NCBI GenBank assembly: GCA_014816205.1 | Contig: GCA_014816205.1_4096.1 | Length of the DNA: 28,420 nucleotides | Direction: 5' to 3' (one strand) | Source of the DNA: a phage | Shown here: positions 1-28,420 of the stretch, piece after piece | Layout of the letters: the number at the start of each line of letters is the position of its first letter | How positions within the stretch are numbered: position 1 is the first letter of the stretch | Notes under the pieces: generated by a model | What the model was told of the DNA's origin: nothing | Seen by the model: the letters and a program-made list of their open reading frames with translations, nothing else | Databases searched by the model: none | Made by a program: the position numbers and the translations under genes

Positions 1-255
1 TCATCGTCTGTTAAGTATTTCATTTTCATTTACTTTTTCCTTAATAGTGATTTTAAGATATCTAATCATACGTGCAACATATTCCTCTTGTCTATCAGTT
101 CCCAGAAGATATGGTAGTGATTGGAATAATACTTCTGCACTCCTTTCTGCTGGGGTTTGGTTTAGGTCAATTGGACGTTTATTGGTATATCTCTTGGCAC
201 GAACTAATCTCTCGACGTATTCATTATAGGTTAAGTATATCATTTCATTTTGCAT
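1..255 (-). CDS. small protein, tandem paralog family 1 (LGTNYQ-motif family)
   Basis: ORF track; ATG at 255 with AAGGA about 8 nt upstream; motif LPYLLGTDRQEEYV; start overlaps stop of next gene upstream. Confidence 0.6.
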   Translation of the reverse strand: MQNEMIYLTYNEYVERLVRAKRYTNKRPIDLNQTPAERSAEVLFQSLPYLLGTDRQEEYVARMIRYLKITIKEKVNENEILNRR

Positions 256-475
256 TTACTTTTTCCTTAATACTCATTATAAGATGTTCAATCATATTTT
301 GAACCATAAATTCTTGTTTATCAGTTCCAAGAACGTATGGTAGCTTCTGAAACAATACATTTGCAGATACTTCAGATATTGATTGATTTGGAACGAACTT
401 AAGAGTAATGTTTTTGGTTTTTAACATCTTCTCTTGAAATTCTTCATTCGTTAAGTATATCATTTCATTTTGCAT
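245..475 (-). CDS. small protein, paralog family 1
   Basis: ORF track; N-terminus MQNEMIYLT nearly identical to 1..255; motif LPYVLGTDKQEFMV. Confidence 0.6.
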   Translation of the reverse strand: MQNEMIYLTNEEFQEKMLKTKNITLKFVPNQSISEVSANVLFQKLPYVLGTDKQEFMVQNMIEHLIMSIKEKVNAK

Positions 476-691
476 TTACATTCTCTCATATATATTTTGG
501 GTTAAAAGGTCAATCCAGATTTCCACATATCGTTGTTGGTGTTGCGTCCCTAACAGTACACCCAACTTAGCTTCACACTCTAATAACAATCTGGTTTTGT
601 ATGGTAGACTTTGGAATCCTATAGTAGCATCTAATTTGGTAATTGCATAGTTGATTCGGATGAATCTTTCTTGCAATGTGATGTTGTTCAT
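476..691 (-). CDS. small protein, paralog family 1
   Basis: ORF track; motif LLGTQHQQRYV; ATGA stop/start overlap with 688.. gene. Confidence 0.6.
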   Translation of the reverse strand: MNNITLQERFIRINYAITKLDATIGFQSLPYKTRLLLECEAKLGVLLGTQHQQRYVEIWIDLLTQNIYERM

Positions 692-951
692 TTCTTAGTA
701 CACCTCAGTGGTTGGGTCATTTGATAAAAGTACAGCTTACCTTTGATTTCCAGTAGTAACTCCGCGATTAAGCGATTTACTTCTGTATCTTGATAGTTTG
801 TTCCTAAGAATACACCCATCTTTAACTCACGCATCATAATCATTTTCTTACTGTGTTGAATTTCTGGGTTGTGATAGATTGTATTACGTTTGTGCGTAAT
901 TTTTGTCATACGCTCGGTATATTCATCTTTACTTAAATTGATCATTTGCAT
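688..951 (-). CDS. small protein, paralog family 1
   Basis: ORF track 688..978 trimmed to internal ATG at 951 (track M1 is a TTG); GAGG 9 nt upstream; N-terminus MQMINLSKDEY matches family; motif FLGTNYQDTEV. Confidence 0.55.
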   Translation of the reverse strand: MQMINLSKDEYTERMTKITHKRNTIYHNPEIQHSKKMIMMRELKMGVFLGTNYQDTEVNRLIAELLLEIKGKLYFYQMTQPLRCTKK

Positions 952-980
952 GTTCATCAACCTCACATTTATTTTCAATA

Positions 981-1220
981 CTATTCTTTAGTTTGTAGAT
1001 ATAGTTTTCTTCCAATGTATCTCTTAAGTGCGATTATGTATTCATCTACATAATACTCCTGATAGTTTGTTCCTATGAATGCACCCACCTTTAACTCAAG
1101 TTTCATAATCATCTTATTTCCGTGTTTAATGACTTCTCCGTGATGGATTTCATTAAGTCCAGGTGCAATTTTCACCAGGCGTTCTTTATATTTTGCTTGA
1201 GATAATTTAATCATTTTCAT
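981..1220 (-). CDS. small protein, paralog family 1
   Basis: ORF track 981..1247 trimmed to ATG at 1220 (AAGGG upstream); N-terminus MKMIKLSQAKY; motif FIGTNYQEYYV. Confidence 0.55.
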   Translation of the reverse strand: MKMIKLSQAKYKERLVKIAPGLNEIHHGEVIKHGNKMIMKLELKVGAFIGTNYQEYYVDEYIIALKRYIGRKLYLQTKE

Positions 1221-1221
1221 G

Positions 1222-1452
1222 TTAATTACCCTTACATTTATTTTCAATACTATTCATGAGTTCTATAAGATAGTTTTCTACCTTACCTTCCTGATAGTTA
1301 GTCCCTAGGAAGTTGCACAACACGGCTTCTATGATTTTGATTTTCCTGATATCAGGCTTCAATCTTTTGTTATTGAATATTTGAATCCTTATATCTCTGG
1401 ATGCATTTAAACGTTTTTGATATTCATGGTAAGTTAAATGAATCATTTTCAT
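1222..1452 (-). CDS. small protein, paralog family 1
   Basis: ORF track; N-terminus MKMIHLTYHEY; motif FLGTNYQEGKV. Confidence 0.6.
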   Translation of the reverse strand: MKMIHLTYHEYQKRLNASRDIRIQIFNNKRLKPDIRKIKIIEAVLCNFLGTNYQEGKVENYLIELMNSIENKCKGN

Positions 1453-1667
1453 TTACGTTTAACCTCTCGCTGGAGGGCATCAATTAACATCAGTACAGCA
1501 TTCTCTTGATAGTTTGTTCCTAAGACTGAAAGCATCTTTATCTCATTTACTAAAATCAACTTCTTTGAGGGTTCAATAATGTGACTATCATAAACGGCCT
1601 TACGTGCTGGATAAGTTTTCGCCAGTATAACATAAAATTCGTCTTTACTTAAATTAATCATTTGCAT
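1449..1667 (-). CDS. small protein, paralog family 1
   Basis: ORF track; N-terminus MQMINLSKDEF; motif VLGTNYQENAV; ATGA overlap. Confidence 0.6.
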   Translation of the reverse strand: MQMINLSKDEFYVILAKTYPARKAVYDSHIIEPSKKLILVNEIKMLSVLGTNYQENAVLMLIDALQREVKRK

Positions 1668-1876
1668 TTACTTTTAACCTCTTTCTGTAGAGCGTCAATC
1701 CATAGATCTACATACATTTGTTGATAGTTTGTGCCTAAGAGTGCACCTACATAGAGTTCAGTTACTAGTGCGTGCTTAAGGTTAGCTTGGATGCTCTTAT
1801 CGCTTGATATCATTCTCCTTCTGCTTCCACATGTTTTCAGGAGTCTGATGTATTCAAAGCCTTGTAAATTTCTCAT
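1658..1876 (-). CDS. small protein, paralog family 1
   Basis: ORF track; motif LLGTNYQQMYV. Confidence 0.55.
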   Translation of the reverse strand: MRNLQGFEYIRLLKTCGSRRRMISSDKSIQANLKHALVTELYVGALLGTNYQQMYVDLWIDALQKEVKSKCK

Positions 1877-2088
1877 ATTTTGGATACCACCTTGTTACGT
1901 AAGGAACTTAATAATACGTCAGTGTAGATGTTTTGATAGTTTGTCCCTACGAATACACCCAACTTCATTTCAGCTATTATAACACATTTGTCCTCTTGTG
2001 CAATAGATTTGTTTAACACAATACTATACACTTTTGATTTGATAGTTTGTAACCTCCAATGATACTGATACTCATTAAGGATTATCAT
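1873..2088 (-). CDS. small protein, paralog family 1
   Basis: ORF track; motif FVGTNYQNIYT; ATGA overlap. Confidence 0.6.
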   Translation of the reverse strand: MIILNEYQYHWRLQTIKSKVYSIVLNKSIAQEDKCVIIAEMKLGVFVGTNYQNIYTDVLLSSLRNKVVSKI

Positions 2089-2335
2089 TCTCTTTCCTCC
2101 AGATTTCGGTTCTCATGTGTTGGCAGTGTGCATCAATATATTGCTCTATCGATCTGGCGATTGCTGTTTTATCAGTGCCTGTCATCAGTACAAGCATCTC
2201 GGCCTCACAGTGAAGTAAACGCATGATATCATAGGGTAATATTTCAGATACCGTGTCATAGTGTTTCTGTGCCAGTGTCTGCAATAGTTTACAATACATT
2301 TTGTGATTTAGTCTTTGTCGCATTGTTTCTTCCAT
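2075..2335 (-). CDS. small protein, divergent member of paralog family 1
   Basis: ORF track; degenerate motif LMTGTDKTAIARS; start uncertain (alternative ATG at 2323). Confidence 0.45.
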   Translation of the reverse strand: MEETMRQRLNHKMYCKLLQTLAQKHYDTVSEILPYDIMRLLHCEAEMLVLMTGTDKTAIARSIEQYIDAHCQHMRTEIWRKENDNP

Positions 2336-2580
2336 TCTCTTCTGGCTTGGCGGGTTTTATCTGATATTTCGTTTCTCAATGCAGAGATATATCGTAGAGT
2401 GAACAGTTCTTGATAGTTAGTCCCTATGAATTTATTAAGATATACATCAGCGTTGACGATATCAGCTTCACGGGAATTATAAAGTTTATTGTTAGTGCGA
2501 AGGGTGTTTAGAAGAGAGAAGAGGGCAGTCTGATACTCAGTGCTTGATAAAGTTTTCATATTTTTCCACAATTCGTTCAT
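2308..2580 (-). CDS. small protein, paralog family 1
   Basis: ORF track; motif FIGTNYQELFT; start uncertain (alternative ATG at 2559, MKTLSSTEY). Confidence 0.5.
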   Translation of the reverse strand: MNELWKNMKTLSSTEYQTALFSLLNTLRTNNKLYNSREADIVNADVYLNKFIGTNYQELFTLRYISALRNEISDKTRQARREWKKQCDKD

Positions 2581-2734
2581 TTAGTTTTATCTGTATAAGA
2601 TCCATTAGTTGTTCAAGATAATCGGTACAATATTTCTCTTGATATTGGGTTCCCACAAAGTACAGCAACCATAGCTCATGAACTTTAACTTTCATCTCGT
2701 TCCATGAAAGTGCATCGTCCGTCAAGTGTTTCAT
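2537..2734 (-). CDS. small protein, paralog family 1
   Basis: ORF track; motif FVGTQYQEKYC. Confidence 0.55.
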   Translation of the reverse strand: MKHLTDDALSWNEMKVKVHELWLLYFVGTQYQEKYCTDYLEQLMDLIQIKLNERIVEKYENFIKH

Positions 2735-2889
2735 TTACATTTATCCCTTATTAGATTTGTGAGTGCAACTATGTGTTCATGGATATAAAAATTTTGATGA
2801 GAAGTTCCAAGAAAGTACAGCATCCATCCCTCACTCTGCTCGACTTCTAGTTTAGTATCGAGTTGGTCAGATATGTTAATGAAAACCAT
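2731..2889 (-). CDS. small protein (52 aa), paralog family 1; absent from ORF track
   Basis: Hand translation codon by codon: MVFINISDQLDTKLEVEQSEGWMLYFLGTSHQNFYIHEHIVALTNLIRDKCK; ATG overlaps upstream stop; TGA overlaps start of 2537..2734. Confidence 0.5.
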   Translation of the reverse strand: MVFINISDQLDTKLEVEQSEGWMLYFLGTSHQNFYIHEHIVALTNLIRDKCK

Positions 2890-3113
2890 TAGTTCTTTTC
2901 CTTTCTTTCTATTTGTTTCATAAGAACATCGATATACTCACCCGCAAACCTATTCTGATACTGCGTCCCCATGAATTCCAACATCCATACTTCAGCAACC
3001 TTTTCTTCAATTTCAGTCCATTGTAAGTACATCATAGTGAAGTAAATGGTGTTCTCTTTTTTTCTGGCACTCTTAGCACGGGCCTCGTATTCAAAGTTAT
3101 TAATGATGTTCAT
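2889..3113 (-). CDS. small protein, paralog family 1
   Basis: ORF track 2889..3146 trimmed to ATG at 3113 (track M1 is a TTG); motif FMGTQYQNRFA. Confidence 0.5.
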   Translation of the reverse strand: MNIINNFEYEARAKSARKKENTIYFTMMYLQWTEIEEKVAEVWMLEFMGTQYQNRFAGEYIDVLMKQIERKEKN

Positions 3114-3327
3114 TACATTTGTCCATAATGTAATTCTTGAGTGCAACTATGTGTGCAATAACATACTCTTCCTGGAAGTTCGTCCCCAGTACAGCCAACA
3201 TGCGTACATCGGTGGTGTTTATCTTGTGTTCCAATCGAGTTAAACCTTTTATTTGTAAAAGGGTATCGTATTTGTTTAATGCATCAATGATAATTCTCAT
3301 CTTCTCAATATTACTTAAATGTTTCAT
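3100..3327 (-). CDS. small protein, paralog family 1
   Basis: ORF track; motif VLGTNFQEEYV. Confidence 0.6.
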   Translation of the reverse strand: MKHLSNIEKMRIIIDALNKYDTLLQIKGLTRLEHKINTTDVRMLAVLGTNFQEEYVIAHIVALKNYIMDKCNEHH

Positions 3328-3536
3328 AGTTTACTCTTAATGTAGTTCTGAAGTTCAATTAAGTATTTCCCTACATAATACTCCTGAAAGTCTGTATCCA
3401 AAAATGCACCCATAAGTAAATCCTTCTCCATTGCCCTTGATAAGTTAAGGTCTGCATTTGAAAGGTATATAAGTAATATTTCAGTCTGGACAGAATTAAA
3501 ACGTTTCTTATATTCTTCAGGTGTTAATATAATCAT
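3324..3536 (-). CDS. small protein, paralog family 1
   Basis: ORF track; motif FLDTDFQEYYV; ATGA overlap. Confidence 0.6.
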   Translation of the reverse strand: MIILTPEEYKKRFNSVQTEILLIYLSNADLNLSRAMEKDLLMGAFLDTDFQEYYVGKYLIELQNYIKSKL

Positions 3537-3748
3537 AATTTGCTCCTGATGTATTTCTCAAGAGATGACAAATACTTTTCCTCATAATACTCCTGATAGT
3601 CTGTTCCCAAGAATGCACCCAAAAGTATTTCATTTTCCAATACCTCGGCTAAGTTTAAATCAGACGTCTCTTCGTATATTATGAGGATTTCAAGTTGTCT
3701 GGCAGCGATGCGTTCAGTATATTGATATGAGTTTTCTATAATAATCAT
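3533..3748 (-). CDS. small protein, paralog family 1
   Basis: ORF track; motif FLGTDYQEYYE; close paralog of 3324..3536. Confidence 0.6.
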   Translation of the reverse strand: MIIIENSYQYTERIAARQLEILIIYEETSDLNLAEVLENEILLGAFLGTDYQEYYEEKYLSSLEKYIRSKL

Positions 3749-3954
3749 ATTTTACTCTTAATATCTTCTATTAAAAATCGAATCCATTCTTCAACATAAT
3801 CTTCCTGATGGTTTGTGTTCAGTACAGCCAACATGCGGATCTCTGCTCTTGCAACTTCAATTTCAGTTTTAGGCAGGTCTTTGCTGATATCCACCATTAA
3901 GTCCATGTATTTCAAGATAAGACCGTATGATTGGGTTCGTGTTATAGTTTTCAT
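3745..3954 (-). CDS. small protein, paralog family 1
   Basis: ORF track; motif VLNTNHQEDYV. Confidence 0.6.
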   Translation of the reverse strand: MKTITRTQSYGLILKYMDLMVDISKDLPKTEIEVARAEIRMLAVLNTNHQEDYVEEWIRFLIEDIKSKI

Positions 3955-4151
3955 TGTTTCCTCGTGGACAATATTTTATTTTTCAATGTATCCATATATT
4001 GCCACACCCATCTACCCTGATAGTTTGTTCCCAATGTAATCAAAAGGTATAACTCCATTCGTTCTACGTGTGTGTCTGTGTTGTAAATCTTTACGTAGTT
4101 TTTACGTAACAGTGATTGATATTCTTCTTTATTTAAAATACGCATTTTCAT
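3951..4151 (-). CDS. small protein, paralog family 1
   Basis: ORF track; N-terminus MKMRILNKEEY; motif TLGTNYQGRWV. Confidence 0.6.
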   Translation of the reverse strand: MKMRILNKEEYQSLLRKNYVKIYNTDTHVERMELYLLITLGTNYQGRWVWQYMDTLKNKILSTRKQ

Positions 4152-4345
4152 AGTTTACTCGTTATATCTTCAATTAAATACCAAATCCAATCGTTGACAT
4201 ACCTTTCCTGAAAGTTAGTTCCAATGAATAGTGCCATAATTAATTCACGCTTATAGGCAATACCACGGTCATGGGACTTATACATTATCATAGCCATGTT
4301 ATTGATAAGTCTTTCGTGGTGCTGTTCTTTAGTTAAAATACGCAT
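4148..4345 (-). CDS. small protein, paralog family 1; first gene of the array
   Basis: ORF track 4148..4375 trimmed to ATG at 4345 with AAGGGAG 5 nt upstream; motif FIGTNFQERYV. Confidence 0.6.
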   Translation of the reverse strand: MRILTKEQHHERLINNMAMIMYKSHDRGIAYKRELIMALFIGTNFQERYVNDWIWYLIEDITSKL

Positions 4346-4375
4346 AGGGACTCCCTTAAAATTAATATCAATCAT

Positions 4376-4403
4376 ATTTTATACGATTCATATAAAAAGT
4401 CAA
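4376..4403 (-). promoter_or_regulatory. sigma70-like promoter for the family-1 array
   Basis: Minus strand reads TTGACT, 16 bp, TAAAAT directly upstream of the first array gene. Confidence 0.45.
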
Positions 4404-4594
4404 TAACATTTTATTCGTAATACCCCTTTATCGAAGTCGCTAAGGTTACCCGCCCTTTAGCCCCCTACGCATTTTGCCATAGTCCAATCCCTTTTATTTC
4501 AAAAAAGTCAAGGGATTACCTATGCATTTTTTTAACGCATAATTTTAAAAACGCCTTGACTTTTTTCTGAATCAGTACTAGATCACTTTACGCA

Positions 4595-4804
4595 TTAATC
4601 CTTCGTTACGCTAACGATTATCTGTGTATCCCCGTAGTCCTGCCATACTTCCACGCCATCGGTCGCCCTGGTTAGTCGTGCTGTCATCTGCTTAATGGTC
4701 TTAGGCTTTAGTGGAACCTGTTGCAGTACTGTACGCATAGCATCATTGACGTTATCATGTACGCCTGCAATAGTACCTAGAACGCTGTATACTGTATAGA
4801 ACAT
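4595..4804 (-). CDS. hypothetical protein (69 aa)
   Basis: ORF track; AGGAGG 8 nt upstream of ATG. Confidence 0.6.
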   Translation of the reverse strand: MFYTVYSVLGTIAGVHDNVNDAMRTVLQQVPLKPKTIKQMTARLTRATDGVEVWQDYGDTQIIVSVTKD

Positions 4805-4829
4805 ATGTATGCCCTCCTGATATAGTTAA

Positions 4830-4847
4830 GGCCGCTACAAGGCGGCC
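4830..4847 (-). terminator. hairpin (GGCCGC/GCGGCC) followed on minus strand by TTAACTATAT
   Basis: Inverted repeat just downstream of the 4873.. gene; U-rich tail is weak. Confidence 0.35.
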
Positions 4848-4872
4848 TATGATGTTTGGTGATGTGTAACGC

Positions 4873-5274
4873 TTACAGTCCTAAGATAGTGCGTGCTTCG
4901 TTACGTTCCGTACACAGCTGCATGATGTGAGCAAGTAAGTCCTTGCTAATGTATCCGGTGTTCATAGCTTCACGAATAGATACATCATACGCACCGAACC
5001 CCGTGCGAACGATACGCACATCATTCAGGTTAGTATTATAGATACCGCCGAGATCAACGGCTTCGAATACTACATCAACAGAATATTCATTGTTGCCATC
5101 GTGGAAGTTTTCCAGTGCAATAGTATTGGATACCGCCCAACGTTTGCAGTTTCCAATGATGCGGCACTGTTCCGGTTGGATAGTACCATTACTTACAGCG
5201 TACTCCAGTGCATCTTTACCAAAAGTCCGAGCCAGTACTAAAACGTCAGCGAAGGAATTGATTGAGAAGGTCAT
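4873..5274 (-). CDS. hypothetical protein (133 aa)
   Basis: ORF track 4873..5307 trimmed to ATG at 5274 with AGGAG upstream; track N-terminus reads through the promoter cassette. Confidence 0.6.
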   Translation of the reverse strand: MTFSINSFADVLVLARTFGKDALEYAVSNGTIQPEQCRIIGNCKRWAVSNTIALENFHDGNNEYSVDVVFEAVDLGGIYNTNLNDVRIVRTGFGAYDVSIREAMNTGYISKDLLAHIMQLCTERNEARTILGL

Positions 5275-5363
5275 GATAAAACTCCTTAATTTAGGAGGGA
5301 GAACCATTTCCCCCTCTCTATGTAAAACATTATACTTGATTCTAAGTACTATGCAAGTACTTT
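5275..5363 (-). promoter_or_regulatory. PeSL-like cassette: promoter (TTGCAT...TATAAT), leader hairpin, RBS
   Basis: RC of atgcaa at 5351-5356 and attata at 5329-5334; GC-rich inverted repeat about 5296-5316. Confidence 0.5.
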
Positions 5364-5696
5364 TTACATTTTAATACCTGGATTCAGATAGCGGTGAGAA
5401 CCATATTCTGGATCGGTTTCGGTCCAGTACTGTAAATCGATAGTACCTTTCGCGTTAATCTTGTCTACCAGCTTATTCATCTTAGCGTATACTACGTCAG
5501 CATCGATGCGTTTAAAGCCAGTAGCTTTAGTGAAGTAGTAGTGATTTGCTTCACTATCATTAAGGATATACCGAGCACCGTTTGCAGTCTGTGCGATAAT
5601 GATTGAGTATTCTACTTCCCGATCCAGACCGTCGATGAATACAGATGAAACATTGGTACGGATGAAAGCTTTAACGATAGCGATTGAAGTACTCAT
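5364..5696 (-). CDS. hypothetical protein (110 aa)
   Basis: ORF track; AGGAG upstream of ATG at 5696. Confidence 0.6.
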   Translation of the reverse strand: MSTSIAIVKAFIRTNVSSVFIDGLDREVEYSIIIAQTANGARYILNDSEANHYYFTKATGFKRIDADVVYAKMNKLVDKINAKGTIDLQYWTETDPEYGSHRYLNPGIKM

Positions 5697-5844
5697 TTTG
5701 AATCTCCTAACTTTGTGGACCGTCGCACCATTGCCGCCCTACGAGATACATTATTGCAGTACTGATATACTTTGTCAATACTTTTTATTAATAGTTTTCA
5801 CTCCACCAGCAGATAGTTACTCACCGTTATTAACTATATATTTT

Positions 5845-5930
5845 AGATACACCTATGCACCCTGTGGGCTAGTTTTTGTCTATGCGTATATAATAGCAAA
5901 GGGACTGACCGGAGTCAATCCCTTTTTTAT
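5845..5930. repeat. composite intergenic repeat, copy 1 (19-nt motif + terminator hairpin)
   Basis: tgcaccctgtgggctagt about 5857-5874; hairpin gggactgaccggagtcaatccc 5901-5922 followed by tttttt. Confidence 0.6.
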
Positions 5931-5939
5931 TCTTTTTTG

Positions 5940-6140
5940 TTAGATGATTCTCCAATCTTCTACGATGATTGTAAGATACCGGACCAACGATTCTAGTGAT
6001 TCGTGTTCTCGATAGTCTGCCGCTCCACCAGCGGTACAAGTACAGCCGATTAAACCATTTTGCAATTCCTTAATCTGTACATCGATAAGGTTGGCTTTAG
6101 CTTCTTTCAGTACTTCAACCAGGGCGAGAGCGATAGACAT
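5940..6140 (-). CDS. hypothetical protein (66 aa)
   Basis: ORF track; GGAG upstream. Confidence 0.55.
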   Translation of the reverse strand: MSIALALVEVLKEAKANLIDVQIKELQNGLIGCTCTAGGAADYREHESLESLVRYLTIIVEDWRII

Positions 6141-6230
6141 AATGTTTTACTCCAAACTATTGGCGGGAGAACTATTCCCCCGCTCTATGTAAAACATTAT
6201 ACATTACTGGTTAGTACTGTCAAATAGTTT
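6141..6230 (-). promoter_or_regulatory. PeSL-like promoter/hairpin cassette
   Basis: Minus strand TTGACA, 16 bp, TATAAT, then hairpin GCGGGGGAATAGTTCTCCCGC. Confidence 0.5.
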
Positions 6231-6488
6231 TTATGAAATATCTTCGATGTAGTCGGCCCATTTCATTTTTTCAGTACTGTCAATTGCTACCGGATTATTT
6301 GGATCAAACCATTCACCATTACCGCAGTACATACCAACGGCAACGGTTTTATAGCCATCCTGGGCAGTACTCCACGCCATCGCACGATAGATATGGCCTT
6401 TAACTGGTTGCAGTACTGGTAACGTTTTATGGTCTTCTACGTAGGCCATAGCTTGAGGATTTACCCGATATTGTGTGAATTGTTCCAT
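6231..6488 (-). CDS. hypothetical protein (85 aa)
   Basis: ORF track 6231..6521 trimmed to ATG at 6488 with AGGGGA upstream. Confidence 0.55.
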   Translation of the reverse strand: MEQFTQYRVNPQAMAYVEDHKTLPVLQPVKGHIYRAMAWSTAQDGYKTVAVGMYCGNGEWFDPNNPVAIDSTEKMKWADYIEDIS

Positions 6489-6563
6489 GATGTTTCCCCT
6501 TGTAGTTAGTAAAGTTATCATATCAGTACTATCAAGCTATGTCAATAGTACTGAAATAAAACT

Positions 6564-6788
6564 TTAGATTAGATTATTGATGCCGTTGATGGTAGACTCG
6601 CTTTCTTCTTTCTCCCATTGGCGGTAGTACTTCCATGCTTCATGATATGTGGCGATTAGTTCATCTTTTTGATCCTGAGTACATGCCAGTACTGAATCAC
6701 GATGAGCGGTGTTATAGATAGAATCGAATGATTTCTTCTCTTCTGCCAGGTTAGCTACTTCCCGCATCAGTTCATCAAAGTTAGCCAT
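6564..6788 (-). CDS. hypothetical protein (74 aa)
   Basis: ORF track; AAGGAG upstream; starts MA. Confidence 0.6.
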   Translation of the reverse strand: MANFDELMREVANLAEEKKSFDSIYNTAHRDSVLACTQDQKDELIATYHEAWKYYRQWEKEESESTINGINNLI

Positions 6789-6852
6789 TTTAGTACTCCT
6801 TTTAGTGGGGGAGGATATCTCCCCCTATGCAAAACATTATACTTTGTTTTAG
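6789..6852 (-). promoter_or_regulatory. PeSL-like promoter/hairpin cassette
   Basis: Minus strand TTGCAA...TATAAT then hairpin GGGGGAGATATCCTCCCCC. Confidence 0.5.
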
Positions 6853-7119
6853 TTACTTTGCAAGTACTTTTTTCATATAAAGATTATATTCTACACCGCC
6901 GTAACCTTCTAAGATGATATGTTTTGCGTTATCACGTTTGCACATAGTGAAACCGTTGTTGATGTGTTCTGCATTTTCCAGGGCTACATCACCGATTGCA
7001 GCACATACAGCACTTACAACGGTATTCCGCAAAGTACTGGTATCATTAGCGGTCATAGTAGTTTGCAGTACTACGTTGTCGTATACGTGTGCATTGATAG
7101 TGATTTCGATAGTGTTCAT
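6853..7119 (-). CDS. hypothetical protein (88 aa)
   Basis: ORF track. Confidence 0.55.
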   Translation of the reverse strand: MNTIEITINAHVYDNVVLQTTMTANDTSTLRNTVVSAVCAAIGDVALENAEHINNGFTMCKRDNAKHIILEGYGGVEYNLYMKKVLAK

Positions 7120-7205
7120 GGTGTATCTCCCGGACTGGCGGGAGAACTATTCCCCCGCTCTATGTAAAACATTATACGTTAATCTAACTACAATGCAAGT
7201 ACTTT
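7120..7205 (-). promoter_or_regulatory. PeSL-like promoter/hairpin cassette
   Basis: gcgggagaactattcccccgc hairpin plus RC of TATAAT and TTGCAT. Confidence 0.5.
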
Positions 7206-7397
7206 TTAAATTTTATTTCCGATATAGTCCGGTCTATTCTTTTCGGTCATACGCTTTGCTAATGTTTGCATATGGCTTATTGCGTTTAATGTGTCTTCCT
7301 CCAGGGATGAATCAACATAATCAGGATCATTCTTAACCTTGCAATGGTTATGATAGCGTAGTACTGCCAGTACTTTTTTAACTTCTTCAACTGTCAT
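7206..7397 (-). CDS. hypothetical protein (63 aa)
   Basis: ORF track; ATGA overlap with 7394.. gene. Confidence 0.55.
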   Translation of the reverse strand: MTVEEVKKVLAVLRYHNHCKVKNDPDYVDSSLEEDTLNAISHMQTLAKRMTEKNRPDYIGNKI

Positions 7398-7666
7398 AAT
7401 AAGTATTCCACTTCGTTAGCTTTCAGGTTAGTATCAATCATCAGTGGATTTTTGTAGTTCACAAAACGATTAGTTTTCTCGATAGCGAATCCCATATAAT
7501 CCAGCTTACTAACAGTACATTCATTCTTAAAAACTTCTTTCGCTGCATTGATGGCTGATTCAATTGATAACCGACCATCTAAGTTAATGTTTCCAAATGA
7601 TCCACCAGCAGAAGTAGGATTACCGTTCATATCTTTAATGATCATAGTAGCGGAGTAGCTAGACAT
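7394..7666 (-). CDS. hypothetical protein (90 aa)
   Basis: ORF track. Confidence 0.6.
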   Translation of the reverse strand: MSSYSATMIIKDMNGNPTSAGGSFGNINLDGRLSIESAINAAKEVFKNECTVSKLDYMGFAIEKTNRFVNYKNPLMIDTNLKANEVEYLL

Positions 7667-7750
7667 AATTTTGTTTCCTTTTAGTATCGGGGAGAACTAT
7701 TCTCCCCTTGATGTAAACTATTATACAGTACTAAGATACTTTGTCAATAC
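7667..7750 (-). promoter_or_regulatory. PeSL-like promoter/hairpin cassette
   Basis: ggggagaactattctcccc hairpin; minus strand TTGACA, 16 bp, TATAAT; 3' part shared with cassettes at 10524 and 10795. Confidence 0.55.
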
Positions 7751-7972
7751 TTAATTACGTTTAAAATGATATGTGCCTTTATCATCCTGTACGCCCCATA
7801 CTGATTTACCATCAACACCAGTGAAACCGGATTGTAATTCAATATGGAAACCATTATTATCAACTACAAAAACTTTTTTATTTTCATCCCGATAACATTG
7901 ATATTCTGAATCAACATTAAAGGCCGCATCATTCAGAAGATTGGAAGCGTAAATGCAAGTCATTGTAGTCAT
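7751..7972 (-). CDS. hypothetical protein (73 aa)
   Basis: ORF track 7751..8047 trimmed to ATG at 7972 with AAGGA upstream; track N-terminus is the translated hairpin. Confidence 0.55.
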   Translation of the reverse strand: MTTMTCIYASNLLNDAAFNVDSEYQCYRDENKKVFVVDNNGFHIELQSGFTGVDGKSVWGVQDDKGTYHFKRN

Positions 7973-8107
7973 GATTTTATTCCTTATTGCCAGGGAGAAC
8001 CATTTCCCCCTCTCGATATAAAACATTATACTTGATTCTAAGTACAATGCAAGTACTTTTTATCAAATACTTTAAAATAGTTTTCAGTACTGAATACTTA
8101 TATAATA

Positions 8108-8197
8108 GATACACTTATGCACCCTGTGGGTCAGTGAGTTATCTCTCAATGAATATATATTAGCAAAGGGACTGACCGGAGTCAATCCCTTTTTTAA
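8108..8197. repeat. composite intergenic repeat, copy 2
   Basis: tgcaccctgtgggtcagtg 8118-8136; hairpin gggactgaccggagtcaatccc 8168-8189 plus tttttt. Confidence 0.6.
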
Positions 8198-8203
8198 TCT
8201 TTT

Positions 8204-8788
8204 TTATCGTGTTATAGTTACGGCTTTTACATCACGCTTTTTATAGTACTGATTCCAGATATTGCGGGTTAAACCGTAATCAAGTACTTTAATAAGTCCA
8301 TTACGATCCTGGCCGATATTCTGTTTTCTGATATCTCTTATCGTTAGTGTTGATAATGTATCATCGACGTGTTGTAGTGCATCAGCAAAGCGGTGCTGGC
8401 GTTCAATGGCATTACGTTTAATATTGTACTTTAATTCGTTGCACGCGTTAACGTGCTTCACACTGCCTTTACTTGCAGTACTCAACCGATCCATAACGAT
8501 AAACATATTATCAGGATCGCATAAATGCATATGCACCTTTGCAAAGTACTGTTTCAATTGAGGGCGGTCATAGTCTAAAAAATTCCATACCTTACATTCA
8601 GTTTCATTTTGTTCTACACCCGCATCACAATTGGCGACCTTAATCACTAACCGATCATTTAAAGCGAATACAATACGGGAAGAACCCGCACCGATGATCT
8701 CCAGACCAGCTAACCGACAAGCTGAAAGGATCTCTTTGTTGGTTTCCATTTCTGACAGGGTACGGATGAATTTAGTATAATTACGCAT
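8204..8788 (-). CDS. minimal protein-kinase-like protein (194 aa)
   Basis: ORF track 8204..8845 trimmed to ATG at 8788 with AAGGAG upstream; motifs IGAGSSRIVF (Gly loop), VIKVA (Lys), IRDIRKQNIG (catalytic loop), KVLDYGL (DFG-like). Confidence 0.55.
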   Translation of the reverse strand: MRNYTKFIRTLSEMETNKEILSACRLAGLEIIGAGSSRIVFALNDRLVIKVANCDAGVEQNETECKVWNFLDYDRPQLKQYFAKVHMHLCDPDNMFIVMDRLSTASKGSVKHVNACNELKYNIKRNAIERQHRFADALQHVDDTLSTLTIRDIRKQNIGQDRNGLIKVLDYGLTRNIWNQYYKKRDVKAVTITR

Positions 8789-8819
8789 TGCATGTTCTCC
8801 TTGAGTTAATGAAACTATC

Positions 8820-9062
8820 TTACAGTACTTTACTATCAATGGCAACCACTTTTTTCACACTAACCGCGTGAATCACTTCCTTAGTGTTTTTAGTACTGAA
8901 TACTTTCGCTGTTCCATGTTCTACTGCAATGCGATAACGACCGTTAACATCAACCATATTAATAAAGTCCGGTGTACTAAACCGAGTAGTACGGCATTTC
9001 AGTACTGTTAACAGTTCCACCAGCGATGTAGTTTCTTTGATACGTTTTTCTAAAGTAATCAT
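8820..9062 (-). CDS. hypothetical protein (80 aa)
   Basis: ORF track 8820..9119 trimmed to ATG at 9062; track N-terminus MTVLKCF... is the translated promoter region. Confidence 0.55.
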   Translation of the reverse strand: MITLEKRIKETTSLVELLTVLKCRTTRFSTPDFINMVDVNGRYRIAVEHGTAKVFSTKNTKEVIHAVSVKKVVAIDSKVL

Positions 9063-9119
9063 TTTGTTTTCCCCGTGTTGGTATGTACATATAGTACTAA
9101 AACATTTGAGTACTGTCAA

Positions 9120-9338
9120 TTAGATAATTGCATATTTCTTTAAAGATAATGCGTCTTGGGTTGGCTGATACTCAATGCCGTTACCGTTATCTACTTTAAC
9201 TAATAAACCTTTGTCAATTAGTTTTTTAATAGTCCTTTGGCCTTGTTGAAAATTGGTAAAATGTGAATCATTACGAAAGGTATAACCGTGCTTAACTGCT
9301 TCATCAATAGTTTTCTTTTCGATTTTAGATAATTTCAT
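9120..9338 (-). CDS. hypothetical protein (72 aa)
   Basis: ORF track 9120..9395 trimmed to ATG at 9338; same promoter-module artefact as 8820 gene. Confidence 0.55.
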   Translation of the reverse strand: MKLSKIEKKTIDEAVKHGYTFRNDSHFTNFQQGQRTIKKLIDKGLLVKVDNGNGIEYQPTQDALSLKKYAII

Positions 9339-9391
9339 TTTGTTTCTCCCGTGTTGGTATGTGTACATAATACTAAAACAATTGAGTACTG

Positions 9392-9646
9392 TCAACGTGA
9401 TATTAGTTTTATTTTCTTATTATATTGTTGATGTTCATAAAGGTTTATCTTTCCTGTGTTCTCTATTACTATTCTGTTGTTAGTGTCTACATCGATTACA
9501 CGCAGTTTTCCGTTGCTTAACTTCCTTGGTAATAGGTTACCATTAATAAACTCATTAGCAAGCTGTACGGCCTTTGTGATGATTCTCTGTGGTGCTTTAT
9601 AGTGTACCCGCAAGATATTATCTTTAGATAGTTGTACCTTAATCAT
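9392..9646 (-). CDS. hypothetical protein (84 aa)
   Basis: ORF track; AGGAT upstream. Confidence 0.55.
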   Translation of the reverse strand: MIKVQLSKDNILRVHYKAPQRIITKAVQLANEFINGNLLPRKLSNGKLRVIDVDTNNRIVIENTGKINLYEHQQYNKKIKLISR

Positions 9647-9661
9647 TTTAGTTTATCCTAT

Positions 9662-9686
9662 AAAAAAGGCGGGAACTGATCCCGCC
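9662..9686 (-). terminator. rho-independent terminator
   Basis: Hairpin ggcgggaactgatcccgcc 9668-9686 followed on minus strand by TTTTTT; immediately downstream of 9709.. gene. Confidence 0.65.
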
Positions 9687-9708
9687 GTGTTGTTAGTACT
9701 GCAAGTTA

Positions 9709-10104
9709 TTAGATAACCTGGCGGCGTTTACTGTATACTGTTACACGATTACCCTTACGGTCGTGTCGGATCTCTTTCTGGTTGCGTACCAGTTCACTTG
9801 GACGCTTAAGGTTTGCCAGGTGATCCGCGTGAGTCCAAGCGGTATGGTTTGTCTGTACTTTGATATCAGAATCAGCGATAAATTCATCTTGTGCGTTAAG
9901 TACTGCCGCCAGTAAATCCGCTCGTTTTAGTTCTGCTGCTGTTAGTACTGGCTCCGGTGAATTCACAATATCAGAGATTTCTTTGAACTGTACGGCCCAG
10001 CGTTGGCCTTTCGGTGCATCTTTGCCCATGTCTTTAAATGCTGCTCCTTCCTCGCGTGCAACAATACGGGCAGCTTCACGGGTAGCGTAGAATTTAGTAA
10101 TCAT
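9709..10104 (-). CDS. hypothetical protein (131 aa); paralog of 22751..23014
   Basis: ORF track trimmed to ATG at 10104 with AGGA 8 nt upstream; shares KFYATREAARI...FKDMG and RKGNRVTVY with 22751 gene. Confidence 0.6.
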   Translation of the reverse strand: MITKFYATREAARIVAREEGAAFKDMGKDAPKGQRWAVQFKEISDIVNSPEPVLTAAELKRADLLAAVLNAQDEFIADSDIKVQTNHTAWTHADHLANLKRPSELVRNQKEIRHDRKGNRVTVYSKRRQVI

Positions 10105-10199
10105 GGTATACATCCTATTAGTTAAGTTAGTACTACAAGTTAGAGTCTATTATAAAGTACTATCTGGGCAATGTCAAATAGTACTTTAAATGGATTCTA

Positions 10200-10523
10200 T
10201 TACATATCTTTCTTACGTTTTACATCGTAGTATCGAACTGTTATTTCTTTGTTAATCTCTTTTTCGATGCGGTGAATAACTTTTTCTTTCGGGTTGAAAC
10301 CTATAACGGTTTCTTTAATGATCTCCAAGCCCGTGTATTCGCCTTGTGTGCCGTAACCGTATGTAAAGGTTTCATGTCCCAGGTCTTCCCAACGATCACC
10401 AATTAACGCAGACACGTAGCAAGAGTGGTAAGTATTGCCGTGTGAATCAGTCCACCGATTAACTTTAATGTCAAAGGAGGTTACAATTTTCAGTTCTACT
10501 TTCTGGGCAAGGATCATAGCCAT
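10200..10523 (-). CDS. hypothetical protein (107 aa); paralog of 16617..16940
   Basis: ORF track trimmed to ATG at 10523; shares RWTDSxGNTYHSC and FTYGY and KRKKD with 16617 gene. Confidence 0.6.
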   Translation of the reverse strand: MAMILAQKVELKIVTSFDIKVNRWTDSHGNTYHSCYVSALIGDRWEDLGHETFTYGYGTQGEYTGLEIIKETVIGFNPKEKVIHRIEKEINKEITVRYYDVKRKKDM

Positions 10524-10616
10524 TTTTATTTCTCTCTCTTTGTTAGGAGGGGAACCGTTTCCCCTCACTTGATGTAAACTATTATACAGTACTAAGATAC
10601 TTTGTCAATACTTATT
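10519..10616 (-). promoter_or_regulatory. PeSL-like cassette, near-identical direct repeat of 10790-10886
   Basis: About 95 bp matching the cassette at 10790-10886 except in the hairpin arms. Confidence 0.6.
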
Positions 10617-10794
10617 TTTTGGAAAGTTTACGCATTAATTCTACGCTTTCTTGTGAACGTTTTGCTACCTGGCAAGCTGCATGGACAGTAAACATTTTTG
10701 TATAGTCTGACGGTTTGTCACCGAACCGAGCGGCACGTTCACGGGCACTTGGAACTAATACGATTTCTTTCTTACAGATAGTGCATTTAGCCAT
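10612..10794 (-). CDS. small Cys-containing protein (60 aa), possible zinc-binding
   Basis: ORF track; CTIC...HAAC pattern. Confidence 0.5.
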   Translation of the reverse strand: MAKCTICKKEIVLVPSARERAARFGDKPSDYTKMFTVHAACQVAKRSQESVELMRKLSKK

Positions 10795-10886
10795 TTTTAT
10801 TTCTCTCTCTTTGTTAGGAGGGGAACCATTCCCCCTCTCGATGTAAACTATTATACAGTACTAAGATACTTTGTCAATACTTAATT
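10790..10886 (-). promoter_or_regulatory. PeSL-like cassette, direct repeat of 10519-10616
   Basis: Minus strand TTGACA...TATAAT, hairpin GGGGAATGGTTCCCC, leader AACAAAGAGAGAGAAATAAAAATG. Confidence 0.6.
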
Positions 10887-11156
10887 ATTGTAAATGTCGT
10901 GAATAGTGATAAAGTTTTTACGACCGTAAACCTGCAAATCAATATCAATGTAGTGCTTATCTAGTACATCCTCGACGCTTAACGCGGTGTCGTGGATATC
11001 TTCGTAGAATTGAGGATCTACAATCTTGCTTAAGTCATCCGGCGTTAACTCATCGTTAAGCCGTTGAACCGCCTGGATATCTGCTTCACGTTTCCAGTCT
11101 TCCAGGTTAGTAGTCAGTACTTGTTCGATTTCGTTAGCTGTCAGTAGAATCCGCAT
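10881..11156 (-). CDS. hypothetical acidic protein (91 aa)
   Basis: ORF track. Confidence 0.55.
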   Translation of the reverse strand: MRILLTANEIEQVLTTNLEDWKREADIQAVQRLNDELTPDDLSKIVDPQFYEDIHDTALSVEDVLDKHYIDIDLQVYGRKNFITIHDIYNN

Positions 11157-11225
11157 TTTAATGTTTCCTTATCAGTGGTTGATGTAAGTATTATACTCGT
11201 TTACTTTCTATTGTCAAACTATTTT

Positions 11226-11298
11226 ATCAGGGGAGGTTTTCTTATGTCTTACTCCTGGACTACTTAACGGGGTTACTTGTTTCGTTCCCCGTCCTGAT
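11226..11298 (-). promoter_or_regulatory. structured leader element, copy 1
   Basis: Closing stem ATCAGG/CCTGAT enclosing hairpin ACGGGG...CCCCGT; sits between two tandem minus-strand promoters. Confidence 0.4.
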
Positions 11299-11379
11299 GT
11301 AAAACATTATACTTGATTCTAAGTACAATGCAAGTACTTTTTTAAAAATAGTTTTCAGTACTAGCCACCAGCAAACAAT

Positions 11380-11466
11380 AGATACATTTATGCACCCTGT
11401 GGGCTGATTTGTTTCTATGCGTATATAATAGCAAAGGGACTGACCGGAGTCAATCCCTTTTTCAAT
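11380..11466. repeat. composite intergenic repeat, copy 3
   Basis: tgcaccctgtgggctgatt 11391-11409; hairpin 11436-11457 plus ttttt. Confidence 0.6.
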
Positions 11467-11471
11467 TATTT

Positions 11472-11621
11472 TTAAACTTGTTTCGGGTTGCGATAGGTGA
11501 TAGCGTTCGGGTACATTTGTTTAATGTTATTCCATGCCTGGTTAACATTGTAACCACTTGAGCGAATCAGTTGGTTGCTACCGACACCTTGAAACACTAC
11601 TTCGAATAAGAATTCTTTCAT
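11472..11621 (-). CDS. small protein (49 aa), absent from ORF track
   Basis: Hand translation codon by codon: MKEFLFEVVFQGVGSNQLIRSSGYNVNQAWNNIKQMYPNAITYRNPKQV; start overlaps upstream TGA. Confidence 0.45.
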   Translation of the reverse strand: MKEFLFEVVFQGVGSNQLIRSSGYNVNQAWNNIKQMYPNAITYRNPKQV

Positions 11622-11791
11622 GCTTTCACCTCGCTATCTGCTTTACCTTTACGCCAGGACATTACTAATTGTTCGCGTTGCCATAAGTCGAGTGATACAA
11701 AAAGTTTTGCGGTATCACTTTTAGGATACTCGCCATTAGTACCTAACCGATAAAACAGATCTTTCAGTACTGATAATTCTACTTGAATCAT
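11618..11791 (-). CDS. small protein (57 aa), absent from ORF track
   Basis: Hand translation: MIQVELSVLKDLFYRLGTNGEYPKSDTAKLFVSLDLWQREQLVMSWRKGKADSEVKA; ATGA overlap with upstream gene. Confidence 0.45.
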   Translation of the reverse strand: MIQVELSVLKDLFYRLGTNGEYPKSDTAKLFVSLDLWQREQLVMSWRKGKADSEVKA

Positions 11792-11880
11792 TTTATTACT
11801 CCTGATTGCGTTAATACTTCTACTATTGCATGAATGATCATAAGTACAGCTAAAACAATAATCATCGGATTCATTTGCAT
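11788..11880 (-). CDS. small hydrophobic peptide (30 aa), absent from ORF track
   Basis: Hand translation: MQMNPMIIVLAVLMIIHAIVEVLTQSGVIK; AAGGAG 8 nt upstream; first of three coupled small genes. Confidence 0.4.
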   Translation of the reverse strand: MQMNPMIIVLAVLMIIHAIVEVLTQSGVIK

Positions 11881-11897
11881 AAGCTGTACTCCTTATA

Positions 11898-12110
11898 TTA
11901 ATCTTTCAGCCAATGATCCTGAATGAATTTTTCGCCGGAACCTTGCTGCATTGTTTGTAACAGACGTTCACGATGAGCGGCGGCGAATTGCTCAGTACTA
12001 TGCGTTACGCCAGGCTGATAACGTGATACCCCATCCGGTCCGATGTATTGTACATCCCACGGTTTAGCGTTAGTATCAGACCATTTACGAACGATTAGTT
12101 GACCTTGCAT
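11898..12110 (-). CDS. hypothetical protein (70 aa)
   Basis: ORF track; GAGAGGAAAG upstream. Confidence 0.6.
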   Translation of the reverse strand: MQGQLIVRKWSDTNAKPWDVQYIGPDGVSRYQPGVTHSTEQFAAAHRERLLQTMQQGSGEKFIQDHWLKD

Positions 12111-12195
12111 TTTTCTTTCCTCTCAGTGGGGAGAATCATTTCTCCCCTTCATGTAACTTATTATACAGTACTATAATCTATTGTCAAATACTTTT
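12111..12195 (-). promoter_or_regulatory. PeSL-like promoter/hairpin cassette
   Basis: ggggagaatcatttctcccc hairpin; minus strand TTGACA...TATAAT. Confidence 0.5.
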
Positions 12196-12384
12196 TTAAA
12201 GTTTATGAATCAATTCTTTATCTAAGCGATAGCGTACATTATTAATGGTAACAGCATTATTTTTAATGCTACGCTGTACAGGTCCACCAGCAATAACAAA
12301 TGTTGCTTTATTACCCCGAACAATGATAGCACTTCCAGGATTACCGAAATCATCTTGTACTAAAATACTTGATAAGTTTTCCAT
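12196..12384 (-). CDS. hypothetical protein (62 aa)
   Basis: ORF track 12196..12390 trimmed to second ATG (12384), which has GAGGA at proper spacing. Confidence 0.55.
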   Translation of the reverse strand: MENLSSILVQDDFGNPGSAIIVRGNKATFVIAGGPVQRSIKNNAVTINNVRYRLDKELIHKL

Positions 12385-12462
12385 TTTCATTTCCTCTTAG
12401 TAGGGGAAGATGTTTCCCCTTGATGTAAGTACTATAACACTACTGAAAACTAAATGCAAGTA

Positions 12463-12819
12463 CTATGATAAAATCATGATAGGATATTCACTATCGATCA
12501 GTACCTCGAATCCGAAACCTTCGTACCATTCTTTAAGATTGAAGGCGTTATCTTCTCCTGTATCGCATTCTAAAATGATACAATCTGAATCATCGGCGGC
12601 ATCAATAAAGGCATTCATTAATTCGTTACCTTCACCATTGCCCCGACTATCAGGATCAACATAAAGAGAATCAATAAACGCTACACGGTCATAATCAAGA
12701 TCCGGTGCAATGATTCCACGTTTAACAAACCAGTACTGCAATTGTGCTACTTTGCCCTGTACTTGATAACCAGTGATCTCGCCATTGTCAGTAGTACGCG
12801 TGATATGTTGTATTCCCAT
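12463..12819 (-). CDS. GNAT-family acetyltransferase-like protein (118 aa)
   Basis: ORF track; RGNGEG resembles the acetyl-CoA-binding motif and WYEGFGFE the C-terminal GNAT motif; GAGGA upstream. Confidence 0.5.
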   Translation of the reverse strand: MGIQHITRTTDNGEITGYQVQGKVAQLQYWFVKRGIIAPDLDYDRVAFIDSLYVDPDSRGNGEGNELMNAFIDAADDSDCIILECDTGEDNAFNLKEWYEGFGFEVLIDSEYPIMILS

Positions 12820-12882
12820 GATTTCTATCCTCAGTTAAGATATAAAACATTATACACTATCTTTCAGTACTGTCAATACTTT

Positions 12883-13140
12883 TTATCTCATAGATCTATG
12901 CCAACAATTACGCGGGGGACGTTTAAAAGTACTATCATGATCCTCCTGGCAAGTTATGCAGTACTTACATCCCTTAACGGCCTGGCGTCGTTTCTCAGGG
13001 ATTATATCGCCGCAGTCGAGGCAATGTATCAGTGATTCTATTTGTGCGTTAATTTGCTTTCTAGCGTGGTTAACGGCGGCCTGAATCACTGCGTTGATCT
13101 CGTCTTGTTCGGCCCCGTCTTTCGCGTATCCTACTGCCAT
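12883..13140 (-). CDS. TraR/DksA-family C4 zinc-finger protein (85 aa)
   Basis: ORF track; CLDCGDIIPEKRR...CKYCITCQ matches the CxxC-x17-CxxC TraR/DksA zinc-finger pattern. Confidence 0.55.
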   Translation of the reverse strand: MAVGYAKDGAEQDEINAVIQAAVNHARKQINAQIESLIHCLDCGDIIPEKRRQAVKGCKYCITCQEDHDSTFKRPPRNCWHRSMR

Positions 13141-13471
13141 TATTTTAACCTCATTATAAAAATACTATAGTACTGTAATGCGACAATAATATTACTTGTT
13201 CTTACTTTTTCCAATCCACATGATACCACATATTCATCCCCATATGTGCGAAACGATACACCATGAAAATTTTTATACACTTGCACTACTAATCATAACC
13301 TTTCGTCTAACCAACTGCATAGAATTATACTACTTTACGCAAATTGATCAAGTATTGATCAGATCATTTTTTGATCAATATTATACAGTTACATTTGTGC
13401 ACCCTATGGGTTAGTGACGTTCTCGTCTTGATGTAAGTATTATGCCAGTACTGGATGATATTGTCAATAGA

Positions 13472-13669
13472 TTATTTTAATTTTTTTCTGTCATTGATTA
13501 ATGCTTTCAGTACTATACTAATGATTTGCAATGATTCATCAATGACTATAAAATTATTCTCTTTCATTAGATGATAGTTACCATTGATTGTATATTCTAA
13601 GGAGTACTGTTTACGTTTAATTTTTGATAATGTTTCTATTTGTTTTTGTACTGATTTCATGCTAATCAT
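13472..13669 (-). CDS. hypothetical protein (65 aa)
   Basis: ORF track; AGGA 9 nt upstream. Confidence 0.55.
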   Translation of the reverse strand: MISMKSVQKQIETLSKIKRKQYSLEYTINGNYHLMKENNFIVIDESLQIISIVLKALINDRKKLK

Positions 13670-13774
13670 TGTTAAACGTCCTGTAACGCATTCTAACGAG
13701 ATAAACGGTTTAGTACTGGCATTGTATAGGGTAATGAATTAAAGTCCACCAGCGTTAACCAGTGGGCTATAATC

Positions 13775-13918
13775 TTACATCTTGCGGATAATCTTAACAG
13801 TATCTTTCACCGATTTACCGTCCTGTTGACATTGTTCGATCATCGCGTATTGTTCTGCGGTCAGATCCTCGCCAGTTTTTGCCAGTACTGCGTCGATGAA
13901 TGAATCCAGTGCGATCAT
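13775..13918 (-). CDS. small protein (47 aa), absent from ORF track
   Basis: Hand translation: MIALDSFIDAVLAKTGEDLTAEQYAMIEQCQQDGKSVKDTVKIIRKM; AGAGAGAAATAAA leader; promoter cassette 13919-14017. Confidence 0.45.
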   Translation of the reverse strand: MIALDSFIDAVLAKTGEDLTAEQYAMIEQCQQDGKSVKDTVKIIRKM

Positions 13919-14017
13919 TTTATTTCTCTCTTAGGTTAAGTTAACTACTGTTTATAAAACTTATTATACAGTACTATCAAACGTTGTCAATATCTTTAAT
14001 AGTACTGGTAATATATT

Positions 14018-14197
14018 TTAGCGGTAATCGTCGTATGCTTTATTCACCTGGCGAATGTAACTTTCAAAGGCTTCGTCTACCGTTTCATACTCCCGAACAT
14101 AATCACCATAGGAAACTACATACATACCTTTTTGATCTTCAAACGACATGATGATAGAATCCAGGCCGATGATTTCAGTTTTTGCGATGATAGCCAT
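14018..14197 (-). CDS. hypothetical protein (59 aa)
   Basis: ORF track 14018..14260 trimmed to ATG at 14197 with AAGGA upstream. Confidence 0.55.
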   Translation of the reverse strand: MAIIAKTEIIGLDSIIMSFEDQKGMYVVSYGDYVREYETVDEAFESYIRQVNKAYDDYR

Positions 14198-14289
14198 TTT
14201 TAATTCCTTAGTAGTGTAGTTGATAAAAGTTATTATGCCAGTACTATCAATCAGTGTCAATAGCTTTGATAGTACTGTGATAATATTTT

Positions 14290-14502
14290 TTAGTTAATAA
14301 TAGTCAGTGTAAAATTGTAATCACCACAGCGATATAGCACGTTATTCCCAAATGTTCCAACTAATCGCACATCACACAAAACTCCGGTTTTTTCTTTTAC
14401 CTCCTTGATACTTGTAACTCCTGTAATATCTTTATTAAAGTATTCATGATCTGAAAATAAAACTTGTTTTGCATTTTTTAATTTCGACCGGATATTAGCC
14501 AT
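14290..14502 (-). CDS. hypothetical protein (70 aa)
   Basis: ORF track; start context AAAATGGCT. Confidence 0.6.
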   Translation of the reverse strand: MANIRSKLKNAKQVLFSDHEYFNKDITGVTSIKEVKEKTGVLCDVRLVGTFGNNVLYRCGDYNFTLTIIN

Positions 14503-14595
14503 TTTGTTTTCTCTCTGTTAGTGGGGAGAACTATTCTCCCCTTCATGTAAAACATTATACAGTACTATAATCTATTGTCAAACTATTTTTTAATA
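14503..14595 (-). promoter_or_regulatory. PeSL-like promoter/hairpin cassette (consensus example)
   Basis: Minus strand TTGACA, 16 bp, TATAAT, GTTTTACATGAAG, hairpin GGGGAGAATAGTTCTCCCC, then AGAGAGAAAACAAAATG. Confidence 0.6.
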
Positions 14596-14937
14596 TTATT
14601 CGAAATCTTCTGGACCGGACTGATAATCATCTTCACCGTATGCACTTTCTAACCGCTCGCCAGTTTGATCATCAGTTAGTGAGTCATCCTCATAGTTCAC
14701 GTCTACGCCTACAATGTAAAACTGGCTATCGTCTGGATCATTGAAATTAATTTTCTGAATGTTTACAATAACTGTATTGATGCCCAGGACACAGCCATCA
14801 GCCGTTACAAAGTACTGATATTTTTCACAACCGCCTGAATTGAAACCGTAATTGATTTCGGCCCGACCATCATTTAAACGCAGTGCCTGAGCGATGATTT
14901 CGTTTTCAAAGTTAGATTGAGCAATTGAGATAGTCAT
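14596..14937 (-). CDS. hypothetical protein with acidic C-terminus (113 aa)
   Basis: ORF track; AAGGA upstream. Confidence 0.6.
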   Translation of the reverse strand: MTISIAQSNFENEIIAQALRLNDGRAEINYGFNSGGCEKYQYFVTADGCVLGINTVIVNIQKINFNDPDDSQFYIVGVDVNYEDDSLTDDQTGERLESAYGEDDYQSGPEDFE

Positions 14938-15071
14938 GATTCGTTTCCTTATTACCAGGGGAAACCGTTTCCCCTTTCGATGTAAAACATTATACGCCTA
15001 TTGAGATAGTTTGCAAGTACTTTTTATCAAATACTTTAAAATAGTTTTCAGTACTCAAACATTATACAATA

Positions 15072-15160
15072 GATACACTCCTGCACCCTGTGGGCTAGTG
15101 AGCTATCTCTCAATGAATATATAATAGCAAAATGGCTGACCGAAGTCAACCACTTTTTTC
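15072..15160. repeat. composite intergenic repeat, copy 4 (variant hairpin)
   Basis: tgcaccctgtgggctagtg 15082-15100; hairpin tggctgaccgaagtcaacca 15133-15152 plus tttttt; arm changes preserve pairing relative to other copies. Confidence 0.55.
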
Positions 15161-15162
15161 AT

Positions 15163-15297
15163 TTATTTTTTAGCTTTAAGTACTGCGGCCTTTCGTGTCA
15201 TTCCTTGTTTGATGTACTCCTTTACTTTCGCTTTTTTAGCGTTTACCTTGTCTGCTTTCGTTTTAGGAGTACTGTAAATTATACCGTTAGGATTCAT
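15163..15297 (-). CDS. small Lys-rich protein (44 aa), absent from ORF track
   Basis: Hand translation: MNPNGIIYSTPKTKADKVNAKKAKVKEYIKQGMTRKAAVLKAKK; start overlaps upstream stop. Confidence 0.45.
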   Translation of the reverse strand: MNPNGIIYSTPKTKADKVNAKKAKVKEYIKQGMTRKAAVLKAKK

Positions 15298-15387
15298 TTA
15301 AATCACCATAAAGAATAGATAGGTTACTAACAATGCCGCGATCAATGCACCGACCAGGGCCGAACTGTAATAAGCCAATGATTTCAT
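15298..15387 (-). CDS. small hydrophobic peptide (29 aa), absent from ORF track
   Basis: Hand translation: MKSLAYYSSALVGALIAALLVTYLFFMVI; ATGA overlap with 15384.. gene. Confidence 0.4.
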   Translation of the reverse strand: MKSLAYYSSALVGALIAALLVTYLFFMVI

Positions 15388-15536
15388 TTTTTAGCCTGAA
15401 AGTAATGTTTAATTTGTGCGGCGGTCAGTGCACAATTACGCAGGAAGTTTTCTGTATAACTGCGTCGAGTACTGAAAGAAAATTGACCTTTGCCGTTACC
15501 GATAGTAACATCAAACCGAGCATTATATTGTTTCAT
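15384..15536 (-). CDS. hypothetical protein (50 aa)
   Basis: ORF track 15384..15566 trimmed to ATG at 15536; track N-terminus is the translated leader hairpin. Confidence 0.5.
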   Translation of the reverse strand: MKQYNARFDVTIGNGKGQFSFSTRRSYTENFLRNCALTAAQIKHYFQAKK

Positions 15537-15617
15537 TTTGTTTCTCCTGATAGTGGGGAGAATCATTTCTCCCCTTGATGTAAAACATTATACAGTACTG
15601 AAAACTAATTGCAAGTA
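15537..15617 (-). promoter_or_regulatory. PeSL-like promoter/hairpin cassette
   Basis: RC of ttgcaa 15609-15614 and attata 15587-15592 (16-bp spacer); hairpin ggggagaatcatttctcccc 15555-15574. Confidence 0.6.
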
Positions 15618-15764
15618 TTATTTTTTAGATTTACGCAAACTTTCTACCATCTCAGGAGTAAGGCCCGGCGGGTAGGAAACCACTTCATCAACGAAACGTA
15701 AAGGGAATACCCCAGCGAAAGGTGAACATGCTTTCTTAGTATTACTCTTTTTTGATGCTTTCAT
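15618..15764 (-). CDS. small basic protein (48 aa), absent from ORF track
   Basis: Hand translation: MKASKKSNTKKACSPFAGVFPLRFVDEVVSYPPGLTPEMVESLRKSKK; AAGGA upstream. Confidence 0.45.
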   Translation of the reverse strand: MKASKKSNTKKACSPFAGVFPLRFVDEVVSYPPGLTPEMVESLRKSKK

Positions 15765-15833
15765 TTCATATTCCTTAATTAGTGGGGAGTACTATTTCTC
15801 CCCTTCATGTAAAACATTATACAGTACTGAAAA
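15765..15833 (-). promoter_or_regulatory. PeSL-like promoter/hairpin cassette
   Basis: ggggagtactatttctcccc hairpin; same promoter module as 15537-15617. Confidence 0.55.
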
Positions 15834-16043
15834 CTAATTGCAAGTACTATTTGAAAGTAAATGCTCATACGCTGCATTAACTACATTTTCAATAACCGAC
15901 TGTACAGAAAGATCCCCCACGTCCTGGCTATAGTAGAAATTGCTTACAGTGGTGTCATCGTATGCAAATACTTTACCAGGTACGGCATCAATCACATACA
16001 TATTAACCTTTAAGATGTCGATCTTATCCTGTACAGTAAGCAT
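15834..16043 (-). CDS. hypothetical protein (69 aa)
   Basis: ORF track 15834..16157 trimmed to ATG at 16043; the track N-terminus overlaps a better gene in another frame. Confidence 0.5.
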   Translation of the reverse strand: MLTVQDKIDILKVNMYVIDAVPGKVFAYDDTTVSNFYYSQDVGDLSVQSVIENVVNAAYEHLLSNSTCN

Positions 16044-16044
16044 A

Positions 16045-16215
16045 TTACGCCGCCTTATCAGTACTGGCAACCGGACGGATACGGGCCATTTCCTGGGCTT
16101 GTTCCACACTGTAACGCTCATAAAGGCGGCATTCTTCCGGTGTAGGAACAGCATCAATACGCTTCATCGGTTTAATGATTCTTTCGATCTCATTCAGTAC
16201 TTGATTAACGTTCAT
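16045..16215 (-). CDS. small protein (56 aa), absent from ORF track
   Basis: Hand translation: MNVNQVLNEIERIIKPMKRIDAVPTPEECRLYERYSVEQAQEMARIRPVASTDKAA; GGGGA 7 nt upstream. Confidence 0.45.
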   Translation of the reverse strand: MNVNQVLNEIERIIKPMKRIDAVPTPEECRLYERYSVEQAQEMARIRPVASTDKAA

Positions 16216-16266
16216 GGTATAATCCCCAATATAAGCGGCCTAAATCGACCACTAACGATGATTTGA

Positions 16267-16536
16267 TCAATAGGTGTATGGTTGACGCTCAAACAATGAT
16301 TGCACGTTGTACGCCCCGCTTATGGGCTTCGCTGGCAAATCAATTTTATATTGTTCACGCTTAAAGATAATAAAACGGCAATTGTTTTTAACATCAAAAT
16401 TGATTGAACGTTCCAGGAGTTTACCATCGTGCACAAATACAAGATAACCGCTTGGTACTTGTTTTGTAGAACTGGTTGCAACCATAGACCGACGAACATG
16501 TGTACCTGCATCGATTAAAGTACTGATATTTTTCAT
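16267..16536 (-). CDS. hypothetical protein (89 aa)
   Basis: ORF track; AAGAGGAAAG upstream. Confidence 0.6.
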   Translation of the reverse strand: MKNISTLIDAGTHVRRSMVATSSTKQVPSGYLVFVHDGKLLERSINFDVKNNCRFIIFKREQYKIDLPAKPISGAYNVQSLFERQPYTY

Positions 16537-16616
16537 TTTACTTTCCTCTTAAGTTGATTTAATTTCTTTCCCCTATGCAGACACTATATCAAAGTATCTG
16601 CATAAAGTAAAGCTAA

Positions 16617-16940
16617 TTAAAGATCTTTTTTGCGTTTAACATTCTGTACAGTACAATGCAACGGGATATTAAGATCATTGCACAAACGATAGAGGGAGGT
16701 TTCAACAGTATCAAGCCCGTCTACTGATTCCTTTAAGAGTGATACCGCCGTTTGTTGATATGCATCCTCATAGCCATAAGTAAATGATTCAACCGCCAGA
16801 TCATTCAAGCCGTTATCCAGTTCAACGCTTACATGACAAGAATGATAAGTATTGCCATATGAATCAGTCCAACGTTTACCGTCAACATTGATTGCATGGA
16901 TTGCAGCCAGGGAAACGGTGTTGATGATAGTTTTAGCCAT
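16617..16940 (-). CDS. hypothetical protein (107 aa); paralog of 10200..10523
   Basis: ORF track; shared RWTDSYGNTYHSC and FTYGY and KRKKD motifs. Confidence 0.6.
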   Translation of the reverse strand: MAKTIINTVSLAAIHAINVDGKRWTDSYGNTYHSCHVSVELDNGLNDLAVESFTYGYEDAYQQTAVSLLKESVDGLDTVETSLYRLCNDLNIPLHCTVQNVKRKKDL

Positions 16941-16968
16941 TTTAGTATTCCTTAAATTAATATGTGTC

Positions 16969-17042
16969 GTCTTGATAAAATCTATTATGCCAGTACTATC
17001 AAACTATGTCAATAGTACTGTGATAATATTTTTACTTACTTT
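16969..17042 (-). repeat. about 74-bp direct repeat, copy A (promoter module)
   Basis: Identical to 17263-17336; contains RC of TTGACA and CATAAT. Confidence 0.65.
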
Positions 17043-17244
17043 CTTTTGATGCTTTATATGTTGCCACTGCCATAACCACATCAGCACGAACAAAGTTTTT
17101 AACCGTGTCAGTGTAGTAATTGATTGCATCGTCTACATCTGTGAACGTCCGATACATACCGCACCAAGATACTTTATAACCTTCTTTCACTTGTTCAAGT
17201 TTAACCAGTGTTTTGTTTACTTTAATTTTAGTAATGATAGCCAT
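17032..17244 (-). CDS. hypothetical protein (70 aa)
   Basis: ORF track. Confidence 0.6.
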   Translation of the reverse strand: MAIITKIKVNKTLVKLEQVKEGYKVSWCGMYRTFTDVDDAINYYTDTVKNFVRADVVMAVATYKASKESK

Positions 17245-17262
17245 TATTGTTTCCTCTTAGTT

Positions 17263-17336
17263 GTCTTGATAAAATCTATTATGCCAGTACTATCAAACTA
17301 TGTCAATAGTACTGTGATAATATTTTTACTTACTTT
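17263..17336 (-). repeat. about 74-bp direct repeat, copy B
   Basis: Identical to 16969-17042; the two copies flank the 17032..17244 gene. Confidence 0.65.
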
Positions 17337-17469
17337 TTTCTTTCTTAATTGCTTCCACCTGGTCGGCCCATTCTTTACCCCATACTTGTAAATTATAATG
17401 GTACTGGCAAAGAGCAACGCCCCGCTTTAAACCAGTAATAGATTTTGTACCACATTGACAAGTTTTCAT
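17326..17469 (-). CDS. small Cys-rich protein (47 aa), possible zinc ribbon; absent from ORF track
   Basis: Hand translation: MKTCQCGTKSITGLKRGVALCQYHYNLQVWGKEWADQVEAIKKEKSK; preceded by cassette 17470-17554. Confidence 0.45.
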   Translation of the reverse strand: MKTCQCGTKSITGLKRGVALCQYHYNLQVWGKEWADQVEAIKKEKSK

Positions 17470-17554
17470 ATTAGTTTCCTTGTAGTGGGGAGAATCATTT
17501 CTCCCCTTGATGTAATGTATTATACTTTATTCGATTTACTTTGCAAGTACTTTT
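17470..17554 (-). promoter_or_regulatory. PeSL-like promoter/hairpin cassette
   Basis: ggggagaatcatttctcccc hairpin; RC of TATAAT and TTGCAA. Confidence 0.55.
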
Positions 17555-17782
17555 TTAATTTAATTCATCCAGGCAAAGGATACGTTCCACACCAAGATCC
17601 GTTAAACTAATGGTCGGTACTTGATAGGTTTCAATGTATGCTACACTTGCCCACTGACCGAACTCATTAACGGCCCAGGTATTCATTGCATTTTGCAATT
17701 CCACACCTTCCTTGTTGGTAATGACTGCAACTACTTGTTCGTTGCCAGTAGTACCAGATACGCGAGTAATGATAATAGCCAT
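17555..17782 (-). CDS. hypothetical protein (75 aa)
   Basis: ORF track. Confidence 0.6.
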   Translation of the reverse strand: MAIIITRVSGTTGNEQVVAVITNKEGVELQNAMNTWAVNEFGQWASVAYIETYQVPTISLTDLGVERILCLDELN

Positions 17783-18231
17783 TTTTTAATTCCTATTCAG
17801 TAGTTGATGTATGTATTATGTCAGTACTTAAAACTATTGTCAAACTATTTTTTAAAATTTATCAATGATTGATGCCGTTTCATTGATAGTCTTGCCGTGT
17901 TTTGCACACGCGATAACTGCTTTAAATTCCTTTGATGACCAATCTTTCTTGCTGCATACTGACATTACTTGTAACGTGAAACAATCCAGTTCATAAGTAT
18001 TCATCTTTAAATCCTCAGTTAGTTAAGGTGTCTCGCCTTGATGTAATTAATTATACGCTAATCTCTTAATCGTGCAAGTACTTTTTATTACTTTTTGTAA
18101 AATACTTTAAACACTCTCAATCGCTTTCTAACGTCCTTAACGCCACCAGCTAGGGCAATGTATCAGATAATCAGTTTAATGCGTTAGAATCGATTCTAGG
18201 CGGTGCTAGTGGACTGGAATACTATAGACAC

Positions 18232-18258
18232 AAAAAAGCCCACTGTTTAAGGTGGGCT
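18232..18258 (-). terminator. rho-independent terminator
   Basis: Hairpin agcccactgtttaaggtgggct followed on minus strand by TTTTTT; directly downstream of 18280.. gene. Confidence 0.65.
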
Positions 18259-18279
18259 AGTGATTCAGTACTTTAATTG

Positions 18280-18762
18280 TTATGCTTCAACTTTGCGATG
18301 AGCTTCGATCCATTCCTCGCGAGTCAATCCGCTTTCTTTGATAGCATCCAGTACTACCGCAATGCAGTTACCGCGTACAGGAATCATATGTTCTTCCCCG
18401 TTATCAAGTACTACAGTAACACGTTCTTGAATCCATTTTTTAGGTTTAGATTCTGGCTTATCTTCACCATACTTAACCGCCAGGGCTTTATGTGCCATTT
18501 CTACAACTACTTCCAGATCCAATCCAGACACCGCCGCCTGGATACTTTCGATTGTTGCTTGCAGTTCGGCTTCACGGGCTTTTTTCTGTTCTTCCAGTTC
18601 TGCTACCTTTTTGGCTTGCAGTTCTTTAGCTTCACTGTACGCAATGTTAAAATTGTTGCGTACTGCTTTCATGGTATCGTTATCCAGGTCAGCCAGCAAT
18701 TCAGCAGCAATAACAGTATCGTTTGAAATCAGTGCTTTCAGGAATGATTTTACATTAGCCAT
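18280..18762 (-). CDS. hypothetical protein (160 aa) with Glu/Lys/Ala-rich central segment
   Basis: ORF track 18280..18777 trimmed to ATG at 18762 with GAGGA 9 nt upstream. Confidence 0.6.
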   Translation of the reverse strand: MANVKSFLKALISNDTVIAAELLADLDNDTMKAVRNNFNIAYSEAKELQAKKVAELEEQKKAREAELQATIESIQAAVSGLDLEVVVEMAHKALAVKYGEDKPESKPKKWIQERVTVVLDNGEEHMIPVRGNCIAVVLDAIKESGLTREEWIEAHRKVEA

Positions 18763-18816
18763 TTTATAAATCCTCAATTAAAGTTTAGTTTACGTTTATT
18801 AGTGTATCAAAGTTTT

Positions 18817-18878
18817 ATCGACGTGTCCAGTTTTTCGTTCGACTTACTGGCGGTCTACTTAGTGCTCCCCGTCTTGAT
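18817..18878 (-). promoter_or_regulatory. structured leader element, copy 3 (long 5' UTR)
   Basis: Minus strand begins ACATCAAGACGGGGA and contains TAAGTAGACC, as in copies at 11226 and 22074; promoter TTGACA/TAGAAAT at 18886-18914. Confidence 0.4.
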
Positions 18879-18965
18879 GTAATACATTCTACGCCTTTTT
18901 GTGGTAATGTCAACTACTATTTTAAAACTATTTTTAAAGTATGCAGTACTACGATAATACAAAAA

Positions 18966-18992
18966 CAAAAAAGCCCACTGTATAAGTGGGCT
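18966..18992 (-). terminator. rho-independent terminator (duplicate of the 18232 module)
   Basis: Hairpin agcccactgtataagtgggct followed on minus strand by T-run; downstream of 19010.. gene. Confidence 0.65.
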
Positions 18993-19009
18993 AGTGATTC
19001 AGTACTATA

Positions 19010-19309
19010 TTATAAACAGTTAATTACTCCGGTGTGCGTTACTTTCTCAGTATCCATAACAGTGACCGAACCGCGTTTAGTACTTGCATCGTAATAAATT
19101 GTCGTGCTACCTTTTTCGTCTTCTTCATGGAACGGCCCGTTTTTAAATGCTTCTGGCTGGATCTCTAAATCCTTTAAAACAATCTCGCCAGTACTTTCAT
19201 TGGTCATCGCTACAGTGCACTGAATGAATTTTTCACTACTTACATCTAACGACGCATTAACAGCGAAAGAGGAAACAGATAAAGCCAGGGCGATGATTGC
19301 AATTTTCAT
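19010..19309 (-). CDS. secreted or periplasmic small protein with N-terminal signal peptide (99 aa)
   Basis: ORF track; MKIAIIALALSVSSFAVNA has a hydrophobic core and an AxA-type cleavage site. Confidence 0.6.
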   Translation of the reverse strand: MKIAIIALALSVSSFAVNASLDVSSEKFIQCTVAMTNESTGEIVLKDLEIQPEAFKNGPFHEEDEKGSTTIYYDASTKRGSVTVMDTEKVTHTGVINCL

Positions 19310-19393
19310 TTGATTATCCTTAGTTACCAGGGGGAACCGCTCCCCCTTGCGATGTAAAATATTATACAGTACTAAAAACTATTATCAAGTACT
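19310..19393 (-). promoter_or_regulatory. PeSL-like promoter/hairpin cassette
   Basis: gggggaaccgctccccc hairpin; RC of TATAAT. Confidence 0.5.
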
Positions 19394-19630
19394 TTATGAT
19401 TTTTTATAAAACATTTCGGCAGTGATATTTTTACCCGTTGGTTGTACTTTATCCAGAATTTTTTGATGCCCTGGCCGTCCAAATGAATATGATCCGTAAA
19501 CCGTAAACCAGTAGTTACCCTCAGTGTTTACATGTACAGCACAATAGGGAACGCCCCGCGATTCATCACTAGTAAAGTGTGATACCGTTCCCGTTACATT
19601 CGCAGACGTTGATTTGATTTGTTCGAGCAT
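19394..19630 (-). CDS. hypothetical protein (78 aa)
   Basis: ORF track. Confidence 0.6.
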   Translation of the reverse strand: MLEQIKSTSANVTGTVSHFTSDESRGVPYCAVHVNTEGNYWFTVYGSYSFGRPGHQKILDKVQPTGKNITAEMFYKKS

Positions 19631-19738
19631 TTTCTTATTCCTTAGTTACCAGGGGAACCGCTCCCCCTATGCAAAACATTATACGCGTTTAAAAACTAAT
19701 TGCAAGTATTTTAATAAAAAGTATTTGAAAAATAATTG

Positions 19739-19767
19739 TTGACAACTGCATCCAGTACTGGCATAAT
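19739..19767 (+). promoter_or_regulatory. plus-strand sigma70-like promoter
   Basis: ttgaca 19739-19744, 17-bp spacer, cataat 19762-19767; no plus-strand ORF follows. Confidence 0.45.
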
Positions 19768-19773
19768 TACTAC

Positions 19774-19880
19774 ATAAAGACGATACAGTCACTAACCCAC
19801 AGGGTGCATAGATCCGTCTATTAAATGATTCAGTACTGAAAAAGTAACGGGGAGTTATTATCTCCCCGCGTTGTTATTTG
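19774..19880 (+). ncRNA. candidate small non-coding RNA (about 100 nt)
   Basis: Runs from the 19739 promoter to hairpin cggggagttattatctccccg (19848-19868) plus U-rich tail; contains the 19-nt motif; only a 4-codon ORF. Confidence 0.3.
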
Positions 19881-20095
19881 GTAAGGTATAAACAGAAGTC
19901 ACCTTTATTTGCTACGCCGCCAGTGTAACGCGATGAATAGTTAGAAATATCTTGTACTTCTGCTATTACCAGTGTATCATCATTCATTTCGTCGCAGAAG
20001 CAAACGGCTGGATCTTTTACGCCGATATTGTCGGCATGTTCCCGCATAGATTTAACCAGTGCTTCCAGTTGAGAAAGAGTAGTGATATTAGCCAT
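19874..20095 (-). CDS. hypothetical protein (73 aa)
   Basis: ORF track 19874..20125 trimmed to ATG at 20095. Confidence 0.55.
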   Translation of the reverse strand: MANITTLSQLEALVKSMREHADNIGVKDPAVCFCDEMNDDTLVIAEVQDISNYSSRYTGGVANKGDFCLYLTK

Positions 20096-20179
20096 TGTAT
20101 TTTCCTCATTACCAGGGAGAACCATTTCTCCCCTCTATGTAAACTATTATACAGTACTAAAAACTAATTGCAAGTACTT
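20096..20179 (-). promoter_or_regulatory. PeSL-like promoter/hairpin cassette
   Basis: gggagaaccatttctccc hairpin; RC of TATAAT and TTGCAA. Confidence 0.5.
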
Positions 20180-20365
20180 TTAATTAAATTTTGTACCGTC
20201 CAGTAATGAAGCATTACGCATCATTCGCCCAGCACGATCCCAGCTAGTAGGATCGGGAATCCCTTGCAACTCGTTAGGGGAGATCTCAATCTTGATCCCT
20301 ACATTGATAACAGTCATTCCAGCCTTTGCAGCTTGCTCTCGGATAACCTCAGATAATGTTGTCAT
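20180..20365 (-). CDS. hypothetical protein (61 aa)
   Basis: ORF track 20180..20407 trimmed to ATG at 20365 with AGGAG 8 nt upstream; track M1 is a TTG. Confidence 0.55.
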   Translation of the reverse strand: MTTLSEVIREQAAKAGMTVINVGIKIEISPNELQGIPDPTSWDRAGRMMRNASLLDGTKFN

Positions 20366-20426
20366 GATTAAAGCTCCTGTATCGCTTATAATGTTTGTCA
20401 GTACCAATATAAAGTATTATACGCCT

Positions 20427-20639
20427 TTATTGCTTAGTGTCCAGTACTTTTAAAACATAATCAAAGACACCACGCACATCATTGATCATCGCCTGGCGGT
20501 TAGCAGGTAACGCATCAGGATCGCCACTATCCCAGGCATTAATAAAGCCACCTAAATCATGGAATACTTTATTCTGTAAGCCGATTAACTGTAATTCTTT
20601 TTCTTCAAGCTCTTTGATGCGGTCGATTAAATCACTCAT
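20427..20639 (-). CDS. hypothetical protein (70 aa)
   Basis: ORF track 20427..20675 trimmed to ATG at 20639 with GAGGATTATCTAATG context. Confidence 0.55.
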   Translation of the reverse strand: MSDLIDRIKELEEKELQLIGLQNKVFHDLGGFINAWDSGDPDALPANRQAMINDVRGVFDYVLKVLDTKQ

Positions 20640-20656
20640 TAGATAATCCTCAGTAC

Positions 20657-20941
20657 TTAACTGTAAGATCCGCAACGGTCGCAGTAGTGCCCGTCCTCGT
20701 CATCGTCAACGAATTGACCGACGAAATGATCTACTTTCGCTTTGAGGTTATTATAATCGTTTTCTACTTCCTTTAAACGTTCCTGGTAGTATTCCAGTGC
20801 CTTAAGATACGCCGCCTCAGTCGTTTTCTCACGCATAGCTAAATTCATTCCACGCGTTTCATCAAATAGCCAATAACCATCGGTGCATTGACTGATAGAT
20901 AATGACTTGCTTAGTACTGTATAGTTAATTACTTTACCCAT
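20657..20941 (-). CDS. hypothetical protein (94 aa)
   Basis: ORF track; same GAGGATTATCTAATG start context as 20427 gene; C-terminal HYCDRCG. Confidence 0.6.
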   Translation of the reverse strand: MGKVINYTVLSKSLSISQCTDGYWLFDETRGMNLAMREKTTEAAYLKALEYYQERLKEVENDYNNLKAKVDHFVGQFVDDDEDGHYCDRCGSYS

Positions 20942-21033
20942 TAGATAATCCTCAGTAAAGGCGGGAACTATTCCCCGCCTCGATATAAAGTATTATACGT
21001 TAATCTAACTACAATGCAAGTACTTTTTAAATT
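20942..21033 (-). promoter_or_regulatory. PeSL-like promoter/hairpin cassette
   Basis: gcgggaactattccccgc hairpin; RC of TATAAT and TTGCAT. Confidence 0.5.
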
Positions 21034-21300
21034 TTATAATCCTTTTACTGCATCAGGTGCGACTACGCCATCAATGTATTGAACATCGTTTTCCACTTCA
21101 CGGGCGGCATCATTCAGCAGATCAAAATTAAATTCCATTTCTTCCAGATCATCGAAATCAGGCTCATAACCATTAATTGTTGAATAAGTCCAAGTACCTT
21201 TTTCATAAGTTACGACACTTACATCAGGGAAGAAATCTTGCACATGATCCATCGCATCCCGAACCAATTGATGTGCAGTTGTGATATTTAAAGTTTTCAT
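21034..21300 (-). CDS. hypothetical acidic protein (88 aa)
   Basis: ORF track. Confidence 0.6.
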   Translation of the reverse strand: MKTLNITTAHQLVRDAMDHVQDFFPDVSVVTYEKGTWTYSTINGYEPDFDDLEEMEFNFDLLNDAAREVENDVQYIDGVVAPDAVKGL

Positions 21301-21393
21301 TTTGTTGCCCTTTTAGTGTGAGCGGGGAACCATTCCCCGCCTCGATATAAAGTATTATACGCTTTTAAACTTAGTTTGCAAGTACTTTTTGAA
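21301..21393 (-). promoter_or_regulatory. PeSL-like promoter/hairpin cassette
   Basis: gcggggaaccattccccgc hairpin; RC of TATAAT and TTGCAA. Confidence 0.5.
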
Positions 21394-22005
21394 TTAATAT
21401 TCGATTGATTCTACTACGCCATCAATAACATTGAATTGATACTCGTTACCCTCAATCAGTGCTACGATGTTTTCAGTAGTGAATTGATCCTCATATGCAT
21501 TCTCTAAATCACGGTACAACTTGCGTGACAATTCACGAATAGTTTCAGTGAGTAGTTCCTCAAGCTCATTAACTAACGTTTCTTGTTTTGCGGTTAAATC
21601 AGTGTAAGCCGATTCAATGTACCCGCTTACAGTGTTCTCATGCGAGTAGTGAGAGTGAGAACGCTTTACACTCATCGCCAAATCATCTTCATTCAGCAGG
21701 TGACGGATTGAGCGATACTTAGTTAATGCTCTTACCTTGCGTAAAAACTTCACTGCGTCAACGTGGTCAGTACTGATTGATGCACCGTCACCCTGGGACC
21801 AAAAACCACTGAATTGTATTTCAGCGTCATTAATGCCATATTCCGGTAGTACTGTTTCTTTATAGTATTCAATTTCACTTTCAGAAAAATAATCATCGTT
21901 TAAGTTTTTTTCACGTTCCCGAACCAGTTCGATAGCTGACGTTTTTTGTTCTGCGTTCAATTCAGAAAAAGCCATAACATAAGTAGTAGTAGTGATAGTT
22001 TTCAT
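21394..22005 (-). CDS. hypothetical protein (203 aa)
   Basis: ORF track; GAGGG 8 nt upstream; preceded by an unusually long multi-promoter leader. Confidence 0.65.
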   Translation of the reverse strand: MKTITTTTYVMAFSELNAEQKTSAIELVREREKNLNDDYFSESEIEYYKETVLPEYGINDAEIQFSGFWSQGDGASISTDHVDAVKFLRKVRALTKYRSIRHLLNEDDLAMSVKRSHSHYSHENTVSGYIESAYTDLTAKQETLVNELEELLTETIRELSRKLYRDLENAYEDQFTTENIVALIEGNEYQFNVIDGVVESIEY

Positions 22006-22073
22006 TTTGTAACCCTCATTCAGTAGTTGATGTAAGTATTATACGCTTTTAAAAACAATTGTCAAACTATTTT

Positions 22074-22147
22074 ATCAGGGGAGTTTTTCGTGTGCCTTAC
22101 TCCTGGGCTACTTAACGGGCAGTTACTTATTTCGTCCCCCGTCCTGA
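22074..22147 (-). promoter_or_regulatory. structured leader element, copy 2
   Basis: About 85% identical to 11226-11298, same closing stem ATCAGG/CCTGAT; again between two tandem promoters. Confidence 0.4.
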
Positions 22148-22230
22148 TGTAAAACATTATACGCCTTTAAACATAGTTTGCAAGTACTTTTTATCAAATA
22201 GTTTTCAGTACTGAATAGTAAAAAAAAGTA

Positions 22231-22259
22231 TTGACAGCACTATCCAGTACTGGTATAAT
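22231..22259 (+). promoter_or_regulatory. plus-strand sigma70-like promoter
   Basis: ttgaca 22231-22236, 17-bp spacer, tataat 22254-22259; two copies of the 19-nt motif downstream in opposite orientation. Confidence 0.45.
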
Positions 22260-22382
22260 ATACCCCATGACAACAGCTAACCCACCGGGTGCACAATTGT
22301 AACTGTACTAAACTACTTTTTCTATAGATACACTCCCGCACCCTATGGGCTACGGCTTATCTGCCAATGAATACATTATGCC

Positions 22383-22413
22383 AGTATTGACAAAATAAGT
22401 CAATACTGGCAAT
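22383..22413. other. perfect 12-bp-stem hairpin
   Basis: gccagtattgac aaaataa gtcaatactggc; stem contains TTGACT, which with CATAAT 17 bp away forms a minus-strand promoter-like site. Confidence 0.5.
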
Positions 22414-22433
22414 TGTAAAGATTTGTAAACTGA

Positions 22434-22664
22434 TTATACTGCAATCGCGTCCAGGCTATAATAATAATAAGTGCCGTATTGGTGTACTTTATTACCTTTT
22501 ATTTCAGTACTGAATGAATCCGAACGATTGGCATATGATGTTAATTTAAAGTACTTTGTTTTGCTGATACGTTGCCATACACCGCAGATCCGCTGTAAGT
22601 AAGTAGTTTTATTAGTGGTAGTATCTTTTACGGTTTTAACTTCAGTCATATACATATTGGTCAT
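22434..22664 (-). CDS. hypothetical protein (76 aa)
   Basis: ORF track; AAGGAG upstream. Confidence 0.6.
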   Translation of the reverse strand: MTNMYMTEVKTVKDTTTNKTTYLQRICGVWQRISKTKYFKLTSYANRSDSFSTEIKGNKVHQYGTYYYYSLDAIAV

Positions 22665-22750
22665 TTTTTTACTCCTTGCTTTAGTGGGGAACTATTCCCC
22701 ACCTGATATAAAGTATTATACGCGTTTAAACTTAGTTTGCAAGTACTTTT
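22665..22750 (-). promoter_or_regulatory. PeSL-like promoter/hairpin cassette
   Basis: ggggaactattcccc hairpin; RC of TATAAT and TTGCAA. Confidence 0.5.
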
Positions 22751-23014
22751 TTATAGTACTGCTATCTTTTTAGTACGGTACACGGTAACACGATTCCCCT
22801 TACGGTCGAGCTTTATTTCTACCACTCGACGCGATACACTAGCAGGACTTTTTAAAGCTGATAGCCAGTACTGTAATGATCTGGCTGTACTACGCTTTAC
22901 AATGGCCCAACGTTTACCACTTGCCGATCCCGCTCCCATATCTTTAAACGTTGCCCCGTCCTGGCGTGCGGCGATCCGAGCTTGTTCACGCGTCGCAAAA
23001 TACTTAATATTCAT
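22751..23014 (-). CDS. hypothetical protein (87 aa); short paralog of 9709..10104
   Basis: ORF track; shared FATREQARIAARQDGATFKDMG and DRKGNRVTVY motifs; AAGGG upstream. Confidence 0.6.
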   Translation of the reverse strand: MNIKYFATREQARIAARQDGATFKDMGAGSASGKRWAIVKRSTARSLQYWLSALKSPASVSRRVVEIKLDRKGNRVTVYRTKKIAVL

Positions 23015-23050
23015 GCTGTTACCCTTATCGTTGGTGTATGAATAAAATCC

Positions 23051-23073
23051 TATTATAAAGTACTATCACCGTG
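23051..23073. promoter_or_regulatory. palindromic operator-like site in promoter region
   Basis: Perfect palindrome agtactatcaccgtgatagtact just upstream of TATAAT; approximate coordinates. Confidence 0.35.
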
Positions 23074-23095
23074 ATAGTACTTTAAATCTATTCTA

Positions 23096-23335
23096 TTACA
23101 TTCCAACCATTGCAGCACGGATCGCCGTAGTGCTATACTTAAAGCCGTCCGGCGTTTTATCTTGTCCAGTCTGTTCTAAAAATAGCATCATATGACGGGC
23201 CGCATCATTGCGATTAGTGTTAGCGGCAATAAAGTCCTGGGCCAACCGGTATAATGATTCATCGTTATTAATCCAAAGGCTTACATTCCATTGAGTTTTG
23301 TTAGCGTGACCTAAGAACATTTTTGATTTAGCCAT
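23096..23335 (-). CDS. hypothetical protein (79 aa)
   Basis: ORF track. Confidence 0.6.
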   Translation of the reverse strand: MAKSKMFLGHANKTQWNVSLWINNDESLYRLAQDFIAANTNRNDAARHMMLFLEQTGQDKTPDGFKYSTTAIRAAMVGM

Positions 23336-23427
23336 TTTTTAATCCTCTTATATAGTGGGGAACTATTCCCCACCTGATGTAAAACATTATACGCTTTTAA
23401 ACTTAGTTTGCAAGTACTTTATTAAAC
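23336..23427 (-). promoter_or_regulatory. PeSL-like promoter/hairpin cassette
   Basis: ggggaactattcccc hairpin; near-duplicate of 22665-22750. Confidence 0.5.
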
Positions 23428-23790
23428 TTATTCGTAAATTTTGCCACTATCAGCCCATACCAGGAAACGAGGCATATTATCCCATGCATCTTGCTTTAAA
23501 TTTAAACCGTGTAATACTTCTGTACTTTCCATTCCTGGTACTGGTTTACTATACACCGCGAACAATTCACCCATATACTGATACGCCATCGTCAAATCAC
23601 TGGCGATCATCTTATGGATCATCGCATCAAGCATCACGGTAGCGGCGTATTGTTCACGCTTAAGCGGTAACATTGCAATAAGTTCCCGATAAGCTGAAAT
23701 GTGAATTTTTACCGTTTCTGCCGGAAGATCTTTCATCTCGTCGCGGAAGTTAACCAGGTTAGCAATAATTTTATTGATTTGAGTCGCCAT
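23428..23790 (-). CDS. hypothetical protein (120 aa)
   Basis: ORF track 23428..23847 trimmed to ATG at 23790; track N-terminus is the translated hairpin. Confidence 0.6.
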   Translation of the reverse strand: MATQINKIIANLVNFRDEMKDLPAETVKIHISAYRELIAMLPLKREQYAATVMLDAMIHKMIASDLTMAYQYMGELFAVYSKPVPGMESTEVLHGLNLKQDAWDNMPRFLVWADSGKIYE

Positions 23791-23880
23791 CGTTTTAATC
23801 TCTCTTAATGTGTAGCGGGAAGTGTTCCCGCTCTCGATGTAAAACATTATACGCTTTTAAACATAGTTTGCAAGTACTTT
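23791..23880 (-). promoter_or_regulatory. PeSL-like promoter/hairpin cassette
   Basis: gcgggaagtgttcccgc hairpin; RC of TATAAT and TTGCAA. Confidence 0.5.
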
Positions 23881-24128
23881 CTACATGTACTTTTAAAATA
23901 GTTTTCTTTCTATATAGGAGTACTATTATTCAGTACTACCAACAACCAGGGGAACTATCTTTCAGTACTGAATCAACCAAATCACTACTACACCCCATAA
24001 AACGGCCTCAGACGCATTCTAACGCATTAATACACCTAAGCTATACATTTGCACCGCCACCAGCTAACCAGGGCTTTACAGACCGTTTAAACGCGTTAAA
24101 TTATTTTCAATTATTTTGTTTTTAGCTA

Positions 24129-24156
24129 TTGACTCAGTACTAAAAAAGCGTATAAT
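24129..24156 (+). promoter_or_regulatory. plus-strand sigma70-like promoter
   Basis: ttgact 24129-24134, 16-bp spacer, tataat 24151-24156. Confidence 0.45.
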
Positions 24157-24343
24157 TACTACATAGACGCGAGAAAGCGGATACCCCAGGGGGTGCCGAG
24201 ATCCGTCCAAAATTCATAAAATTTAAAAAGAATACACTCCCGCACCCTAGCAGGTCAACGCACTTTCTCAGTACTGAATTATAGTACCATAGTACGGCCC
24301 AGGATAGCAAGCAAATTAATTAAAACTTTTTTCATCCAGGGTA

Positions 24344-24371
24344 TTGCTTTATTTTTCCAGTACTGTATAAT
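24344..24371 (+). promoter_or_regulatory. plus-strand sigma70-like promoter (extended -10)
   Basis: ttgctt 24344-24349, 16-bp spacer, tgtataat ending 24371. Confidence 0.45.
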
Positions 24372-24468
24372 AGTTCCATCAAGTCGAGAAAGACTCCAGC
24401 CCACCGGGTGCATAGTTACGCCCAAAATTCAGTACTGAAAAAATTTTTAAAAATATCCGTCCAGGCCG

Positions 24469-24497
24469 TTGACATTGCCCCCAGTTTATAAGATAAT
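24469..24497 (+). promoter_or_regulatory. plus-strand sigma70-like promoter
   Basis: ttgaca 24469-24474, 17-bp spacer, gataat 24492-24497; points into the repeat array. Confidence 0.4.
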
Positions 24498-24594
24498 GAT
24501 TCCAGATTCAGAAAAATCTAACTCCAGATACTGCGGGGAAACTATCCCCACGCGGTAGGGGAACTATTGGAAAAAACAAAATAAAATTTTGATT

Positions 24595-24697
24595 TAGCCG
24601 TCTATACTTCCAGACGTGTAACCATCTAGCCGTTTAGCCGTCCAAACGTCTAGCCATCCAGAAATCTAGCCGTTTAGCCGTCTAGATGGATAGCCAT
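24595..24697. repeat. iteron-like array of 7 TAGCC(G/A)T units
   Basis: TAGCC at 24595, 24627, 24635, 24651, 24667, 24675, 24691; spacings all multiples of 8 bp. Confidence 0.55.
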
Positions 24698-24896
24698 CTT
24701 TACTTCCAGACTTCTGGAGGGCTAGACATATCTACGTCCAAAATCCATCCAGGGTAACTACGCCCAAAATCCGTCAGTACTATACCATAGATCTATCTTT
24801 TGAAAGGGAGTATTCAGTACTGCCATCATAGCCCTCACTATGTTACCCTAGGAGGATGAAGACTATCATGTAGTACTGAATACTGTTAGAGGGAAC

Positions 24897-24916
24897 CCAC
24901 CAGCACAAGCTGGTGG
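24897..24916. other. hairpin whose two arms are the Chi octamer and its complement
   Basis: ccaccagc acaa gctggtgg, a perfect 8-bp stem. Confidence 0.6.
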
Positions 24917-25100
24917 CATAATGATTTAGATTAAAATCAGTACTGACACCATTCTGTTAATATCAGTACTGTTATTACGATTTTCATATGAGGTTCAAAA
25001 AGATGTACCACCACAGGAGGAACTATCTTTTCTGTACTGTCTCACGACAGGAGGTAGAGTAAATGAATTGTTCGCAGCAACTCATCACCCTATGTAGAAC

Positions 25101-25128
25101 ATTATACAGTACTGAATCATAATGTCAA
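25101..25128 (-). promoter_or_regulatory. minus-strand sigma70-like promoter facing the repeat array
   Basis: RC of tgtcaa 25123-25128 and attata 25101-25106 with 16-bp spacer; no gene downstream for over 1 kb. Confidence 0.45.
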
Positions 25129-25746
25129 TAGCTTTCTTTCATTATTCAGTACTGATATTCTTGAGAACTACCCGACTACAAACATCATTATATCCCACAA
25201 ATCATAAACGTCCCAACGTAAATTTCAACTTTCGAAGATCCAACTTTTATTTCATAGGTACTCCAAAATTTTTAGGATCGAGATTTAGGATGGAGTACTA
25301 ACCAACTTTTTGCTGGAGCCTCAAGGGGTAATGGAATTTTACCCCGAAGGGTAAAGGGGTAATTGAAATTAAGGTGAAAGTAATAATTCAGTACTAATCA
25401 TTGCGTGATTACTTTTGATTACATTTGATGTAATTTGCAAAATGGAAAAGGAGCTTGGAAACTACAAAGTACGGCAGACTTCCTCTGCCTACTTAGTGAC
25501 ATATCAGTACTGCTACGTTCTTGATTAAACGTGAACATTCCTGTACTCTAGTACTCACCACTGATCACTACAGTGATTATAAATGATTACTTAAATGTTT
25601 ATATATGATTACTTATGACTACCTATGATTACGGGGTTTAGCCTGGGGAGAATCCTAGTGATCGCATTTGTCCAGGCTGAATTTTAACAATTCGCCTGTA
25701 CATAAAGGTTGTTCACTAGGAGCTTCCCCTGTCTACTTGTGTTTAA

Positions 25747-25938
25747 TTACTTCCTATATATAAGCATTAAGATATAGTAGTACTGATTATACTGTACATT
25801 CTCTTTAATATTATAAGGGTCTATAGCAATCTCGGTACATCTGTTAAATGCATATCTATTAAATGCCAGTGGAATTATAGATCTAATCCATACTTGTTCA
25901 TTTTCTTTTAGTTTACTTATATAGAAGTTTTTATACAT
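25747..25938 (-). CDS. small protein, tandem paralog family 2
   Basis: ORF track; N-terminus MYKNFYISKL, C-terminus LMLIYRK. Confidence 0.5.
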   Translation of the reverse strand: MYKNFYISKLKENEQVWIRSIIPLAFNRYAFNRCTEIAIDPYNIKENVQYNQYYYILMLIYRK

Positions 25939-25953
25939 AGTATTCTCTATTAA

Positions 25954-26136
25954 TTAATATGATAGTACTAGTGTTAGTACTGAGCACAATTTTTCTTTAT
26001 AGTTCTTAGGGTATATAGAATCTTTTATGCACTCATTGAAGTGCCATAGGTATAATCTTGGGTCGCATTCTTTATATATTCTTACGGGGACGAATGTTAG
26101 TTTTCGTATATAGAATTCTTTATGTTCTTTATTCAT
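25954..26136 (-). CDS. small protein, paralog family 2 (divergent)
   Basis: ORF track; KEFYIRKL near N-terminus. Confidence 0.45.
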   Translation of the reverse strand: MNKEHKEFYIRKLTFVPVRIYKECDPRLYLWHFNECIKDSIYPKNYKEKLCSVLTLVLSY

Positions 26137-26141
26137 ATTAG

Positions 26142-26327
26142 TTAGTGTCTGTATATAAGTAATAGTAAGAATACGTACTGCACATCTTCATCTTTAGTAT
26201 TGAGTACTGTACGTATTGCGTCATTAAACAAGAATATAGTACTTGGGTCATGAAAATTTAAAGGGGTTCTGGGTACGGCATGTTTGTAGTTCCCGTTAAC
26301 AAATTGTGTGTAGTATTCTCTATGCAT
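26142..26327 (-). CDS. small protein, paralog family 2
   Basis: ORF track; MHREYYTQFV ... LLLLIYRH. Confidence 0.5.
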   Translation of the reverse strand: MHREYYTQFVNGNYKHAVPRTPLNFHDPSTIFLFNDAIRTVLNTKDEDVQYVFLLLLIYRH

Positions 26328-26328
26328 A

Positions 26329-26514
26329 TTAGTACCTATATATTAGGGCGAGAATGTAGTACAATTCATATGGAATGTAATTTGGGGTGATCGCACACTG
26401 TGTATGGTAAATGAATTGTTCGGTATTTTTCTTATCCTTGATATCTATTGGGATTTGTGGTATAAGCATTTGGGAGTTTAGATCGAGATGGCTTAAGTAG
26501 AATTCTTTATGCAT
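26329..26514 (-). CDS. small protein, paralog family 2
   Basis: ORF track; MHKEFYLSHL ... LALIYRY. Confidence 0.5.
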   Translation of the reverse strand: MHKEFYLSHLDLNSQMLIPQIPIDIKDKKNTEQFIYHTQCAITPNYIPYELYYILALIYRY

Positions 26515-26523
26515 ATTGTTCTC

Positions 26524-26712
26524 TTAGAATACGAAAGCTAGGTACAGGGTATGATACAGTACTTGATTATAGTTGTAATAATTTATCACGCATTTAGTGC
26601 ACGTAATGAAGTAGTCTTTTTTGTAGTTTATTTCTATACCGCTAGGTTCATCTTCTAACAGATTACCTTGAAGGTGCGGAGGTAAATCTTTTATGTAGTA
26701 TTCTTTATGCAT
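26524..26712 (-). CDS. small protein, paralog family 2
   Basis: ORF track 26524..26757 trimmed to ATG at 26712 (MHKEYYIKDL); close paralog of 27093 gene. Confidence 0.5.
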   Translation of the reverse strand: MHKEYYIKDLPPHLQGNLLEDEPSGIEINYKKDYFITCTKCVINYYNYNQVLYHTLYLAFVF

Positions 26713-26713
26713 G

Positions 26714-26896
26714 TTAGTACCTGAATATAAGTAGGATAGTGTTATATAGCTGGTCATAACTACTACTATTTTCTATACTTCGTTCTATGCAGTTATTGAA
26801 TCCCAGTACTGCCAAATCGTTATCCATAGGGACTTTATATCTGGCGTAGTGTTCAAAAATGCTGGGGAGAAATTGTGTGTAGTATTCTTTGTGCAT
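26714..26896 (-). CDS. small protein, paralog family 2
   Basis: ORF track; MHKEYYTQFL ... ILLIFRY. Confidence 0.5.
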   Translation of the reverse strand: MHKEYYTQFLPSIFEHYARYKVPMDNDLAVLGFNNCIERSIENSSSYDQLYNTILLIFRY

Positions 26897-26897
26897 A

Positions 26898-27083
26898 TTA
26901 GTACCTATATATTAGTAAAAGGATGTGATACAGTACTCGATTATAGTCGTCAATATATATCGAGGATTTAGTGCACTGAATGAAGTAGTCTTTTTCGTAG
27001 TTTTTTTCTATACCCAATGGTTCTGTTGGTACAAGGTGTTGGAGATACATTGGGAGTTTCTCTATGTAGTATTCTTTGTACAT
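26898..27083 (-). CDS. small protein, paralog family 2
   Basis: ORF track; MYKEYYIEKL ... LLLIYRY. Confidence 0.5.
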   Translation of the reverse strand: MYKEYYIEKLPMYLQHLVPTEPLGIEKNYEKDYFIQCTKSSIYIDDYNRVLYHILLLIYRY

Positions 27084-27092
27084 ATATTATCC

Positions 27093-27293
27093 TTAGTACT
27101 GGAACGCAAGGTACAGGGTGTGGTACAGTTGTACTTGATAATTGTTTTCATTAGCTTCTTCATTAAGTACTTGTTCAGTACATGTACGGAAGTAATCAGC
27201 TTCATATATACAGTCAATACCGCGAGGTTCATCTTCTAATAGATTTCCTTGTAGAAACTTTGGTAGTTCTTTTATGTAGAATTCTTTATACAT
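27093..27293 (-). CDS. small protein, paralog family 2
   Basis: ORF track 27093..27356 trimmed to ATG at 27293 (MYKEFYIKEL). Confidence 0.5.
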   Translation of the reverse strand: MYKEFYIKELPKFLQGNLLEDEPRGIDCIYEADYFRTCTEQVLNEEANENNYQVQLYHTLYLAFQY

Positions 27294-27957
27294 AGTTTGT
27301 AATATACGTAATGAGGTGATGCATTTTCTTATCAGTACTGATAATGTCCTGTACATGTTTTGTCAGATTGTACGCGTTTTTATAGAGTACTGGATTATCG
27401 ATTACAGTACTGTACATGAATAGTTCTTCCTCGGATAATTCTTTGCCTTGTAATTCTTTGAGGAATTGTAGTACTGTATCAGTTTCTTCTGTACGTTGTG
27501 CTTGCCAGAAGTGCATATTCTCGTGTACTTTTTCTGCATCAGTAGAGTATATGCCACCCATTTGGAATTGTGCTGTATTGACATCGTGGGAGGTGTTACA
27601 ATTCCCGAAGAAGTATGTATTCCCGAAGTATAGCATTAAAGTGCACGGGGTATTATCCAACTGCATATTGATGATGAAGGATGCGTTCTTTAGTACCTTT
27701 GTGCTCGTATTAGTACTCAATACTTTTAAATCAGTATTATAGATATTCATATAATGAACAGCTATATTATTTTTCTTCATGTACAATTCAAGGTTCTTTG
27801 ATACGTTAACTCCATTTGTACTGGATTTTTCCTTTTTGTTTCGTTTCTTTAGTACATTCGGGTGATACGTATATGCAGATGTAACTGATTCTGCCTGAAT
27901 ACTATTGAGGTACTTAAAGTGCTTAAGGTATTGTTTGCTGTGTGCATTAAGTTTCAT
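27286..27957 (-). CDS. hypothetical Asn/Lys-rich protein (223 aa)
   Basis: ORF track; longest ORF in the window; embedded in the family-2 array. Confidence 0.5.
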   Translation of the reverse strand: MKLNAHSKQYLKHFKYLNSIQAESVTSAYTYHPNVLKKRNKKEKSSTNGVNVSKNLELYMKKNNIAVHYMNIYNTDLKVLSTNTSTKVLKNASFIINMQLDNTPCTLMLYFGNTYFFGNCNTSHDVNTAQFQMGGIYSTDAEKVHENMHFWQAQRTEETDTVLQFLKELQGKELSEEELFMYSTVIDNPVLYKNAYNLTKHVQDIISTDKKMHHLITYITNYV

Positions 27958-27967
27958 TTGGTTTCCT

Positions 27968-28147
27968 TTATATAGATGCCAGGGCGAGGATTTCCCTGTA
28001 GGGATTATCTTGTGTTAGTACAGCATAAATGCAGTTATTGAGATTAATATTTTTAGTACTTTTTGTTCCTAGTTTGTAGTACTTCACGAAGGTGTCGTAC
28101 ATGAAACGGTCTTTTATGGTTATACGTTCTCTATAGAATTGTTGCAT
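27968..28147 (-). CDS. small protein (59 aa), family-2-like; absent from ORF track
   Basis: Hand translation: MQQFYRERITIKDRFMYDTFVKYYKLGTKSTKNINLNNCIYAVLTQDNPYREILALASI; AAGGA 6 nt upstream. Confidence 0.4.
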   Translation of the reverse strand: MQQFYRERITIKDRFMYDTFVKYYKLGTKSTKNINLNNCIYAVLTQDNPYREILALASI

Positions 28148-28155
28148 AGTATTCC

Positions 28156-28338
28156 TTAAATAGCGATTAGTTTCATTACTTCTCTGTATGTGTACTTTTC
28201 GTTTTGTGCATCTCTTGTGACGACATATAGGAAGGTGTGTTTATCTTTTTTGTTCCCGCAATTGTAGAAAATATTGAACTTATTGAAGTTGAATCTTTCG
28301 GCGTGTTGTAGTTTAGTTAAATAGAATTCTATGTTCAT
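28156..28338 (-). CDS. small protein, family-2-like
   Basis: ORF track; N-terminus MNIEFYLTKL. Confidence 0.45.
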   Translation of the reverse strand: MNIEFYLTKLQHAERFNFNKFNIFYNCGNKKDKHTFLYVVTRDAQNEKYTYREVMKLIAI

Positions 28339-28420
28339 TTTCTTCCTTACATTTCAATAAGTTTCAGTACTGCTCGGTACGTGTACTTAGTTGTCAGTGC
28401 TTCTTTAATAGAAATACAGA

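Follow-up and report, generated by a model that had tools for sequence, protein, structure and literature searches.

Why should single small genes of a phage lie between nearly identical direct repeats, and do such repeats serve expression, gene exchange or both? The question is raised by a stretch of 28,420 nucleotides (contig GCA_014816205.1_4096.1; hereafter the window), which is part of a 350-kb E. coli phage of the Asteriusvirus group (121Q/PBECO4-like jumbo coliphage). The original prediction listed four repeat pairs and proposed that homologous recombination between them would delete or circularise the gene in between. All of them lie within positions 4443–25493, where about 52 small early genes are packed together; all genes and repeat copies located below are on the minus strand. 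The linear record of the relative G17 starts at window position 4443 and its right end aligns to 25493, while the published terminal repeat lengths are 20,993 and 21,525 bp (PMC13070987), and by these coordinates the zone is evidently the ~21-kb direct terminal repeat (DTR) of Asteriusvirus. Relatives are highly mosaic in this area, with not a single phage record covering 80% or more of 22 kb. Eight of the ten largest DTR proteins received no function in the domain scan. Ten Chi sites lie co-oriented on one strand of the DTR, in the orientation recognised by RecBCD entering from the nearer genome end.

Exact alignments bear out all the proposed repeats, and their similarity is far beyond chance. 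Pair 1 (10519–10616 against 10790–10886) matches in 93 of 99 columns (93.9%), with one 2-nt and one 1-nt indel, and the third partial copy suggested at 7700–7748 is indeed present, matching 10830–10878 at 45/49 positions with an identical promoter core. Pair 2 (16969–17042 against 17263–17336) is 100% identical (74/74), and it can be extended to 80 nt at 98%, taking in the final codons of the two upstream genes. Pairs 1 and 2 both stand at about 94% identity or more rather than far below 90%. Pair 3 (18232–18258 against 18966–18992; 25/28, or 43/49 when extended) had been described as duplicated terminator modules around the gene at 18280, and on the minus strand both members do show a GC stem with a T-run after it; they appear in our list of terminator-like structures. 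Pair 4 (20640–20656 against 20942–20958; 16/17), described as a repeated RBS module, lies within a 19-nt exact core across the RBS and ATG. The flanked ORFs (10612–10794, 17032–17244, 18280–18762 and 20657–20941) are minus-strand genes annotated in relatives too. The repeats are not known RNA genes, since the sole Rfam match at E ≤ 1 was to a Trp leader, below threshold and located at the pair-3 terminator, and ARAGORN predicted no tRNA.

What the original prediction missed is that these pairs are the most similar members of a dispersed family of about 43 minus-strand modules, all of them in the DTR zone. Strong matches span 5319–25141, with none in 1–4400 or 25700–28420. Each module fills the gap from the upstream stop codon to the downstream SD/ATG, with about 100 nt conserved. 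Along the minus strand it runs from the upstream gene's stop codon through an A-rich stretch (seen in alignments as an A-run upstream of the predicted promoters), a predicted sigma-70 promoter and, in many copies, a GC hairpin to the RBS and ATG. Twelve perfect (12/12) matches to TTGACA-N16/17-TATAAT occur on this strand within 20 kb, joined by ~30 more that are near consensus (TTGCAA-16-TATAAT), and AGTACT often precedes both hexamers; promoter-like sites number 117, against 69.6 in shuffles. Over 105 nt the median identity among 903 module-versus-module comparisons is 0.64, and the flagged pairs are at the very top of this distribution. Neighbouring modules make up 6 of the 15 most similar pairs (hypergeometric p=2.6e-5), an enrichment confined to the top of the distribution, as the mean identity of adjacent modules is not above that of random ordering (permutation p=0.13).

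About 24–25 of the 43 modules contain a 7–9 bp GC hairpin, starting 12–13 nt past the −10 box with dG of −11 to −18, and 27 of the 43 fold at −9 kcal/mol or below; a strong GC hairpin is absent from about 40% of them. In a MAFFT alignment of the hairpins, arms did not line up where loop lengths differed, and RNAalifold retained just three pairs; therefore covariation was assessed by loop-anchored pair counts, according to which stem positions 4, 6, 7 and 8 use several Watson-Crick pair types among 89 unique hairpins. None of the module hairpins is followed by a T-run, which is why they are missing from the terminator-like list, and since they also lie downstream of the predicted transcription start, a terminator role is doubtful. 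A few modules hold an intrinsic terminator instead. The class to which pair 2 belongs has no GC hairpin; its −35 box is spanned by a 9-nt inverted repeat rich in A/T, which in the upstream copy is CAGTACTAT/ATAGTACTG. The TACTG...CAGTA motifs were considered as a LexA box and rejected on reading the sequence, the spacing being 12 nt and not 10.

Do genes come and go between these copies? The upstream copy of pair 1 (10790–10886; TTGACA-16-TATAAT, GC hairpin, RBS, ATG) is the predicted driver of the 60-aa gene at 10612–10794, which has three cysteines and belongs to PHROG 8738, while the downstream copy (10519–10616) is the predicted driver of gene 10200–10523 and the third promoter-core copy (7665–7757) that of gene 7394–7666. 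The 60-aa gene is missing from 121Q and SHEFM2K, where both flank alignments overlap by 101–103 nt on a single module. It is found at 95% amino acid identity in the rV5-like phages inny, BME3 and ECGD1, and in inny an 89% nucleotide match takes in the gene plus both flanking modules. At the third copy, G17 has the 7665–7757 module duplicated around an extra 408-nt gene (query overlap 7654–7752, 396-nt insertion).

At pair 2, the upstream copy (17260–17339) comprises the last codons of gene 17326–17469 and a hairpin-less predicted promoter, TTGACA-17-CATAAT, and the downstream copy (16966–17045) the last codons of the cassette gene and the predicted promoter for gene 16617–16940. The 70-aa cassette gene itself (17032–17244, PHROG 35559) is absent from slurp01, G17, ELP-22 and WPEC5, each keeping one copy of a 77-nt repeat, is replaced in SHEFM2K, and occurs in 121Q, in BF17 and in some 20 further records, among them the rV5-like phages W70, A7_1 and A5-4 at 84% amino acid identity. 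Gene content in related genomes, proposed as a check on the idea, thus varies at both loci, and at the empty sites of both pairs a single module connects the two outer flanks. The ECO103 4-12-1 assembly has an additional contig of 1,658 bp, which was considered as a possible mini-circle and dismissed, as it has no terminal self-overlap and its coverage is similar; it is an alternative (second) allele of the pair-2 region.

The pattern extends over the whole DTR. Comparison with seven relatives revealed 32 distinct indel or replacement events, with 43 of the 64 breakpoints inside modules, which cover 21.7% of the zone (p=8e-15). Fourteen events show an overlap of 45–129 nt on a single module, shared by both flanks, and several junctions are hybrid promoters in the junction alignments. 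Among these relatives about 13 of the 52 DTR genes are variable, almost all with a module on either side. The comparison shows the products of exchange, and neither its direction nor circular intermediates. Could the repeats nevertheless be purely regulatory, kept similar by selection, with illegitimate or microhomology events happening anywhere and only those survivors seen that are intergenic and keep a promoter? Because the intergenic space is almost entirely module sequence, surviving junctions in modules are also expected from selection, and such survivorship would mimic the breakpoint enrichment. Junctions 12445/12866 and 20190/20449 share few bases and look more like microhomology than long homology, and the unraised mean identity of adjacent modules fits as well. 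However, survivorship does not sit well with 14 events having both flanks on one module copy, with the complete identity of pair 2 across 74 nt where the family median is 64%, with the neighbours among the most similar pairs, or with the movement of cassettes, modules included, to other phage lineages. We therefore consider a purely regulatory origin unlikely.

Individual cassettes illustrate how varied the junctions are. The GNAT acetyltransferase gene at 12463–12819 (Pfam Acetyltransf_1, E=4e-9), between modules 12422–12476 and 12839–12890, is absent from slurp01, G17 and BF17, where a hybrid module is left, its −35 part coming from the upstream module and its −10 box and hairpin from the downstream one. 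In 121Q the module-bracketed 88-aa gene at 6853–7119 is absent with a 48-nt overlap, the junction falling within the promoter spacer, and the 48-aa gene at 15618–15764 (modules 15577–15628 and 15806–15860) with a 72-nt overlap; at the module of the latter cassette, one more gene is found in ELP-22 and WPEC5. The 61-aa gene at 20180–20365 (modules 20135–20186 and 20407–20460) is absent from six of the seven relatives, with the junctions of the empty sites at modules. Site-specific movement, either integron-like with the GC hairpin as recombination site or by a homing endonuclease, would account for hairpins that are conserved with compensatory changes and located at cassette boundaries. It would not account for junctions that lie variously upstream of the −35 box, in the spacer, at the RBS or at the terminator, nor for pair 2 and its relatives, which have no hairpin, and a scan of the ten largest DTR proteins revealed neither integrase nor recombinase nor HNH domains, so that we regard this explanation as very improbable.

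Pairs 3 and 4 behave differently from pairs 1 and 2. The upstream terminator module of pair 3 (18959–19006) has AGCCCAC..GTGGGCT followed by the T-run, and the downstream one (18225–18272) comes after the 160-aa gene 18280–18762, which is present in all seven relatives. A breakpoint at 18978/19017, at the upstream terminator, corresponds to an extra 231-nt gene in four relatives, and in ELP-22 this extra gene is not flanked by duplicated terminators. The copies of pair 4 (TACTGAGGATTATCTAATG at 20638–20656, before gene 20427–20639, and 20940–20958, before the 94-aa gene 20657–20941) include a deletion junction of SHEFM2K, at 20652. In none of the seven relatives is a gene flanked by pair 3 or pair 4 individually excised. 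The proposal that recombination between the repeats removes the flanked gene is supported for pairs 1 and 2, which are polymorphic with one module left behind; the other two pairs show no such excision.

Since the most similar module pairs are often adjacent, we also considered that the pairs are left from local tandem duplication of a gene with its promoter, after which one gene copy diverged. All-against-all BLASTP of the 51 DTR proteins found two paralogous pairs only, neither of them a flanked gene and its neighbour, and we reject tandem gene duplication because the flanked genes have no paralogous neighbours; they also have other neighbours in W70 and inny, and the scenario is hardly credible. 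Cassettes are shared, reordered, with rV5-like coliphages: a 5.6-kb stretch of the unrelated phage W70 encodes counterparts of 12 of the 51 DTR proteins, arranged in another order and with some modules of the same type alongside. The module family itself is found at 753 places in 72 phage records across the Rak2-like clade.

The repeats are thus probably the most recently homogenised or duplicated members of a regulatory family of ~43 modules in the DTR, which also serve recombination-driven exchange of single genes. Such modules would make nearly each small early gene its own transcription unit for the host RNA polymerase, with the hairpin most likely at the mRNA 5' end, a position from which it could stabilise or insulate the message. 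With 40–100 nt of similar sequence at intervals of roughly 500 bp, the modules could act as homology patches, at which misaligned or inter-phage homologous recombination would delete, insert or replace single-gene cassettes, and every exchange would leave a functional promoter in place. If the two copies flanking a gene recombined within one molecule, a circle of that gene plus one module would be set free. The recombinase could be either host RecA or the T4-type UvsX/gp46/47 system of the phage; 21 of 38 T4 core proteins are common to the Rak2-like clade, which encodes UvsX, UvsW, gp46/47 and endonuclease VII (PMC5259590).

How does this arrangement compare with known systems? Promoter-early stem-loops (PeSLs) have been described in T4-type phages (Arbiol et al. 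2010, PMC2839356; Comeau et al. 2014, PMC4122927). They share with our modules the ~100-nt composite of stop codon, A/T-rich stretch, sigma-70 promoter, stem-loop with G/C runs, SD and ATG (PMC2839356, PMC4122927), the concentration upstream of ORFans in hyperplastic regions, and single-gene indels or replacements between close relatives with junctions in the motif and one chimeric copy left. The differences are that the carrier here is a Rak2-like jumbo phage with part of the T4 core and not a T4-like myovirus, that the modules are confined to the ~21-kb DTR, that the hairpin, lacking a T-run, comes after the predicted transcription start and is doubtful as a terminator, that a GC hairpin is missing from about 40% of the modules, and that the cassettes are common to rV5-like phages. 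In the searchable literature the term PeSL is used for T4-likes only. By their architecture the modules appear to be of the PeSL kind, known from T4-type phages and found here in a new lineage.

Long terminal repeats packed with small early genes are also a feature of SPO1 and T5, whose repeats contain blocks of early or host-takeover genes, small and with many strong promoters for the host RNA polymerase. To our knowledge these blocks are described mainly as expression units, and module-mediated cassette exchange is not part of that description. Integrons resemble the DTR in their promoter-associated arrays of single-gene cassettes, in imperfect hairpin-forming repeats and in gain, loss and reordering, but the DTR shows no integrase (among its ten largest proteins) and no fixed crossover point, each cassette has its own predicted promoter, and exchange appears to be driven by homology. 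The Chi sites on one strand of the DTR recall the terminally clustered, oriented Chi sites of P1 and LLS-type lambdoid phages (PMC12315714), although here the carrier is a virulent jumbo phage from a clade with its own T4-type recombination system.

More tentatively, the DTR of Asteriusvirus might be a dedicated platform for early-gene exchange, in which the modules would be portable homology arms common to three or more coliphage lineages with no other relationship (Asteriusvirus, Vequintavirinae and Stephanstirmvirinae), host RecBCD/RecA would be drawn to the genome ends by the ten co-oriented Chi sites, and co-infecting phages would trade ready-to-express cassettes at a high rate. Exchange at the modules would extend PeSL-type shuffling from T4-like to Rak2-like jumbo phages and place it in the terminal repeat. 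It would explain assembly ambiguities in the DTR region as well as why Asteriusvirus genomes that are 90–98% identical never match across the whole repeat, and it marks the modules as probable sites for gene insertion or removal in therapy-candidate phages. It would also explain how small uncharacterised genes, some of them probably involved in host takeover, pass between unrelated coliphages.

Megablast searches with window 10000-18000 and window 4000-26000 (63 and 172 phage records, respectively) gave as best matches Escherichia jumbo myophages of the genus Asteriusvirus (121Q, PBECO4, slurp01, G17, phAPEC6 and others) at 90-98% identity. Query coverage stayed below 80% for every phage record, and the matches were split into as many as 13 pieces. 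Alignment places the left end of the linear G17 record at window 4443 and the right end at window 25493; therefore window 4443-25493 corresponds to the direct terminal repeat (DTR) of these phages, for which lengths of 20,993 and 21,525 bp are in print (PMC13070987). In the related phage CBB the repeat is 22,456 bp long, and that phage has RpoD-like promoters (PMC5259590). Genes of the DTR zone lie on the minus strand and are small (~50-200 aa).

The original prediction was that four pairs of direct repeats flank single genes here, and exact alignment upheld all four pairs. Near-identity of pair 1 (10519-10616 and 10790-10886, flanking the 60-aa gene 10612-10794) amounts to 93/99 matches, with 45/49 for its partial third copy at 7700-7748, while pair 2 (16969-17042 and 17263-17336, flanking the 70-aa gene 17032-17244) is indeed identical at 74/74 positions and 98% identical over 80 nt. 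The duplicated terminator modules of pair 3 (18232-18258 and 18966-18992, around gene 18280-18762) match at 25/28 positions, or 43/49 when extended, and are intrinsic-terminator-like hairpins with T-runs; pair 4 (20640-20656 and 20942-20958, around gene 20657-20941) is an RBS/ATG repeat with 16/17 matches, within a 19-nt exact core. On the minus strand, pair 1 contains in order a stop codon, the promoter TTGACA-16-TATAAT, a GC hairpin, an RBS and an ATG. Pair 2, on the same strand, consists of the last codons of two different genes and TTGACA-17-CATAAT; a 9-nt inverted repeat spans its -35 box and the GC hairpin is absent.

These pairs are not isolated, as a repeat search of the window gives families with up to 22 copies, of a promoter unit which we will call the module (stop codon of the upstream gene, sigma-70 promoter, often a GC hairpin, RBS and ATG). 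Strong promoter matches in a consensus scan number 32 on the minus strand vs 9 on the plus strand, promoter prediction finds twelve minus-strand sites that match at 12/12 positions, and searching with a profile of the copies yields 34 hits on this strand at E<0.01 between 5319 and 25141, with none in window 1-4400 and 25700-28420. Once the hairpin-less class is included, the total is ~43 modules, or roughly one per gene. Their median pairwise identity over 105 nt is 0.64, the predicted pairs being the top values; neighbours make up 6 of the 15 most similar pairs (p=2.6e-5), and mean identity is not raised between neighbouring modules (p=0.13). A 90-nt module query matched 753 places in 72 records, all from Rak2-like jumbo phages of Escherichia, Klebsiella, Salmonella, Erwinia, Serratia and Yersinia and a few rV5-like coliphages. 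The zone is flanked at window 1-4400 and 25750-28420 by arrays of overlapping ~60-90 aa paralogous genes, apparently translationally coupled and without promoter modules; the SHEFM2K genes corresponding to the left array (1-4400) are annotated as PHROG 4148. Copy number in these arrays varies between relatives, with junctions inside paralogues (e.g. 1528/1649 and 26161/26111). The palindrome AGTACT is present in 156 copies in the window vs 9.4 expected, spanning 4574-28371 with none in 1-4573, and in most modules sits directly before the -35 box and directly before the -10 box. The DTR holds 136 copies, 80 of them outside modules and some in coding sequence; density is equal in relatives, and 7 kb of the rV5-like phage inny contain none. 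AGTACT may be the binding site of a regulator or a site of modification.

The 48 nt after the -10 box fold at <= -9 kcal/mol in 27 of the 43 modules, ~24 of these 27 having tight 7-9 bp G/C hairpins that start 12-13 nt after the -10 box (-11 to -18 kcal/mol). In a set of 89 unique hairpins, drawn from the window and relatives, several Watson-Crick pair types (G-C, C-G, A-T, T-A) occur at each of stem positions 4, 6, 7 and 8. RNAalifold on a MAFFT alignment of the hairpins kept only 3 pairs, as differing loop lengths had shifted the register of that alignment; these pairs covary too. No T-run follows the module hairpins, and the list of terminator-like sites includes none of them. With the usual distance from -10 box to start site, the hairpin would lie near position +5 of the transcript and would then stabilise or insulate the 5' end, not act as a terminator.

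Gene content was compared with that of the DTR in seven relatives (ELP-22, slurp01, G17, 121Q, WPEC5, BF17 and SHEFM2K), each aligned to the window by chained BLAST alignments. At pair 2 in slurp01, G17, ELP-22 and WPEC5 the alignment ends at 17042-17067 and restarts at 17238-17260, and in the relative the two pieces share 77-129 nt; therefore the 70-aa gene is missing there and a single repeat copy is left. The gene is carried by 121Q and BF17 and is found in 22 records by tblastn. The 60-aa gene of pair 1 is missing from 121Q and SHEFM2K (overlap 101-103 nt). In multiple alignments of both loci the single remaining module joins the upstream copy's flank on the left to the downstream copy's flank on the right. 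The predicted gain and loss of gene cassettes is supported at pairs 1 and 2, where gene content varies among the seven relatives and one module remains where the gene is absent. At pairs 3 and 4, junctions do fall at the terminator (18978) and the RBS repeat (20652), but the flanked genes are individually missing in none of the seven. ELP-22 has an extra gene at the pair-3 terminator, without duplicated terminators on its two sides.

Across the zone, 32 distinct indel or replacement events were found against the seven relatives, 14 of them with 45-129 nt overlaps, which lie in the relative or, if an extra gene is present there, in the window. Modules occupy 21.7% of the zone and contain 43 of the 64 breakpoints (binomial p=8e-15). 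Hybrid remaining modules are seen at 12445/12866, 6872/7160 and 15627/15784, their parts meeting at the -35 box or within the spacer, while junction 20190/20449 is at a module start, directly upstream of its -35 box. About 13 of the 52 DTR genes vary among the seven relatives, nearly all with a module on either side. Next to its main contig (OR844650.1, 581x coverage), the ECO103 4-12-1 assembly includes a separate contig of 1,658 bp (OR844675.1, 525x coverage); it is 92% identical to the main contig over the pair-2 region, followed by a different ~310-nt segment in place of window 16642-17234, and its last 77 nt overlap the main contig exactly. This small contig has no terminal self-overlap and is not a circle; it suggests two alleles of the pair-2 locus in one stock, or non-identical repeat copies. 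Two ENA metagenome-assembled scaffolds of Asteriusvirus size (348-349 kb) encode the exact 70-aa protein of 17032-17244, followed downstream by a gene for a 114-aa variant vs the window's 107-aa gene, and so add one more mosaic at this module.

These comparisons fit a model in which homology guides exchange at the modules. Unequal or inter-phage crossover at modules would produce a deletion, insertion or replacement with the promoter rebuilt every time, and intramolecular crossover between modules would yield a circle. UvsX, UvsW, gp46/47 and endonuclease VII are encoded by the Rak2-like clade (PMC5259590). The main rival is survivorship, in which only junctions landing in modules are viable: nearly all intergenic space is module sequence, so junctions outside modules may not be viable, and some junctions have just a few bases in common. 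Movement of cassettes by a site-specific recombination system is unlikely, since junction positions differ, pair 2 lacks the hairpin and there is no recombinase among the ten largest DTR proteins, two of which are a GNAT acetyltransferase and a DksA-like zinc finger. An origin of the repeat pairs by tandem duplication was rejected because the flanked genes have no paralogous neighbours. Among 51 DTR proteins there are only two paralogue pairs, one of which (10200-10523 and 16617-16940, 37% identity over 107 aa) lies directly downstream of the pair-1 and pair-2 cassettes.

The window also contains other repeated elements. The Chi octamer GCTGGTGG occurs 11 times vs 0.31 expected (maximum 2 in 100 shuffles), always inside the DTR. 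The minus strand carries ten of them (5803, 6025, 7602, 9017, 11365, 12284, 13746, 18143, 24057 and 24897), in the orientation recognised by RecBCD coming in at the left genome end, and the plus strand one (24909). Sites 24897 and 24909 form a Chi/anti-Chi hairpin, with ~580 nt between it and the right DTR boundary. Every other permutation of the eight bases is present at most twice, and seven to nine minus-strand copies are conserved in 7/7 relatives; P1 and LLS-type lambdoid phages are known to have Chi clusters at their termini (PMC12315714). Window 23900-25750, on the downstream side of the first DTR promoter (25128-25101), is a stretch of ~1.9 kb without a convincing gene, conserved at ~92% in relatives, which holds an array of 8-nt period (TAGCCGTC-like, 24595-24685, 11 copies, 61% match), the Chi hairpin and, at 25406-25632, additional short repeats. 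This stretch may serve as an origin, as a signal for packaging or ejection, or as the source of a non-coding RNA. Some transcription units end in a non-coding element (5836-5938, 8098-8205, 11371-11473 and 15062-15178; partial at 13378, 22317 and 24221) made of a 12-bp hairpin AAAGGGATTGACTCCGGTCAGTCCCTTT, a terminator in the G17 annotation, then GCTATTATA and the conserved motif AGCCCACAGGGTGCA; it has no Rfam match. Another non-coding element of ~190 nt (11172-11362 and 22020-22212, ~85% identical) has two tandem promoters and a conserved ~80-nt transcript-like segment, CAGGACGGGGAAC...CCCCGTTAAGTAGTCCAGGAG, and is present once in the rV5-like phage W70 (2486-2630, 88%); it may be a small RNA.

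The cassettes themselves are found in rV5-like phages of 137-147 kb: the 70-aa protein in W70, A7_1 and A5-4 (84% identity) and the 60-aa protein in inny, BME3 and ECGD1 (95% identity), W70 belonging to Vequintavirinae and inny to Stephanstirmvirinae. The nucleotide match of inny to the 60-aa locus (89%) takes in both flanking modules, that of W70 to the 70-aa locus takes in both pair-2 repeats, and W70 has homologues of 12 of the 51 window DTR proteins inside 5.6 kb, in changed order. The closest known analogue is the promoter-early stem-loop (PeSL) of T4-type phages, a composite of a strong sigma-70-like promoter and a stem-loop, located between a stop codon and the next SD/ATG, mostly upstream of ORFans in hyperplastic regions, with indels at PeSLs between RB49 and phi1 and mini-circles detected (PMC2839356; PMC4122927). 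Our modules share the architectural and comparative features of PeSLs but differ in lineage, and a terminator function of their hairpin is doubtful. Since in the searchable literature the term PeSL is confined to T4-likes, and searchable Asteriusvirus papers do not discuss promoters in the terminal repeat, we rate the modules as elements of the PeSL kind in a lineage outside the T4-likes, and as new there by that literature.

Follow-up and report, generated by a model that had tools for sequence, protein, structure and literature searches.

What is the element that recurs three times on one strand of this phage DNA, each time directly behind a promoter and ahead of a different gene? The whole stretch that was analysed, 28,420 nt long and here called the window, represents the early region of an Asteriusvirus (121Q/PBECO4-like) jumbo phage, where the terminal repeat lies; in an Asteriusvirus, the element falls within the direct terminal repeat of 21.5 kb. 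A sequence-only reading had described three minus-strand repeats, the third more diverged, and had proposed a covariance-model search with them. We recover exactly three copies, all on the minus strand, at 11226-11298 (copy 1), 22074-22148 (copy 2) and 18817-18878 (copy 3). Copies 1 and 2 are 86.7% identical, and copy 3, from which the internal hairpin of the other two is absent, shares 58-61% identity with either. The word TAAGTAGNCCNNNAGTAAG, common to the copies, occurs three times versus 0.06 expected from shuffles, and with a covariance model of the 41-nt core only the three copies score in the window (50-53 bits), the next match reaching 8 bits.

The element folds as RNA. Comparison of about 60 distinct sequences shows that the invariant core is an H-type pseudoknot, 5'-UAAGUA-[GNC]-NN-[4-5 nt, e.g. 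CCNG]-(A)UAA-[GN'C]-RNAYGAAAAM-[4-5 nt, e.g. CNGG]-3', in which the two GNC triplets pair together (S1) and the two 4-5-nt strands pair together (S2). In the three copies the parts are as follows.

11226..11298, minus strand: copy 1 RNA domain (86.7% identity to copy 2; the MFE fold holds both helices)
11298-11293 / 11231-11226, minus strand: copy 1 closing stem, AUCAGG / CCUGAU (MFE fold)
11292-11287 / 11272-11267, minus strand: copy 1 hairpin P2, ACGGGG / CCCCGU (MFE fold)
11232..11266, minus strand: copy 1 core pseudoknot (covariance-model match 11229-11268, 50.0 bits; pairs supported in the core alignment)
11266-11261 and 11260-11258 / 11248-11246, minus strand: copy 1 UAAGUA and S1, GUC / GAC
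11255-11252 / 11235-11232 and 11245-11236, minus strand: copy 1 S2, GGAG / CUCC, and A-rich loop, AUAAGAAAAC
22074..22148, minus strand: copy 2 RNA domain (sequence and MFE fold)
22148-22143 / 22079-22074, minus strand: copy 2 closing stem, AUCAGG / CCUGAU (MFE fold)
22142-22138 / 22119-22115, minus strand: copy 2 hairpin P2, ACGGG / CCCGU (MFE fold)
22080..22114, minus strand: copy 2 core pseudoknot (covariance-model match 22077-22116, 52.6 bits)
22114-22109, 22108-22106 / 22096-22094 and 22103-22100 / 22083-22080, minus strand: copy 2 UAAGUA, S1 GCC / GGC and S2 GGAG / CUCC
18817..18878, minus strand: copy 3 RNA domain, the variant without hairpin P2 (sequence)
18878-18876 plus 18873-18870 / 18823-18820 plus 18819-18817, minus strand: copy 3 closing stem, AUC plus GACG / CGUC plus GAU
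18827..18861, minus strand: copy 3 core pseudoknot (covariance-model match 18824-18863, 50.1 bits)
18861-18856, 18855-18853 / 18843-18841 and 18850-18847 / 18830-18827, minus strand: copy 3 UAAGUA, S1 GAC / GUC and S2 CCAG / CUGG

The first search pattern put no constraint (N) on the covarying positions of S1 and S2. In an alignment of 35 distinct cores drawn from every phage group, 96% of the cells are paired versus 79% in shuffles and 15-39% in slid registers, and none of 500 shuffles reaches the observed pairing. The middle S1 pair, N/N', is A-U in 24 cores, U-A in 5, C-G in 4 and G-C in 1, with one mismatch, all four Watson-Crick forms being present; S2 changes on both sides at three pairs, and within the window itself S1 carries a compensatory change (GCC/GGC in copy 2 versus GUC/GAC in copy 1). 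The pair 13-39 is G·U in 14 sequences and the pair 16-36 is U·G in 2; the opposite strand would have A·C at these places, which assigns the structure to the sense RNA. The core is closed by an outer helix, which in the window copies is a nested stem from the transcript +1, with an extra hairpin in copies 1 and 2 and none in copy 3; the latter architecture is also that of Erwinia phage Hallingskeid, L214, L217 and L220. Thus the ATCAGG/CCTGAT stem around the ACGGGG...CCCCGT hairpin, proposed earlier for copies 1 and 2, is present and recovered by MFE folding, but the H-type pseudoknot spanning the TAAGTAG box and the hairpin loop had been overlooked. T7-like phages form a second pseudoknot, between an upstream hairpin's loop and the tail 3' of S2; its five core pairs all change on both sides among 31 sequences, with one mismatch in total and eight or more covarying variants, others being GUCAGA/UCUGAC, GUCAAG/CUUGAC and GUCAC/GUGAC; the upstream hairpin covaries too in these 31 sequences. 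Compensatory changes are seen in four helices, and one of the pairs concerned is a single tertiary pair that takes every Watson-Crick form.

None of the 4227 models of Rfam 15 matches the window at gathering threshold, and with the E-value limit relaxed to 10 no model overlaps the element, whether in window positions 11150-11480 or in phiA1122 440-920; ARAGORN finds no tRNA or tmRNA gene in the window. The element is a member of a large unannotated family of compact RNA domains, and we are highly confident that this is a structured RNA family under selection. A protein-coding mini-gene is rejected: the sense strand of the element holds no ATG, one-base indels are tolerated in its loops, and the frame of a plus-strand mini-ORF (MSYSWTT-stop), already judged unlikely to be coding from the sequence, is conserved in neither copy 2 nor copy 3. 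The suggestion of an attenuator-like element fails as well, since a terminator scan of the window finds no GC-rich hairpin with a U-tract inside or directly after any of the three copies, whose tails read GAUAAAAUAGUUUGACA or CGAUAAAACUUUGAUA; an attenuator or intrinsic terminator is accordingly rejected.

The surroundings of the copies point to how the RNA would be made.

11306..11333, minus strand: P1, upstream promoter of copy 1 (-35 TTGCAT at 11333-11328; -10 TATAAT at 11311-11306)
11190..11217, minus strand: P2, downstream promoter of copy 1 (TTGACA-N16-TATAAT, 12/12 consensus positions)
10881..11156, minus strand: first ORF after copy 1 (91 aa, acidic, PHROG family 14947)
22156..22183, minus strand: P1 promoter of copy 2 (TTGCAA-N16-TATAAT)
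22038..22065, minus strand: P2 promoter of copy 2 (TTGACA-N16-TATAAT, 12/12 consensus positions)
21394..22005, minus strand: first ORF after copy 2 (203 aa, acidic, PHROG family 5162)
18992-18972: intrinsic terminator just upstream of the P1 promoter of copy 3
18886..18913, minus strand: P1 promoter of copy 3 (TTGACA-N16-TAGAAT)
18280..18762, minus strand: first ORF after copy 3 (160 aa, PHROG family 27871)
18258-18237: terminator after ORF 18280..18762

In all three copies the upstream promoter (TTGCAT, TTGCAA or TTGACA, then N16 and TATAAT or TAGAAT) ends 7 nt ahead of the element, so that each copy begins at the predicted +1 of a sigma70-type promoter; for copy 1 this +1 falls on the A at 11298, on the model of T7 A1 (7-nt discriminator, then AUCGAG). 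The PeSL-type promoter described upstream is borne out, P1 of copy 1 belonging to a 22-copy promoter repeat family (D2) whose other members carry a GGGGAGAA-N-TTCTCCCC hairpin where the element would start. A second TTGACA/TATAAT promoter, also part of that description, holds for copies 1 and 2, which stop just short of it, but not for copy 3, downstream of which only weak promoter-like matches occur. The window is made up of about 20 cassettes of promoter plus 5' hairpin preceding small genes, and nearly every small gene of this phage has its own promoter. The P2 promoter and gene start that follow copy 1 recur identically in phage muut, and ORF 18280..18762 is homologous to the gene directly downstream of the element in phages Munch and Hallingskeid. 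The earlier proposal of a structured minus-strand RNA is supported; this RNA is noncoding and begins at the predicted start of the upstream promoter.

The copies are genuine repeats of this phage, as first described, yet the family is far wider, with a homologue in the T7 A1-A2 leader and hundreds of phages. It includes T7 nt 535-596, between the early host promoters A1 and A2. A query with the T7 core matches 488 other phage records, with one copy each, from about 10 enterobacterial genera and Aeromonas, mostly T7-like; the element also occurs in Vequintavirinae, Justusliebigvirus and other jumbo phages, and nowhere does it carry an RNA annotation. Copy 1 as a query matches 45 records, among them Justusliebigvirus and Vequintavirinae that share its promoter-element-promoter layout; copy 3 as a query finds T7-like, Salmonella, Klebsiella and Erwinia phages, and the element is present in Melnykvirinae (GAP227) and Pantoea phage LIMEzero. 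It is found neither in 5,426 E. coli genomes nor in plasmids. In EcoDS1 and LIMEzero it follows the first annotated host promoter, and in T7-like phages a 5' hairpin comes first and the element starts at about +38; from these promoter positions, the domain appears to make up the first 65-100 nt of the RNA transcribed by the host sigma70 RNA polymerase from the terminal part of the genome, which enters first. A promoter-like site follows in 60 of 62 distinct loci, with 3 to 52 nt between the element and the next -35. The conserved block runs from +1 to the -35 of the next promoter, both flanks varying among phage families, and copy number is doubled in genomes where the element sits in the terminal repeat. 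The element is not gene-specific, because the genes behind it come from unrelated families (PHROG families 14947, 5162, 27871, 13850 and 871; ocr in T7-likes). We infer that promoter and RNA form a mobile cassette that is swapped among unrelated phage families and precedes unrelated promoter-gene cassettes.

As to function, our best overall explanation, an RNA family with a role in early leaders, is plausible but falls somewhat short of an even chance, and its mechanistic part, a host-factor-binding module acting on early transcription by host RNA polymerase, is a leading guess that we hold tentatively. The host polymerase would transcribe the domain from the terminal part of the genome, which enters first, and the invariant unpaired bases (UAAGUA, UAA and GAAAA) would be displayed to a conserved component of the enterobacterial transcription machinery. 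The domain would then work in cis, on the very polymerase that transcribed it, and the outcome would be processive immediate-early transcription, by anti-pausing or by anti-Rho activity or antitermination. The functional parallel would be the HK022 put RNA or a nut/rrn-type leader, the latter sometimes co-occurring through boxA (consensus UGCUCUUUAACAA). In L051, L057 and LIMEzero a boxA (CGCUCUUUAACAA) lies 23-35 nt past the element with no promoter between, and about half of the T7-like loci have one 120-400 nt past it. However, a link to Nus factors is not general, because boxA is missing from the window, where the best match has 2 mismatches, lies on the wrong strand and is below chance expectation, and is absent after the element in the jumbo, rV5-like and phAPEC8-like loci examined. 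Against the processivity mechanism, read-through of terminators is not obviously needed because nearly every small gene has its own promoter, and much transcription of downstream genes would bypass the element because a promoter-like site follows it in most loci. On T7 DNA in vitro, the early terminator of T7 stops E. coli RNA polymerase efficiently; this speaks against a put-like antiterminator that is strong and factor-independent, and the viability of T7 mutants with early-region deletions also counts against this mechanism.

The main rival is an autonomous immediate-early noncoding RNA acting in trans as a decoy, the promoter and its roughly 75 nt of RNA being a gene of their own. Such an RNA would be released by processing, e.g., by RNase E in the AU-rich stretch past the closing helix or by RNase III at T7 R0.3, and would sequester or inhibit a host protein (a defence nuclease, an RNase, Hfq, Rho or another). 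We regard this as unlikely, although much of the distribution suits it: the cassette behaviour, with conservation from +1 to the next -35 between differing flanks; the complete promoter-like site that comes next in 60/62 distinct loci, ahead of unrelated genes; the three copies here, doubled where they lie inside a terminal repeat; and the restriction to virulent phages, with zero occurrences in the E. coli genomes or plasmids. Needing no translation step, it would be faster than any protein effector, and a rigid pseudoknot with invariant unpaired bases is what a protein-binding surface typically looks like. In T7-infected cells, RNase III frees a fragment of the A1 leader, and this fragment accumulates. 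Yet no terminator or defined 3' end follows any copy, and the leader of the first mRNA in LIMEzero, L051 and L057 simply has the element as its 5' part, with boxA and then the gene behind it. A 5' leader protecting against RppH- or RNase E-mediated, 5'-end-dependent decay, or a ribosome standby site, would fit the closing stem at the predicted +1 in the window copies, the simple GC hairpin that the other approximately 20 early promoters of the window place there, and the 5' hairpin ahead of the element in T7-likes. We consider it improbable, given that a plain hairpin suffices for protection, as at those other promoters, that the T7-like element is not 5'-terminal, and that mRNAs from the second promoter lack it; invariant loops, two pseudoknots and conservation across unrelated phages are also left unexplained.

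The remaining readings concern the fold itself. A riboswitch-like sensor, in which the pseudoknot would be an aptamer that binds a host metabolite or ion and thereby adjusts early expression, is suggested by the conserved structured domain in a 5' leader, and the size, H-type pseudoknot, A-rich third loop and conserved junction bases resemble preQ1-I and SAM-II. It is nonetheless quite improbable: there is no expression platform (there is no terminator, and no RBS pairing is conserved across types), the downstream genes come from unrelated families, and no Rfam riboswitch model matches at E-values up to 10. Small ribozymes typically show nested pseudoknots with invariant junction nucleotides and typically turn up in phages, and the variable outer topology recalls permuted ribozyme types; self-cleavage that trims or releases the leader is nevertheless very improbable, as no Rfam ribozyme family is matched and we know of no report of self-cleavage in decades of in vitro use of T7 A1 transcripts. 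The least probable reading, with only a faint chance of being right, confines function to the DNA, as an UP-element spacer between tandem promoters, a PeSL-type recombination module or an attenuator, the folded RNA being functionless. The loop A-tract does coincide with the expected UP-element position of T7 A2 (-46 to -38), and the region is full of shuffled promoter cassettes, but the compensatory changes in four helices, the strand-specific G·U pairs and the varying distance to the next -35 (3 to 52 nt) stand against it.

The preferred reading, a host-made early leader domain, can be set beside known systems. With preQ1-I and SAM-II the element shares a pseudoknot of two stems, its first loop short and its third loop A-rich, a core of about 35 nt and a place in the 5' leader, but it has no Rfam match, expression platform or metabolic gene class. 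Like the lambda nut and rrn leaders (boxA plus boxB hairpin), it is a leader RNA near early promoters, with a good boxA 23-35 nt behind its pseudoknot in LIMEzero, L051 and L057 and often one further along the same leader in T7-likes; it is not, however, a simple boxB hairpin, boxA is absent from the window and all examined non-Autographiviridae loci, and a phage N-like protein cannot take part at time zero. The HK022 put RNAs are polymerase-utilisation antiterminators acting in cis; they bind the beta' zinc-binding domain of RNA polymerase and suppress pausing and termination. HK022 putL, about 73 nt long, begins at +3 of an early phage transcript and needs no phage protein to act, its fold being a V-shaped pair of stem-loops with a minor-groove triplex in stem I (PMC9378689). 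Similarly to putL and putR, which are RNAs of about 70-75 nt (PMC9378689), all three copies encode an RNA of about 70 nt right behind the predicted start of an early host-type promoter; the host RNA polymerase would make it ahead of any phage protein, and its predicted fold is compact with tertiary contacts. The published description of put nevertheless sets it apart from the element, with which it has no sequence or architectural similarity: covariation gives an H-type pseudoknot with a closing helix, and overall a double pseudoknot or three-way junction, instead of V-shaped stem-loops with a triplex, and put belongs to lambdoid temperate phages, whereas the element belongs to virulent T7-like, rV5-like, phAPEC8-like and jumbo phages. 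The PeSLs (promoter-early stem-loops) of T4-type phages consist of a promoter plus a simple stem-loop and are read as recombination or regulatory modules (PMC2839356, PMC4122927). The window matches this arrangement in that early sigma70-type promoters with a stem-loop are repeated between small genes, and the element fills the hairpin position behind the promoter and moves among genomes as a cassette. In contrast to a simple stem-loop, it is a long, sequence-conserved pseudoknot that also occurs in phages without PeSL architecture, such as T7, and it goes beyond the PeSL definition.

The window holds three copies of the element, a structured RNA domain of about 60-75 nt. All three lie on the minus strand at the positions claimed in the sequence-only reading, as confirmed by reading the sequence:

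11226-11298, minus strand: element copy 1
18817-18878, minus strand: element copy 3
22074-22148, minus strand: element copy 2

Copies 1 and 2, put at about 85% identity, measure 86.7%, and copy 3, described as more diverged, has about 60% identity and no internal hairpin. A common 19-mer with four free positions occurs three times in the window against 0.06 expected, and a search with a covariance model of the core recovered exactly the three copy sites, at 50-53 bits, with nothing else above 8 bits. Every copy starts 7 nt past the -10 hexamer of its upstream promoter (P1), and by analogy with the early host promoter A1 of T7, the start of the element is the predicted +1 in all three. Both the closing stem and the internal hairpin proposed for copies 1 and 2 exist in the sequence, and minimum-free-energy folding predicts them. 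The location of these two copies between tandem promoters also holds, the element ending 8 nt ahead of a consensus TTGACA-N16-TATAAT; downstream of copy 3, only weak promoter-like matches are found. This sandwich proved to be a family trait that includes T7 A1/A2, with a promoter-like site 3-52 nt past the core at 60 of 62 distinct loci. Coding had been judged unlikely because of the poorly conserved plus-strand mini-ORF; the mini-ORF is indeed not conserved, the sense strand of the copies has no ATG, and a protein-coding role is rejected by the coding-potential check.

Alignment of 35 distinct cores, drawn from all phage groups, yields the consensus UAAGUA-GNC-(A/C)(G/A)-CCUG-(A)UAA-GN'C-RNAYGAAAAM-CAGG. 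Its two helices, S1 and S2, make up a classical H-type pseudoknot with loops of 2 nt, 3-4 nt and 10 nt, the last A-rich. S1 joins the GNC of the TAAGTAG box to the GN'C inside the long 'loop', the middle pair being A-U in 24 cores, U-A in five, C-G in four and G-C in one, with a single mismatch (EmilieFrey). S2 arises where the two 4-5-nt strands on either side of this 'loop' base-pair with one another, and occurs as CCUG/CAGG, CCAG/CUGG, GGAG/CUCC, CUUG/CAAG and CCUG/CGGG. Paired cells amount to 96%, as against 79% in column shuffles, none of 500 of which attains the observed value, and 15-39% after sliding the partner by 1-3 columns. Because the variable positions were entered as N in the first-scan search pattern, they were not selected for pairing. 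The 'invariant' TAAGTAG, TAAG, C and GAAA were partly imposed by the search patterns, and members derived by BLAST, free of pattern selection, differ slightly (UGAGUAG in EcoDS1, CUCAGUC in GAP227, GAACAA in Kayfunavirus). G·U pairs are present in S2, in the internal hairpin of copies 1 and 2 (P2) and in the fifth S2 pair. On the opposite strand they would read A·C, which identifies the folded molecule as the sense-strand RNA. A DNA-only role is contradicted by the covariation. At the level of comparative sequence analysis, the element is thus shown to be a selected, compact sense-strand RNA fold, which bears out the small structured RNA that had been proposed. Two other candidate features were discarded: a pseudoknot between the P2 loop (AAAC) and the tail GUUU of copies 1 and 2, which is not conserved in EmilieFrey or muut, and CsrA-type GGA motifs and anti-Shine-Dalgarno CCUCC, which are restricted to the copy 1/2 subtype. 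The two UAAG boxes presumably bear a weak resemblance to sequences of 16S rRNA helix 44 and of CRISPR I-F or I-E repeats.

The core is closed by an outer helix whose topology varies by phage group. In the type represented by copies 1 and 2 (121Q, EmilieFrey, muut, A73 and contigs L209 and L223 as well), a nested AUCAGG/CCUGAU stem starting from +1 encloses both the hairpin ACGGGG/CCCCGU, with G·U and length variants, and the pseudoknot; Munch-like phages have the equivalent pairs CGGC/GCCG and GGGAUG/CAUUCC. Copy 3, Hallingskeid, LIMEzero and contigs L214, L051, L057 and L265 have no hairpin and are closed by a direct nested stem (GACG/CGUC, CAUC..CGG/CCG..GAUG or CCGAA/UUCGG). In T7-like phages, the closing helix takes its 5' strand from the loop of an upstream hairpin (CCGG-GGUCAA-CCGG) and its 3' strand from the tail past S2; in T7, this tail is the A2 -35 hexamer as RNA (UUGAC). 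Across 31 distinct T7-like sequences, each of the five core pairs in this second pseudoknot changes on both sides with one mismatch in total, and the upstream hairpin stem covaries too. The loop/tail variants are GUCAA/UUGAC, GAUUAG/CUAAUC, GUCGGU/ACCGAC, GUCAUC/GAUGAC, GUGAA/UUCAC, GCUAA/UUAGC, GUCAGA/UCUGAC, GUCAAG/CUUGAC and GUCAC/GUGAC; where the tail is other than UUGAC, the next promoter lies 25-50 nt further away.

BLAST with copy 1 found the element in 45 phage records, extending beyond the jumbo phages to Justusliebigvirus (EmilieFrey, muut, outra) and Vequintavirinae (A73, W70, A7_1, A5-4) at 84-95% identity. At the three loci read (EmilieFrey, muut, A73), the order is promoter, element, GAUAAAAUAGUUUGACA and second promoter, followed by a gene that differs per phage. 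When muut (L030, 2500-2700) is compared with window 11080-11300, its element is about 84% identical to copy 1, and the second promoter and at least the first 60 nt of the downstream gene are base-for-base identical, which points, from the sequence match, to a recent exchange of a cassette between the unrelated Justusliebigvirus and Asteriusvirus. Copy 3 additionally matched Salmonella and Klebsiella jumbo phages (Munch, 7t3, Kae01), Erwinia phage Hallingskeid and the T7-like phages phiA1122 and 13a, in the latter two at 553-628, between the early host promoters A1 and A2. Pattern scans located the element at 535-596 in T7 itself and added dozens of T7-like contigs from IMG/VR and metagenomes, and BLAST with the T7 core returned 488 GenBank phage records with one copy apiece, named for Escherichia, Klebsiella, Salmonella, Yersinia, Enterobacter, Citrobacter, Shigella, Serratia, Erwinia, Cronobacter and Aeromonas. 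Further members are Melnykvirinae (GAP227) and Pantoea phage LIMEzero; in EcoDS1 and LIMEzero, whose host promoters are author-annotated, the element lies directly 3' of the first host promoter. These comparisons show an element that at least five unrelated groups of virulent enterobacterial phages share, apparently through horizontal transfer, and that sits at or close to the 5' end of RNAs transcribed from the first host-type promoter or promoters of the genome end.

Searches of 5,426 complete E. coli genomes and of the PLSDB plasmids found no homologues. A degenerate-pattern scan of genome contigs gave, among the matches listed, chance matches only, except the T3-like L176, and is uninformative on bacterial chromosomes; in the first viral scan, with the window-derived 19-mer, 26 of 28 matches were due to chance. 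A second, degenerate copy suspected by eye between T7 A2 and A3 is not detected by the model. A weaker core look-alike (GUGUUAAGUAGACCAGGCAUUAAGCCGCAAGAAAGUGUGC) scoring 22.5 bits with an S1 mismatch occurs at L064 3920-3960, within a possible long GGCGC/GCGCC stem, and in L074, L079 and L083; it may be distantly related or match by chance, and these four viral contigs were excluded from the alignments.

The window is 90-95% identical to the 121Q/PBECO4 group of E. coli jumbo phages (Asteriusvirus) and carries dozens of small ORFs, with genes on the minus strand, most of them preceded by their own sigma70-type promoter and a short GC hairpin at the transcript 5' end; these promoter repeats fall into families with 16-22 members. 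The corresponding region of the related phage vB_Ec-M-J is contained in a direct terminal repeat annotated at 21.5 kb, which agrees with some records having four matches per genome. About 20 standard early promoter cassettes are present (e.g., 10819-10893, 14523-14597, 20115-20189), whose transcripts open with AUCGAGAGGGG/AUCAAGGGGAGAA followed by the GC hairpin, and their +1 motif is that of T7 A1 (AUCGAGAGGGA); AGTACT recurs in the promoter spacers and upstream of the -35. On the sequence side, this suggests a promoter and initial-transcribed-region design common to jumbo and T7-like phages. Two further repeats occur in the window:

5836-5871, minus strand: ~36-nt repeat
8098-8133, minus strand: ~36-nt repeat
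11371-11406, minus strand: ~36-nt repeat
13378-13413, minus strand: ~36-nt repeat
15062-15097, minus strand: ~36-nt repeat
22317-22352, minus strand: ~36-nt repeat
24221-24256, minus strand: ~36-nt repeat
5898-5925: terminator-like hairpin, 12-bp stem
11433-11460: terminator-like hairpin, 12-bp stem
15129-15156: terminator-like hairpin, 12-bp stem

The intergenic ~36-nt repeat (seven copies; minus strand, UAGCCCACAGGGUGCAGGAGUGUAUCUAU) contains a small GCCC/GGGU hairpin, is present also in Salmonella phage Munch (L033, about 3180-3215), and may be another RNA or a protein-binding site. Two of its copies lie upstream of the P1 promoters of element copies 1 and 2, ending about 40 nt and about 135 nt, respectively, from the -35. 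The three terminator-like hairpins (AAAGGGAUUGACUCCGGUCAGUCCCUUU) have a promoter-like TTGACT-N17-TATTAT embedded in them, so that terminator and next promoter overlap. An ORF-poor stretch of about 1.4 kb (24300-25750), with many AGTACTG motifs and, at 24593-24728, an 8-nt-periodic array of GGCUAAAC/GGCUAGAU-type units, may mark an origin, a packaging region or the boundary of a terminal repeat. The promoter-cassette region is flanked by tandem arrays of small paralogous ORFs of 60-90 aa (1-4400 and 25750-28340), whose repeated internal DNA motifs constitute the repeat families D8, D12, D14 and D16.

The genes that follow the element are mutually unrelated across phages: PHROG families 14947 after copy 1, 5162 after copy 2, 27871 after copy 3 and in Munch and Hallingskeid, 13850 in A73 and 871 in EmilieFrey, with the ocr-type gene 0.3 in T7-likes. 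Pfam, PHROGs, PADLOC and PDB gave no function for the three downstream proteins of the window, and gene context therefore offers no clue. About half of the T7-like loci have a boxA within 600 nt after the element. In L051, L057 and LIMEzero, it comes 23-35 nt after the element with no promoter between, and is followed by a conserved CUGGUCUGGUUCUGUGAUAGUCCACC and then the first gene, an arrangement that, judged by its motifs, looks like an rrn-style leader in virulent phages. Good boxA matches (CGCUCUUUAACAAUCUGG) in T7-like early leaders lie at 785-805 in phiA1122 (L032), 317-375 in LIMEzero (L275), 4170-4215 in L057 and 5445-5490 in L051, and LIMEzero-like phages have a conserved UCUGUGAUAGUCCACC between boxA and the first gene. 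No boxA was found in the window or in the other non-Autographiviridae loci.

Few phages have been studied as thoroughly as T7, whose A1 promoter region serves transcription biochemistry as a standard tool. Despite this heavy study, the searches found no annotation, Rfam family or open-access paper that presents its A1-A2 stretch as a conserved, covarying double pseudoknot; the element is carried by T7 as well as by several hundred further phage records. Rfam 15 gave no match at the gathering threshold or at E-values up to 10, and ARAGORN found nothing. Literature searches, which covered open-access papers, on the element sequence, the T7 A1-A2 leader structure and phage structured RNAs yielded nothing beyond template listings, and an earlier description in the subscription literature is possible. 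We class the element as a new RNA family within phage early-leader structured RNAs. In the records listed, its site bears no RNA annotation and is blank or labeled hypothetical protein or promoter, so that the element is of consequence for annotation; it is so for engineering as well, since constructs with more native sequence downstream of A1 would carry part or all of the domain. Being compact (about 60-75 nt), directly testable and already provided with natural compensatory variants, the domain could help to address how phages, before their proteins are made, secure early transcription or escape host responses.

Regarding function, recurrence of one fold in at least five unrelated virulent groups at the start of early host-polymerase transcripts argues for a general host interaction at the first moment of infection. 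The attenuator-like role that had been offered as one option found no footing, the terminator scan detecting no hairpin plus U-tract after any copy. Across the loci compared, there is no terminator, no conserved ribosome-binding-site pairing and no tie to a gene family, which makes a gene-specific riboswitch or attenuator unlikely. Simple protection of the 5' end seems insufficient, as it would leave the invariant loops unexplained, and a ribozyme is a remote possibility.

Two readings compatible with the sequence are live. The element may be a cis-acting module, combined in some phages with boxA, that on emerging would attach to the host elongation machinery and render early transcription processive or resistant to Rho; alternatively, promoter and RNA may form an autonomous gene whose product would work in trans, as a decoy for a host protein or as its inhibitor. 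Adjacency of boxA in three divergent leaders and the lack of a defined 3' end put the cis-acting module slightly ahead, although the window has no boxA, nearly every gene of this phage has its own promoter and the second promoter bypasses the element. The T7 early terminator, moreover, terminates efficiently in vitro, which also speaks against a cis-acting module. The boldest reading, put forward with more doubt than confidence, is a new class of RNA-only immediate-early effector, the first molecule made from the entering genome. Independently of any phage protein, its double pseudoknot would act directly on a conserved enterobacterial host factor, such as RNA polymerase, Rho, an RNase or an immune sensor, to reprogram or disarm it, its promoter-plus-RNA cassette being shared horizontally among T7-like, rV5-like, phAPEC8-like and jumbo phages. 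Among known systems, the element is analogous in position and size to putL of HK022 (PMC9378689).

Follow-up and report, generated by a model that had tools for sequence, protein, structure and literature searches.

The window analysed here, a stretch of 28,420 nucleotides, is a contig of an Asteriusvirus, a jumbo coliphage of the 121Q/PBECO4/G17 type, and spans a direct terminal repeat of ~21 kb. The region shares 90-96 % identity with Asteriusvirus genomes, and the interval of 11.4-17.5 kb, which harbors most of the small genes described below, falls inside the direct terminal repeat annotated for vB_Ec-M-J. Position 1 of that record maps to window position 25493 and the end of the repeat to ~4445; the interval is located 8-14 kb within the repeat, and its transcription runs inward from the genome end. 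Repeats of ~21 kb have experimental or PhageTerm support in fEgEco12 and Sharanji (PMC13070987, PMC11895373). Pfam and PHROG searches with the ten largest ORFs of the window identified as neighbors a GNAT acetyltransferase, a zinc-finger protein of the DksA/TraR type and a protein with a weak likeness to kinases.

All ten short minus-strand ORFs of the original prediction are present and begin with ATG (Table 1), and the letters of the two hydrophobic sequences quoted there, here termed TM29 and TM30, match exactly. The ATGA coupling it described is found as overlaps involving the start codons of 11472, 11618 and 15298, while 2731 has one at its 3' end. Furthermore, the stop codon of 16045 lies 1 nt ahead of the next ATG.

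Table 1. Small genes and expression signals of the terminal repeat region, in window coordinates
Feature	Coordinates	Strand	Remarks
52-aa protein, family phrog_4148	2731..2889	-	outside terminal repeat
Terminator-like 12-bp hairpin	11433..11460	-	end of TM30 operon; -19.5 kcal/mol, z -5.2
49-aa soluble protein (121Q gp300, phrog_37188)	11472..11621	-	last gene of TM30 operon
57-aa soluble protein (121Q gp299, phrog_10572)	11618..11791	-	coupled, downstream of TM30
TM30, 30-aa hydrophobic peptide MQMNPMIIVLAVLMIIHAIVEVLTQSGVIK (121Q gp298, G17_00022)	11788..11880	-	from sequence, junctions, deposited identity
70-aa protein (gp297, phrog_13428)	11898..12110	-	first gene of TM30 operon
TM30 operon consensus promoter TTGACA-N16-TATAAT (12187-12160) and 5' hairpin (12147-12128)	12128..12187	-
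47-aa acidic protein (gp291, phrog_34103)	13775..13918	-	own consensus promoter (13990-13963), terminator (13765-13746); pN/pS 0.02
Terminator-like 12-bp hairpin	15129..15156	-	end of TM29 operon; -15.9 kcal/mol, z -4.9
44-aa Lys-rich protein, net charge +11 (phrog_29913)	15163..15297	-	last gene of TM29 operon; 45-aa counterpart 121Q gp287
TM29, 29-aa predicted single-helix membrane peptide MKSLAYYSSALVGALIAALLVTYLFFMVI	15298..15387	-	middle gene of 3-gene operon; from sequence, junctions
50-aa partner gene (121Q gp286, phrog_7119)	15384..15536	-	first gene of TM29 operon; from family, conservation
TM29 operon promoter TTGCAA-N16-TATAAT (15614-15587) and 5' hairpin GGGGAGAAATGATTCTCCCC (15574-15555)	15555..15614	-	hairpin -13.9 kcal/mol, z -3.3
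48-aa basic protein (G17_00034)	15618..15764	-	own promoter (15843-15816), hairpin (15803-15784), Shine-Dalgarno site
56-aa protein (gp284)	16045..16215	-	co-transcribed with 16267-16536 and 15834-16043
47-aa protein (gp280)	17326..17469	-	own promoter (17546-17519), hairpin (17506-17487), Shine-Dalgarno site

These small ORFs are real, conserved genes that are already annotated in databases. The nine in the 11.4-17.5 kb interval are intact wherever a relative possesses the segment, and pN/pS is low in frame only (0.02-0.41, against 0.44-10 off frame). Eight of them display an excess of synonymous alleles (binomial P from 8e-8 to 0.03), with P=0.052 for the 29-aa ORF. Codon usage was scored for the 16 coding-strand ATG ORFs of 25-59 aa located in gaps, and proved gene-like in the nine predicted ORFs as well as in 17852-18004 and 27968-28147, with the exception of the 29-aa ORF, whose score of -0.03 is reached by 22 % of antisense ORFs. 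All ten products match deposited proteins exactly, each annotated as "hypothetical protein", and six have an assigned PHROG family; the genes had been "missed" only by the 60-aa cut-off list on which the prediction was based. From these sequence features we infer that the ORFs are translated. Four more conserved genes of less than 60 aa, absent from the prediction, lie in or beside the interval (13140-13286, 14018-14197, 15384-15536 and 17852-18004). As to individual products, 16045..16215 encodes a short allele of a 90-aa protein present in most relatives, 2731..2889 is a shortened copy within a tandem array that comprises ~20 paralogous genes of ~70 aa, and the conserved residues C4, C6, C21 and H24 of the 17326..17469 product may form a zinc knuckle.

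Assignment of the genes to an early region agrees with their location in the direct terminal repeat and with the consensus sigma-70 promoters ahead of the transcription units. The window contains 52 promoter-like sites, where 29 would be expected, among them five with a perfect 12/12 and five with an 11/12 match, every one of these on the coding strand, and more than 25 cassettes of promoter, hairpin and Shine-Dalgarno site were counted. Three of the ORFs possess their own sigma-70 promoter, in two cases together with a 5' hairpin and a Shine-Dalgarno site, while the remaining ones belong to tightly coupled operons with terminator hairpins at their ends. Hairpins and terminators are computed to be stable; the U-tracts of the terminators are short. 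Host sigma-70 RNA polymerase would thus transcribe the ORFs from repeated strong promoters beside the physical genome end, the 5' GGGGAGAA...TTCTCCCC hairpin found on many units would probably act as an mRNA stabilizer, and the genes of one unit would be translationally coupled.

Such early signals, like the terminal-repeat location, argue against the lysis function that had been suggested for the hydrophobic peptides. As small membrane proteins of a lytic phage, TM29 and TM30 could in principle be holins, antiholins, or pinholin-like or spanin-like components. However, no endolysin, holin or spanin family was matched among the ten largest window ORFs by Pfam and PHROG, and both peptides lack a charged C-terminal tail, which is a feature of holins. 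With one short helix and just 29-30 aa they are also smaller than known holins, and we consider a role in lysis scarcely credible.

TM29 overlaps the upstream gene of its operon (15129-15614) by ATGA and directly adjoins the start of 15163 downstream (TAAATG). Its Shine-Dalgarno site is weak (AGG). The peptide is intact in 35/35 matching phage records at an identity of at least 90 %, has a pN/pS of 0.14 with 7/7 amino-acid variants being conservative, and has already been deposited for phAPEC6 (gp520c), fEgEco12 and SD phages. The true start of the upstream gp286-like gene is MKQYNARF, which lies within a mechanical 60-aa ORF and has the promoter, hairpin and Shine-Dalgarno site directly ahead of its ATG. 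Homologues of gp286 occur in Alcyoneusvirus, Vequintavirus and Certrevirus, and in three further lineages a hydrophobic ORF of 33-38 aa directly follows the gp286 homologue, with start and stop overlapping or abutting. These diverged, syntenic counterparts of TM29, in L016/L017, K64-1/RaK2 and Muenster, belong to Klebsiella Alcyoneusvirus and an uncultivated relative; TM29 matches a diverged counterpart with a pairwise E-value of 2e-4, and Y7, A14, A18 and F25 are invariant among all of them. The Muenster counterpart, of 38 aa and with a TTG start, is without annotation in the Muenster record.

This pairing could indicate that TM29 serves the gp286-like protein, possibly a DNA-binding one, as membrane anchor or regulatory subunit, tethering it to the inner membrane, and has no host membrane target of its own. 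In line with such tethering, the start/stop overlap with gp286 recurs in every lineage, the pair persists in three lineages that differ in the third gene, and the C-terminus of the gp286 family bears a weak likeness to homeodomain-type helix-turn-helix domains (E 0.003-0.08). Yet this likeness is weak, the AF2 model of the gp286-like protein is of low confidence (pLDDT 63) and was set aside, and no hydrophobic ORF follows the gp286 homologue in rV5-like phages, in CR3 or in the case of the KP13-7 copy, so gp286 is able to function by itself. We regard an anchor without a host target as unlikely.

TM30, located in the second operon (11433-12187), has an AAGGAG Shine-Dalgarno site and an ATGA overlap with the next gene, whose operon partner 11472..11621 encodes a product with 100 % amino-acid and 93 % nucleotide identity to 121Q. 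Its copies comprise 20 close ones and two at 45-48 % identity, and no wider homologues were found; the match to NF033695 is sub-threshold. A diverged allele, MHMNPFIVVIAIMMAVQAVLEYLSKAGVI, is found at the position of TM30, with conservative hydrophobic replacements and a promoter cassette of its own. TM30 is absent from 4/10 relatives examined (JNE01, EcMJ, WPEC5 and UE-S1), which carry a promoter cassette instead, and is therefore dispensable, an accessory gene.

Hydrophobicity alone is weak evidence for a gene at this base composition: 14 hydrophobic ORFs arise by chance on the T-rich antisense strand and six are present on the coding strand, although only TM29 and TM30 lie in gaps. The ease with which T-rich frames yield such ORFs, the replacement of TM30 by a promoter cassette, and the neutral codon usage, weak Shine-Dalgarno site and marginal within-genus test (P=0.052) of TM29 could all be explained if the hydrophobic ORFs, TM29 especially, were chance ORFs or spacer/uORF elements coupling ribosomes to the next gene. 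This is very unlikely, since the TM29 frame is open and hydrophobic in four lineages with non-aligning DNA, with the Y, AxxxA and F residues invariant and all amino-acid variants conservative. Similarly, the TM30 alleles are only 62 % identical in DNA, yet their length, MxMNP, hydrophobic core and GVI are all kept. The over-represented AGTACT motif is found in neither TM29 nor TM30, and their conservation is thus not explained by DNA-level constraint.

The prediction of single-pass membrane peptides is credible. The 19-residue Kyte-Doolittle maximum is 2.69 for TM29 and 2.67 for TM30, and dGapp is -3.35 kcal/mol for TM29, strongly favoring insertion, and -1.13 kcal/mol for the window allele of TM30, which is marginally hydrophobic; the Turkey5 allele of TM30 (+1.39) is marginal for insertion, and soluble neighbors range from +11 to +12 kcal/mol. 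Membrane insertion, topology, target and effect are inferred from such features. TM29 and TM30 would be single-helix inner-membrane peptides, and the positive-inside rule predicts an N-in/C-out topology for TM29, whose Tyr would be interfacial and whose conserved AxxxA would serve as a packing motif.

In size class and single-helix architecture both resemble the type I toxins (TisB, Ibs, Ldr, Hok and ShoB) and the small membrane regulators AcrZ, MgtS, KdpF and CydX, which act via helix-helix contacts, often through small-xxx-small motifs. They differ from these groups in that they are phage-encoded and promoter-driven, match no family and have no evident antisense RNA gene. As TisB/Hok-like toxins, oligomers of the 29-30-aa peptides would dissipate the proton-motive force early, thereby shutting down host metabolism or excluding other phages. 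The single hydrophobic helix suits such membrane damage, as do the conserved H/Q17 and E21 of TM30, which lie on one helix face and could line a pore, and several SPO1 takeover proteins inhibit growth when expressed alone (PMC6873191). In contrast, no type I toxin or other NCBIfam/Pfam family was matched, no strong antisense promoter lies over TM29 or TM30, and TM29 ends within the helix and lacks a face that is charged or amphipathic. Depolarization within minutes would presumably also hurt a phage that needs to replicate 350 kb, and the conserved AxxxA motif, like the fixed pairing with a soluble partner, is more in keeping with specific binding. Membrane-damaging toxins are therefore rather unlikely.

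The small early genes have parallels in other phages. In T5, the pre-early (first-step-transfer) genes lie in a 10-kb terminal repeat and are transcribed inward, from very strong sigma-70 promoters, starting at the end that enters first. Asteriusvirus shares the terminal repeat, with what would be the first genes expressed, the very strong sigma-70 promoters and the inward transcription; it is not known to transfer its DNA in two steps, and the proteins scanned included none homologous to T5 A1, A2 or Dmp. Within the Rak2-like group, the same genome region of the Klebsiella phage Muenster, its terminal repeat, encodes the annotated one-TMD proteins CPT_Muenster_023, 029 and 036 (35-42 aa, TMHMM), although their sequences differ from TM29 and TM30.

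The terminal host-takeover module of SPO1 is likewise made up of small genes with early and strong expression, several of which inhibit growth (PMC6873191), and includes gp56, which has one TMD and binds DivIC/FtsL (bioRxiv 10.1101/2020.02.06.938217). The likeness comprises the clustering of small genes within a terminal repeat, strong early promoters of host type with strong ribosome-binding sites, short operons and a single-TMD protein; the two modules have no sequence similarity, and the Asteriusvirus host is Gram-negative. Gp56 moreover needs its C-terminal extracellular domain, whereas TM29 and TM30, with 29-30 aa, are almost without extramembrane domains. In the staphylococcal phage PhiNM1, the small early membrane protein Gp11 binds MurG and DivIC (PMC11237401), which is the kind of contact with host membrane-associated proteins that we propose for TM29 and TM30, in a different host and with no homology.

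Since no homology of the ORFs to any characterized protein was found, target and effect must be argued from analogy alone; by this analogy, the role as host-membrane effectors or host-toxic peptides suggested originally is plausible. With moderate confidence, we favor the view that the ORFs are translated immediate-early host-takeover genes, with TM29 and TM30 as inner-membrane helices that bind a host membrane partner. TM29 would be produced through coupling with the gp286-like gene of 50 aa and may act together with the product of that gene or on a shared target. Both peptides would most likely act by helix-helix binding, directed at an inner-membrane protein or complex of the host, a mode known from early membrane proteins of other phages; division or cell-wall synthesis, transport, or the entry of a second phage are candidate targets. 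As such, two one-helix peptides would be an ordinary component of a phage host-takeover region.

All ten small open reading frames (ORFs) which the original prediction had collected on the minus strand, below its 60-aa ORF cut-off, were found in the window, each starting at ATG. The sequences quoted for the two hydrophobic ones, here termed TM29 (29 aa) and TM30 (30 aa), are exact; the other eight are designated by position (o2731 to o17326). The ATGA coupling described as frequent is present at the starts of o11472, o11618 and TM29 and at the end of o2731; o15163 starts at a TAAATG junction, and o16045 stops 1 nt before the next ATG. Shine-Dalgarno sequences are good in o11472, o11618, TM30, o15618 and o17326, and weak in o13775 and TM29. 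By codon-usage log-odds, nine of the ten ORFs outscore at least 94 % of antisense small ORFs, and TM29 has a neutral score, which is what a peptide of wholly hydrophobic residues should give. Hydrophobicity alone is no evidence for a gene; 14 hydrophobic ORFs lie on the T-rich antisense strand versus 6 on the coding strand, and only TM29 and TM30 among these 6 are located in gaps. Conservation of the frames in relatives, the lack of which had been named as refuting the prediction, was confirmed, as every ORF is intact wherever its segment is present in the 10 relatives fetched. Variation is mostly confined to third codon positions, with pN/pS of 0.02-0.41 in frame versus 0.44-10 in the other two frames, and synonymous alleles exceed the neutral expectation in eight of the small ORFs (P 8e-8 to 0.03); for TM29 within the genus, the synonymous excess is marginal (P = 0.052).

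By exact-sequence look-up, all ten products are deposited as 'hypothetical proteins'. Two of them match exactly only HAO2059680.1 and HAO2059684.1, which are located on an 'E. coli' third-party-annotation (TPA) contig that is presumably the window itself, so that both genes would already have been called there and jumbo-phage DNA would sit within a bacterial assembly. Seven products have equivalents in phage 121Q, namely gp300, gp299, gp298, gp291 and gp284 and, as close counterparts, gp287 and gp280. Six of the ten ORFs were assigned to PHROG families, none of known function: full-length profile matches were obtained for o11472, o11618, o13775, o15163 and o2731 (E 3.6e-40 to 1.9e-10; phrog_37188, phrog_10572, phrog_34103, phrog_29913 and phrog_4148), TM29 reached only E 0.005 (phrog_32088), and the scan gave no match for TM30, o15618, o16045 and o17326. 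The ten genes, themselves uncharacterised, are of a kind already known, and literature searches returned no transcriptome, Ribo-seq or functional study on Asteriusvirus early genes. Two of the ORFs are variants of longer forms: o2731 belongs, in shortened form, to a tandem array of some 20 paralogous genes of ~70 aa, and o16045 is a 56-aa short allele (the window, 121Q, UE-S1, A4) of a gene with a 90-aa allele in most relatives. The two alleles of o16045 part after about residue 44, an in-gene mosaicism within the repeat. A paralogy between o13775 and the gp278 gene, both with a similar GK[ST][VI]x[DE]T..II.K ending, was rejected for want of BLASTP support. Four additional small genes, including a 50-aa gp286-like gene directly upstream of TM29, are included in the table.

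Asteriusvirus comprises the 121Q/PBECO4/G17-like, Rak2-related jumbo coliphages, with genomes of 350-385 kb. Genomes of this genus match the 7-kb interval of the ORFs at 90-96 % identity. All window genes are carried by the minus strand, no tRNA was found in the window, and no Rfam family reached the gathering threshold. The record of phage vB_Ec-M-J annotates a direct terminal repeat at 1-21525, and in the alignment its position 1 corresponds to window 25493 and the repeat end to about window 4445, so that the entire repeat is contained in the window. The small ORFs in the repeat lie 8-14 kb away from the physical end of the genome and are read towards its interior; o2731 is located outside the repeat. 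A repeat of ~21 kb is backed by restriction mapping in fEgEco12 (PMC13070987) and by PhageTerm in Sharanji (PMC11895373).

The window contains 52 promoter-like sites versus 29.3 ± 5.4 expected, and five 12/12 sites and five 11/12 sites are all located on the coding strand. An early-gene cassette, present in more than 25 copies, consists of an UP-like AAAGTACTTGCAA/TTGACA, a spacer of N16-17, TATAAT, about 9 nt, a GGGGAGAA-loop-TTCTCCCC hairpin, and then the Shine-Dalgarno sequence and the ATG, with 'TTTTACATCAA' between TATAAT and the hairpin; its -35 element often lies inside the final codons of the preceding gene. The cassette hairpins are stable (-11.5 to -13.9 kcal/mol). As only a few nucleotides separate them from the 5' end, and 5' stem-loops stabilise mRNA in E. 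coli, they probably shield the mRNA. Cassettes directly precede o17326 and o15618, a consensus promoter precedes o13775, and TM29 and TM30 each belong to an operon headed by a promoter and hairpin and closed by a terminator (table).

Features of the window (genes marked 'further' are conserved and were unlisted in the original prediction)
Feature	Coordinates	Strand	Description
TM30	11788-11880	-	30-aa hydrophobic peptide
TM29	15298-15387	-	29-aa hydrophobic peptide
Further gene	13140-13286	-	48 aa, GTG/TTG start, two diverged alleles (121Q gp293)
Further gene	14018-14197	-	59 aa, true ATG within an 80-aa TTG ORF
Further gene	15384-15536	-	50 aa, gp286-like, true start of a '60-aa' ORF
Further gene	17852-18004	-	50 aa (gp278)
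TM30 operon	promoter 12187-12160; terminator 11460-11433	-	promoter and hairpin, 70-aa gene, TM30, 57-aa gene, 49-aa gene, hairpin terminator
TM29 operon	promoter 15614-15587; terminator 15156-15129	-	promoter and hairpin, 50-aa gene (start 15536), TM29, 44-aa Lys-rich gene, terminator
Early-gene cassette, examples	15614-15555; 17546-17487; 12187-12128		promoter, hairpin, Shine-Dalgarno sequence
Non-coding modules	11280-11475; 13290-13475; 14965-15170		conserved
Tandem array	1-4375		~20 paralogous genes of a ~70-aa family, immediately within the unique region
Tandem array	25747-27356		~8 paralogous genes of a ~60-aa family, beyond the mapped terminus
ORF-free segment	23850-25493		~1.6 kb adjoining the mapped genome end

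Several further properties of this region were observed. Conserved non-coding modules lie 3' of both operon terminators, each with a 12-bp hairpin containing TTGAC and then TATTAT, a terminator and promoter combined. An invariant CCCAYAGGGTGCA motif comes next, which occurs in 9 copies versus 0 expected, 6 of them beyond the three modules listed, and some relatives annotate ORFs of 30-33 aa (AHRVxxCIYC) at these places; candidate identities for the module are a small RNA, an operator and a tiny gene. Members of the tandem arrays share pairwise identities of 22-60 %. The segment adjoining the mapped genome end holds no ORF of at least 60 aa on either strand and no CDS annotated in vB_Ec-M-J, the AT skew switches sign within it, and 8 copies of CAGTACTG occur in 0.9 kb of it (window 24269-25154). 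In the whole window CAGTACTG occurs in 37 copies versus 0.32 in shuffles, and the palindrome AGTACT in 156 copies versus 9.3 expected from base composition, a 17-fold excess, the next palindromic hexamer reaching 2.8-fold. AGTACT is absent from window 1-4573; its density rises to about 6.5 per kb exactly where the terminal repeat has its inner boundary and stays so up to the window end (4574-28420), with 71 copies within coding sequence, in reading frames which differ by eye. In the Klebsiella phage Muenster (1-45000), it occurs at 13-26 per 2.5 kb in the repeat and 4-8 beyond, with 0.84 expected. The literature search found no mention of this pattern; AGTACT may serve for protein binding or be a target of modification.

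Transmembrane prediction supported the view of both peptides as membrane peptides, with Kyte-Doolittle 19-residue maxima of 2.67 and 2.69. Apparent insertion energies (dGapp), computed with the scale of Hessa et al. (2005), are -2.7 to -3.4 kcal/mol for the TM29 family, -1.1 kcal/mol for TM30 and +1.4 for a diverged TM30 allele, compared with +11 to +12 kcal/mol for soluble neighbours as controls. The peptides show the hydrophobic segment (17 residues or more) and the favourable predicted insertion energy of single-pass inner-membrane peptides. Because TM29 carries an N-terminal Lys/Arg2 and ends within the helix, an N-in/C-out topology is expected from the positive-inside rule. The topology of TM30 is uncertain; it has no N-terminal charge, its C-terminal Lys is K30 or K25, and the polar residues H/Q17 and E21 share one helix face.

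In our tblastn searches, 35 of 35 matching phage records carry TM29 without interruption and with an identity of at least 90 %. Within the genus it has seven amino-acid variants, all conservative (K2R, S3T, L4F, L11V, V12I, L15M, T22A). It corresponds to gp520c of phAPEC6 and is also called in fEgEco12, JP4, WPEC5 and SD phages; the 121Q RefSeq record and G17 leave it uncalled, as does Muenster its counterpart. The gp286-like partner belongs to phrog_7119 (E 7e-28), with homologues in an uncultivated Rak2-like phage (Logan contigs L016/L017, 72 % identity), Klebsiella Alcyoneusvirus (54 %), rV5-like Vequintavirus (49 %) and Certrevirus (46 %). Directly 3' of this homologue, a hydrophobic ORF is found in the L016/L017 and Alcyoneusvirus groups, and none downstream of those of rV5-like phages, CR3 and KP13-7. 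The L016/L017 counterpart has 33 aa (MKKWLMLVLTYSTITITAAVMAVLAVFLFFTLI) and a TTG start 1 nt past the stop of the gp286 homologue; that of K64-1/RaK2 has 38 aa (annotated gp442, TAATG start, ATGA end) and is 70-100 % conserved in nine Klebsiella phage records; and that of Muenster is an unannotated 38-aa ORF with a TTGA overlap, within the PhageTerm-predicted terminal repeat. TM29 and the L016 peptide share 39 % identity across 23 residues (pairwise E 2e-4), and an alignment of six family sequences keeps M1, Y7, A14, A18, F25 and I29, and these residues supply an interfacial Tyr and an AxxxA motif for helix packing. Scans of IMG/VR with both neighbouring genes returned phage 121Q only.

That the hydrophobic ORFs are non-functional coupling ORFs is an improbable reading. 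The DNA of the TM29-bearing lineages is beyond alignment with each other, and since a hydrophobic coupled frame nevertheless keeps its slot, there is strong evidence that TM29 is a functional peptide linked to gp286. The gp286-like family, which is common to Rak2-like, rV5-like and Certrevirus phages, has invariant I12, N14, G15, G17 (an IGNGxG-like motif), Y27, L32, T38, Q41, I42 and F46. Its C-terminus gives consistent weak PDB matches to helix 2-turn-helix 3 of homeodomains (E 0.003-0.08) and weakly resembles a helix-turn-helix (HTH); an AF2 model from a 3-sequence alignment (pLDDT 63.5, pTM 0.31) was judged too weak for searching folds and was set aside. A role of TM29 as a pure anchor for gp286 would agree with this pairing and is rather unlikely.

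The tblastn search recovered TM30 from 20 records with at least 93 % identity, and from 2 others with 45-48 %. The latter allele, of Turkey5/A4 (MHMNPFIVV IAI(M/I)MAVQAVL(E/V)YLSKAGVI), occupies the same slot upstream of the gp299 gene with its own promoter cassette, and differs from the window allele with 62 % identity in DNA and 45-48 % in protein; both keep M1, M3, N4, P5, the hydrophobic core, L23 and G27-V28-I29. As the TM30 slot is taken by a promoter cassette in JNE01, vB_Ec-M-J, WPEC5 and UE-S1, TM30 is an accessory gene. A phmmer search against 1.84 billion representatives returned its own cluster only, and its gp299-like neighbour (o11618) has no relatives under 74 % identity.

Regarding function, the early region and the predicted membrane character proposed in the original prediction stand, and the lysis role was not borne out. 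Holins, pinholins and antiholins have at least one transmembrane domain (TMD) and a charged hydrophilic C-terminal tail, and belong to a late-expressed lysis cassette with endolysin or spanin. TM29 terminates inside the helix (LFFMVI, then stop), and the TM30 tail has 7 residues with one Lys, which the 121Q allele lacks (Q30). Pfam and PHROG scans, which covered the ten candidates, the partner genes in their operons and the ten largest ORFs of the window, identified no lysis family; among the largest ORFs, the recognisable neighbours encode a GNAT acetyltransferase, a DksA/TraR zinc-finger protein and a weak kinase-like protein. With sigma-70 promoter cassettes upstream of both operons in addition, the lysis reading was rejected as highly improbable. 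That the peptides are depolarising toxins appears unlikely. Neither matches a curated type I toxin family (Hok, Ldr, Ibs, TisB, ShoB etc.): TM29 has no NCBIfam/Pfam match, and the sole match of TM30 is to a non-toxin family of 30-aa transporter-adjacent peptides (NF033695, KPN_01571 family; 17.5 bits, E 0.0025, below the curated cut-off of 35 bits). Type I toxin genes are overlapped or adjoined by an antisense RNA antitoxin gene; a consensus scan, which could miss its promoter, found no plus-strand promoter-like site reading across TM29 or TM30.

The favoured interpretation, by analogy, is that TM29 and TM30 would be immediate-early membrane peptides working by helix-helix binding, with TM29 acting jointly with gp286 or on the target of gp286. 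This reading draws on a setting which matches terminal-repeat host-takeover modules of the SPO1 or T5 pre-early type, an analogy class rather than a homology family: location in a direct terminal repeat (o2731 excepted), many small genes, strong host-type promoters and ribosome-binding sites. The genes of the SPO1 module are small, early and strongly expressed, and several inhibit growth (PMC6873191); the module includes the one-TMD division inhibitor gp56 (bioRxiv 10.1101/2020.02.06.938217), and PhiNM1 Gp11 is a small early membrane protein which binds MurG and DivIC (PMC11237401). The curated annotation of the Muenster terminal repeat already lists several 35-42-aa one-TMD proteins. A more specific and decidedly speculative proposal, to which we assign little probability, is that Rak2-like jumbo phages share a conserved early device of two parts, TM29 and the gp286-like protein, in which the peptide would tether a small HTH DNA-binding protein to the inner membrane, where the terminal repeat enters. 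The device would thereby govern how the 350-kb genome enters in steps, is protected or has its early promoters shut off. It might read the AGTACT motif which saturates the terminal-repeat region, and T5 A1/A2 would be the functional analogue of such a device.

Only the cross-genus gp286-peptide gene pair and the TM29 calls absent from some reference annotations are new. A 60-aa cut-off badly under-calls the terminal repeats of jumbo phages, as at least 13 conserved genes of less than 60 aa lie in or beside a 6-kb interval. If the peptides truly bind a host inner-membrane partner, they would be minimal (29-30 aa) phage-derived peptides that inhibit or modulate a membrane target in E. coli, of use as a probe or an antibacterial lead. 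Few early membrane effectors of phages have been characterised, and the two would extend that set with cases from a Gram-negative host.

Follow-up and report, generated by a model that had tools for sequence, protein, structure and literature searches.

A putative control cassette with an overlooked 48-residue gene and GATC dyads in the early region of an Asteriusvirus jumbo coliphage

The early region described here is best read as three separate early-gene cassettes, i.e. a GNAT-family acetyltransferase gene, a control unit extending from a promoter (P1) to an overlooked gene of 48 aa (ORF48), and a gene for a YbiI-like zinc-finger protein; on comparative sequence evidence we put the probability of this reading at about 0.6. 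The window (the whole stretch of phage DNA analysed, 28,420 nucleotides) comes from an Asteriusvirus (PBECO4/121Q-type) jumbo coliphage and matches vB_EcoM_CRJP21 at 99.4%. The early genes of the locus sit within a terminal repeat of ~21 kb, which in vB_Ec-M-J is annotated as a direct terminal repeat of 21.5 kb; in fEgEco12 the direct terminal repeat has been confirmed by experiment (PMC13070987). The search for tRNA and tmRNA genes found none. The genes themselves are ordinary, and two of them, those for the GNAT and the zinc-finger protein, carry annotations in related GenBank records. Real, and so far undescribed, is the control region: by comparison with relatives, the supposed leader is conserved and inherited separately, as a control cassette composed of a 48-aa gene, operator-like GATC dyads found in more than one phage genus and an as yet unclassified element that is transcribed.

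ORF48 (13140..13286, minus strand) starts with GTG and ends with a TAA that shares bases with the start ATG of the zinc-finger gene (TAATG). An earlier note on this DNA had read 13141-13471 as a leader and missed this conserved gene; its statement that the gap holds no ORF of 60 aa or more also needs correction, since a TTG-start plus-strand ORF of 72 aa exists at 13196-13414, though we rejected it as a gene because it is interrupted by stops in 121Q-type relatives. ORF48 matches phrog_38664, as does its Erwinia homologue (E-value 5.8e-7), and the family forms ~15 clusters at 50% identity with lengths all between 47 and 74 aa. The dN/dS ratio is 0.25, with synonymous sites near saturation in codons 2-30, and purifying selection on this scale marks ORF48 as a real gene. 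The homologue from Pectobacterium phage CBB is likewise stop-start coupled to the gene that follows it. Direct reading of the sequence identified a Shine-Dalgarno-like GAAAGG at 13299..13304 (minus strand), ~12 nt from the GTG; because of the GTG start and the distant Shine-Dalgarno, expression of ORF48 may be low.

Profile searches of Pfam, NCBIfam and the PDB with ORF48 returned no match, and a profile search of IMG/VR with the ORF48 alignment found 121Q alone. The predicted fold comprises four strands and a C-terminal helix and is AP2-like: the predicted antiparallel β-sheet packs on the helix and can be superposed on solved AP2 domains, with a moderate fold match. Pfam, including the AP2 profile, gave zero matches for 24 members of the ORF48 family, and hhalign of ORF48 against AP2 domains reported a probability of 3%.

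Two minus-strand promoters lie upstream of ORF48. P1 (13439..13467; TTGACA-17-CATAAT with a TG extension, 11/12 in the promoter scan) carries the early-promoter motif CCAGTACTGG and is present in all Asteriusvirus copies. P2, the promoter of ORF48 (13324..13351; TTGATC-16-TATAAT, 10/12), has an equivalent in all orthologous loci. A weak promoter-like site inside ORF48 (13186..13214, minus strand; TTGGAA-17-TATTAT, 9/12) has a readable equivalent in the 121Q-type sequence (TTGAAT-17-TATTAT); it could feed the zinc-finger gene independently, or its conservation may merely reflect the Gly-Leu and Ile-Ile codons. Promoter-like sites had been proposed here on both strands, and those on the minus strand (13467-13439, 13351-13324 and 13214-13186) were recovered. 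The plus-strand ones (13355-13384 and 13414-13443, 9/12 each) are weak and not conserved, and we discarded them, since 9/12 matches occur at chance level (24 sites in the scan vs 14.3 +/- 4 in shuffles). The 19-nt motif copy reported earlier does exist, at P1, and proves to be the repeated early-promoter consensus of the phage, TTGACA-N8-9-AGTACTG(G)-TATAAT, for which the window scan listed 19 minus-strand sites (17 with TTGACA as the -35 hexamer) and 2 plus-strand sites. Literature searches found nothing relevant on AGTACT or TTGATCAA in phage contexts, and no transcription data for the first-expressed genes of Rak2-like jumbo phages.

Two dyads of GATC-containing half-sites, read on the minus strand as TGATCA-ATACT-TGATCAA (O2, 13344..13361) and TTGATCA-AAAAA-TGATC (O1, 13362..13378), lie at P2, each with GATC centres 11 bp apart, and half of O2 serves as the -35 hexamer of P2. 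The three TTGATCA copies noticed previously are found at 13344, 13355 and 13371, but the cluster holds four GATC sites rather than three (13346, 13357, 13362 and 13373; spacing 11/5/11), overlapping the P2 -35. These are the only two GATC-N7-GATC dyads in the window, where 0.19 would be expected. Over the same stretch the word TTGATCA is only mildly enriched (10 vs 5.4 expected), so that it is the clustering that stands out, and GATC itself is not avoided (92 vs 77 expected). The ~105 nt upstream of 16 ORF48 orthologues contain 57 GATC sites vs 4.3 expected, an excess that is partly inherited, as the 16 loci are mutually related and do not represent 16 independent events. The half-sites follow the consensus ATTGATCAA; position -1 is T in 53/57 of them and position +1 is A in 50/57, and GATC-N7-GATC dyads occur in 13/16 loci. 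Their position varies by lineage (at the -35 here, immediately past the -10 in 121Q, across the -10 in the Erwinia clade), but the core promoter is always overlapped. ORF48 is the sole gene constantly linked to the dyads, and the dyads and both promoters follow ORF48 rather than the TraR-like gene, being kept in Erwinia-phage relatives whose downstream genes encode neither a TraR-like protein nor a GNAT. The pairing is not universal, as the CBB homologue has no TGATCA dyads upstream. These comparisons show that the dyads are selected and conserved around the ORF48 promoter across very divergent phages, and we infer that they are operators. A resemblance to the Fur or IHF consensus, assessed by eye, was dismissed, as too few positions match.

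Between P1 and the dyads lies a conserved two-hairpin element (13399..13427, minus strand), present in six copies in the window and belonging to a family that spans Rak2-like phages. Hairpin 1, GACG-AGAA-CGTC at 13427-13416, appears to covary; the invariant core CTAACCCATAGGGTGC at 13414-13399 forms the second hairpin, ACCC-AUA-GGGU. In an anchored scan hairpin 1 was found in 17/27 distinct copies vs 5.7 +/- 1.9 in shuffles. RNAalifold, run on 27 copies, retrieved the invariant hairpin 2 alone, since hairpin 1 is not brought into register by MAFFT. Rfam 15 had no match to the window at its gathering threshold, and even at E <= 1 nothing matched in 13100-13520. The whole leader from P1 to ORF48, folded as RNA, reached only z = -2.2, without a stable consensus. 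A scan of viral contigs with CTAACCCANNGGGTGC produced 120 matches, most of them due to chance, and only those preceded by a promoter were retained. A nut/put-like role in antitermination was considered but not adopted, as several copies of the element have a terminator directly behind them.

The control unit is a discrete cassette of 332 bp. It is bounded by a 10-bp direct repeat ATTATTTTAA. The left copy (13471..13480) coincides with the stop of a 65-aa gene upstream (13472..13669, minus strand; phrog_36844), and the right copy (13139..13148; TTAAAATAAT on the minus strand) lies at the stop/start junction of ORF48 and the zinc-finger gene. In Asteriusviruses of the ph0011/phAPEC6 type the whole 332-bp unit is missing, the TraR-like gene is kept, and the 65-aa gene is stop-start coupled directly to it. 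The leader is complete in 27 phage records, and 9 more records of Escherichia jumbo phages match at its P1-like end only; among the latter are ph0011, phAPEC6 and UE-S1, which in a search with 1401 nt proved to be without the 332-bp unit. Taken together with the GNAT indel described below, these alignments show that each cassette can be acquired or lost without the others.

The gene at 12883..13140 (minus strand; phrog_54) encodes an 85-aa C4 zinc-finger protein of the DksA/TraR family. The C4 pattern pointed out earlier was borne out by the match to Pfam zf-dskA_traR (PF01258; E-value 1.5e-10, 41.3 bits, cut-off 24.9), and on alignment the cysteines (C40-x2-C43-x17-C61-x2-C64, i.e. CxxC-x17-CxxC) coincide in spacing with C37, C40, C58 and C61 of TraR. 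The closest solved relative is YbiI (PDB 2KGO; E-value 1.7e-12 over 74 residues); TraR matched with an E-value of 1.2e-5 over ~50 residues. The best-scoring NCBIfam model was PRK11019, the YbiI equivalog (81.4 bits), the cut-off of which (96) was not reached; the cut-offs of the TraR-subfamily models were also missed (TIGR02419: 52.5 vs 59.7 bits; PRK13715: 30.1 vs 108). The N-terminus, M-A-V-G-Y-A-K-D8-G-A-E11-Q-D13, lacks in every register the DxxDxA motif, which reaches the RNA polymerase active site and is critical for TraR function (PMC9239242). By these sequence criteria the protein is YbiI-like rather than TraR-like, without being a YbiI equivalog. By family membership alone it probably binds the RNA polymerase secondary channel like its TraR and YbiI relatives, but as DxxDxA is absent, inhibition of rRNA promoters would have to be inferred and is not a given. 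The C-terminal tail RNCWHRSMR is conserved and common to the copies in T4-like phages. The gene has its own GAGG Shine-Dalgarno within the end of the upstream ORF and no dedicated strong promoter, and it shares the TAATG stop-start overlap with whatever gene precedes it.

The gene at 12463..12819 (minus strand; phrog_1249) encodes a minimal GNAT-family acetyltransferase of 118 aa. The motifs RGNGEG and WYEGFGFE, on which its first assignment had been based, are both present, the former as motif A (R/Q-x-x-G-x-G/A; R59-G-N-G-E-G64), and the domain search agreed (Acetyltransf_1, PF00583; E-value 4.1e-9, 37.2 bits, cut-off 20.7; PF13508 and PF13673 also above cut-off). The Pfam match spans residues 42-104, equivalent to the C-terminal half of the Pfam model, and leaves only 41 residues N-terminal to it. 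A sequence search of the PDB yielded weak matches to GNATs, and the nearest named acetyltransferase families (RimI, ArsN1 and AAC(6')) all scored far under their own cut-offs. A sigma-70 promoter TTGACA-16-TATAAT (12849..12876, minus strand) scored 12/12. In PBECO4 the GNAT cassette is precisely absent, with the zinc-finger gene kept, and the junction lies in this promoter and in that of the next gene, such that the deletion brings together the -35 of one and the -10 of the other. The gap in the PBECO4 alignment and the copy in Shigella phage SF1-1 place the indel unit at approximately 12447..12864 (minus strand); SF1-1, an unrelated phage of 146 kb, carries the GNAT at ~95% nucleotide identity with like promoters on its flanks. 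By these comparisons the GNAT gene is a mobile cassette with its own consensus promoter.

The order of elements in the ORF48 cassette (P1, two-hairpin RNA element, two TGATCA-N5-TGATCA dyads, P2, ORF48) suggests how it might work. Bound to the dyads, a dimer of dimers would cover the -35 of P2 and stop transcription arriving from P1; how much ORF48 is made, or when, would then depend on occupancy of the dyads, and the zinc-finger protein would follow by translational coupling. If the dyads are operators, the binder we prefer, at somewhat less than even odds, is ORF48 itself, which would act as a minimal AP2-like DNA-binding autorepressor. As every half-site contains GATC, Dam methylation by a host or phage N6-adenine methylase may modulate binding; such a methyltransferase has been reported for phAPEC6 and Sharanji. 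Extended to its full form, the proposal is that ORF48 would represent a new family of minimal (~48-60 aa) AP2-fold autoregulators with GATC-dyad operators in Rak2-like jumbo phages, that both repressor occupancy and the Dam/replication state of the incoming terminal repeat would gate the expression of ORF48 and, in this phage, of a secondary-channel RNA polymerase protein coupled to it, and that the two-hairpin element would be a new class of cis-acting or small RNA; we offer this composite tentatively and consider it unlikely to hold in every part.

According to the earlier note, the GNAT and the TraR-like protein form one module that modifies host RNA polymerase, with 13141-13471 as its multi-promoter leader under elaborate control. 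The two genes are indeed adjacent and co-oriented in 19/37 related records, both belong to the early region, promoter-like sites exist upstream, and the intergenic DNA does hold selected regulatory sequence. The cassettes are, however, inherited separately and do not make up one module: the GNAT has its own 12/12 promoter and comes and goes independently, it adjoins no TraR-like gene in the three distant phages inspected (two T4-like, one Erwinia jumbo phage), the ph0011-type phages possess the TraR-like gene without the leader, and the supposed leader encodes ORF48, with regulatory features that track this gene where TraR and GNAT are not adjacent. The single-module view is therefore already largely refuted by the comparative sequence data, and we regard it as improbable. 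Still harder to sustain is a role of the AT-rich GATC cluster as a replication origin or packaging-type site instead of transcriptional control. Clustered TGATCA/G hexamers characterise the pac site of phage P1, and GATC clusters are typical of oriC; the clustered TGATCA hexamers in AT-rich DNA inside the terminal repeat recall both. Yet in every lineage the dyads stay in fixed register with a -35/-10 pair that is followed by a Shine-Dalgarno and a start codon, there may be anything from one to five sites, ph0011-type phages do without the whole unit, and the locus shows no GC-skew turn.

The dyads might instead constitute a switch that responds to Dam methylation and is read not by a phage repressor but by a host protein such as SeqA or by RNA polymerase itself, so that P2 would follow the methylation state of the phage DNA (full, hemi- or none) and thereby replication. 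SeqA prefers GATC pairs one helical turn apart, and the pairs observed here, 11 bp apart with GATC in every half-site, have this geometry; moreover, all Erwinia-clade loci carry one GATC at -16 to -13, beside the -10 hexamer, the hosts, as Enterobacterales, are Dam-positive, an N6-adenine methyltransferase is encoded by Asteriusviruses, and GATC is not avoided in the window. Against such a switch, conservation reaches well past GATC (ATTGATCAA), which neither SeqA nor Dam needs, one orthologue (L133/L134) has TTAATCA with the GATC lost, suggesting that the wider word matters, and dyads occur at a single promoter within 28 kb; we consider it unlikely. Rather doubtful, too, is that the dyads are operators of another phage or host DNA-binding protein while ORF48 does something unrelated, e.g. 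as a small host-takeover protein. The clear selection on the dyads would suit any binder, and the moderate AP2 fold match without sequence support and the CBB homologue without dyads leave room for one other than ORF48, but no further gene is constantly linked to the dyads, and if a regulator has a lone target in 28 kb, the simplest assumption is that the target encodes it. The control cassette offers an entry point to the control of the first-expressed genes in Rak2-like jumbo phages; early genes such as the GNAT move between unrelated coliphages as promoter-bounded cassettes, and this mobility bears on functions inferred from gene neighborhood in phage early regions.

The predicted ORF48 fold shares with AP2/ERF-type domains the β-sheet and C-terminal helix, but has four predicted strands where AP2 has three, forms a stand-alone protein of 48 aa and lacks profile-level sequence similarity. 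AP2-type domains also occur in phage HNH endonucleases and resemble the arm-binding domains of integrases. The arrangement of the dyads resembles the operators of P22 Arc/Mnt-type repressors, small autoregulatory proteins bound as dimers to subsites one helical turn apart, in that palindromic half-sites with centres 11 bp apart lie over the core promoter of the next gene; it differs in that the predicted fold is not ribbon-helix-helix, the half-site holds the Dam target GATC, and a second upstream promoter, P1, reads through the putative operators. As in Dam/SeqA-controlled promoters (IS10 pIN), GATC lies in or next to the -35/-10 hexamers and is paired one helical turn apart; unlike them, the locus conserves a 9-10-bp palindrome, ATTGATCAAT.

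The zinc-finger protein has the same C4 finger and CxxC-x17-CxxC spacing as YbiI, F-plasmid TraR and lambda Orf73, and like the TraR homologues it is small, has a single N-terminal helix and is phage-encoded amid early genes. TraR homologues of phages reprogram host transcription (PMC9239242), and over-expression of YbiI is said to rescue dksA-null auxotrophy, with the data not shown in that paper (PMC2613031). Unlike TraR and Orf73, the phage protein has D-G-A-E-Q-D in place of the critical DxxDxA, and compared with YbiI and TraR it is an 85-aa protein with a short N-terminal extension and two additional cysteines (C58, C79).

The closest parallel to the cassette organization is provided by the PeSLs of T4-type phages, early-promoter/stem-loop composites that mediate modular shuffling (PMC2839356, PMC4122927). 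As with PeSLs, each small early gene has near-identical sigma-70 promoters on its flanks, close relatives differ by indels whose junctions lie within such repeated promoters (the PBECO4 GNAT deletion), one cassette (GNAT) recurs between like promoters in an unrelated phage (SF1-1), and in relatives the -35 is embedded in a terminator-like stem-loop, GGGGTTGACTTCGGTTAGCCCC; the combination of promoter and stem-loop is clear in relatives and in other copies (TTGACTtcggtcagcc...), but absent from P1 here. In contrast to PeSLs, the repeated unit includes an AGTACT palindrome and, in many copies, a two-hairpin element that is transcribed and lies between two tandem promoters; the ORF48 cassette of 332 bp has a 10-bp stop/start repeat at its ends instead of promoters.

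The DNA upstream of the zinc-finger gene (13141-13471), regarded in the earlier note as a leader with no ORF of 60 aa or more, contains a 72-aa plus-strand ORF, though one disrupted in relatives, and a real gene that was not considered there. This gene, ORF48 (13140-13286, minus strand; 48 aa), is annotated as gp293 in 121Q and gp253 in PBECO4 and corresponds to the family phrog_38664; its TAA stop and the start codon of the zinc-finger gene share bases, as TAATG. Compared with the 121Q type, codons 2-30 are nearly saturated at synonymous sites (pS 0.70), with frame, length and residue pattern all retained (dN/dS 0.25 overall). Homologues of 47-74 aa, forming ~15 clusters at 50% identity, were found in Erwinia phage Hallingskeid, Pectobacterium phage CBB (unannotated) and many metagenomic contigs. 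The 49-aa CBB homologue (1292-1441 of the compared locus) is ATGA-coupled to gp043, and its start codon lies within a perfect 10-bp inverted repeat, ACTCGCATAG...CTATGCGAGT, which would sequester it.

The 1.4 kb around the locus match 37 records of jumbo phages in the genus Asteriusvirus (PBECO4/121Q group), with 99.4% identity to Escherichia phage vB_EcoM_CRJP21. In vB_Ec-M-J the locus falls within the annotated 21.5-kb direct terminal repeat, and the region is duplicated in records with both terminal repeats; a repeat of ~21 kb was confirmed by restriction mapping in fEgEco12 (PMC13070987). All genes around the locus lie on the minus strand, and the majority are each served by a near-consensus sigma-70 promoter, whose pattern TTGACA-N8-9-AGTACTG(G)-TATAAT is followed by A.TTACATCAAG. 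A scan of the window with the early-promoter pattern reported 19 sites on the minus strand and 2 on the plus strand. Earlier work on Rak2-like phages had already noted early promoters of the RpoD type in their terminal repeat (PMC5259590). The region 12100-12450 and many early 5' UTRs share ACTTACATCAAG followed, directly before the Shine-Dalgarno sequence, by a GC-rich hairpin (GGGGAAAC..TTCCCC); together they may serve in stabilisation or processing.

The ORF48 cassette is read on the minus strand in the order: promoter P1 (13467-13439), hairpin 1 (13427-13416), the core CTAACCCATAGGGTGC (13414-13399), the GATC dyads O1 (TTGATCA-AAAAA-TGATC, 13378-13362) and O2 (TGATCA-ATACT-TGATCAA, 13361-13344), promoter P2 (TTGATC-16-TATAAT, 13351-13324), a Shine-Dalgarno-like GAAAGG and the GTG start. 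The three TTGATCA copies pointed out in the earlier note are present, but the GATC sites number four, not three, and constitute two GATC-N7-GATC dyads, the only ones in 28 kb (0.19 expected). The promoter-like sites are likewise present as described, but matches at 9/12, both plus-strand ones included, are at the level of shuffled sequences. Sixteen loci repeat the cassette order upstream of their ORF48 homologues, which are just 19-37% identical to ORF48 in protein sequence. The ~105 nt from core to start codon in these loci contain 57 GATC (4.3 expected), with the half-site consensus ATTGATCAA and GATC-N7-GATC dyads in 13 of the 16. Relative to the promoter the dyads shift, yet they touch its core in every case: here they lie over the -35 hexamer, the 121Q type has them just past the -10, and those of the Erwinia clade, as TTGATCAATAATTGATC, straddle the -10. 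That the word is kept even as its position turns over strongly supports a function of the TTGATCA repeats. The intergenic features are real, and their owner is an overlooked conserved gene with selected, operator-like GATC-containing dyads in its promoter.

Since the conservation of the dyads exceeds GATC itself, a sequence-specific protein is a more likely binder than SeqA alone. Dam methylation may modulate the binding; Asteriusviruses encode an N6-adenine methyltransferase. In the most likely mechanism, P2 would be under operator control via the dyads; ORF48 is the favoured binder, Dam may have an influence, and the control would be relayed to the zinc-finger gene through translational coupling. 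The steps of this mechanism are inferred, whereas the layout of the cassette and its conservation are demonstrated. The data support, without proving, ORF48 as an autorepressor; against this role, Foldseek reported no match to ORF48 in the PDB, all profile searches were empty, and the CBB homologue has no TGATCA dyads upstream.

The stretch 13191-13350, with P2, the dyads and two-thirds of ORF48 from its 5' end, forms a mosaic patch: its identity to the 121Q/vB_Ec-M-J type is only ~60%, whereas its flanks are ~90-99% identical among Asteriusviruses, which indicates that it was replaced through recombination with a divergent lineage. The whole 332-bp segment 13149-13480 is absent from ph0011, phAPEC6 and UE-S1, where the zinc-finger gene is coupled to an upstream 65-aa gene instead of ORF48; a direct repeat of 10 bp, TTAAAATAAT, delimits the segment and makes the stop/start junction. 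In Erwinia-type phages the cassette is syntenic, upstream of a homologue of the window gene 11898-12110, and is therefore ancestral, its absence in ph0011 being a loss. The genes downstream of the Erwinia-type ORF48 loci encode neither TraR nor GNAT.

The P1-proximal element (hairpin 1 and the conserved core with hairpin 2) is not confined to this locus. The core, CTA(A/G)CCCAYMGGGTGC, is found 3' of a strong promoter at six window sites (minus strand: 13399, 15083-15098, 8119-8134 and 5857-5872; plus strand: 19792 and 22277) and also in Rak2-like phages of Klebsiella, of Erwinia and from metagenomes; a search of Rfam gave no match. Hairpin 2 is invariant, while hairpin 1 varies in sequence with its pairing kept (GACG/CGTC, TGAG/CTCA, TGGC/GCTA, GCC/GGC, GGAG/CTCC and others) in 17 of 27 distinct copies (5.7 +/- 1.9 in shuffles), which points to a constraint acting at the RNA level. 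Some copies end at an intrinsic terminator (19739-19870 and possibly 22231-22400, both plus strand, and the related loci L011 and L017) and look like small RNAs of ~90-100 nt; others, including that of the ORF48 locus, lead into another promoter and then a gene. The two plus-strand units, each a strong promoter and the CTAACCCAYMGGGTGC element, run antisense to the genes; behind the one at 22231-22400 come an inverted partial element copy and a perfect palindrome of 12 bp. L011, L017 and a third related locus, L034, have similar terminated units. The minus-strand copies at 15083, 8119 and 5857 are arranged as promoter A (TTGACT-17-TATTAT, with its -35 within a terminator-like stem-loop), element, AGTACT palindromes, promoter B and gene, and the tandem-promoter and element unit seems to be one of the early region's standard building blocks. 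A start-stop mini-ORF (ATG TAA, 13387-13392, minus strand) lies 6 nt past an AGGGTG Shine-Dalgarno-like stretch in the element; it is probably not a gene, because the frames of 7-20 codons opened by ATG or GTG in other copies are not conserved.

The palindrome AGTACT occurs 156 times in 4574-28420 (9.4 +/- 3.1 expected; ~1 per 150 bp) and is absent from 1-4573. Its sites are promoter spacers, the DNA upstream of -35 hexamers and that 3' of the conserved element, as well as coding sequences, where every codon phase is represented (35/23/14); GNAT, the zinc-finger gene and ORF48 are among the genes that contain it. Rak2-like phages of Erwinia, Klebsiella and Pectobacterium and from metagenomes show the same 10-30-fold excess in their early regions, but T4-like loci do not; literature searches for AGTACT found nothing. 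The region 1-4400 holds ~20 closely spaced minus-strand genes (52-96 aa), most of which overlap; it lacks AGTACT, is lower in G+C (~0.33-0.37) and contrasts sharply with the cassette-style region from ~4574 onward. Chi sites (GCTGGTGG) number 11 in the window (0.31 expected), of which 10 are co-oriented on the coding strand (minus: 5803, 6025, 7602, 9017, 11365, 12284, 13746, 18143, 24057 and 24897; plus: 24909), which suggests that they shield the terminal repeat from RecBCD. One of them lies within a terminator-like hairpin (13746-13765), and Chi is present in the early intergenic DNA of relatives too.

The calls of a TraR/DksA-like and a GNAT-like gene in the earlier note are correct and ordinary, annotation in relatives already existing. 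The zinc-finger protein (85 aa; 12883-13140, minus strand) matches zf-dskA_traR (41.3 bits, cut-off 24.9), and its CxxC-x17-CxxC spacing is identical to that of TraR. Its nearest relative is E. coli YbiI (2KGO, E-value 1.7e-12), followed by TraR (E-value 1.2e-5); among NCBIfam models that of YbiI is the best, yet under its cut-off, and the TraR subfamily cut-off is also missed. Relatives sharing the N-terminus and C-terminal tail (646 records) are common in T4-like and jumbo phages. The DxxDxA motif is required for the activity of TraR and lambda Orf73 (PMC9239242; PMC2613031), whereas the zinc-finger protein has D-G-A-E-Q-D at this position. [quoted passage not shown]

The product of the GNAT gene (12463-12819, minus strand; 118 aa) scores above the cut-off of three Pfam GNAT models (37.2 bits for the best, cut-off 20.7), with RGNGEG as motif A, and the gene has its own promoter (12/12). 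The proposal of a single module with the TraR-like gene is unsupported: the intergenic features belong to ORF48, and the two genes were not adjacent in any of three distant phages inspected (two T4-like, one Erwinia jumbo). PBECO4 lacks exactly the GNAT cassette, the junction fusing two promoters. The unrelated Shigella phage SF1-1 (146 kb) carries a copy (within 1120-1660 of the compared locus) with identities of 95.8% for the protein and ~95% for the DNA; the similarity spans the -10 hexamer to the stop codon, and like promoters flank the copy. SF1-1 likewise uses promoters of the AAAAAGTACTTGCA...TATAAT type; the early-promoter architecture is therefore common to different phage families and would permit cassette exchange. 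Such behaviour of the GNAT cassette matches that of PeSLs, the promoter/stem-loop cassettes of T4-type phages (PMC2839356, PMC4122927).

Follow-up and report, generated by a model that had tools for sequence, protein, structure and literature searches.

A conserved multi-copy RNA element behind sigma70-type promoters in the terminal repeat of RaK2-like giant phages: a candidate protein-recognised module

The 28,420-nt stretch of phage DNA analysed here (GCA_014816205.1, hereafter the window) contains, at 19739–19880 on the plus strand, one copy of a multi-copy, strongly conserved RNA element found in the terminal repeat of RaK2-like giant phages. The element consists, in this order, of a consensus promoter, a short covarying hairpin, the invariant RCCC-N3-GGGUGC, the stretch U(G/C)YRUCYAU and AGTACT. 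We read the locus as a conserved, multi-copy non-coding transcription unit, specific to the RaK2-like direct terminal repeat, whose RNA may be a module recognised by a protein. This reading as a whole, drawn from sequence, has in our judgement about an even chance of being right, and any specific partner is suggested loosely, with less confidence than that.

Location of the unit within the terminal repeat

The window belongs to an Asteriusvirus (121Q/PBECO4-like) jumbo coliphage and is 95–98% identical to phages of this group such as SP27, slurp01, G17 and PBECO4. The region of vB_Ec-M-J that matches it lies within the annotated 21.5-kb direct terminal repeat of that phage. Position 1 of both vB_Ec-M-J and fEgEco12, whose ends have been confirmed by restriction digests (PMC13070987), maps to window position 25493, the physical left terminus. 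The window therefore spans the junction between the repeat and the sequence abutting it, and the plus-strand unit at 19739 lies ~5.7 kb inside the ~21-kb direct terminal repeat. All genes are on the minus strand of the window and directed away from the physical end, the plus strand being directed towards it. Small orphan genes fill the region, and every one of them carries a repeated promoter (TTGCAA-N16-TATAAT) together with a hairpin in its 5' UTR and a ribosome-binding site (repeat families D1–D7).

Architecture of the 19739–19880 unit

The following features make up the unit:

19739–19767, plus strand: sigma70-type promoter with extended −10, 11/12 match (−35 TTGACA at 19739–19744, 17-nt spacer, TG at 19759–19760, −10 CATAAT at 19762–19767)
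19774–~19880, plus strand: predicted primary transcript of ~103–107 nt, from promoter and terminator geometry
19779–19790, plus strand: 5' hairpin GAC-GATACA-GTC with a 3-bp stem and an A-rich hexaloop, the variable, covarying arm of the module
19792–19821, plus strand: invariant core CTAA-CCC-ACA-GGGTGC followed by ATAGATCCGTCTAT, with a mini-hairpin from A19795 to T19805
19831–19838, plus strand: CAGTACTG, the 3' boundary of the module
19848–19868, with tail to 19880, both strands: bidirectional terminator hairpin CGGGGAG-TTATTAT-CTCCCCG (stems 19848–19854 and 19862–19868, loop TTATTAT)

An earlier note on this DNA had proposed a small RNA transcribed from this promoter to this hairpin. The promoter is indeed present, and its 17-nt spacer contains CAGTACTG (19753–19760). 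It stands back to back with the promoter of a minus-strand gene (−35 at 19705–19700), and an A/T-rich upstream region is common to the two. Promoters matching at 11/12 or better are rare in shuffled sequence (0.77 ± 0.86 per strand), and the plus strand of the window has five, a 6-fold enrichment; three of these five precede a copy of the RNA element. The predicted +1 is A19774, 7 nt past the −10, and the predicted 3' end falls in the tail beyond the hairpin, near 19878. Folding of the predicted 19774–19880 transcript gave a z-score of only −1.84.

The 19-nt motif CTAACCCACAGGGTGCATA (19792–19810), which the note had placed in the transcript, lies within it. Allowing up to 3 mismatches, 8 occurrences were counted where 0.01 would be expected. 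The sole ATG ORF inside the predicted transcript is, as had been claimed, one of 4 codons (ATG ATT CAG TAC TGA, 19825–19839), and it is absent from the paralogues. ORFs of at least 20 aa overlap the promoter region only, and ARAGORN detected no tRNA or tmRNA genes in the window. The hairpin also lies where it had been described, with a caveat as to its U-rich tail: the plus-strand tail after the hairpin, CGTTGTTATTT, overlaps the stop codon of the gene at 19874–20125 and has only 4 U within its first 8 nt (CGUUGUUAUUU). The T-run is better on the minus strand (TACTTTTTCA), and the annotation of phage G17 marks the hairpin as a minus-strand terminator. It is primarily the terminator of the converging minus-strand gene 19874–20125.

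Conservation of the unit among relatives

Orthologues of the 19739 unit were aligned from 9 phages, ranging from E. coli to Klebsiella phages and including 121Q. In 9/9 the −35 is invariant, the −10 is CATAAT or TATAAT and the 17-nt spacing is unchanged, with a different spacer sequence in the Klebsiella phages. Within this alignment the 5' stem changes from GAC/GTC to AGC/GCT, and the terminator stem carries compensatory substitutions in 121Q, SHEFM2K, PBECO4 and the Klebsiella phages. The plus-strand U-tract is good in the Klebsiella phage orthologues and poor in the E. coli phages. When the window is compared with K64-1 or Muenster, only 19729–19867 (73.6% over 144 nt) and ordinary gene promoters align, and no nucleotide or tblastx match was found for the flanking genes beyond these. 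Between E. coli and Klebsiella phages, the 19739 unit stands out as an island of conservation. Together with the conserved hexamers and spacing and the compensatory stems, this indicates that the promoter-driven non-coding unit anticipated by the earlier note is under selection.

A family of copies in RaK2-like terminal repeats

Using a covariance model built from 30 copies, we detected 72 matches, located in the window, the Klebsiella phages RaK2 and Muenster, the Pectobacterium phage CBB, the Cronobacter phage GAP32, the Erwinia phage Hallingskeid, fENko-Kae01 and two jumbo-phage contigs of 359,777 and 366,160 bp. The hosts of the RaK2-like phages that carry the element comprise Escherichia, Klebsiella, Salmonella, Erwinia, Cronobacter and Pectobacterium. 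When 2.9 million viral contigs were scanned with a strict pattern, matches came only from genomes of 346–378 kb belonging to the RaK2-like clade, and in RaK2 all of them lie within one 19-kb stretch. In Muenster, fENko-Kae01, Munch and the window, every copy is inside the terminal repeat, with none in the 3–20 kb of flanking unique sequence sampled. Each terminal repeat carries about ten copies (8–12). In the repeat analysis, the promoter and the first ~50 transcribed bases recur on both strands (repeats D18, D19, I1, I4 and I5). The 11 copies of the window are as follows:

19739–19880, plus strand: solo antisense copy
22231–22310, plus strand: 12/12 promoter 22231–22259, short-form element 22258–22310; 27.2 bits
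22320–22403, minus strand: promoter 22403–22375 (TTGACT-17-CATAAT), element 22374–22320; 52.6 bits
24129–24214, plus strand: promoter 24129–24156, element 24159–24214, facing a degenerate minus-strand copy
~24221–24256, minus strand: degenerate copy
24343–24436, plus strand: promoter of 9/12 with weak −35 and −10 TATAAT at 24366–24371, element 24374–24429, then CAGTACTG
15065–15156, minus strand: co-directional copy, element 15120–15065, 60.4 bits; the gene's own promoter follows at 15016–14989
13381–13467, minus strand: co-directional copy, promoter 13467–13439, element 13436–13381
11374–11460, minus strand: co-directional short-form copy without 5' stem; terminator-like hairpin 11460–11433 overlaps the −35
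8101–8185, minus strand: co-directional copy, promoter 8185–8157, element 8156–8101; 60.7 bits
5839–5925, minus strand: co-directional short-form copy; terminator-like hairpin 5925–5898 overlaps the −35

The copy at 13381–13467 is the closest paralogue of the 19739 unit (86 nt, 79% complementary to 19728–19813; repeat I1).

Conserved sequence and structure of the transcribed module

In the four genomes from which 41 copies were collected, all 41 have a sigma70 promoter at a fixed distance, with scores of 8–12 out of 12 and a spacer of mostly 17 nt, and the family shares a conserved CA start 7 nt after the −10. The 5' hairpin has 3–5 bp and an A-rich loop of 4–9 nt (AGAUAA, AGAACAA, GAGAAA, GCGAAA, GAUACA). 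It is followed by a YUAR linker (4–5 nt) and the near-invariant CCC-AYA-GGGUGC, whose flanking R and U can close a 4-bp mini-hairpin. Past GGGUGC come five mostly purine bases and U(G/C)YRUCYAU, and AGTAC(T) begins 10–32 nt after GGGTGC in 49/69 distinct copies, compared with a background of ~15%.

Covariation in the 5' hairpin amounts to 0.292, against 0.137 ± 0.011 after shuffling (0/500) and at most 0.075 for slid partners, and four of four pairs change on both sides. The alignment had been fitted to the model, so the test was redone alignment-free: of 58 unique sequences, 41 have a Watson–Crick stem of at least 3 bp at the expected place, whereas shuffling gave 19.9 ± 3.4 and, in 1000 trials, never more than 31; the 41 sequences use 23 distinct stems. 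That the geometry persists while the stem sequences differ favours pairing of nucleic acid over an operator in duplex DNA. The remaining ~30% of copies are short forms that lack the 5' stem. In the core, none of the 69 distinct copies departs from CC, GGTG and one G, and the CCC/GGG stem is nearly as constant, with one compensatory CCU/AGG in CBB. The core loop varies in sequence and measures 3 nt in 68/69 aligned copies, while CCC, GGGUGC and the R:U closing pair stay fixed, a pattern consistent with recognition of a hairpin by a protein. Energy alone does not predict these weak stems, yet they are conserved.

Several further candidate features were examined and set aside. Pairing of the A-rich 5' segment with UGUAUCU, as a pseudoknot or long-range helix, reached −4.58 kcal/mol, compared with −4.41 for permuted partners (p ~0.18). 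A third hairpin, AUAGA-UCCG-UCUAU, forms in the 19739 copy and, judged by eye, is not kept in the paralogues. A conserved mini-ORF, NTG TAT CTA TAG, was rejected because its stop codon is not conserved and a purine-rich stretch abuts the start. The pause-like G-10/Y-1/G+1 pattern (GG-N8-TG) is present in most copies, but its consensus is too loose to count as evidence. RfaH recognises the ops consensus GGCGGTAGnnTG on the non-template strand; the stretch GGTGCGGAGGTG in the element matches it at 6/12 positions, without G5 and T6.

Genomic context of the copies

The earlier note had presented transcription against the prevailing direction as a property of such units. As a property of the element this is not borne out, given that 7 of the 11 window copies, and ~60% of the 41 copies in four genomes, point with the genes. 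In the co-directional window copies (5839, 8101, 11374, 13381 and 15065), the −35 is usually inside the terminator-like hairpin of the upstream gene, and the next gene's own promoter follows 60–75 nt further on in all five. The hairpins at 5898–5925, 11433–11460 and 15129–15156 contain the −35 TTGACT of the next promoter, so that signals for termination and re-initiation overlap. A terminator of their own is no part of these copies: 24 of 25 co-directional copies lack a terminator-like hairpin, the exception being an AT-rich palindrome, and they run into the next promoter. The terminator that the note had included in the unit must consequently be left out of the conserved module.

Solo antisense copies comprise the 19739 unit, 12042 and 19019 in Muenster, 3304 and 10997 in fENko-Kae01, and 10213 and 17427 in Hallingskeid. 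About 21 nt past the module, they have a GC hairpin that doubles as the terminator of the converging gene, and a T-rich tail after this hairpin is also present in the solo antisense copies of Muenster and fENko-Kae01.

A third class is formed by convergent pairs, represented in the window by 22258 (plus) with 22374 (minus) and 24159 (plus) with ~24256 (minus), 1–3 kb from the physical end, with analogous pairs in other phages. The 22231 promoter, which had been likened to the 19739 arrangement, does belong to the same family, but it is one half of such a pair. Its supposed terminator, the palindrome at 22383–22413 (12-bp stem), carries the −35 of the opposing minus-strand promoter 22403–22375 and has no U-tail. 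The 22231 RNA is predicted to form a long imperfect hairpin (z = −7.07) and would be antisense to its partner. RNAs of the two convergent pairs fold into a long hairpin (z = −7.1 and −4.3) because each reads through the complement of its partner.

At the DNA level, the convergent pairs are ~150-bp imperfect palindromes centred on GAATGATTATCATTC-like sequences (968–1123 in record L004; 19314–19461 and 19851–20006 in L006; 21555–21714 and 22677–22826 in L003). In Muenster and fENko-Kae01 their distance from the left end of the genome is 0.9–2.6 kb, with a further fENko-Kae01 pair at ~7.3 kb. In Hallingskeid they are found at ~19–20 kb of a record whose physical ends are not annotated.

A putative protein-recognised 5' RNA module

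Going beyond the promoter, structure, covariation, conservation, copy number and context described above, we infer how the element might be transcribed, where its RNA might end, and what protein binding and downstream effect might follow. Host sigma70 RNA polymerase would start at A19774, and the first ~55 nt of the RNA would constitute the functional module: a weak hairpin of 3–5 bp with an A-rich, GNRA-like loop, a linker of 4–5 nt, the RCCC-N3-GGGU mini-hairpin with the following GC, and U(G/C)YRUCYAU. In the 19739 copy, the RNA would end at the bidirectional terminator common to the converging gene, giving a length of ~105 nt. In the earliest RNAs transcribed from the incoming DNA, the module may be recognised by a protein. 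It could then act either in cis on the very polymerase transcribing it, as nut or put sites do, or by offering an RNA-binding factor of host or phage an abundant decoy or handle.

The obligatory promoter, the variation of stems that preserves pairing and the tolerance of the loop point to recognition of nascent RNA rather than of duplex DNA. Since the terminator is dispensable for the family, the function would reside in the 5' part. Weak stems, invariant bases that are partly paired and a dispensable terminator fit a protein-bound 5' module better than an sRNA built of seed and terminator, which favours a nut/put-like or decoy-like RNA.

The lambda nut (boxA/boxB) and HK022 put sites are likewise short RNA elements located right after early promoters of the host polymerase, on both strands, with small hairpins, covarying stems and GNRA-like loops; nut and put are recognised as nascent RNA, as would be the case for the element. 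Its likeness to boxB (a covarying stem of 3–5 bp, GA..A loops and a distance of 5–8 nt from +1) is a resemblance by eye only. Unlike nut, the element lacks a boxA consensus (CGCUCUUA / UGCUCUUUA), the consensus of 69 copies being YUAR-CCC-AYA-GGGUGC, and it is present in 8–12 copies rather than two. A scan of the window for an N-like arginine-rich protein gave no convincing ORF, nor was a partner protein found, and the ten neighbouring ORFs had only sub-threshold Pfam matches. Some copies, in a further departure from nut and put, meet a terminator at once with nothing beyond it. For an antiterminator acting in cis, it is awkward that the 19739 copy is followed by a conserved terminator 45 nt on, with no genes beyond, and that the co-directional copies come after terminators and are followed by a second promoter.

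In favour of a protein-recognised module we also count the distantly related jumbo phage PA5oct, in whose long terminal repeat RNA-seq revealed two highly expressed non-coding RNAs without ORFs (PMC7318152). These RNAs, ncRNA001 and ncRNA002, account for 2–5% of phage reads, measure 236 and 451 nt and were reported without known promoters (PMC7318152). They share no sequence or motif with the element, which counts against the reading, as does the lack of a 5' stem in the short forms.

We rate the element as a phage early-promoter cassette carrying its own conserved structured RNA, with no Rfam family and no described counterpart in the literature searched. No match to Rfam 15 was found in the whole window at gathering thresholds, and the best sub-threshold scores for 19700–19900 and 22180–22440 were at most 20 bits, against cut-offs of 38–167. 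The literature on RaK2, 121Q, PBECO4, CBB, G17, fEgEco12 and Asteriusvirus makes no mention of the element, and no transcriptome was found.

The RNA element is more conserved than any neighbouring protein and always coupled to a consensus host promoter, and it offers a concrete handle on how 350-kb phages without an early RNA polymerase of their own take over the host from their terminal repeats. It supplies probes for Northern blotting (CUAACCCACAGGGUGC) and RACE, a 55-nt bait for partner proteins and a covariance model for annotating the clade. Should the element turn out to modify polymerase or to serve as an RNA decoy, the handful of known RNA signals of this type (nut, put) would gain a new member; should it be only a cassette of promoter and terminator, the PeSL concept would reach from T4-type to jumbo phages. 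As a bolder and decidedly tentative proposal, the 8–12 copies in RaK2-like terminal repeats might represent a new class of structured RNA, transcribed from host promoters in the first minutes of infection and reprogramming the host. This could occur through polymerase modification (put/nut-like antitermination or pause-loading, a new RNA signal) or titration of a defence or RNA-binding factor of the host. Antisense and convergent copies would in that case be deliberate sources of free RNA or dsRNA.

Alternative explanations

The main rival, possible though on balance rather unlikely, is a geneless cassette resembling the PeSLs of T4-type phages, of which RaK2-like phages are distant relatives. 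The act of transcription would matter here and the RNA would be a by-product: head-on or convergent firing would insulate early units by polymerase collision, the repeats would be recombination linkers, and conservation of the transcribed bases would reflect a role in promoter escape or in stabilising the 5' end. PeSLs are repeated intergenic cassettes among small orphan early genes (Arbiol, Comeau and Krisch 2010, PMC2839356), and the region studied here is similarly rich in small orphan genes with repeated promoter cassettes. Both PeSLs and the element have a strong sigma70-type promoter, an AT-rich upstream region and a GC stem-loop terminator that may overlap the −35. This overlap, which defines one described PeSL subclass (PMC2839356), is seen in co-directional copies at 5925–5898, 11460–11433 and 15156–15129, while the hairpin of the 19739 unit is located ~75 nt downstream instead. 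Two features of placement would also suit such a cassette: every solo antisense copy is directed at the upstream gene's terminator, and the convergent pairs lie near the genome end. PeSLs, however, end in a Shine–Dalgarno sequence and start codon and have no conserved transcribed RNA, whereas the element continues into a ~55-nt non-coding module and then a second promoter or terminator, with no ORF following. It also differs from PeSLs in having copies on both strands and in convergent pairs. Its subtypes are conserved across genera, being near-identical in phages of different host genera, and so are not recently shuffled linkers. The PeSL-like explanation accounts for the placement of the copies, but it leaves unexplained the invariant 12-nt motif and the covarying hairpin, which are kept across phage genera.

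Lower in probability, and less likely than a protein-recognised module, is antisense pairing, either by a classical trans-acting sRNA of ~105 nt with a conserved seed, mRNA targets in host or phage and possibly Hfq, or by an OOP-like RNA that pairs with the converging mRNA at its 3' end and terminator. The strong promoter of its own, the terminator hairpin and the lack of any ORF beyond 4 codons all suit an sRNA, as do the GC hairpins ~21 nt past the solo antisense copies of Muenster, fENko-Kae01 and Hallingskeid and the similarity of the A-rich loops to ARN motifs. Compared with Hfq-type sRNAs, though, the conserved unit lacks a long uninterrupted U-tail, the plus-strand tail being poor in the E. 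coli phages, and most copies have no terminator and run with the genes. A seed of the sRNA type is hard to locate: the conserved part consists of the 5' hairpin and the invariant motif, the most conserved bases are those of the mini-hairpin, and no obvious single-stranded seed is left. Within the window, the only conserved complements are opposite-strand copies of the element, and no pairing of the module's 5' part with its 3' part is supported. With lambda OOP and other short phage antisense RNAs, the unit shares a predicted length of ~100 nt, its own promoter and an antisense overlap with the 3' end and terminator of an opposing gene, here 19874–20125. In contrast to OOP, the overlap is limited to the shared terminator, and the conserved part lies outside it and is common to copies that are antisense to nothing.

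We consider it improbable that the element is a DNA-level cis site of the terminal repeat, whether an R-loop or primer origin of the T4 kind (promoter, G-rich non-template stretch and AT-rich downstream region) or a site for injection, packaging or roadblock like the T5 iss. Its restriction to the terminal repeat in many copies, the G-rich runs of the GGGTGCGGAGGTG type followed by very AT-rich DNA, and the ~150-bp palindromes of the convergent pairs 1–3 kb from the physical end agree with a site of this sort. The untranslated part of the T5 terminal repeat, too, has repeats and palindromes (Davison, 10.1101/866236). The T5 iss region is, however, a single cluster defined by DnaA boxes and acting at the DNA level, whereas copies of the element are dispersed between genes with a promoter each. 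DnaA boxes (TTWTNCACA) are not enriched in the window (4 versus 4.6 expected), and none is at an element. Stems that differ in sequence and keep their pairing speak against duplex recognition, the obligatory promoter at its fixed distance implies a role for the RNA or the transcribing complex, and the convergent orientation is ill suited to leading-strand priming.

That a promoter-like sequence and a terminator arose by chance in AT-rich phage DNA, with no plus-strand function, is scarcely credible and already contradicted by the comparative data: although 52.8 promoter-like matches are expected at the 9/12 level in 14 kb, 11/12 matches with an extended −10 are rare (0.77 per strand), phages of different genera retain the promoter, and the transcribed motif is found 72 times behind similar promoters.

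Other features of the terminal repeat

The gene-start cassette is present in at least 17 copies on the minus strand at 14500–23900, each consisting of an AT-rich upstream region, TTGCAA-N16-TATAAT, ACATCA, a GC hairpin (e.g. GGTGGGGAATAGTTCCCCAC) and a ribosome-binding site. The sequence of these hairpins differs from copy to copy, and PeSL cassettes of T4-type phages are similar.

Positions 4574–28371 of the window contain 156 occurrences of the AGTACT palindrome (9.4 expected) and 37 of CAGTACTG (0.3 expected). AGTACT is absent from 1–4573, which gives a sharp boundary close to the inner limit of the terminal repeat; at the other side, the enrichment extends beyond the physical end at 25493. 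Copies of AGTACT are found within promoter spacers, immediately ahead of the −10, as well as abutting the −35 on its upstream side (AAAGTACTTGCAA) and following every RNA element, and the motif could be a protein-binding or punctuation site.

Chi sites (GCTGGTGG) number 11 in 5803–24916 of the window, against 0.31 expected, and 10 of them are on the minus strand. The sole plus-strand Chi (24909–24916) is back to back with a minus-strand one (24897–24904), ~580 bp from the physical left end, and the orientation of the sites would halt RecBCD coming in from either genome end. Near these paired sites and the genome end, a hairpin with a 14-bp stem at 24938–24971 is made of two CAGTACTG copies, and the terminal bases themselves (25473–25493) fold into a small hairpin, GGCAGAGGAAGTCTGCC. 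At 24593–24728, downstream of a plus-strand 11/12 promoter at 24469–24497, ~17 degenerate units of 8 nt (TCTAGCCG / TTTAGCCG / TCCAAACG and others) are arrayed in tandem. The array lies within a gene-free stretch of ~1.5 kb beside the genome end and has the appearance of an iteron or packaging site.

A minus-strand ORF of 213 aa at 8204–8845 has weak, sub-threshold matches to protein kinases (Pfam E = 0.003), and the terminal repeats of Muenster, Munch and fENko-Kae01 carry annotated putative protein kinases. Just outside the terminal repeat, at 26300–27300, there are several tandem paralogous ORFs of ~60 aa with repeated upstream sequences (D9, D14–D16).

Follow-up and report, generated by a model that had tools for sequence, protein, structure and literature searches.

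A conserved non-coding region at the inner end of a jumbo coliphage terminal repeat carries a predicted virion terminus and a MetJ-operator-like array

The closest described analogue of the region reported here is Repeat Region 3 of phage T5, an untranslated stretch of about 1.2 kb that lies mostly within the left terminal repeat and bears the T5 injection-stop signal (10.1101/866236). It is dense in direct and inverted repeats and palindromes, overruns the inner end of the long terminal repeat by 270 bp, is better conserved than nearby ORFs of the repeat, and contains clustered sites for a host DNA-binding protein (10.1101/866236). Other described systems share single elements with the region. 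Phages packaged in the manner of T7, T5, and SPO1, with long exact direct repeats, have fixed, non-permuted ends with a conserved cut-site motif and short phased repeats close by. In the related jumbo phage PA5oct, two ORF-free loci of the direct terminal repeat (DTR) give non-coding RNAs that are highly transcribed throughout infection and are similar to no GenBank sequence except MIJ3 (PMC7318152). Chi-rich lambdoid phages such as LLS have over-represented Chi sites that cluster at the genome ends and are oriented with respect to RecBCD entry (PMC12315714), and the MetJ operators of Escherichia coli consist of 8-bp units (consensus AGACGTCT) in strict tandem register (PMC3413123).

The window analyzed here, i.e., the whole stretch of 28,420 nucleotides (GenBank assembly GCA_014816205.1), comes from an Asteriusvirus jumbo coliphage of the PBECO4/121Q/G17 group. 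A search of IMG/VR with a neighboring protein returned phage 121Q as the sole match, and comparisons between phages were therefore drawn from GenBank phage records. An earlier note on this DNA had singled out an ORF-free region and proposed that it is a replication origin or, alternatively, a packaging or partition site; our results support that interpretation in part. We consider it reasonably likely that the region is a conserved, cis-acting, non-coding end-region of the ~21-kb DTR with several jobs, namely genome terminus, early transcription, host-repressor array, and end protection or recombination. Its features are as follows, with a slash marking the cut or boundary.

4433 to 4447: left DTR boundary, GAAGTCGCTA/AGGTT; GAAGTCGC is the inverse of GCGACTTC at the right terminus of relatives
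4443 to 25493: complete DTR, 21,051 bp, from linear records of relatives; it sets the context of the ORF-free region
23846 to 23873, minus strand: promoter-like TTGCAA-16-TATAAT (10/12), immediately ahead of the first DTR gene
23848 to 25746: ORF-free region, 1,646 bp in the DTR and 253 bp in unique DNA
24129 to 24156, plus strand: promoter P1, TTGACT-16-TATAAT (11/12), from the promoter scan
24163 to 24275, plus strand: M1 leader or candidate small RNA, with hairpins CGC-GAGAAA-GCG and ACCC-N4-GGGU and long-range GGGUGC/GCACCC pairing
24344 to 24371, plus strand: promoter P2, with a weak -35 (TTGCTT), a CAGTACTG spacer, and a perfect TATAAT, read from the sequence
24379 to 24445, plus strand: M1', a second, shorter copy of the M1 leader with a ACGCCCAAAATTC box at its end
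24469 to 24497, plus strand: promoter P3, TTGACA-17-GATAAT (11/12), from the promoter scan
24504 to 24580, plus strand: M2 leader, a two-part hairpin (24531-24555) followed by AAUGGAAAAA
24569 to 24594: A/T-rich tract that separates the M2 leader from the array, read from the sequence
24596 to 24699: 13 tandem 8-bp met-box-like units of MetJ operator type (published matrix), with an extra box at 24708-24715
24734 to 24772, plus strand: two ACGYCCAAAATCC boxes, with further copies at 24203 and 24418
24897 to 24916: Chi/anti-Chi palindrome CCACCAGC-acaa-GCTGGTGG, with the only plus-strand Chi of the window
24930 to 25094, minus strand: predicted structured RNA of ~165 nt, expressed from the consensus promoter and closed by a terminator-like 14-bp hairpin (24938-24971) and a U tract
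25101 to 25128, minus strand: perfect sigma70 consensus promoter TTGACA-16-TATAAT (12/12), of the repeated early-promoter family of the DTR
25257 to 25299: inverted repeat GGTACTCC...GGAGTACT around TTTAGGAT repeats, kept in Munch, Serratia BF, and GAP32
25406 to 25432, plus strand: TGATTAC repeats in 10-bp phasing, about 60-90 bp inside the terminus (invariant fraction 0.98)
25477 to 25498, plus strand: terminus motif GACTT-N12/TAGTG, with the virion right end between 25493 and 25494
25574 to 25632, plus strand: second TGATTAC/TGACTAC cluster in 10-bp phasing, 80-140 bp outside the terminus

The limits of the DTR come from four linear records. In the G17 record, which contains two identical 20,668-bp copies of the repeat, the first base corresponds to window position 4443 and the last to 25493; the records of E9.1 and CRJP21 have both ends on the same two bases, and that of fEgEco12 ends at 25493. 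The fEgEco12 termini were called with PhageTerm, and restriction digests are reported to have confirmed the linear arrangement (PMC13070987); the G17 termini were called from doubled coverage (PMC6563267). Since four independent records end at 25493, the innermost 1,646 bp of the DTR fall within the gap and the virion right terminus lies inside it; together these relatives show where the right end of the packaged DNA is to be expected, at 25493/25494. The GCGACTTC form is found at the right terminus of Serratia BF and pEa_SNUABM_12, and Muenster has AAAGTGCTA/AGCC at the corresponding left boundary. The region resembles T5 Repeat Region 3 in being untranslated and dense in repeats and palindromes, in its place at the inner end of a long terminal repeat, in being better conserved than neighboring ORFs, and in its clustered candidate sites for a host DNA-binding protein, with an overrun of 253 bp. 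The likeness is one of layout, taken from the description of T5, and the lineages differ, the present phage being a T4-like jumbo myovirus. Whereas T5 has paired DnaA boxes, there are none here, but instead a 13-box met array or, in relatives, Fur boxes.

The earlier note described about 1.9 kb without a credible ORF and held that small proteins encoded there would speak against its reading. We find no ORF of at least 60 aa wholly inside 23848-25746 on either strand, and none of the 27 frames of at least 20 aa examined in the gap is credible. Only one frame reaches into the gap (105 aa, plus strand, 23808-24125), and it is not credible either; the same gap is left unannotated in the curated records of three relatives (G17, phAPEC6, and PBECO4). 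Rfam 15 at the gathering threshold gave no match in the window, with only chance-level hits in 23800-25800 (E 0.065 or worse), and a tRNA/tmRNA scan returned nothing. The ORF-free region is better conserved than the adjoining gene. Comparison of 24140-24780 with 5,426 E. coli genomes gave no similarity, indicating that the elements in this segment are not host copies. Elsewhere in the DTR, small genes behind sigma70 promoters crowd the sequence, and domains seen among the 55 window ORFs scanned were ParE-like, DksA/TraR, and GNAT.

The right terminus coincides with a motif that recurs among these phages. GACTT-N12/TAGYG was identified in Asteriusvirus and in six further relatives of other genera; it closes the records of Muenster (PhageTerm), Serratia BF, pEa_SNUABM_12, and XbC2 and is internal in those of GAP32, Kaldavass, and RaK2. 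Conservation is 0.96-1.00 up to the cut and falls to 0.56 just past it. The multiple GATTAC units described earlier for 25400-25640 are present as five plus-strand TGATTAC copies within 25406-25632, and 25606-25655 is invariant while the windows to each side vary. In these records the end falls 12 nt past GACTT, directly before TAGTG, and the phased TGATTAC repeats on both sides are likely recognition sites for a packaging enzyme. These properties are those of T7/T5/SPO1-type termini, except that the terminase recognition elements are candidates here. The proposal of a packaging site, which the earlier note held as a fallback, thus stands as regards a right terminus in the region with phased repeats on both sides, and its enzyme recognition component is a prediction.

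Promoter-like sites in 23000-26500 number 15, compared to 13.8 +/- 3.5 in shuffled sequences, such that their total is not above chance. What gives the named promoters weight is their top scores and their conservation across genera rather than how many there are. A promoter occupies the place equivalent to P1 in Munch, Muenster, Serratia BF, XbC2, and GAP32, the P3 position is kept in all eight genus-level sequences examined, and the layout of P2 is that of the repeated early promoters in the DTR. Of the three tandem plus-strand promoters described previously, those at 24129 and 24469 hold (11/12 each), and the one at 24344 has a perfect -10 but matches only 3/6 positions of the -35 and is not listed in the scan. 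The opposing minus-strand promoter at 25101-25128 was described correctly and is a perfect consensus.

The predicted transcripts from these promoters are structured. The M1 core (24149-24202) keeps 82-91% identity across jumbo phages of Salmonella, Klebsiella, Erwinia, and Serratia and those labelled Xanthomonas; changes in its stem across genera look compensatory, as judged by eye, and its fold z-score is -2.0. The M2 hairpin has the same fold in seven of eight diverse sequences (RNAalifold consensus -12.6), with pairing preserved by six different inner-stem sequences and a U.G pair that is specific to the plus strand, on which the fold z-score is -3.73 (-2.0 on the minus strand). As MAFFT placed the outer stem of M2 out of register, the eight sequences were aligned by hand before RNAalifold was run; covariation counts therefore do not come from an unbiased alignment. 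The ~165-nt minus-strand RNA has a predicted fold of -48.9 kcal/mol (z = -4.37), and across five phages windows 24956-25055 and 25106-25155 are invariant and window 25056-25105 has an invariant fraction of 0.83 with eight gap columns. Collectively, the sigma70 promoters and leader hairpins are conserved across genera, which suggests that they are transcribed. Host sigma70 polymerase probably fires at these promoters, such that P1, P2, and P3 would give short structured leader RNAs rightward and the perfect consensus promoter the ~165-nt structured RNA leftward. By description, this is similar to the two transcribed ORF-free loci in the DTR of PA5oct.

The earlier note recorded seven TAGCC(G/A)T units at 24595-24697 with spacings in multiples of 8 bp, next to an A/T-rich tract. 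Our analysis agrees on both points: TAGCCRT occurs seven times in this interval with every spacing a multiple of 8, Tandem Repeats Finder reports periods of 8, 16, and 32, and the A/T-rich tract lies beside the array at 24569-24594. The window holds 21 copies of TAGCCRT (6.3 expected); the other 14 are plus-strand TAGCCAT sites dispersed elsewhere in the sequence, several of which coincide with the start listed for a minus-strand ORF. We scored the DNA with a published met-box matrix, under which a MetJ operator has at least two adjacent 8-bp boxes, each scoring no less than one quarter of the consensus and together reaching at least the full consensus score (PMC3228920). The array comprises 13 in-phase boxes with a total of 97 bits against a threshold of 12.58 (7.46 bits per box, each at least 3.78 bits) and is the sole met-box site in 28.4 kb, and simulations never gave more than three boxes. 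As a positive control, known E. coli operators were recovered and nothing else in 5.9 kb, with four boxes each in the metJ/metB and metF operators (6.2-7.8 bits per box). By these sequence criteria the array is a putative MetJ operator, which MetJ would bind.

The array is similar to the E. coli operators in the size and strict tandem register of its units, in that every unit passes the matrix threshold, and in that its per-box scores equal those of metJ/metB and metF. It differs in having 13-15 boxes, as opposed to four in each of the two E. coli controls, and in the C at position 3 of eight of the 13 boxes (AGCCGT), a base present in only about 10% of natural half-boxes. It also differs in its setting, since it lies in non-coding DNA, with its start about 90 nt past P3, no adjoining methionine gene, and no promoter overlap. 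Host met operators generally have two to five boxes. A tblastn search for MetJ in phage records revealed no phage-encoded homolog. The only three records returned are apparently host DNA, two being Salmonella contigs annotated with MetJ and one a 1.4-kb record with 99% identity to E. coli MetJ.

The earlier suggestion to look for the array in related phages was productive. Box number changes by whole 8-bp units (12 in G17, 13 in the window, and 15 in fEgEco12), and arrays of 13-14 boxes were identified in Serratia BF, pEa_SNUABM_12, XbC2, Kaldavass, and GAP32. Other relatives, namely Muenster, fENko-Kae01, and Munch, have Fur-box clusters at the array position, about 730-906 bp from the end, and RaK2 has a matching cluster, although its record end differs from the terminus. 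The clusters of these four phages match 14-17 of the 19 positions of GATAATGATAATCATTATC. The phages with Fur arrays are Klebsiella and Salmonella relatives, and there is no Fur box in the gap of the window.

A 13-box array placed past P3 would be coated cooperatively by host MetJ-SAM. One option is that the array acts as a repressor-dependent roadblock between convergent promoters; another is that it is a decoy, in which case the multiplying phage DNA would titrate the repressor and de-repress methionine/SAM genes or, for the Fur variants, iron-uptake genes. Multicopy Fur sites de-repress host genes, which is the basis of the Fur titration assay; the Fur clusters of relatives are comparable, titration by phage DNA being our proposal. 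We tentatively suggest, as a possibility that falls short of an even chance, that Rak2-like jumbo phages carry an interchangeable host-repressor operator cassette in a fixed location, some 800-900 bp away from one end. This cassette would capture the metabolic repressor of the host, with MetJ boxes in E. coli, Serratia, Erwinia, and Cronobacter phages and Fur boxes in Klebsiella and Salmonella phages, and would serve as a decoy that de-represses methionine/SAM or iron-uptake genes or as a gate on convergent early transcription that responds to SAM or iron status.

Chi sites are strongly enriched in the window (11 compared to 0.31 expected), and all are in the DTR, ten on the minus strand and one on the plus strand. 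The plus-strand Chi (GCTGGTGG, 24909-24916) lies 585 bp from the right end and is the only one facing it; by the published orientation rule (PMC12315714), under which Chi belongs on the strand with its 3' end at the DNA end where RecBCD comes in, it fits RecBCD entry there. The palindrome that contains it recurs with a different loop in Munch and fENko-Kae01, and is annotated in G17 as an ARNOLD terminator. It is absent in Klebsiella Muenster and Serratia BF, indicating that the Chi module is not universal. The palindrome would switch RecBCD entering the right end from degradation to recombination, and together with the ten oppositely oriented Chi facing the other end it would favor recombination between the two repeats. 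Over-representation, clustering, and orientation of Chi are as in LLS-type phages; in contrast to these, the cluster is confined to the terminal repeat of a jumbo myovirus, with a single palindromic Chi on the side of the ORF-free region.

Additional repeats described earlier were also recovered. The first short repeat, ACGYCCAAAATYC, occurs four times compared to 0.11 expected, at about 24204, 24418, 24735, and 24761, with ACACCCAAAAT at the equivalent place in Serratia BF, Munch, and GAP32; to our knowledge, it resembles none of the PurR, ArgR, MetR, IHF, or TrpR consensus sites convincingly. The second, TACTTCCAGAC, occurs twice (24605 and 24701), and the GGGGTAA/TTACCCC hairpin placed at about 25330 was read at 25325-25345.

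Several alternative explanations bear on this reading. That the region codes for small proteins overlooked by gene callers is very improbable: some automatic annotations place up to about ten 'hypothetical proteins' under the match, and a 19-codon frame at 25064 is preceded by a GGAGG motif, but the longest frames (59 aa and 105 aa) are of low complexity or broken by indels in relatives, the three curated annotations call no gene in the region, and cross-genus conservation tracks promoters, stems, and binding-site arrays rather than reading frames. The origin favored by the earlier note, in which promoter transcripts entering an A/T-rich element by iterons prime replication as in T4-type phages, or in a variant the repeat ends start recombination-dependent replication, appears unlikely. 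Conserved promoters do aim at the A/T tract and the repeat array, the sign of the GC skew does switch near 26 kb although the gene strand stays the same, and the Chi-rich DTR could feed recombination-dependent replication. However, the supposed iterons score as 13 MetJ boxes and are swapped for Fur boxes in relatives; because Fur boxes occupy this position in related genera, iterons for a phage initiator are hard to reconcile with the data. No DnaA box (TTWTNCACA) is present in the gap, and the window has four compared to 4.6 expected. The cumulative GC skew analysis that had been called for recovers the sign change but no extremum within the 110 of 371 kb of G17 examined; since the G17 skew turns again at 40 kb and its cumulative value is lower by 64 kb, the turn at the DTR edge is local. 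Moreover, the analogous repeat region of T5 is judged unlikely to be an origin, given that T5 origins map near the middle of the genome (10.1101/866236).

The array could also be a centromere-like or operator array for a phage-encoded ribbon-helix-helix protein with a role in partition, early silencing, or packaging recognition. Such proteins, of which MetJ, ParG, and CopG are members, typically bind long runs of short tandem repeats (PMC3413123), and the systematic replacement of A by C at position 3 of the boxes may point to a somewhat different specificity, such that the ligand could be a related protein encoded elsewhere in the 350-kb genome. We nevertheless regard this as improbable, since no ribbon-helix-helix, ParA, or ParB family was detected among the 55 window ORFs scanned, which likewise argues against the partition site proposed earlier, since phage records gave no MetJ homolog, and since textbook Fur boxes at the same position in relatives favor host factors. 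An injection stop of the T5 type, where host proteins on the array would pause entry close to the inner edge of whichever repeat enters first, and only repeat genes would be expressed before phage proteins lift the block, is similarly doubtful. The layout matches T5 Repeat Region 3 and small genes are crowded into the DTR behind sigma70 promoters, but with no DnaA boxes in the gap none are paired in inverted repeats, two-step transfer is unreported in the literature on these phages considered here, and MetJ and Fur are soluble rather than membrane-bound. The Chi palindrome and leftward promoter fit right-end-first entry at least as well, and if the right end enters first, the region would lead entry rather than stop it.

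If the interchangeable operator cassette is borne out, it would represent a phage strategy that works via cis-acting DNA rather than a protein. Arrays with roughly three times the length of the two E. coli met operators scanned as controls, with MetJ and Fur types exchanged between genera, suggest that DNA by itself may allow these phages to sense or manipulate how the host regulates methionine/SAM and iron. The long terminal repeats of jumbo phages are commonly given as a mere length, yet the inner edge of this one is a non-coding control region that is deeply conserved and has a precise predicted cut site, and GACTT-N12/TAGYG provides a sequence rule by which the many Rak2-like genomes deposited with arbitrary starts may be oriented. 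Finally, the region may offer a comparative handle on the long-unsolved injection-stop region of T5, where DnaA boxes cluster in the same kind of place.

Asteriusvirus jumbo coliphages (e.g., PBECO4, 121Q, phAPEC6, and G17) shared 92–96% identity with the region. Inclusion of both copies of the direct terminal repeat (DTR) makes several Asteriusvirus records 20 kb longer than the others. The linear record of G17 began at the equivalent of window position 4443, ended at 25493, and contained two identical DTR copies of 20,668 bp each. The records of E9.1 and CRJP21, which were deposited in opposite orientation, had ends at exactly bases 4443 and 25493, and the fEgEco12 record ended at 25493. The repeat of fEgEco12 is reported as 20,993 bp based on a PhageTerm call confirmed by restriction digests (PMC13070987), while that of G17 was deduced from doubled coverage (PMC6563267). 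Since these record ends coincide with positions 4443 and 25493, the window contains one complete repeat, 4443–25493. The ORF-free gap at 23848–25746 comprises the final 1,646 bp of the DTR and 253 bp of unique DNA, with the right end of the virion DNA inside it. This gap represents the terminal repeat's non-coding inner end. At the left DTR boundary (4443–4600), G+C stepped up from 0.35 to 0.43. Short inverted repeats particular to this boundary (AAAAAAGTCAAGG/CCTTGACTTTTTT) lie at 4501–4566, and a 220-bp gap at 4376–4594 forms a second, smaller non-coding block with a genome end.

The description of 23848–25746 as ORF-free in the earlier note was borne out: no ORF of at least 60 aa lay wholly inside it, and the frames of at least 20 aa were all short, with none convincing. 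Nothing is annotated in the homologous stretch of the curated G17, phAPEC6, and PBECO4 records. Among five Asteriusviruses, the gap was better conserved than the adjacent gene, as invariant fractions were 0.8–1.0 in the former and 0.68–0.86 in the latter. Seven TAGCCRT units phased at 8 bp and four copies of ACGYCCAAAATYC were present as previously noted, as were TGATTAC units. A promoter scan recovered the minus-strand promoter as a perfect TTGACA-16-TATAAT at 25128–25101. Of the three tandem plus-strand promoters that had been proposed, those at 24129 and 24469 matched at 11/12 positions, while that at 24344 combined a perfect -10 with a weak -35. Promoter-like matches in total (15) were not in excess of those in shuffled sequences (13.8).

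A sensitive search identified pieces of the gap in jumbo phages of Klebsiella, Salmonella, Serratia, Erwinia, and Cronobacter and in Xanthomonas-labelled ones, almost always no more than 1–1.5 kb from a record end. When the terminal 1.3–1.9 kb of relatives' genomes were read side by side, a common module order was evident among relatives of other genera (window coordinates where available):

Module 1: promoter (24129–24156, plus strand) and conserved leader M1 (24163–24275)
Module 2: second promoter (24469–24497, plus strand) and hairpin leader M2 (24504–24580)
Module 3: repeat array (24596–24699)
Module 4: ACNCCCAAAAT boxes
Module 5: Chi palindrome, in some phages only
Module 6: leftward promoter (25101–25128, minus strand)
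Module 7: inverted repeat enclosing TTTAGGAT units
Module 8: cut site (between 25493 and 25494)

The first annotated gene was 1.3–1.8 kb from the end in each phage compared. As judged from sequence, the modules of the region are conserved across genera. The ACGYCCAAAATYC box occurred in four copies, all on the plus strand (24203, 24418, 24734, and 24760), versus 0.11 expected. It is kept as ACACCCAAAAT in phages of other genera (BF, Munch, and GAP32), and its copy in M1 takes the slot of a Fur box in Munch, BF, and Muenster (Salmonella, Serratia, and Klebsiella phages, respectively). No known factor could be assigned to this box.

The right end lies 12 nt past GACTT and immediately ahead of TAGTG. 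The same arrangement was found at the record ends of Muenster (whose repeat is a PhageTerm prediction), BF, Erwinia phage pEa_SNUABM_12, and XbC2, and internally in the records of GAP32, Kaldavass, and RaK2. In the 12 nt past the cut, RaK2 (TAGTGGCATATC) and the window (TAGTGACATATC) were equal at 11 of 12 positions. The left boundary was also alike between genera, with GAAGTCGCTA meeting AGG in the window and AAAGTGCTA meeting AGC in Muenster. The terminus is sequence-specific and the cut site is conserved. Among the five Asteriusviruses, conservation was 0.96–1.00 up to the cut, 0.56 directly past it, and 1.00 again at a TGATTAC cluster at 25606–25632; 10-bp-phased TGATTAC repeats flank the cut on both sides. 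It is plausible that these repeats are recognition sites for the packaging enzyme, which would read them together with the GACTT/TAGTG motif.

With a one-base change of register, the TAGCCGT units become AGCCGTCT, AAACGTCT, AGACGTGT, etc., each a variant of the met box AGACGTCT, an 8-bp site that MetJ binds in tandem (PMC3413123). We scored the array by the information matrix that Augustus and Spicer published, applying their acceptance rule (PMC3228920). Exactly one met-box site was identified in the window, at 24596–24699, comprising 13 consecutive in-phase boxes of at least 3.78 bits each (97 bits total; 7.46 bits per box), while 200 simulated windows yielded at most 3 boxes. As a positive control, scanning an E. 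coli K-12 stretch (5.9 kb) recovered the metJ/metB and metF operators (4 boxes each; 7.8 and 6.2 bits per box, respectively) and nothing else. By this published criterion, the array matches a MetJ operator at the level of sequence. It fits the sequence definition of such an operator but fails the genomic definition, since it is associated with no methionine gene and overlaps no promoter. A caveat is that C occupied box position 3 in 8 of the 13 boxes, as it does in only about 10% of natural half-boxes. No MetJ homologue was encoded in the phage records searched, and no ribbon-helix-helix family was detected among 55 window ORFs scanned.

Searching related phages for the array, as the earlier note had advised, yielded met-box arrays in Asteriusvirus and other-genus relatives and Fur boxes in others. 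Close relatives varied by whole boxes (12 in G17 and 15 in fEgEco12), and 13–14 boxes were present in BF, pEa_SNUABM_12, XbC2, Kaldavass, and GAP32. No met boxes were found in Muenster, RaK2, Munch, or fENko-Kae01, which had clusters matching the Fur consensus at 14–17 of 19 positions (11 matches in Muenster versus 0.42 expected; 6 in Munch versus 0.22 expected). Measured from the terminus, the main Fur cluster of Muenster was at 906–805 bp, those of Munch and fENko-Kae01 were at about 800–730 bp, and the met-box array of the window was at 898–794 bp. The strongest argument that the array would recruit a host factor, rather than serve as an initiator iteron, is that two different host-repressor operators share this one architectural position. 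The terminal region of XbC2, labelled as a Xanthomonas phage, closely resembled that of Erwinia phage Kaldavass, bore enterobacterial-type met-box arrays, and had one GCTGGTGG octamer 223 bp from the record end.

These observations bear on the proposal that the gap is a replication origin, which we now regard as improbable. No DnaA boxes were detected in the gap, and its repeats are otherwise explained, as met boxes whose slot is filled by Fur boxes in relatives. GC skew, which the earlier note suggested analyzing, was followed across 30% of the G17 genome. In this part, skew was negative in the repeat, positive at 20–40 kb, and negative again beyond, and cumulative skew dropped below its repeat-edge value by 64 kb; within the part covered, the turn at the repeat edge is therefore local. 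The similar region of phage T5 is likewise thought not to be an origin (10.1101/866236). Just outside the repeat, at 25747–27356, are eight small minus-strand ORFs (60–87 aa, mostly ~61 aa) with positive GC skew (+0.1 to +0.29), whereas the window's other minus-strand genes are all negative. This run accounts for the local skew flip, which could have been taken for an origin signal.

Chi (GCTGGTGG) had 11 copies in the window versus 0.31 expected (about 35-fold excess). All were within the DTR, between 5803 and 24916, and none were in the 7.4 kb of the window that flank it; G17 had 10 in its 20.7-kb repeat versus 5 in 68.6 kb of unique DNA. Ten copies were on the minus strand; the single plus-strand copy, at 24909, is half of a palindrome whose other half is an inverted copy at position 24897. 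By the orientation rule (PMC12315714), the ten face RecBCD entering the left end and the single plus-strand copy faces RecBCD entering the right end, 585 bp in. Sites in these orientations would affect RecBCD whichever genome end it enters. The palindrome was kept with a different loop in Munch and fENko-Kae01 and was absent from Muenster and BF. Oriented terminal Chi clusters have been described in Chi-rich lambdoid phages (PMC12315714).

The promoters at 24129 and 24469 had counterparts in every genus examined. The M1 core was 82–91% identical across genera with otherwise little common DNA, and its stem changes between genera look compensatory. Downstream of the 24469 promoter, 7 of 8 diverse sequences shared a two-part hairpin fold, with pairing kept by six different inner-stem sequences. 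One pair in the outer stem of M2 is U.G, the opposite-strand equivalent of which would be a mismatch (A-C), and the fold z-score was -3.73 for the plus strand and -2.0 for the minus strand. Downstream of the leftward promoter, a 165-nt stretch that was largely invariant in five phages folds at -48.9 kcal/mol (z = -4.37) and terminates in a 14-bp hairpin and U tract. Neither leader nor the 165-nt stretch matched an Rfam family. We infer that the promoters of the region are transcribed; an experimental parallel comes from PA5oct alone, where the terminal repeat yields two abundantly transcribed non-coding RNAs (PMC7318152). Two CCUCCUGU motifs (25004–25054, minus strand) in the predicted ~165-nt leftward RNA resemble the anti-Shine-Dalgarno end of 16S rRNA, and pairing with ribosome-binding sites is a speculative role for this RNA.

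The palindrome CAGTACTG occurred 37 times in the whole window versus 0.32 expected (e.g., at 7727, 10588, 12167, 14561, 15594, 19368, 20153, and 25108), with AGTACT present in 156 copies. It occupies the spacer of an early promoter that recurs in near-identical form (TTGACA-N9-AGTACTGTATAAT-N4-TACAT), and it is also found adjoining the -35 (AGTACTTGCAA) and within genes; to the left of 4443, the DTR boundary, there were no copies. The palindrome may serve as a regulator site or have a connection with DNA modification.

The closest analogue of the region is Repeat Region 3 of T5, which holds the injection-stop signal (10.1101/866236). The two are alike in location, overrun past the repeat edge, repeat density, and clustered host-protein sites, but T5 is an unrelated phage and its region uses DnaA boxes. 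The Asteriusvirus fEgEco12 (PMC13070987) and CBB publications do not describe the region and lack the terms 'non-coding' and 'origin of replication'; 'intergenic' and 'promoter' are also absent from the fEgEco12 text (PMC13070987). Among the 15 top-ranked literature matches, none reported MetJ/Fur-type arrays in jumbo-phage terminal repeats. Small repeat genes (minus-strand ORFs, 4598–28338) had Pfam matches to a ParE-like toxin domain, a DksA/TraR zinc finger, and a GNAT acetyltransferase, which fit a host-takeover gene set; the equivalent block of Muenster is annotated with a YeeU-like antitoxin and a sigma-factor-like protein.

In the mechanism that we propose, the convergent promoters would be used by host polymerase to produce RNAs that are short and structured. 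MetJ-SAM, or Fur-Fe in relatives, would coat the array, which may then serve as a repressor-dependent roadblock between these promoters, as a decoy when the DNA reaches multiple copies, or as both. At the genome ends, Chi would turn RecBCD to its recombination mode and help join the two repeats, a reaction that host RecA and RecBCD carry out for the terminal repeats of bacteriophage P1 (PMC12315714).

Follow-up and report, generated by a model that had tools for sequence, protein, structure and literature searches.

Why does a jumbo phage keep a row of small, similar genes beside the repeated end of its genome, and what might their products do? We addressed this question in a 28,420-nt stretch of phage DNA (hereafter the window). 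A preliminary description, made from the letters alone, had noted tightly packed minus-strand genes of about 60 aa at 25747-28338, with a 223-aa gene and a 59-aa gene embedded among them. By sequence comparison, the window shares 97.7% identity with PBECO4, and we assign its source to Asteriusvirus, i.e., a PBECO4/121Q/G17-like, 350-kb jumbo coliphage with E. coli as the host. The arrangement described was recovered as ORFs g1 to g11 on the minus strand, comprising ten packed genes of 59-66 aa and one 223-aa gene. The alternative that the region is non-coding was examined by counting minus-strand ORFs of at least 55 aa; 13 were observed versus 0.42 ± 0.6 expected from 500 dinucleotide shuffles, which supports coding. 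The small genes are head-to-tail paralogues in a single orientation, 28-57% identical and with the same length and motif pattern throughout, and the family ORFs are undisrupted in nine good-quality relatives. A count of stop codons per frame over the array was uninformative because the array genes change frame. At the level of sequence, these results show that the array genes are protein-coding.

All features of the array lie on the minus strand. The window edge cuts a further small paralogue of type B2 (28349..28420), of which only the 3' end is present (...CISIKEALTTKYTYRAVLKLIEM followed by the stop codon, with the terminal residues YRAVLKLIEM); it matches gene 253 of 121Q, and upstream of it relatives have approximately five additional operon genes. 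Next come g1 (28156..28338, 60 aa, type B3) and g2 (27968..28147, 59 aa, type B1), the latter found in nine of the ten genomes compared. The 223-aa gene g3 (27286..27957) is embedded between subfamilies B and A and is unrelated to the small genes; it matches phrog_29152, a group of unknown function (E 7e-155), its homologues were found in Asteriusvirus only, and a PDB-sequence search gave no match. Since its AlphaFold model (pLDDT 48.9) was unusable, g3 provides no functional clue. The remaining genes belong to the core family A. These are g4 (27093..27293, 66 aa, type A14; phrog_11711 E 4e-27), g5 (26898..27083, 61 aa, A6; E 3e-28), g6 (26714..26896, 60 aa, A3; E 2e-24), g7 (26524..26712, 62 aa, A20; family HMM E 1.4e-28), g8 (26329..26514, 61 aa, A4; phrog_11711 E 3e-12), g9 (26142..26327, 61 aa, A1; E 7e-9), g10 (25954..26136, 60 aa, A8; E 4e-6), and the last gene of the array, g11 (25747..25938, 63 aa, A5; E 7e-24). 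Type A14 is limited to the window, PBECO4, and A4, type A1 occurs in all ten genomes, and g6 is 97-100% identical in most relatives. The LQGNLLEDEP sub-type said to be common to g4 and g7 was confirmed.

How many of these genes form one family depends on the depth of comparison. The matches of g4-g6 and g8-g11 to phrog_11711 (E 3.6e-6 to 3.3e-28) cover profile positions 1-62, g7 is matched by an HMM made from family A, and within the window this HMM picks out just g4-g11. As judged by these alignments and profiles, g4-g11 are conserved as one clear family, PHROG 11711. Neither g1 nor g2 directly matched phrog_11711 or the HMM from g4-g11. However, subfamily B aligned with family A over its full length (hhalign probability 86%, E 5.5e-6), and g1 and g2 appear to be distant relatives of the core family, seen by profile-profile comparison only. 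The claim of at least 10 paralogous small genes is therefore probably true at the superfamily level, with eight clear and two distant members. For the other operon subfamilies, hhalign related A to C (probability 89%, E 2.5e-7) and gave no support for A-D or B-D. In phage A4, a D member was hit by the C HMM (9e-5), and the A HMM picked up members of B and C (8e-6 to 4e-3). PHROG 11711 spans the core subfamily alone, with B, C, and D outside it and linked by profile comparison only. All 32 types share one Tyr without exception and one Leu almost without exception. Per-column entropy revealed a conserved hydrophobic scaffold, KE[YF]Y...L...F..C[TI]...I...[LY]Y..L.LI[YF], and two stretches that vary strongly (residues 12-33 and 43-50).

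The intergenic gaps of the array are 1-15 nt, with a single overlap of 8 nt, and the ATG of g4 overlaps the stop codon of g3 (ATGTATAA). What had been taken as a conserved short spacer proved to be the 3' coding end of one gene (I-Y-R-Y-stop), one base, and the next ATG. At 26325..26346, this junction reads ATA TAT AGG TAC TAA T ATG; exact copies are present at 26325-26346 and 26894-26915 (chance expectation 0), a variant lies at 26686-26748, and the 63-nt junction family is 73-86% identical. The AGG (Arg) codon occupies the position expected for the Shine-Dalgarno element of the next gene, and the operon genes are probably translationally coupled. Promoter-like sites in the array were not commoner than in shuffles, and no terminator-like site was found within it. 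In 121Q, the only genome in which it was read, a promoter outside the window, TTGACA-17-TACTAT, stands upstream of the first gene of the operon; it is sigma-70-like (10/12 consensus positions), its spacer holds CAGTACTG, and promoters in the terminal repeat have the same build. From this resemblance, host RNA polymerase would read the operon early. The region may represent part of one operon, namely its downstream two-thirds; the operon would comprise approximately 17-25 genes and, the 223-aa gene aside, encode one genus-specific superfamily of soluble four-helix proteins of approximately 60 residues.

The genomic position of the array was clear. The 20,668-bp terminal repeat of G17 maps onto window positions 4443-25493, and terminal repeats of 20.7-21 kb have been determined for Sharanji and fEgEco12 (PMC11895373, PMC13070987). 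The end of the G17 repeat (...GGCAGACTTCCTCTGCCTACT) corresponds to window position 25493, and a G+C-rich hairpin at 25473..25493 (GGCAGAGGAAGTCTGCC on the minus strand), a terminator-like site 253 nt downstream of g11, falls precisely on the inner boundary of the direct terminal repeat. These data show that, beyond the left ~21-kb direct terminal repeat, unique DNA begins with the array, whose transcription runs towards the repeat. The array had been described as more AT-rich than the rest of the window, which holds against the repeat (G+C 0.33-0.35 versus 0.35-0.42) but not against window positions 1-4000 (0.33-0.36); what does set it apart is its GC skew, which is flipped owing to a G-poor coding strand. 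Throughout the repeat and the array, coding sequence included, AGTACT/CAGTACTG is approximately 20-fold in excess. A literature search for CAGTACTG returned primer sequences only. A tRNA scan found none.

We compared the locus in 10 related genomes that are 87-98% identical. Downstream of g3 there are 8-12 copies of family A, and family B has 2-6 copies. A backbone is conserved, with types A1, A3-A6, B1, C1, and D1 retained in 8-10 of the 10 genomes, and phage A4 has a different order of types. At the sole breakpoint analysed at base level, a perfect 32-bp direct repeat brackets an A10+A13 indel seen in PBECO4, and one copy of this repeat consists of the 5' end of g10 and the preceding junction. 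Segment identities show g7 to be a mosaic, specific to the window, that combines types A7, A14, and A6. As read from the aligned genomes, these observations show that array content shifts between close relatives by recombination at near-identical junctions (LIYRY-stop + ATG-xxx-AAA-GAA-TWC-TAC), and patchwork gene conversion among the paralogues also alters it. The orthologue pN/pS values were 0.52-0.71 (versus SHEFM2K, 1.07), compared with approximately 0.05-0.2 for four neighbouring repeat genes; the value of ~0.6 comes from modest counts, namely 22-24 synonymous versus 52-64 nonsynonymous changes in the two most divergent comparisons, and relaxed constraint fits it as well as positive selection. 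The proposal of a diversifying family was supported by copy number and content that vary between near-identical phages, raised pN/pS, and mosaicism between paralogues.

To look for clues to function, we modeled g5 with AlphaFold from the family alignment. The model is a compact four-helix mini-protein (pLDDT 92.9) in which residues 47-60 form the last helix of the bundle, and the conserved positions in this C-terminal helix have core-like i/i+3/i+4 spacing. No fold match was obtained for the four-helix model, with BFVD giving self-family matches only, and Pfam, PADLOC, and PDB-sequence searches gave no significant match for the family. Relatives beyond the genus were sought with an all-subfamily profile, an HMM scan of 1.8 billion cluster representatives, and tblastn against 50,697 phage records; only Asteriusvirus-like sequences were recovered, and by these searches the family is confined to Asteriusvirus. 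The statement that the array resembles nothing recognised stood for functional annotation but not for the family itself, which is already PHROG 11711, limited to one genus. The annotation of SHEFM2K likewise labels the family phrog_11711, and the PHROG entry records no function, structure, or array behaviour.

A literature search found no Asteriusvirus paper that describes this MHKEYY family. Hua et al. proposed that jumbo-phage genomes expand via tandem duplication and noted an array of >30 genes in 121Q (Hua et al., 2017; PMC5646251). That array belongs to the same genus and likewise comprises small paralogues in head-to-tail order that were interpreted as tandem duplications, but it is most likely the other array, at window positions 245-4375 and onwards. 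The latter, located at the other end of the unique region, encodes proteins of ~70 aa with an LGTNYQE motif and is without AGTACT sites. The two arrays are unrelated in sequence, and neither hhalign nor HMM comparison revealed a relation, in agreement with the independence suggested earlier.

Several explanations of the array can be weighed against these results. Its genes might be neutral tandem duplicates, a slowly decaying by-product of recombination-prone junctions and spare packaging capacity without a specific function. High pN/pS (0.5-1.07), the free gain and loss of single members, and the duplication model of Hua et al. (2017; PMC5646251) are in line with such an origin. However, the nine good-quality genomes contain 0 disrupted members, the backbone types are kept in 8-10 of 10 genomes, 33 of 34 phage records carry g6 at 91% identity or more, paralogues with as little as ~15-20% identity still share the hydrophobic core pattern, and the divergent comparisons keep pN/pS below 1; we consider neutrality unlikely. 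The hydrophobic-aromatic C-terminus (LLLIYRY and similar) had led to the suggestion of a membrane anchor, and membrane-anchored or membrane-active proteins could serve, for example, in superinfection exclusion or lysis timing. This suggestion did not survive the structural analysis, in which the hydrophobic stretch is just ~10-12 residues long, the maximum Kyte-Doolittle mean over any 19-residue window is 1.02, AlphaFold packs the stretch into a globular bundle, of which it forms helix 4 (pLDDT ~90 or more), and no signal peptide or lipobox is visible in the family. Transmembrane anchoring was rejected on the low hydropathy and the place of the tail within the predicted bundle, and a membrane role of any kind appears highly improbable.

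The neighbourhood raises another reading, in which the array proteins are partners of the adjacent RCC1-like ('DNA condensation') paralogues, or are packaged or DNA-associated, with a structural or DNA-handling role. The operon and the 5-7 RCC1-like paralogues are divergently transcribed from a shared control region of ~100 bp, both sets are expanded families, and two RCC1-like proteins are virion-associated in phAPEC6. Against this, a search of the phAPEC6 virion proteome table across gp51x-gp55x gave only the RCC1-like neighbours gp549 and gp551 and no array protein, although absence from such a mass-spectrometry list is weak evidence where proteins of 7 kDa are concerned; moreover, the net charges of the family range from -7 to +4, not uniformly basic like DNA binders, and no co-variation was seen between the copy numbers of the two arrays. 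We regard such a partnership as distinctly unlikely. Selection could also act mainly on DNA or RNA, the region being a carrier of AGTACT/CAGTACTG sites or RNA structure and its ORFs secondary. AGTACT occurs 18 times in the array versus 0.8 expected, and 17 times in its coding sequences versus 5.0 ± 1.9 in protein- and codon-usage-preserving shuffles (0/1000 reach 17); synonymous divergence from 121Q is also low (pS 0.018, neighbouring genes 0.04-0.45). However, the motif is equally dense across the terminal repeat and in further parts of the genome and is thus not array-specific, an Rfam scan of the whole window found nothing, and protein-level signals (fold, core conservation, and in-frame indels) are strong, which leaves this reading very unlikely.

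The explanation that we favour, with confidence about evenly balanced for the whole of it, is a tandem operon of genus-specific four-helix proteins that recombines at its junctions, is read early, and supplies cytoplasmic host-directed binders. The proteins are probably early cytoplasmic host-interaction or counter-defence proteins. In the cytoplasm, the family would provide a set of small proteins that bind host targets, whether to take over the host or to counter its defences; gain, loss, and shuffling of copies would fit this set to differing hosts. Phage CBB, a relative, has regions of short ORFs with RpoD-like promoters, among them its terminal repeat, and these are suspected to hold early host-takeover genes (PMC5259590); by analogy, this suggests an early host-directed role for the array.

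Other viruses offer likenesses of two kinds. Large virulent phages carry clusters of small early host-takeover genes near their terminal repeats, such as the pre-early region of T5 and the host-takeover module of SPO1. The array resembles these clusters and that of CBB (PMC5259590) in having many small co-oriented genes at a long direct terminal repeat and sigma-70-type promoters. In contrast, those clusters consist mostly of unrelated genes, whereas the array is one expanded family without a homologue among theirs, and its early timing is predicted. Terminal multigene families, or 'genomic accordions', are represented by ASFV MGF110/360/505 and by poxvirus K3L amplification. They share with the array paralogues beside terminal repeats, isolate-variable copy number, and indels at repeated junctions, but belong to other viruses and encode unrelated proteins; the likeness concerns the mode of array evolution, not the protein role. 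A bolder reading, which we offer as speculative and rather doubtful, is that Asteriusvirus has a multigene family on either side of its direct terminal repeat on the collapsed circular map (MHKEYY and LGTNYQE), and that the MHKEYY array supplies combinatorial early mini-binders of a previously unseen small fold that neutralise host defence or housekeeping targets, as a phage counterpart of the poxvirus and ASFV terminal families.

In Asteriusvirus, 80% of the genes are without known function, and the array adds a well-defined family to them, which is useful and unsurprising. Deposited annotations miss many of the array genes. The locus is a strain-level marker for Asteriusvirus phages, which are now proposed for therapy. 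If the proteins are host-directed effectors, one 5-kb locus would yield over 30 natural versions of a 60-residue scaffold with its variable segments mapped, and would be convenient both for identifying new targets of phage-host interaction and for observing gene-family turnover in a phage.

Between 28338 and 25747, the minus strand carries ten short ORFs (59-66 codons) and a longer one (223 codons), g1-g11 when numbered from 28338 downwards, with gaps of 1-15 nt and a single 8-nt overlap; an eleventh small ORF (28349-28420, minus strand) is truncated by the right edge of the window. On the array strand, 13 ORFs reach 55 codons or more, versus 0.42 ± 0.6 in dinucleotide-preserving shuffles, and a purine-rich AGG/GGA/GAG element lies 7-10 nt 5' of every array start. 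Eight of the genes, g4-g11 (core family A, 28-57% pairwise identity), match one profile, phrog_11711 (PHROG, function not assigned; E 4e-6 to 3e-28), and an HMM built from them recovered exactly these eight in the window. The ORF layout, the excess over shuffles, and the profile matches confirmed the small-gene array proposed in the preliminary description. Subfamily B, comprising g1, g2, and the edge-truncated gene, ends in YREVLKLIxI, and hhalign aligned it colinearly with family A (probability 86%, E 5.5e-6). The operon of related phages extends upstream with two further core members and subfamilies C and D; C was linked to A by hhalign (probability 89%, E 2.5e-7), and D was tied to the rest weakly, via C only. 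Y6 is invariant, and L57 nearly so, in 32 sequence types that together represent every subfamily. The 223-aa g3 belongs to phrog_29152 and has no relation to the small paralogues. Comparison with the other tandem array (245-4375; about 19 genes, whose products of 52-96 aa share a conserved LGTNYQE motif) showed no relation, so the earlier designation as a second, independent family was correct.

The array region is 97.7% identical to that of Escherichia phage PBECO4 and matches 36 records, every one an Asteriusvirus jumbo phage (Escherichia or Salmonella; about 350 kb). Asteriusvirus-type sequences were all that came back when 5.8 billion clustered proteins were searched by profile, when 1.84 billion representatives were scanned exhaustively with an HMM (23 matches), and when 50,697 phage records were queried by tblastn (34 matching); all matches with a source name were labelled hypothetical. 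The array encodes a genuine, genus-restricted superfamily of small soluble helical proteins. We found no discussion of the family in published papers on Asteriusvirus; the tandem genes noted in 121Q (Hua et al., 2017; PMC5646251) are, judged by size and number, most likely the LGTNYQE array. The array genes are mostly absent from deposited annotations: PBECO4 has just a handful of the operon's genes annotated and UB the 223-aa gene only, many members are also unannotated in BF17 and other records, and the CMSTMSU record, flagged UNVERIFIED, contains frameshifted members resembling sequencing errors.

We next consider the protein structure. An AlphaFold2 model of g5, based on a family alignment of 67 sequences, was confident (mean pLDDT 92.9) and shows four helices, spanning residues 3-8, 12-15, 28-43, and 47-60. 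The conserved columns (K3, E4, [YF]5, Y6, L10, F34, C37, [TI]38, I42, [LY]51, Y52, L55, L57, I58, and [YF]59) are hydrophobic positions spaced as in a core, while residues 12-33 and 43-50 are highly variable. No 19-residue window in the array proteins approaches transmembrane-level hydropathy (maximum 1.02), and their net charge ranges from -7 to +4. Because of this low hydropathy, the modelled bundle, and the core-like spacing, the hydrophobic tail is predicted to be the final core helix of a small soluble bundle, which contradicts the C-terminal membrane anchor suggested earlier. The proteins contain 12.8% Tyr and little Gly or Ala, a composition that accounts for the G-poor coding strand and flipped GC skew.

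The G17 record contains the direct terminal repeat twice, the copies being identical across 20,668 bp. Position 1 of G17 (left genome end) maps to 4443 of the window and the last base of its repeat to 25493 (inner repeat end), at the end of the hairpin GGCAGACTTCCTCTGCC (25473-25489); the window therefore derives from an assembly in which the terminal repeat was collapsed. Repeat lengths of 20.7 and 21.0 kb have been established in Sharanji by PhageTerm and in fEgEco12 by PhageTerm and restriction digestion, respectively (PMC11895373; PMC13070987). Accordingly, the unique region has its right end at 1-4442, 4443-25493 is the repeat, and 25494 rightwards the left end of the unique region, with the array from 25747 holding its first genes and reading towards the repeat, 253 nt short of which it ends. 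The 121Q operon begins about 3.8 kb to the right of the portion that the window contains, at a sigma-70-like promoter (TTGACA, 17-nt spacer with CAGTACTG, TACTAT) within a divergent region of about 100 bp common to opposite-strand RCC1-like paralogues. Within the portion of the array present in the window, promoter-like sites were no commoner than in shuffles and no terminator-like site was found, the first hairpin being that at the repeat boundary. Thus, the small genes form one tightly packed operon adjoining the terminal repeat. Divergent from it, 121Q genes 242-248 (12197-19104 of record L001) include an expanded family of 5-7 RCC1-like 'DNA condensation' paralogues, two of which occur in the phAPEC6 virion.

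At the inner end of the repeat is an ORF-poor 1.4-kb stretch (24311-25746) with eight copies of CAGTACTG and a perfect consensus sigma-70 promoter (25128-25101, minus strand; TTGACA-16-TATAAT). Relatives are mostly unannotated here, some records having short unnamed plus-strand ORFs only. Within the stretch, a tandem repeat at 24595-24685 (TAGCCGTC / TCCAGACGTCTAGCCA; periods 8/16/32 nt, about 11 short units) could, as a guess, be a protein-binding array serving as an origin, packaging, or end-processing signal. The boundary of the terminal repeat has 10-12-nt repeats of TGATTAC(A/T) (minus strand, GTAATCA) on either side, at 25406-25429 and 25574-25632, the latter between the hairpin and g11, the final gene of the array.

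The 'conserved spacer' reported between the genes recurs exactly at two junctions and in degenerate form at one more. It is not a spacer but a coding end plus start codon, running from the final four codons of one gene (I-Y-R-Y) through its stop and a single base to the next ATG. Its AGG (Arg codon) occupies the expected Shine-Dalgarno position of the following gene, suggesting that neighbouring genes may be translationally coupled and that the C-terminal Arg may be retained partly for this role. To follow array evolution, members in ten genomes were typed by clustering at ≥72% identity, giving at least 22 A, 7 B, and 2 C types on a conserved backbone order, D1 C1 A2 A9 (C2) B2 ... B1 g3 ... 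A6 A3 A7 A4 A1 ... A8 A5; phage A4 has a different order. In the typed genomes, cassettes have been gained or lost at three positions: in the B block (none, B3, or B6-B5-B4-B7), directly after g3 (A14, A16-A11, A11-A12, or none), and between A1 and A8 (with or without A10-A13). Downstream of g3, the window has 8 family A copies, 121Q and G17 have 9, PBECO4 has 10, and SHEFM2K, UB, and BF17 have 11-12. The A10-A13 indel bears the signature of unequal homologous recombination, since the same 32 bp, CTAATATGAATAAAGAACATAAAGAATTCTA, stand on either side of it in PBECO4 as a perfect direct repeat composed of a junction and a gene 5' end, and the window holds exactly one copy with the outer flanks retained. 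The g7 gene, found in the window alone, equals the A7 orthologue over its first ~25 and last ~45 nt and resembles g4 at nt ~45-75 (90% identity) and g5 at nt ~75-120 (93%). It is a patchwork from gene conversion between paralogues, and its g4-like segment accounts for the LQGNLLEDEP 'sub-type' noted previously, which is real. The array thus turns over by junction-mediated unequal recombination and inter-paralogue conversion, and the diversification inferred in the preliminary description stands, as copy number and content vary across the ten genomes.

Among orthologues >75% identical, pN/pS of the array was 0.52-0.71, and 1.07 against SHEFM2K; the best supported comparisons were those with BF17 (23.5 synonymous and 63.5 nonsynonymous differences, ratio 0.64) and UE-S1 (21.7 and 52.3, ratio 0.58). 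For the same genome pairs, four adjacent terminal-repeat genes gave roughly 0.05-0.2; g3 gave about 0.4-0.8. Because its values exceed those of the neighbouring repeat genes, the array is under relaxed or partly diversifying selection, and the data fit either. Synonymous divergence of the array was oddly low in some pairs (pS 0.018 against 121Q; neighbours 0.04-0.45). Against 121Q, G17, and PBECO4, pS was ~0.02 in 25747-28338 and 0.04-0.45 in repeat genes at 22434-23847, so that the array and the adjoining genes differ in recent history or in constraint; the low values may reflect recent locus exchange between phages (a mosaic) or DNA-level constraint.

The window contains 37 copies of the palindrome CAGTACTG versus 0.32 expected. 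AGTACT occurs 136 times in the repeat (6.8 expected) and 18 times in the array (0.8 expected), an overall excess of about 20-fold, and is absent from 1-4442. The excess spans 4443-28420 (for example, 25107, 25147, 25505, 26804, 27333, 27405, and 28365) and is also seen in 121Q (L001, L011) and records L002 and L012. In the array coding sequences, AGTACT (17 versus 5.0 ± 1.9) and GTAC (47 versus 26.9 ± 3.3) exceeded the counts predicted from protein and codon usage (0/1000 shuffles reaching either count), and therefore a DNA-level pressure is superimposed on coding. Both the repeat and the array, as well as further parts of 121Q, have AGTACT at 4-9 per kb; discrete blocks lacking it, namely 1-4442 with the whole first paralogue array and ~12.5-16 and 19-25 kb of 121Q (L011), with flanks at 4-9 per kb, suggest compartments of different history or regulation. 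Several CAGTACTG copies lie within spacers of near-consensus sigma-70 promoters (TTGACA-N8-CAGTACTG-TATAAT), and copies can pair with one another into 8-bp stems. GCGC is absent from the repeat (4443-25493; about 27 expected) and from 31.5 kb of 121Q (L011), whereas CGCG and GGCC are at expected levels. The AGTACT/CAGTACTG excess may matter more than the array itself.

What might these proteins do? That the genes are neutral duplicates is doubtful: relaxed selection fits the pN/pS values, and the hydrophobic core columns are conserved. The shared divergent promoter region could point to partners of RCC1-like proteins, which is unlikely; in the phAPEC6 virion proteome table, no array protein appears among gp51x-gp55x, and only the adjacent RCC1-like gp549 and gp551 are listed there (PMC7247149). 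The AGTACT excess could favour a primarily DNA-level element, a very improbable reading set beside the protein family profile. A membrane location, prompted by the hydrophobic C-terminus, is hardly credible and was rejected, as hydropathy is low and the last helix packs in a soluble bundle. Of the earlier interpretation, the family and its diversification stand and the membrane anchor falls.

Instead, a host-type promoter would drive the operon early, and the proteins would act in the cytoplasm as a variable set of binders directed at host targets, in takeover or counter-defence. We infer this from the position, the promoter type, the conserved scaffold with variable segments, the raised pN/pS, the presence/absence variation between near-identical phages, and the absence from phAPEC6 virions. 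Early host-takeover genes are suspected in those short-ORF regions of the related phage CBB that have RpoD-like promoters, the terminal repeat among them (PMC5259590). The array belongs with the lineage-specific tandem small-gene families of jumbo phages.
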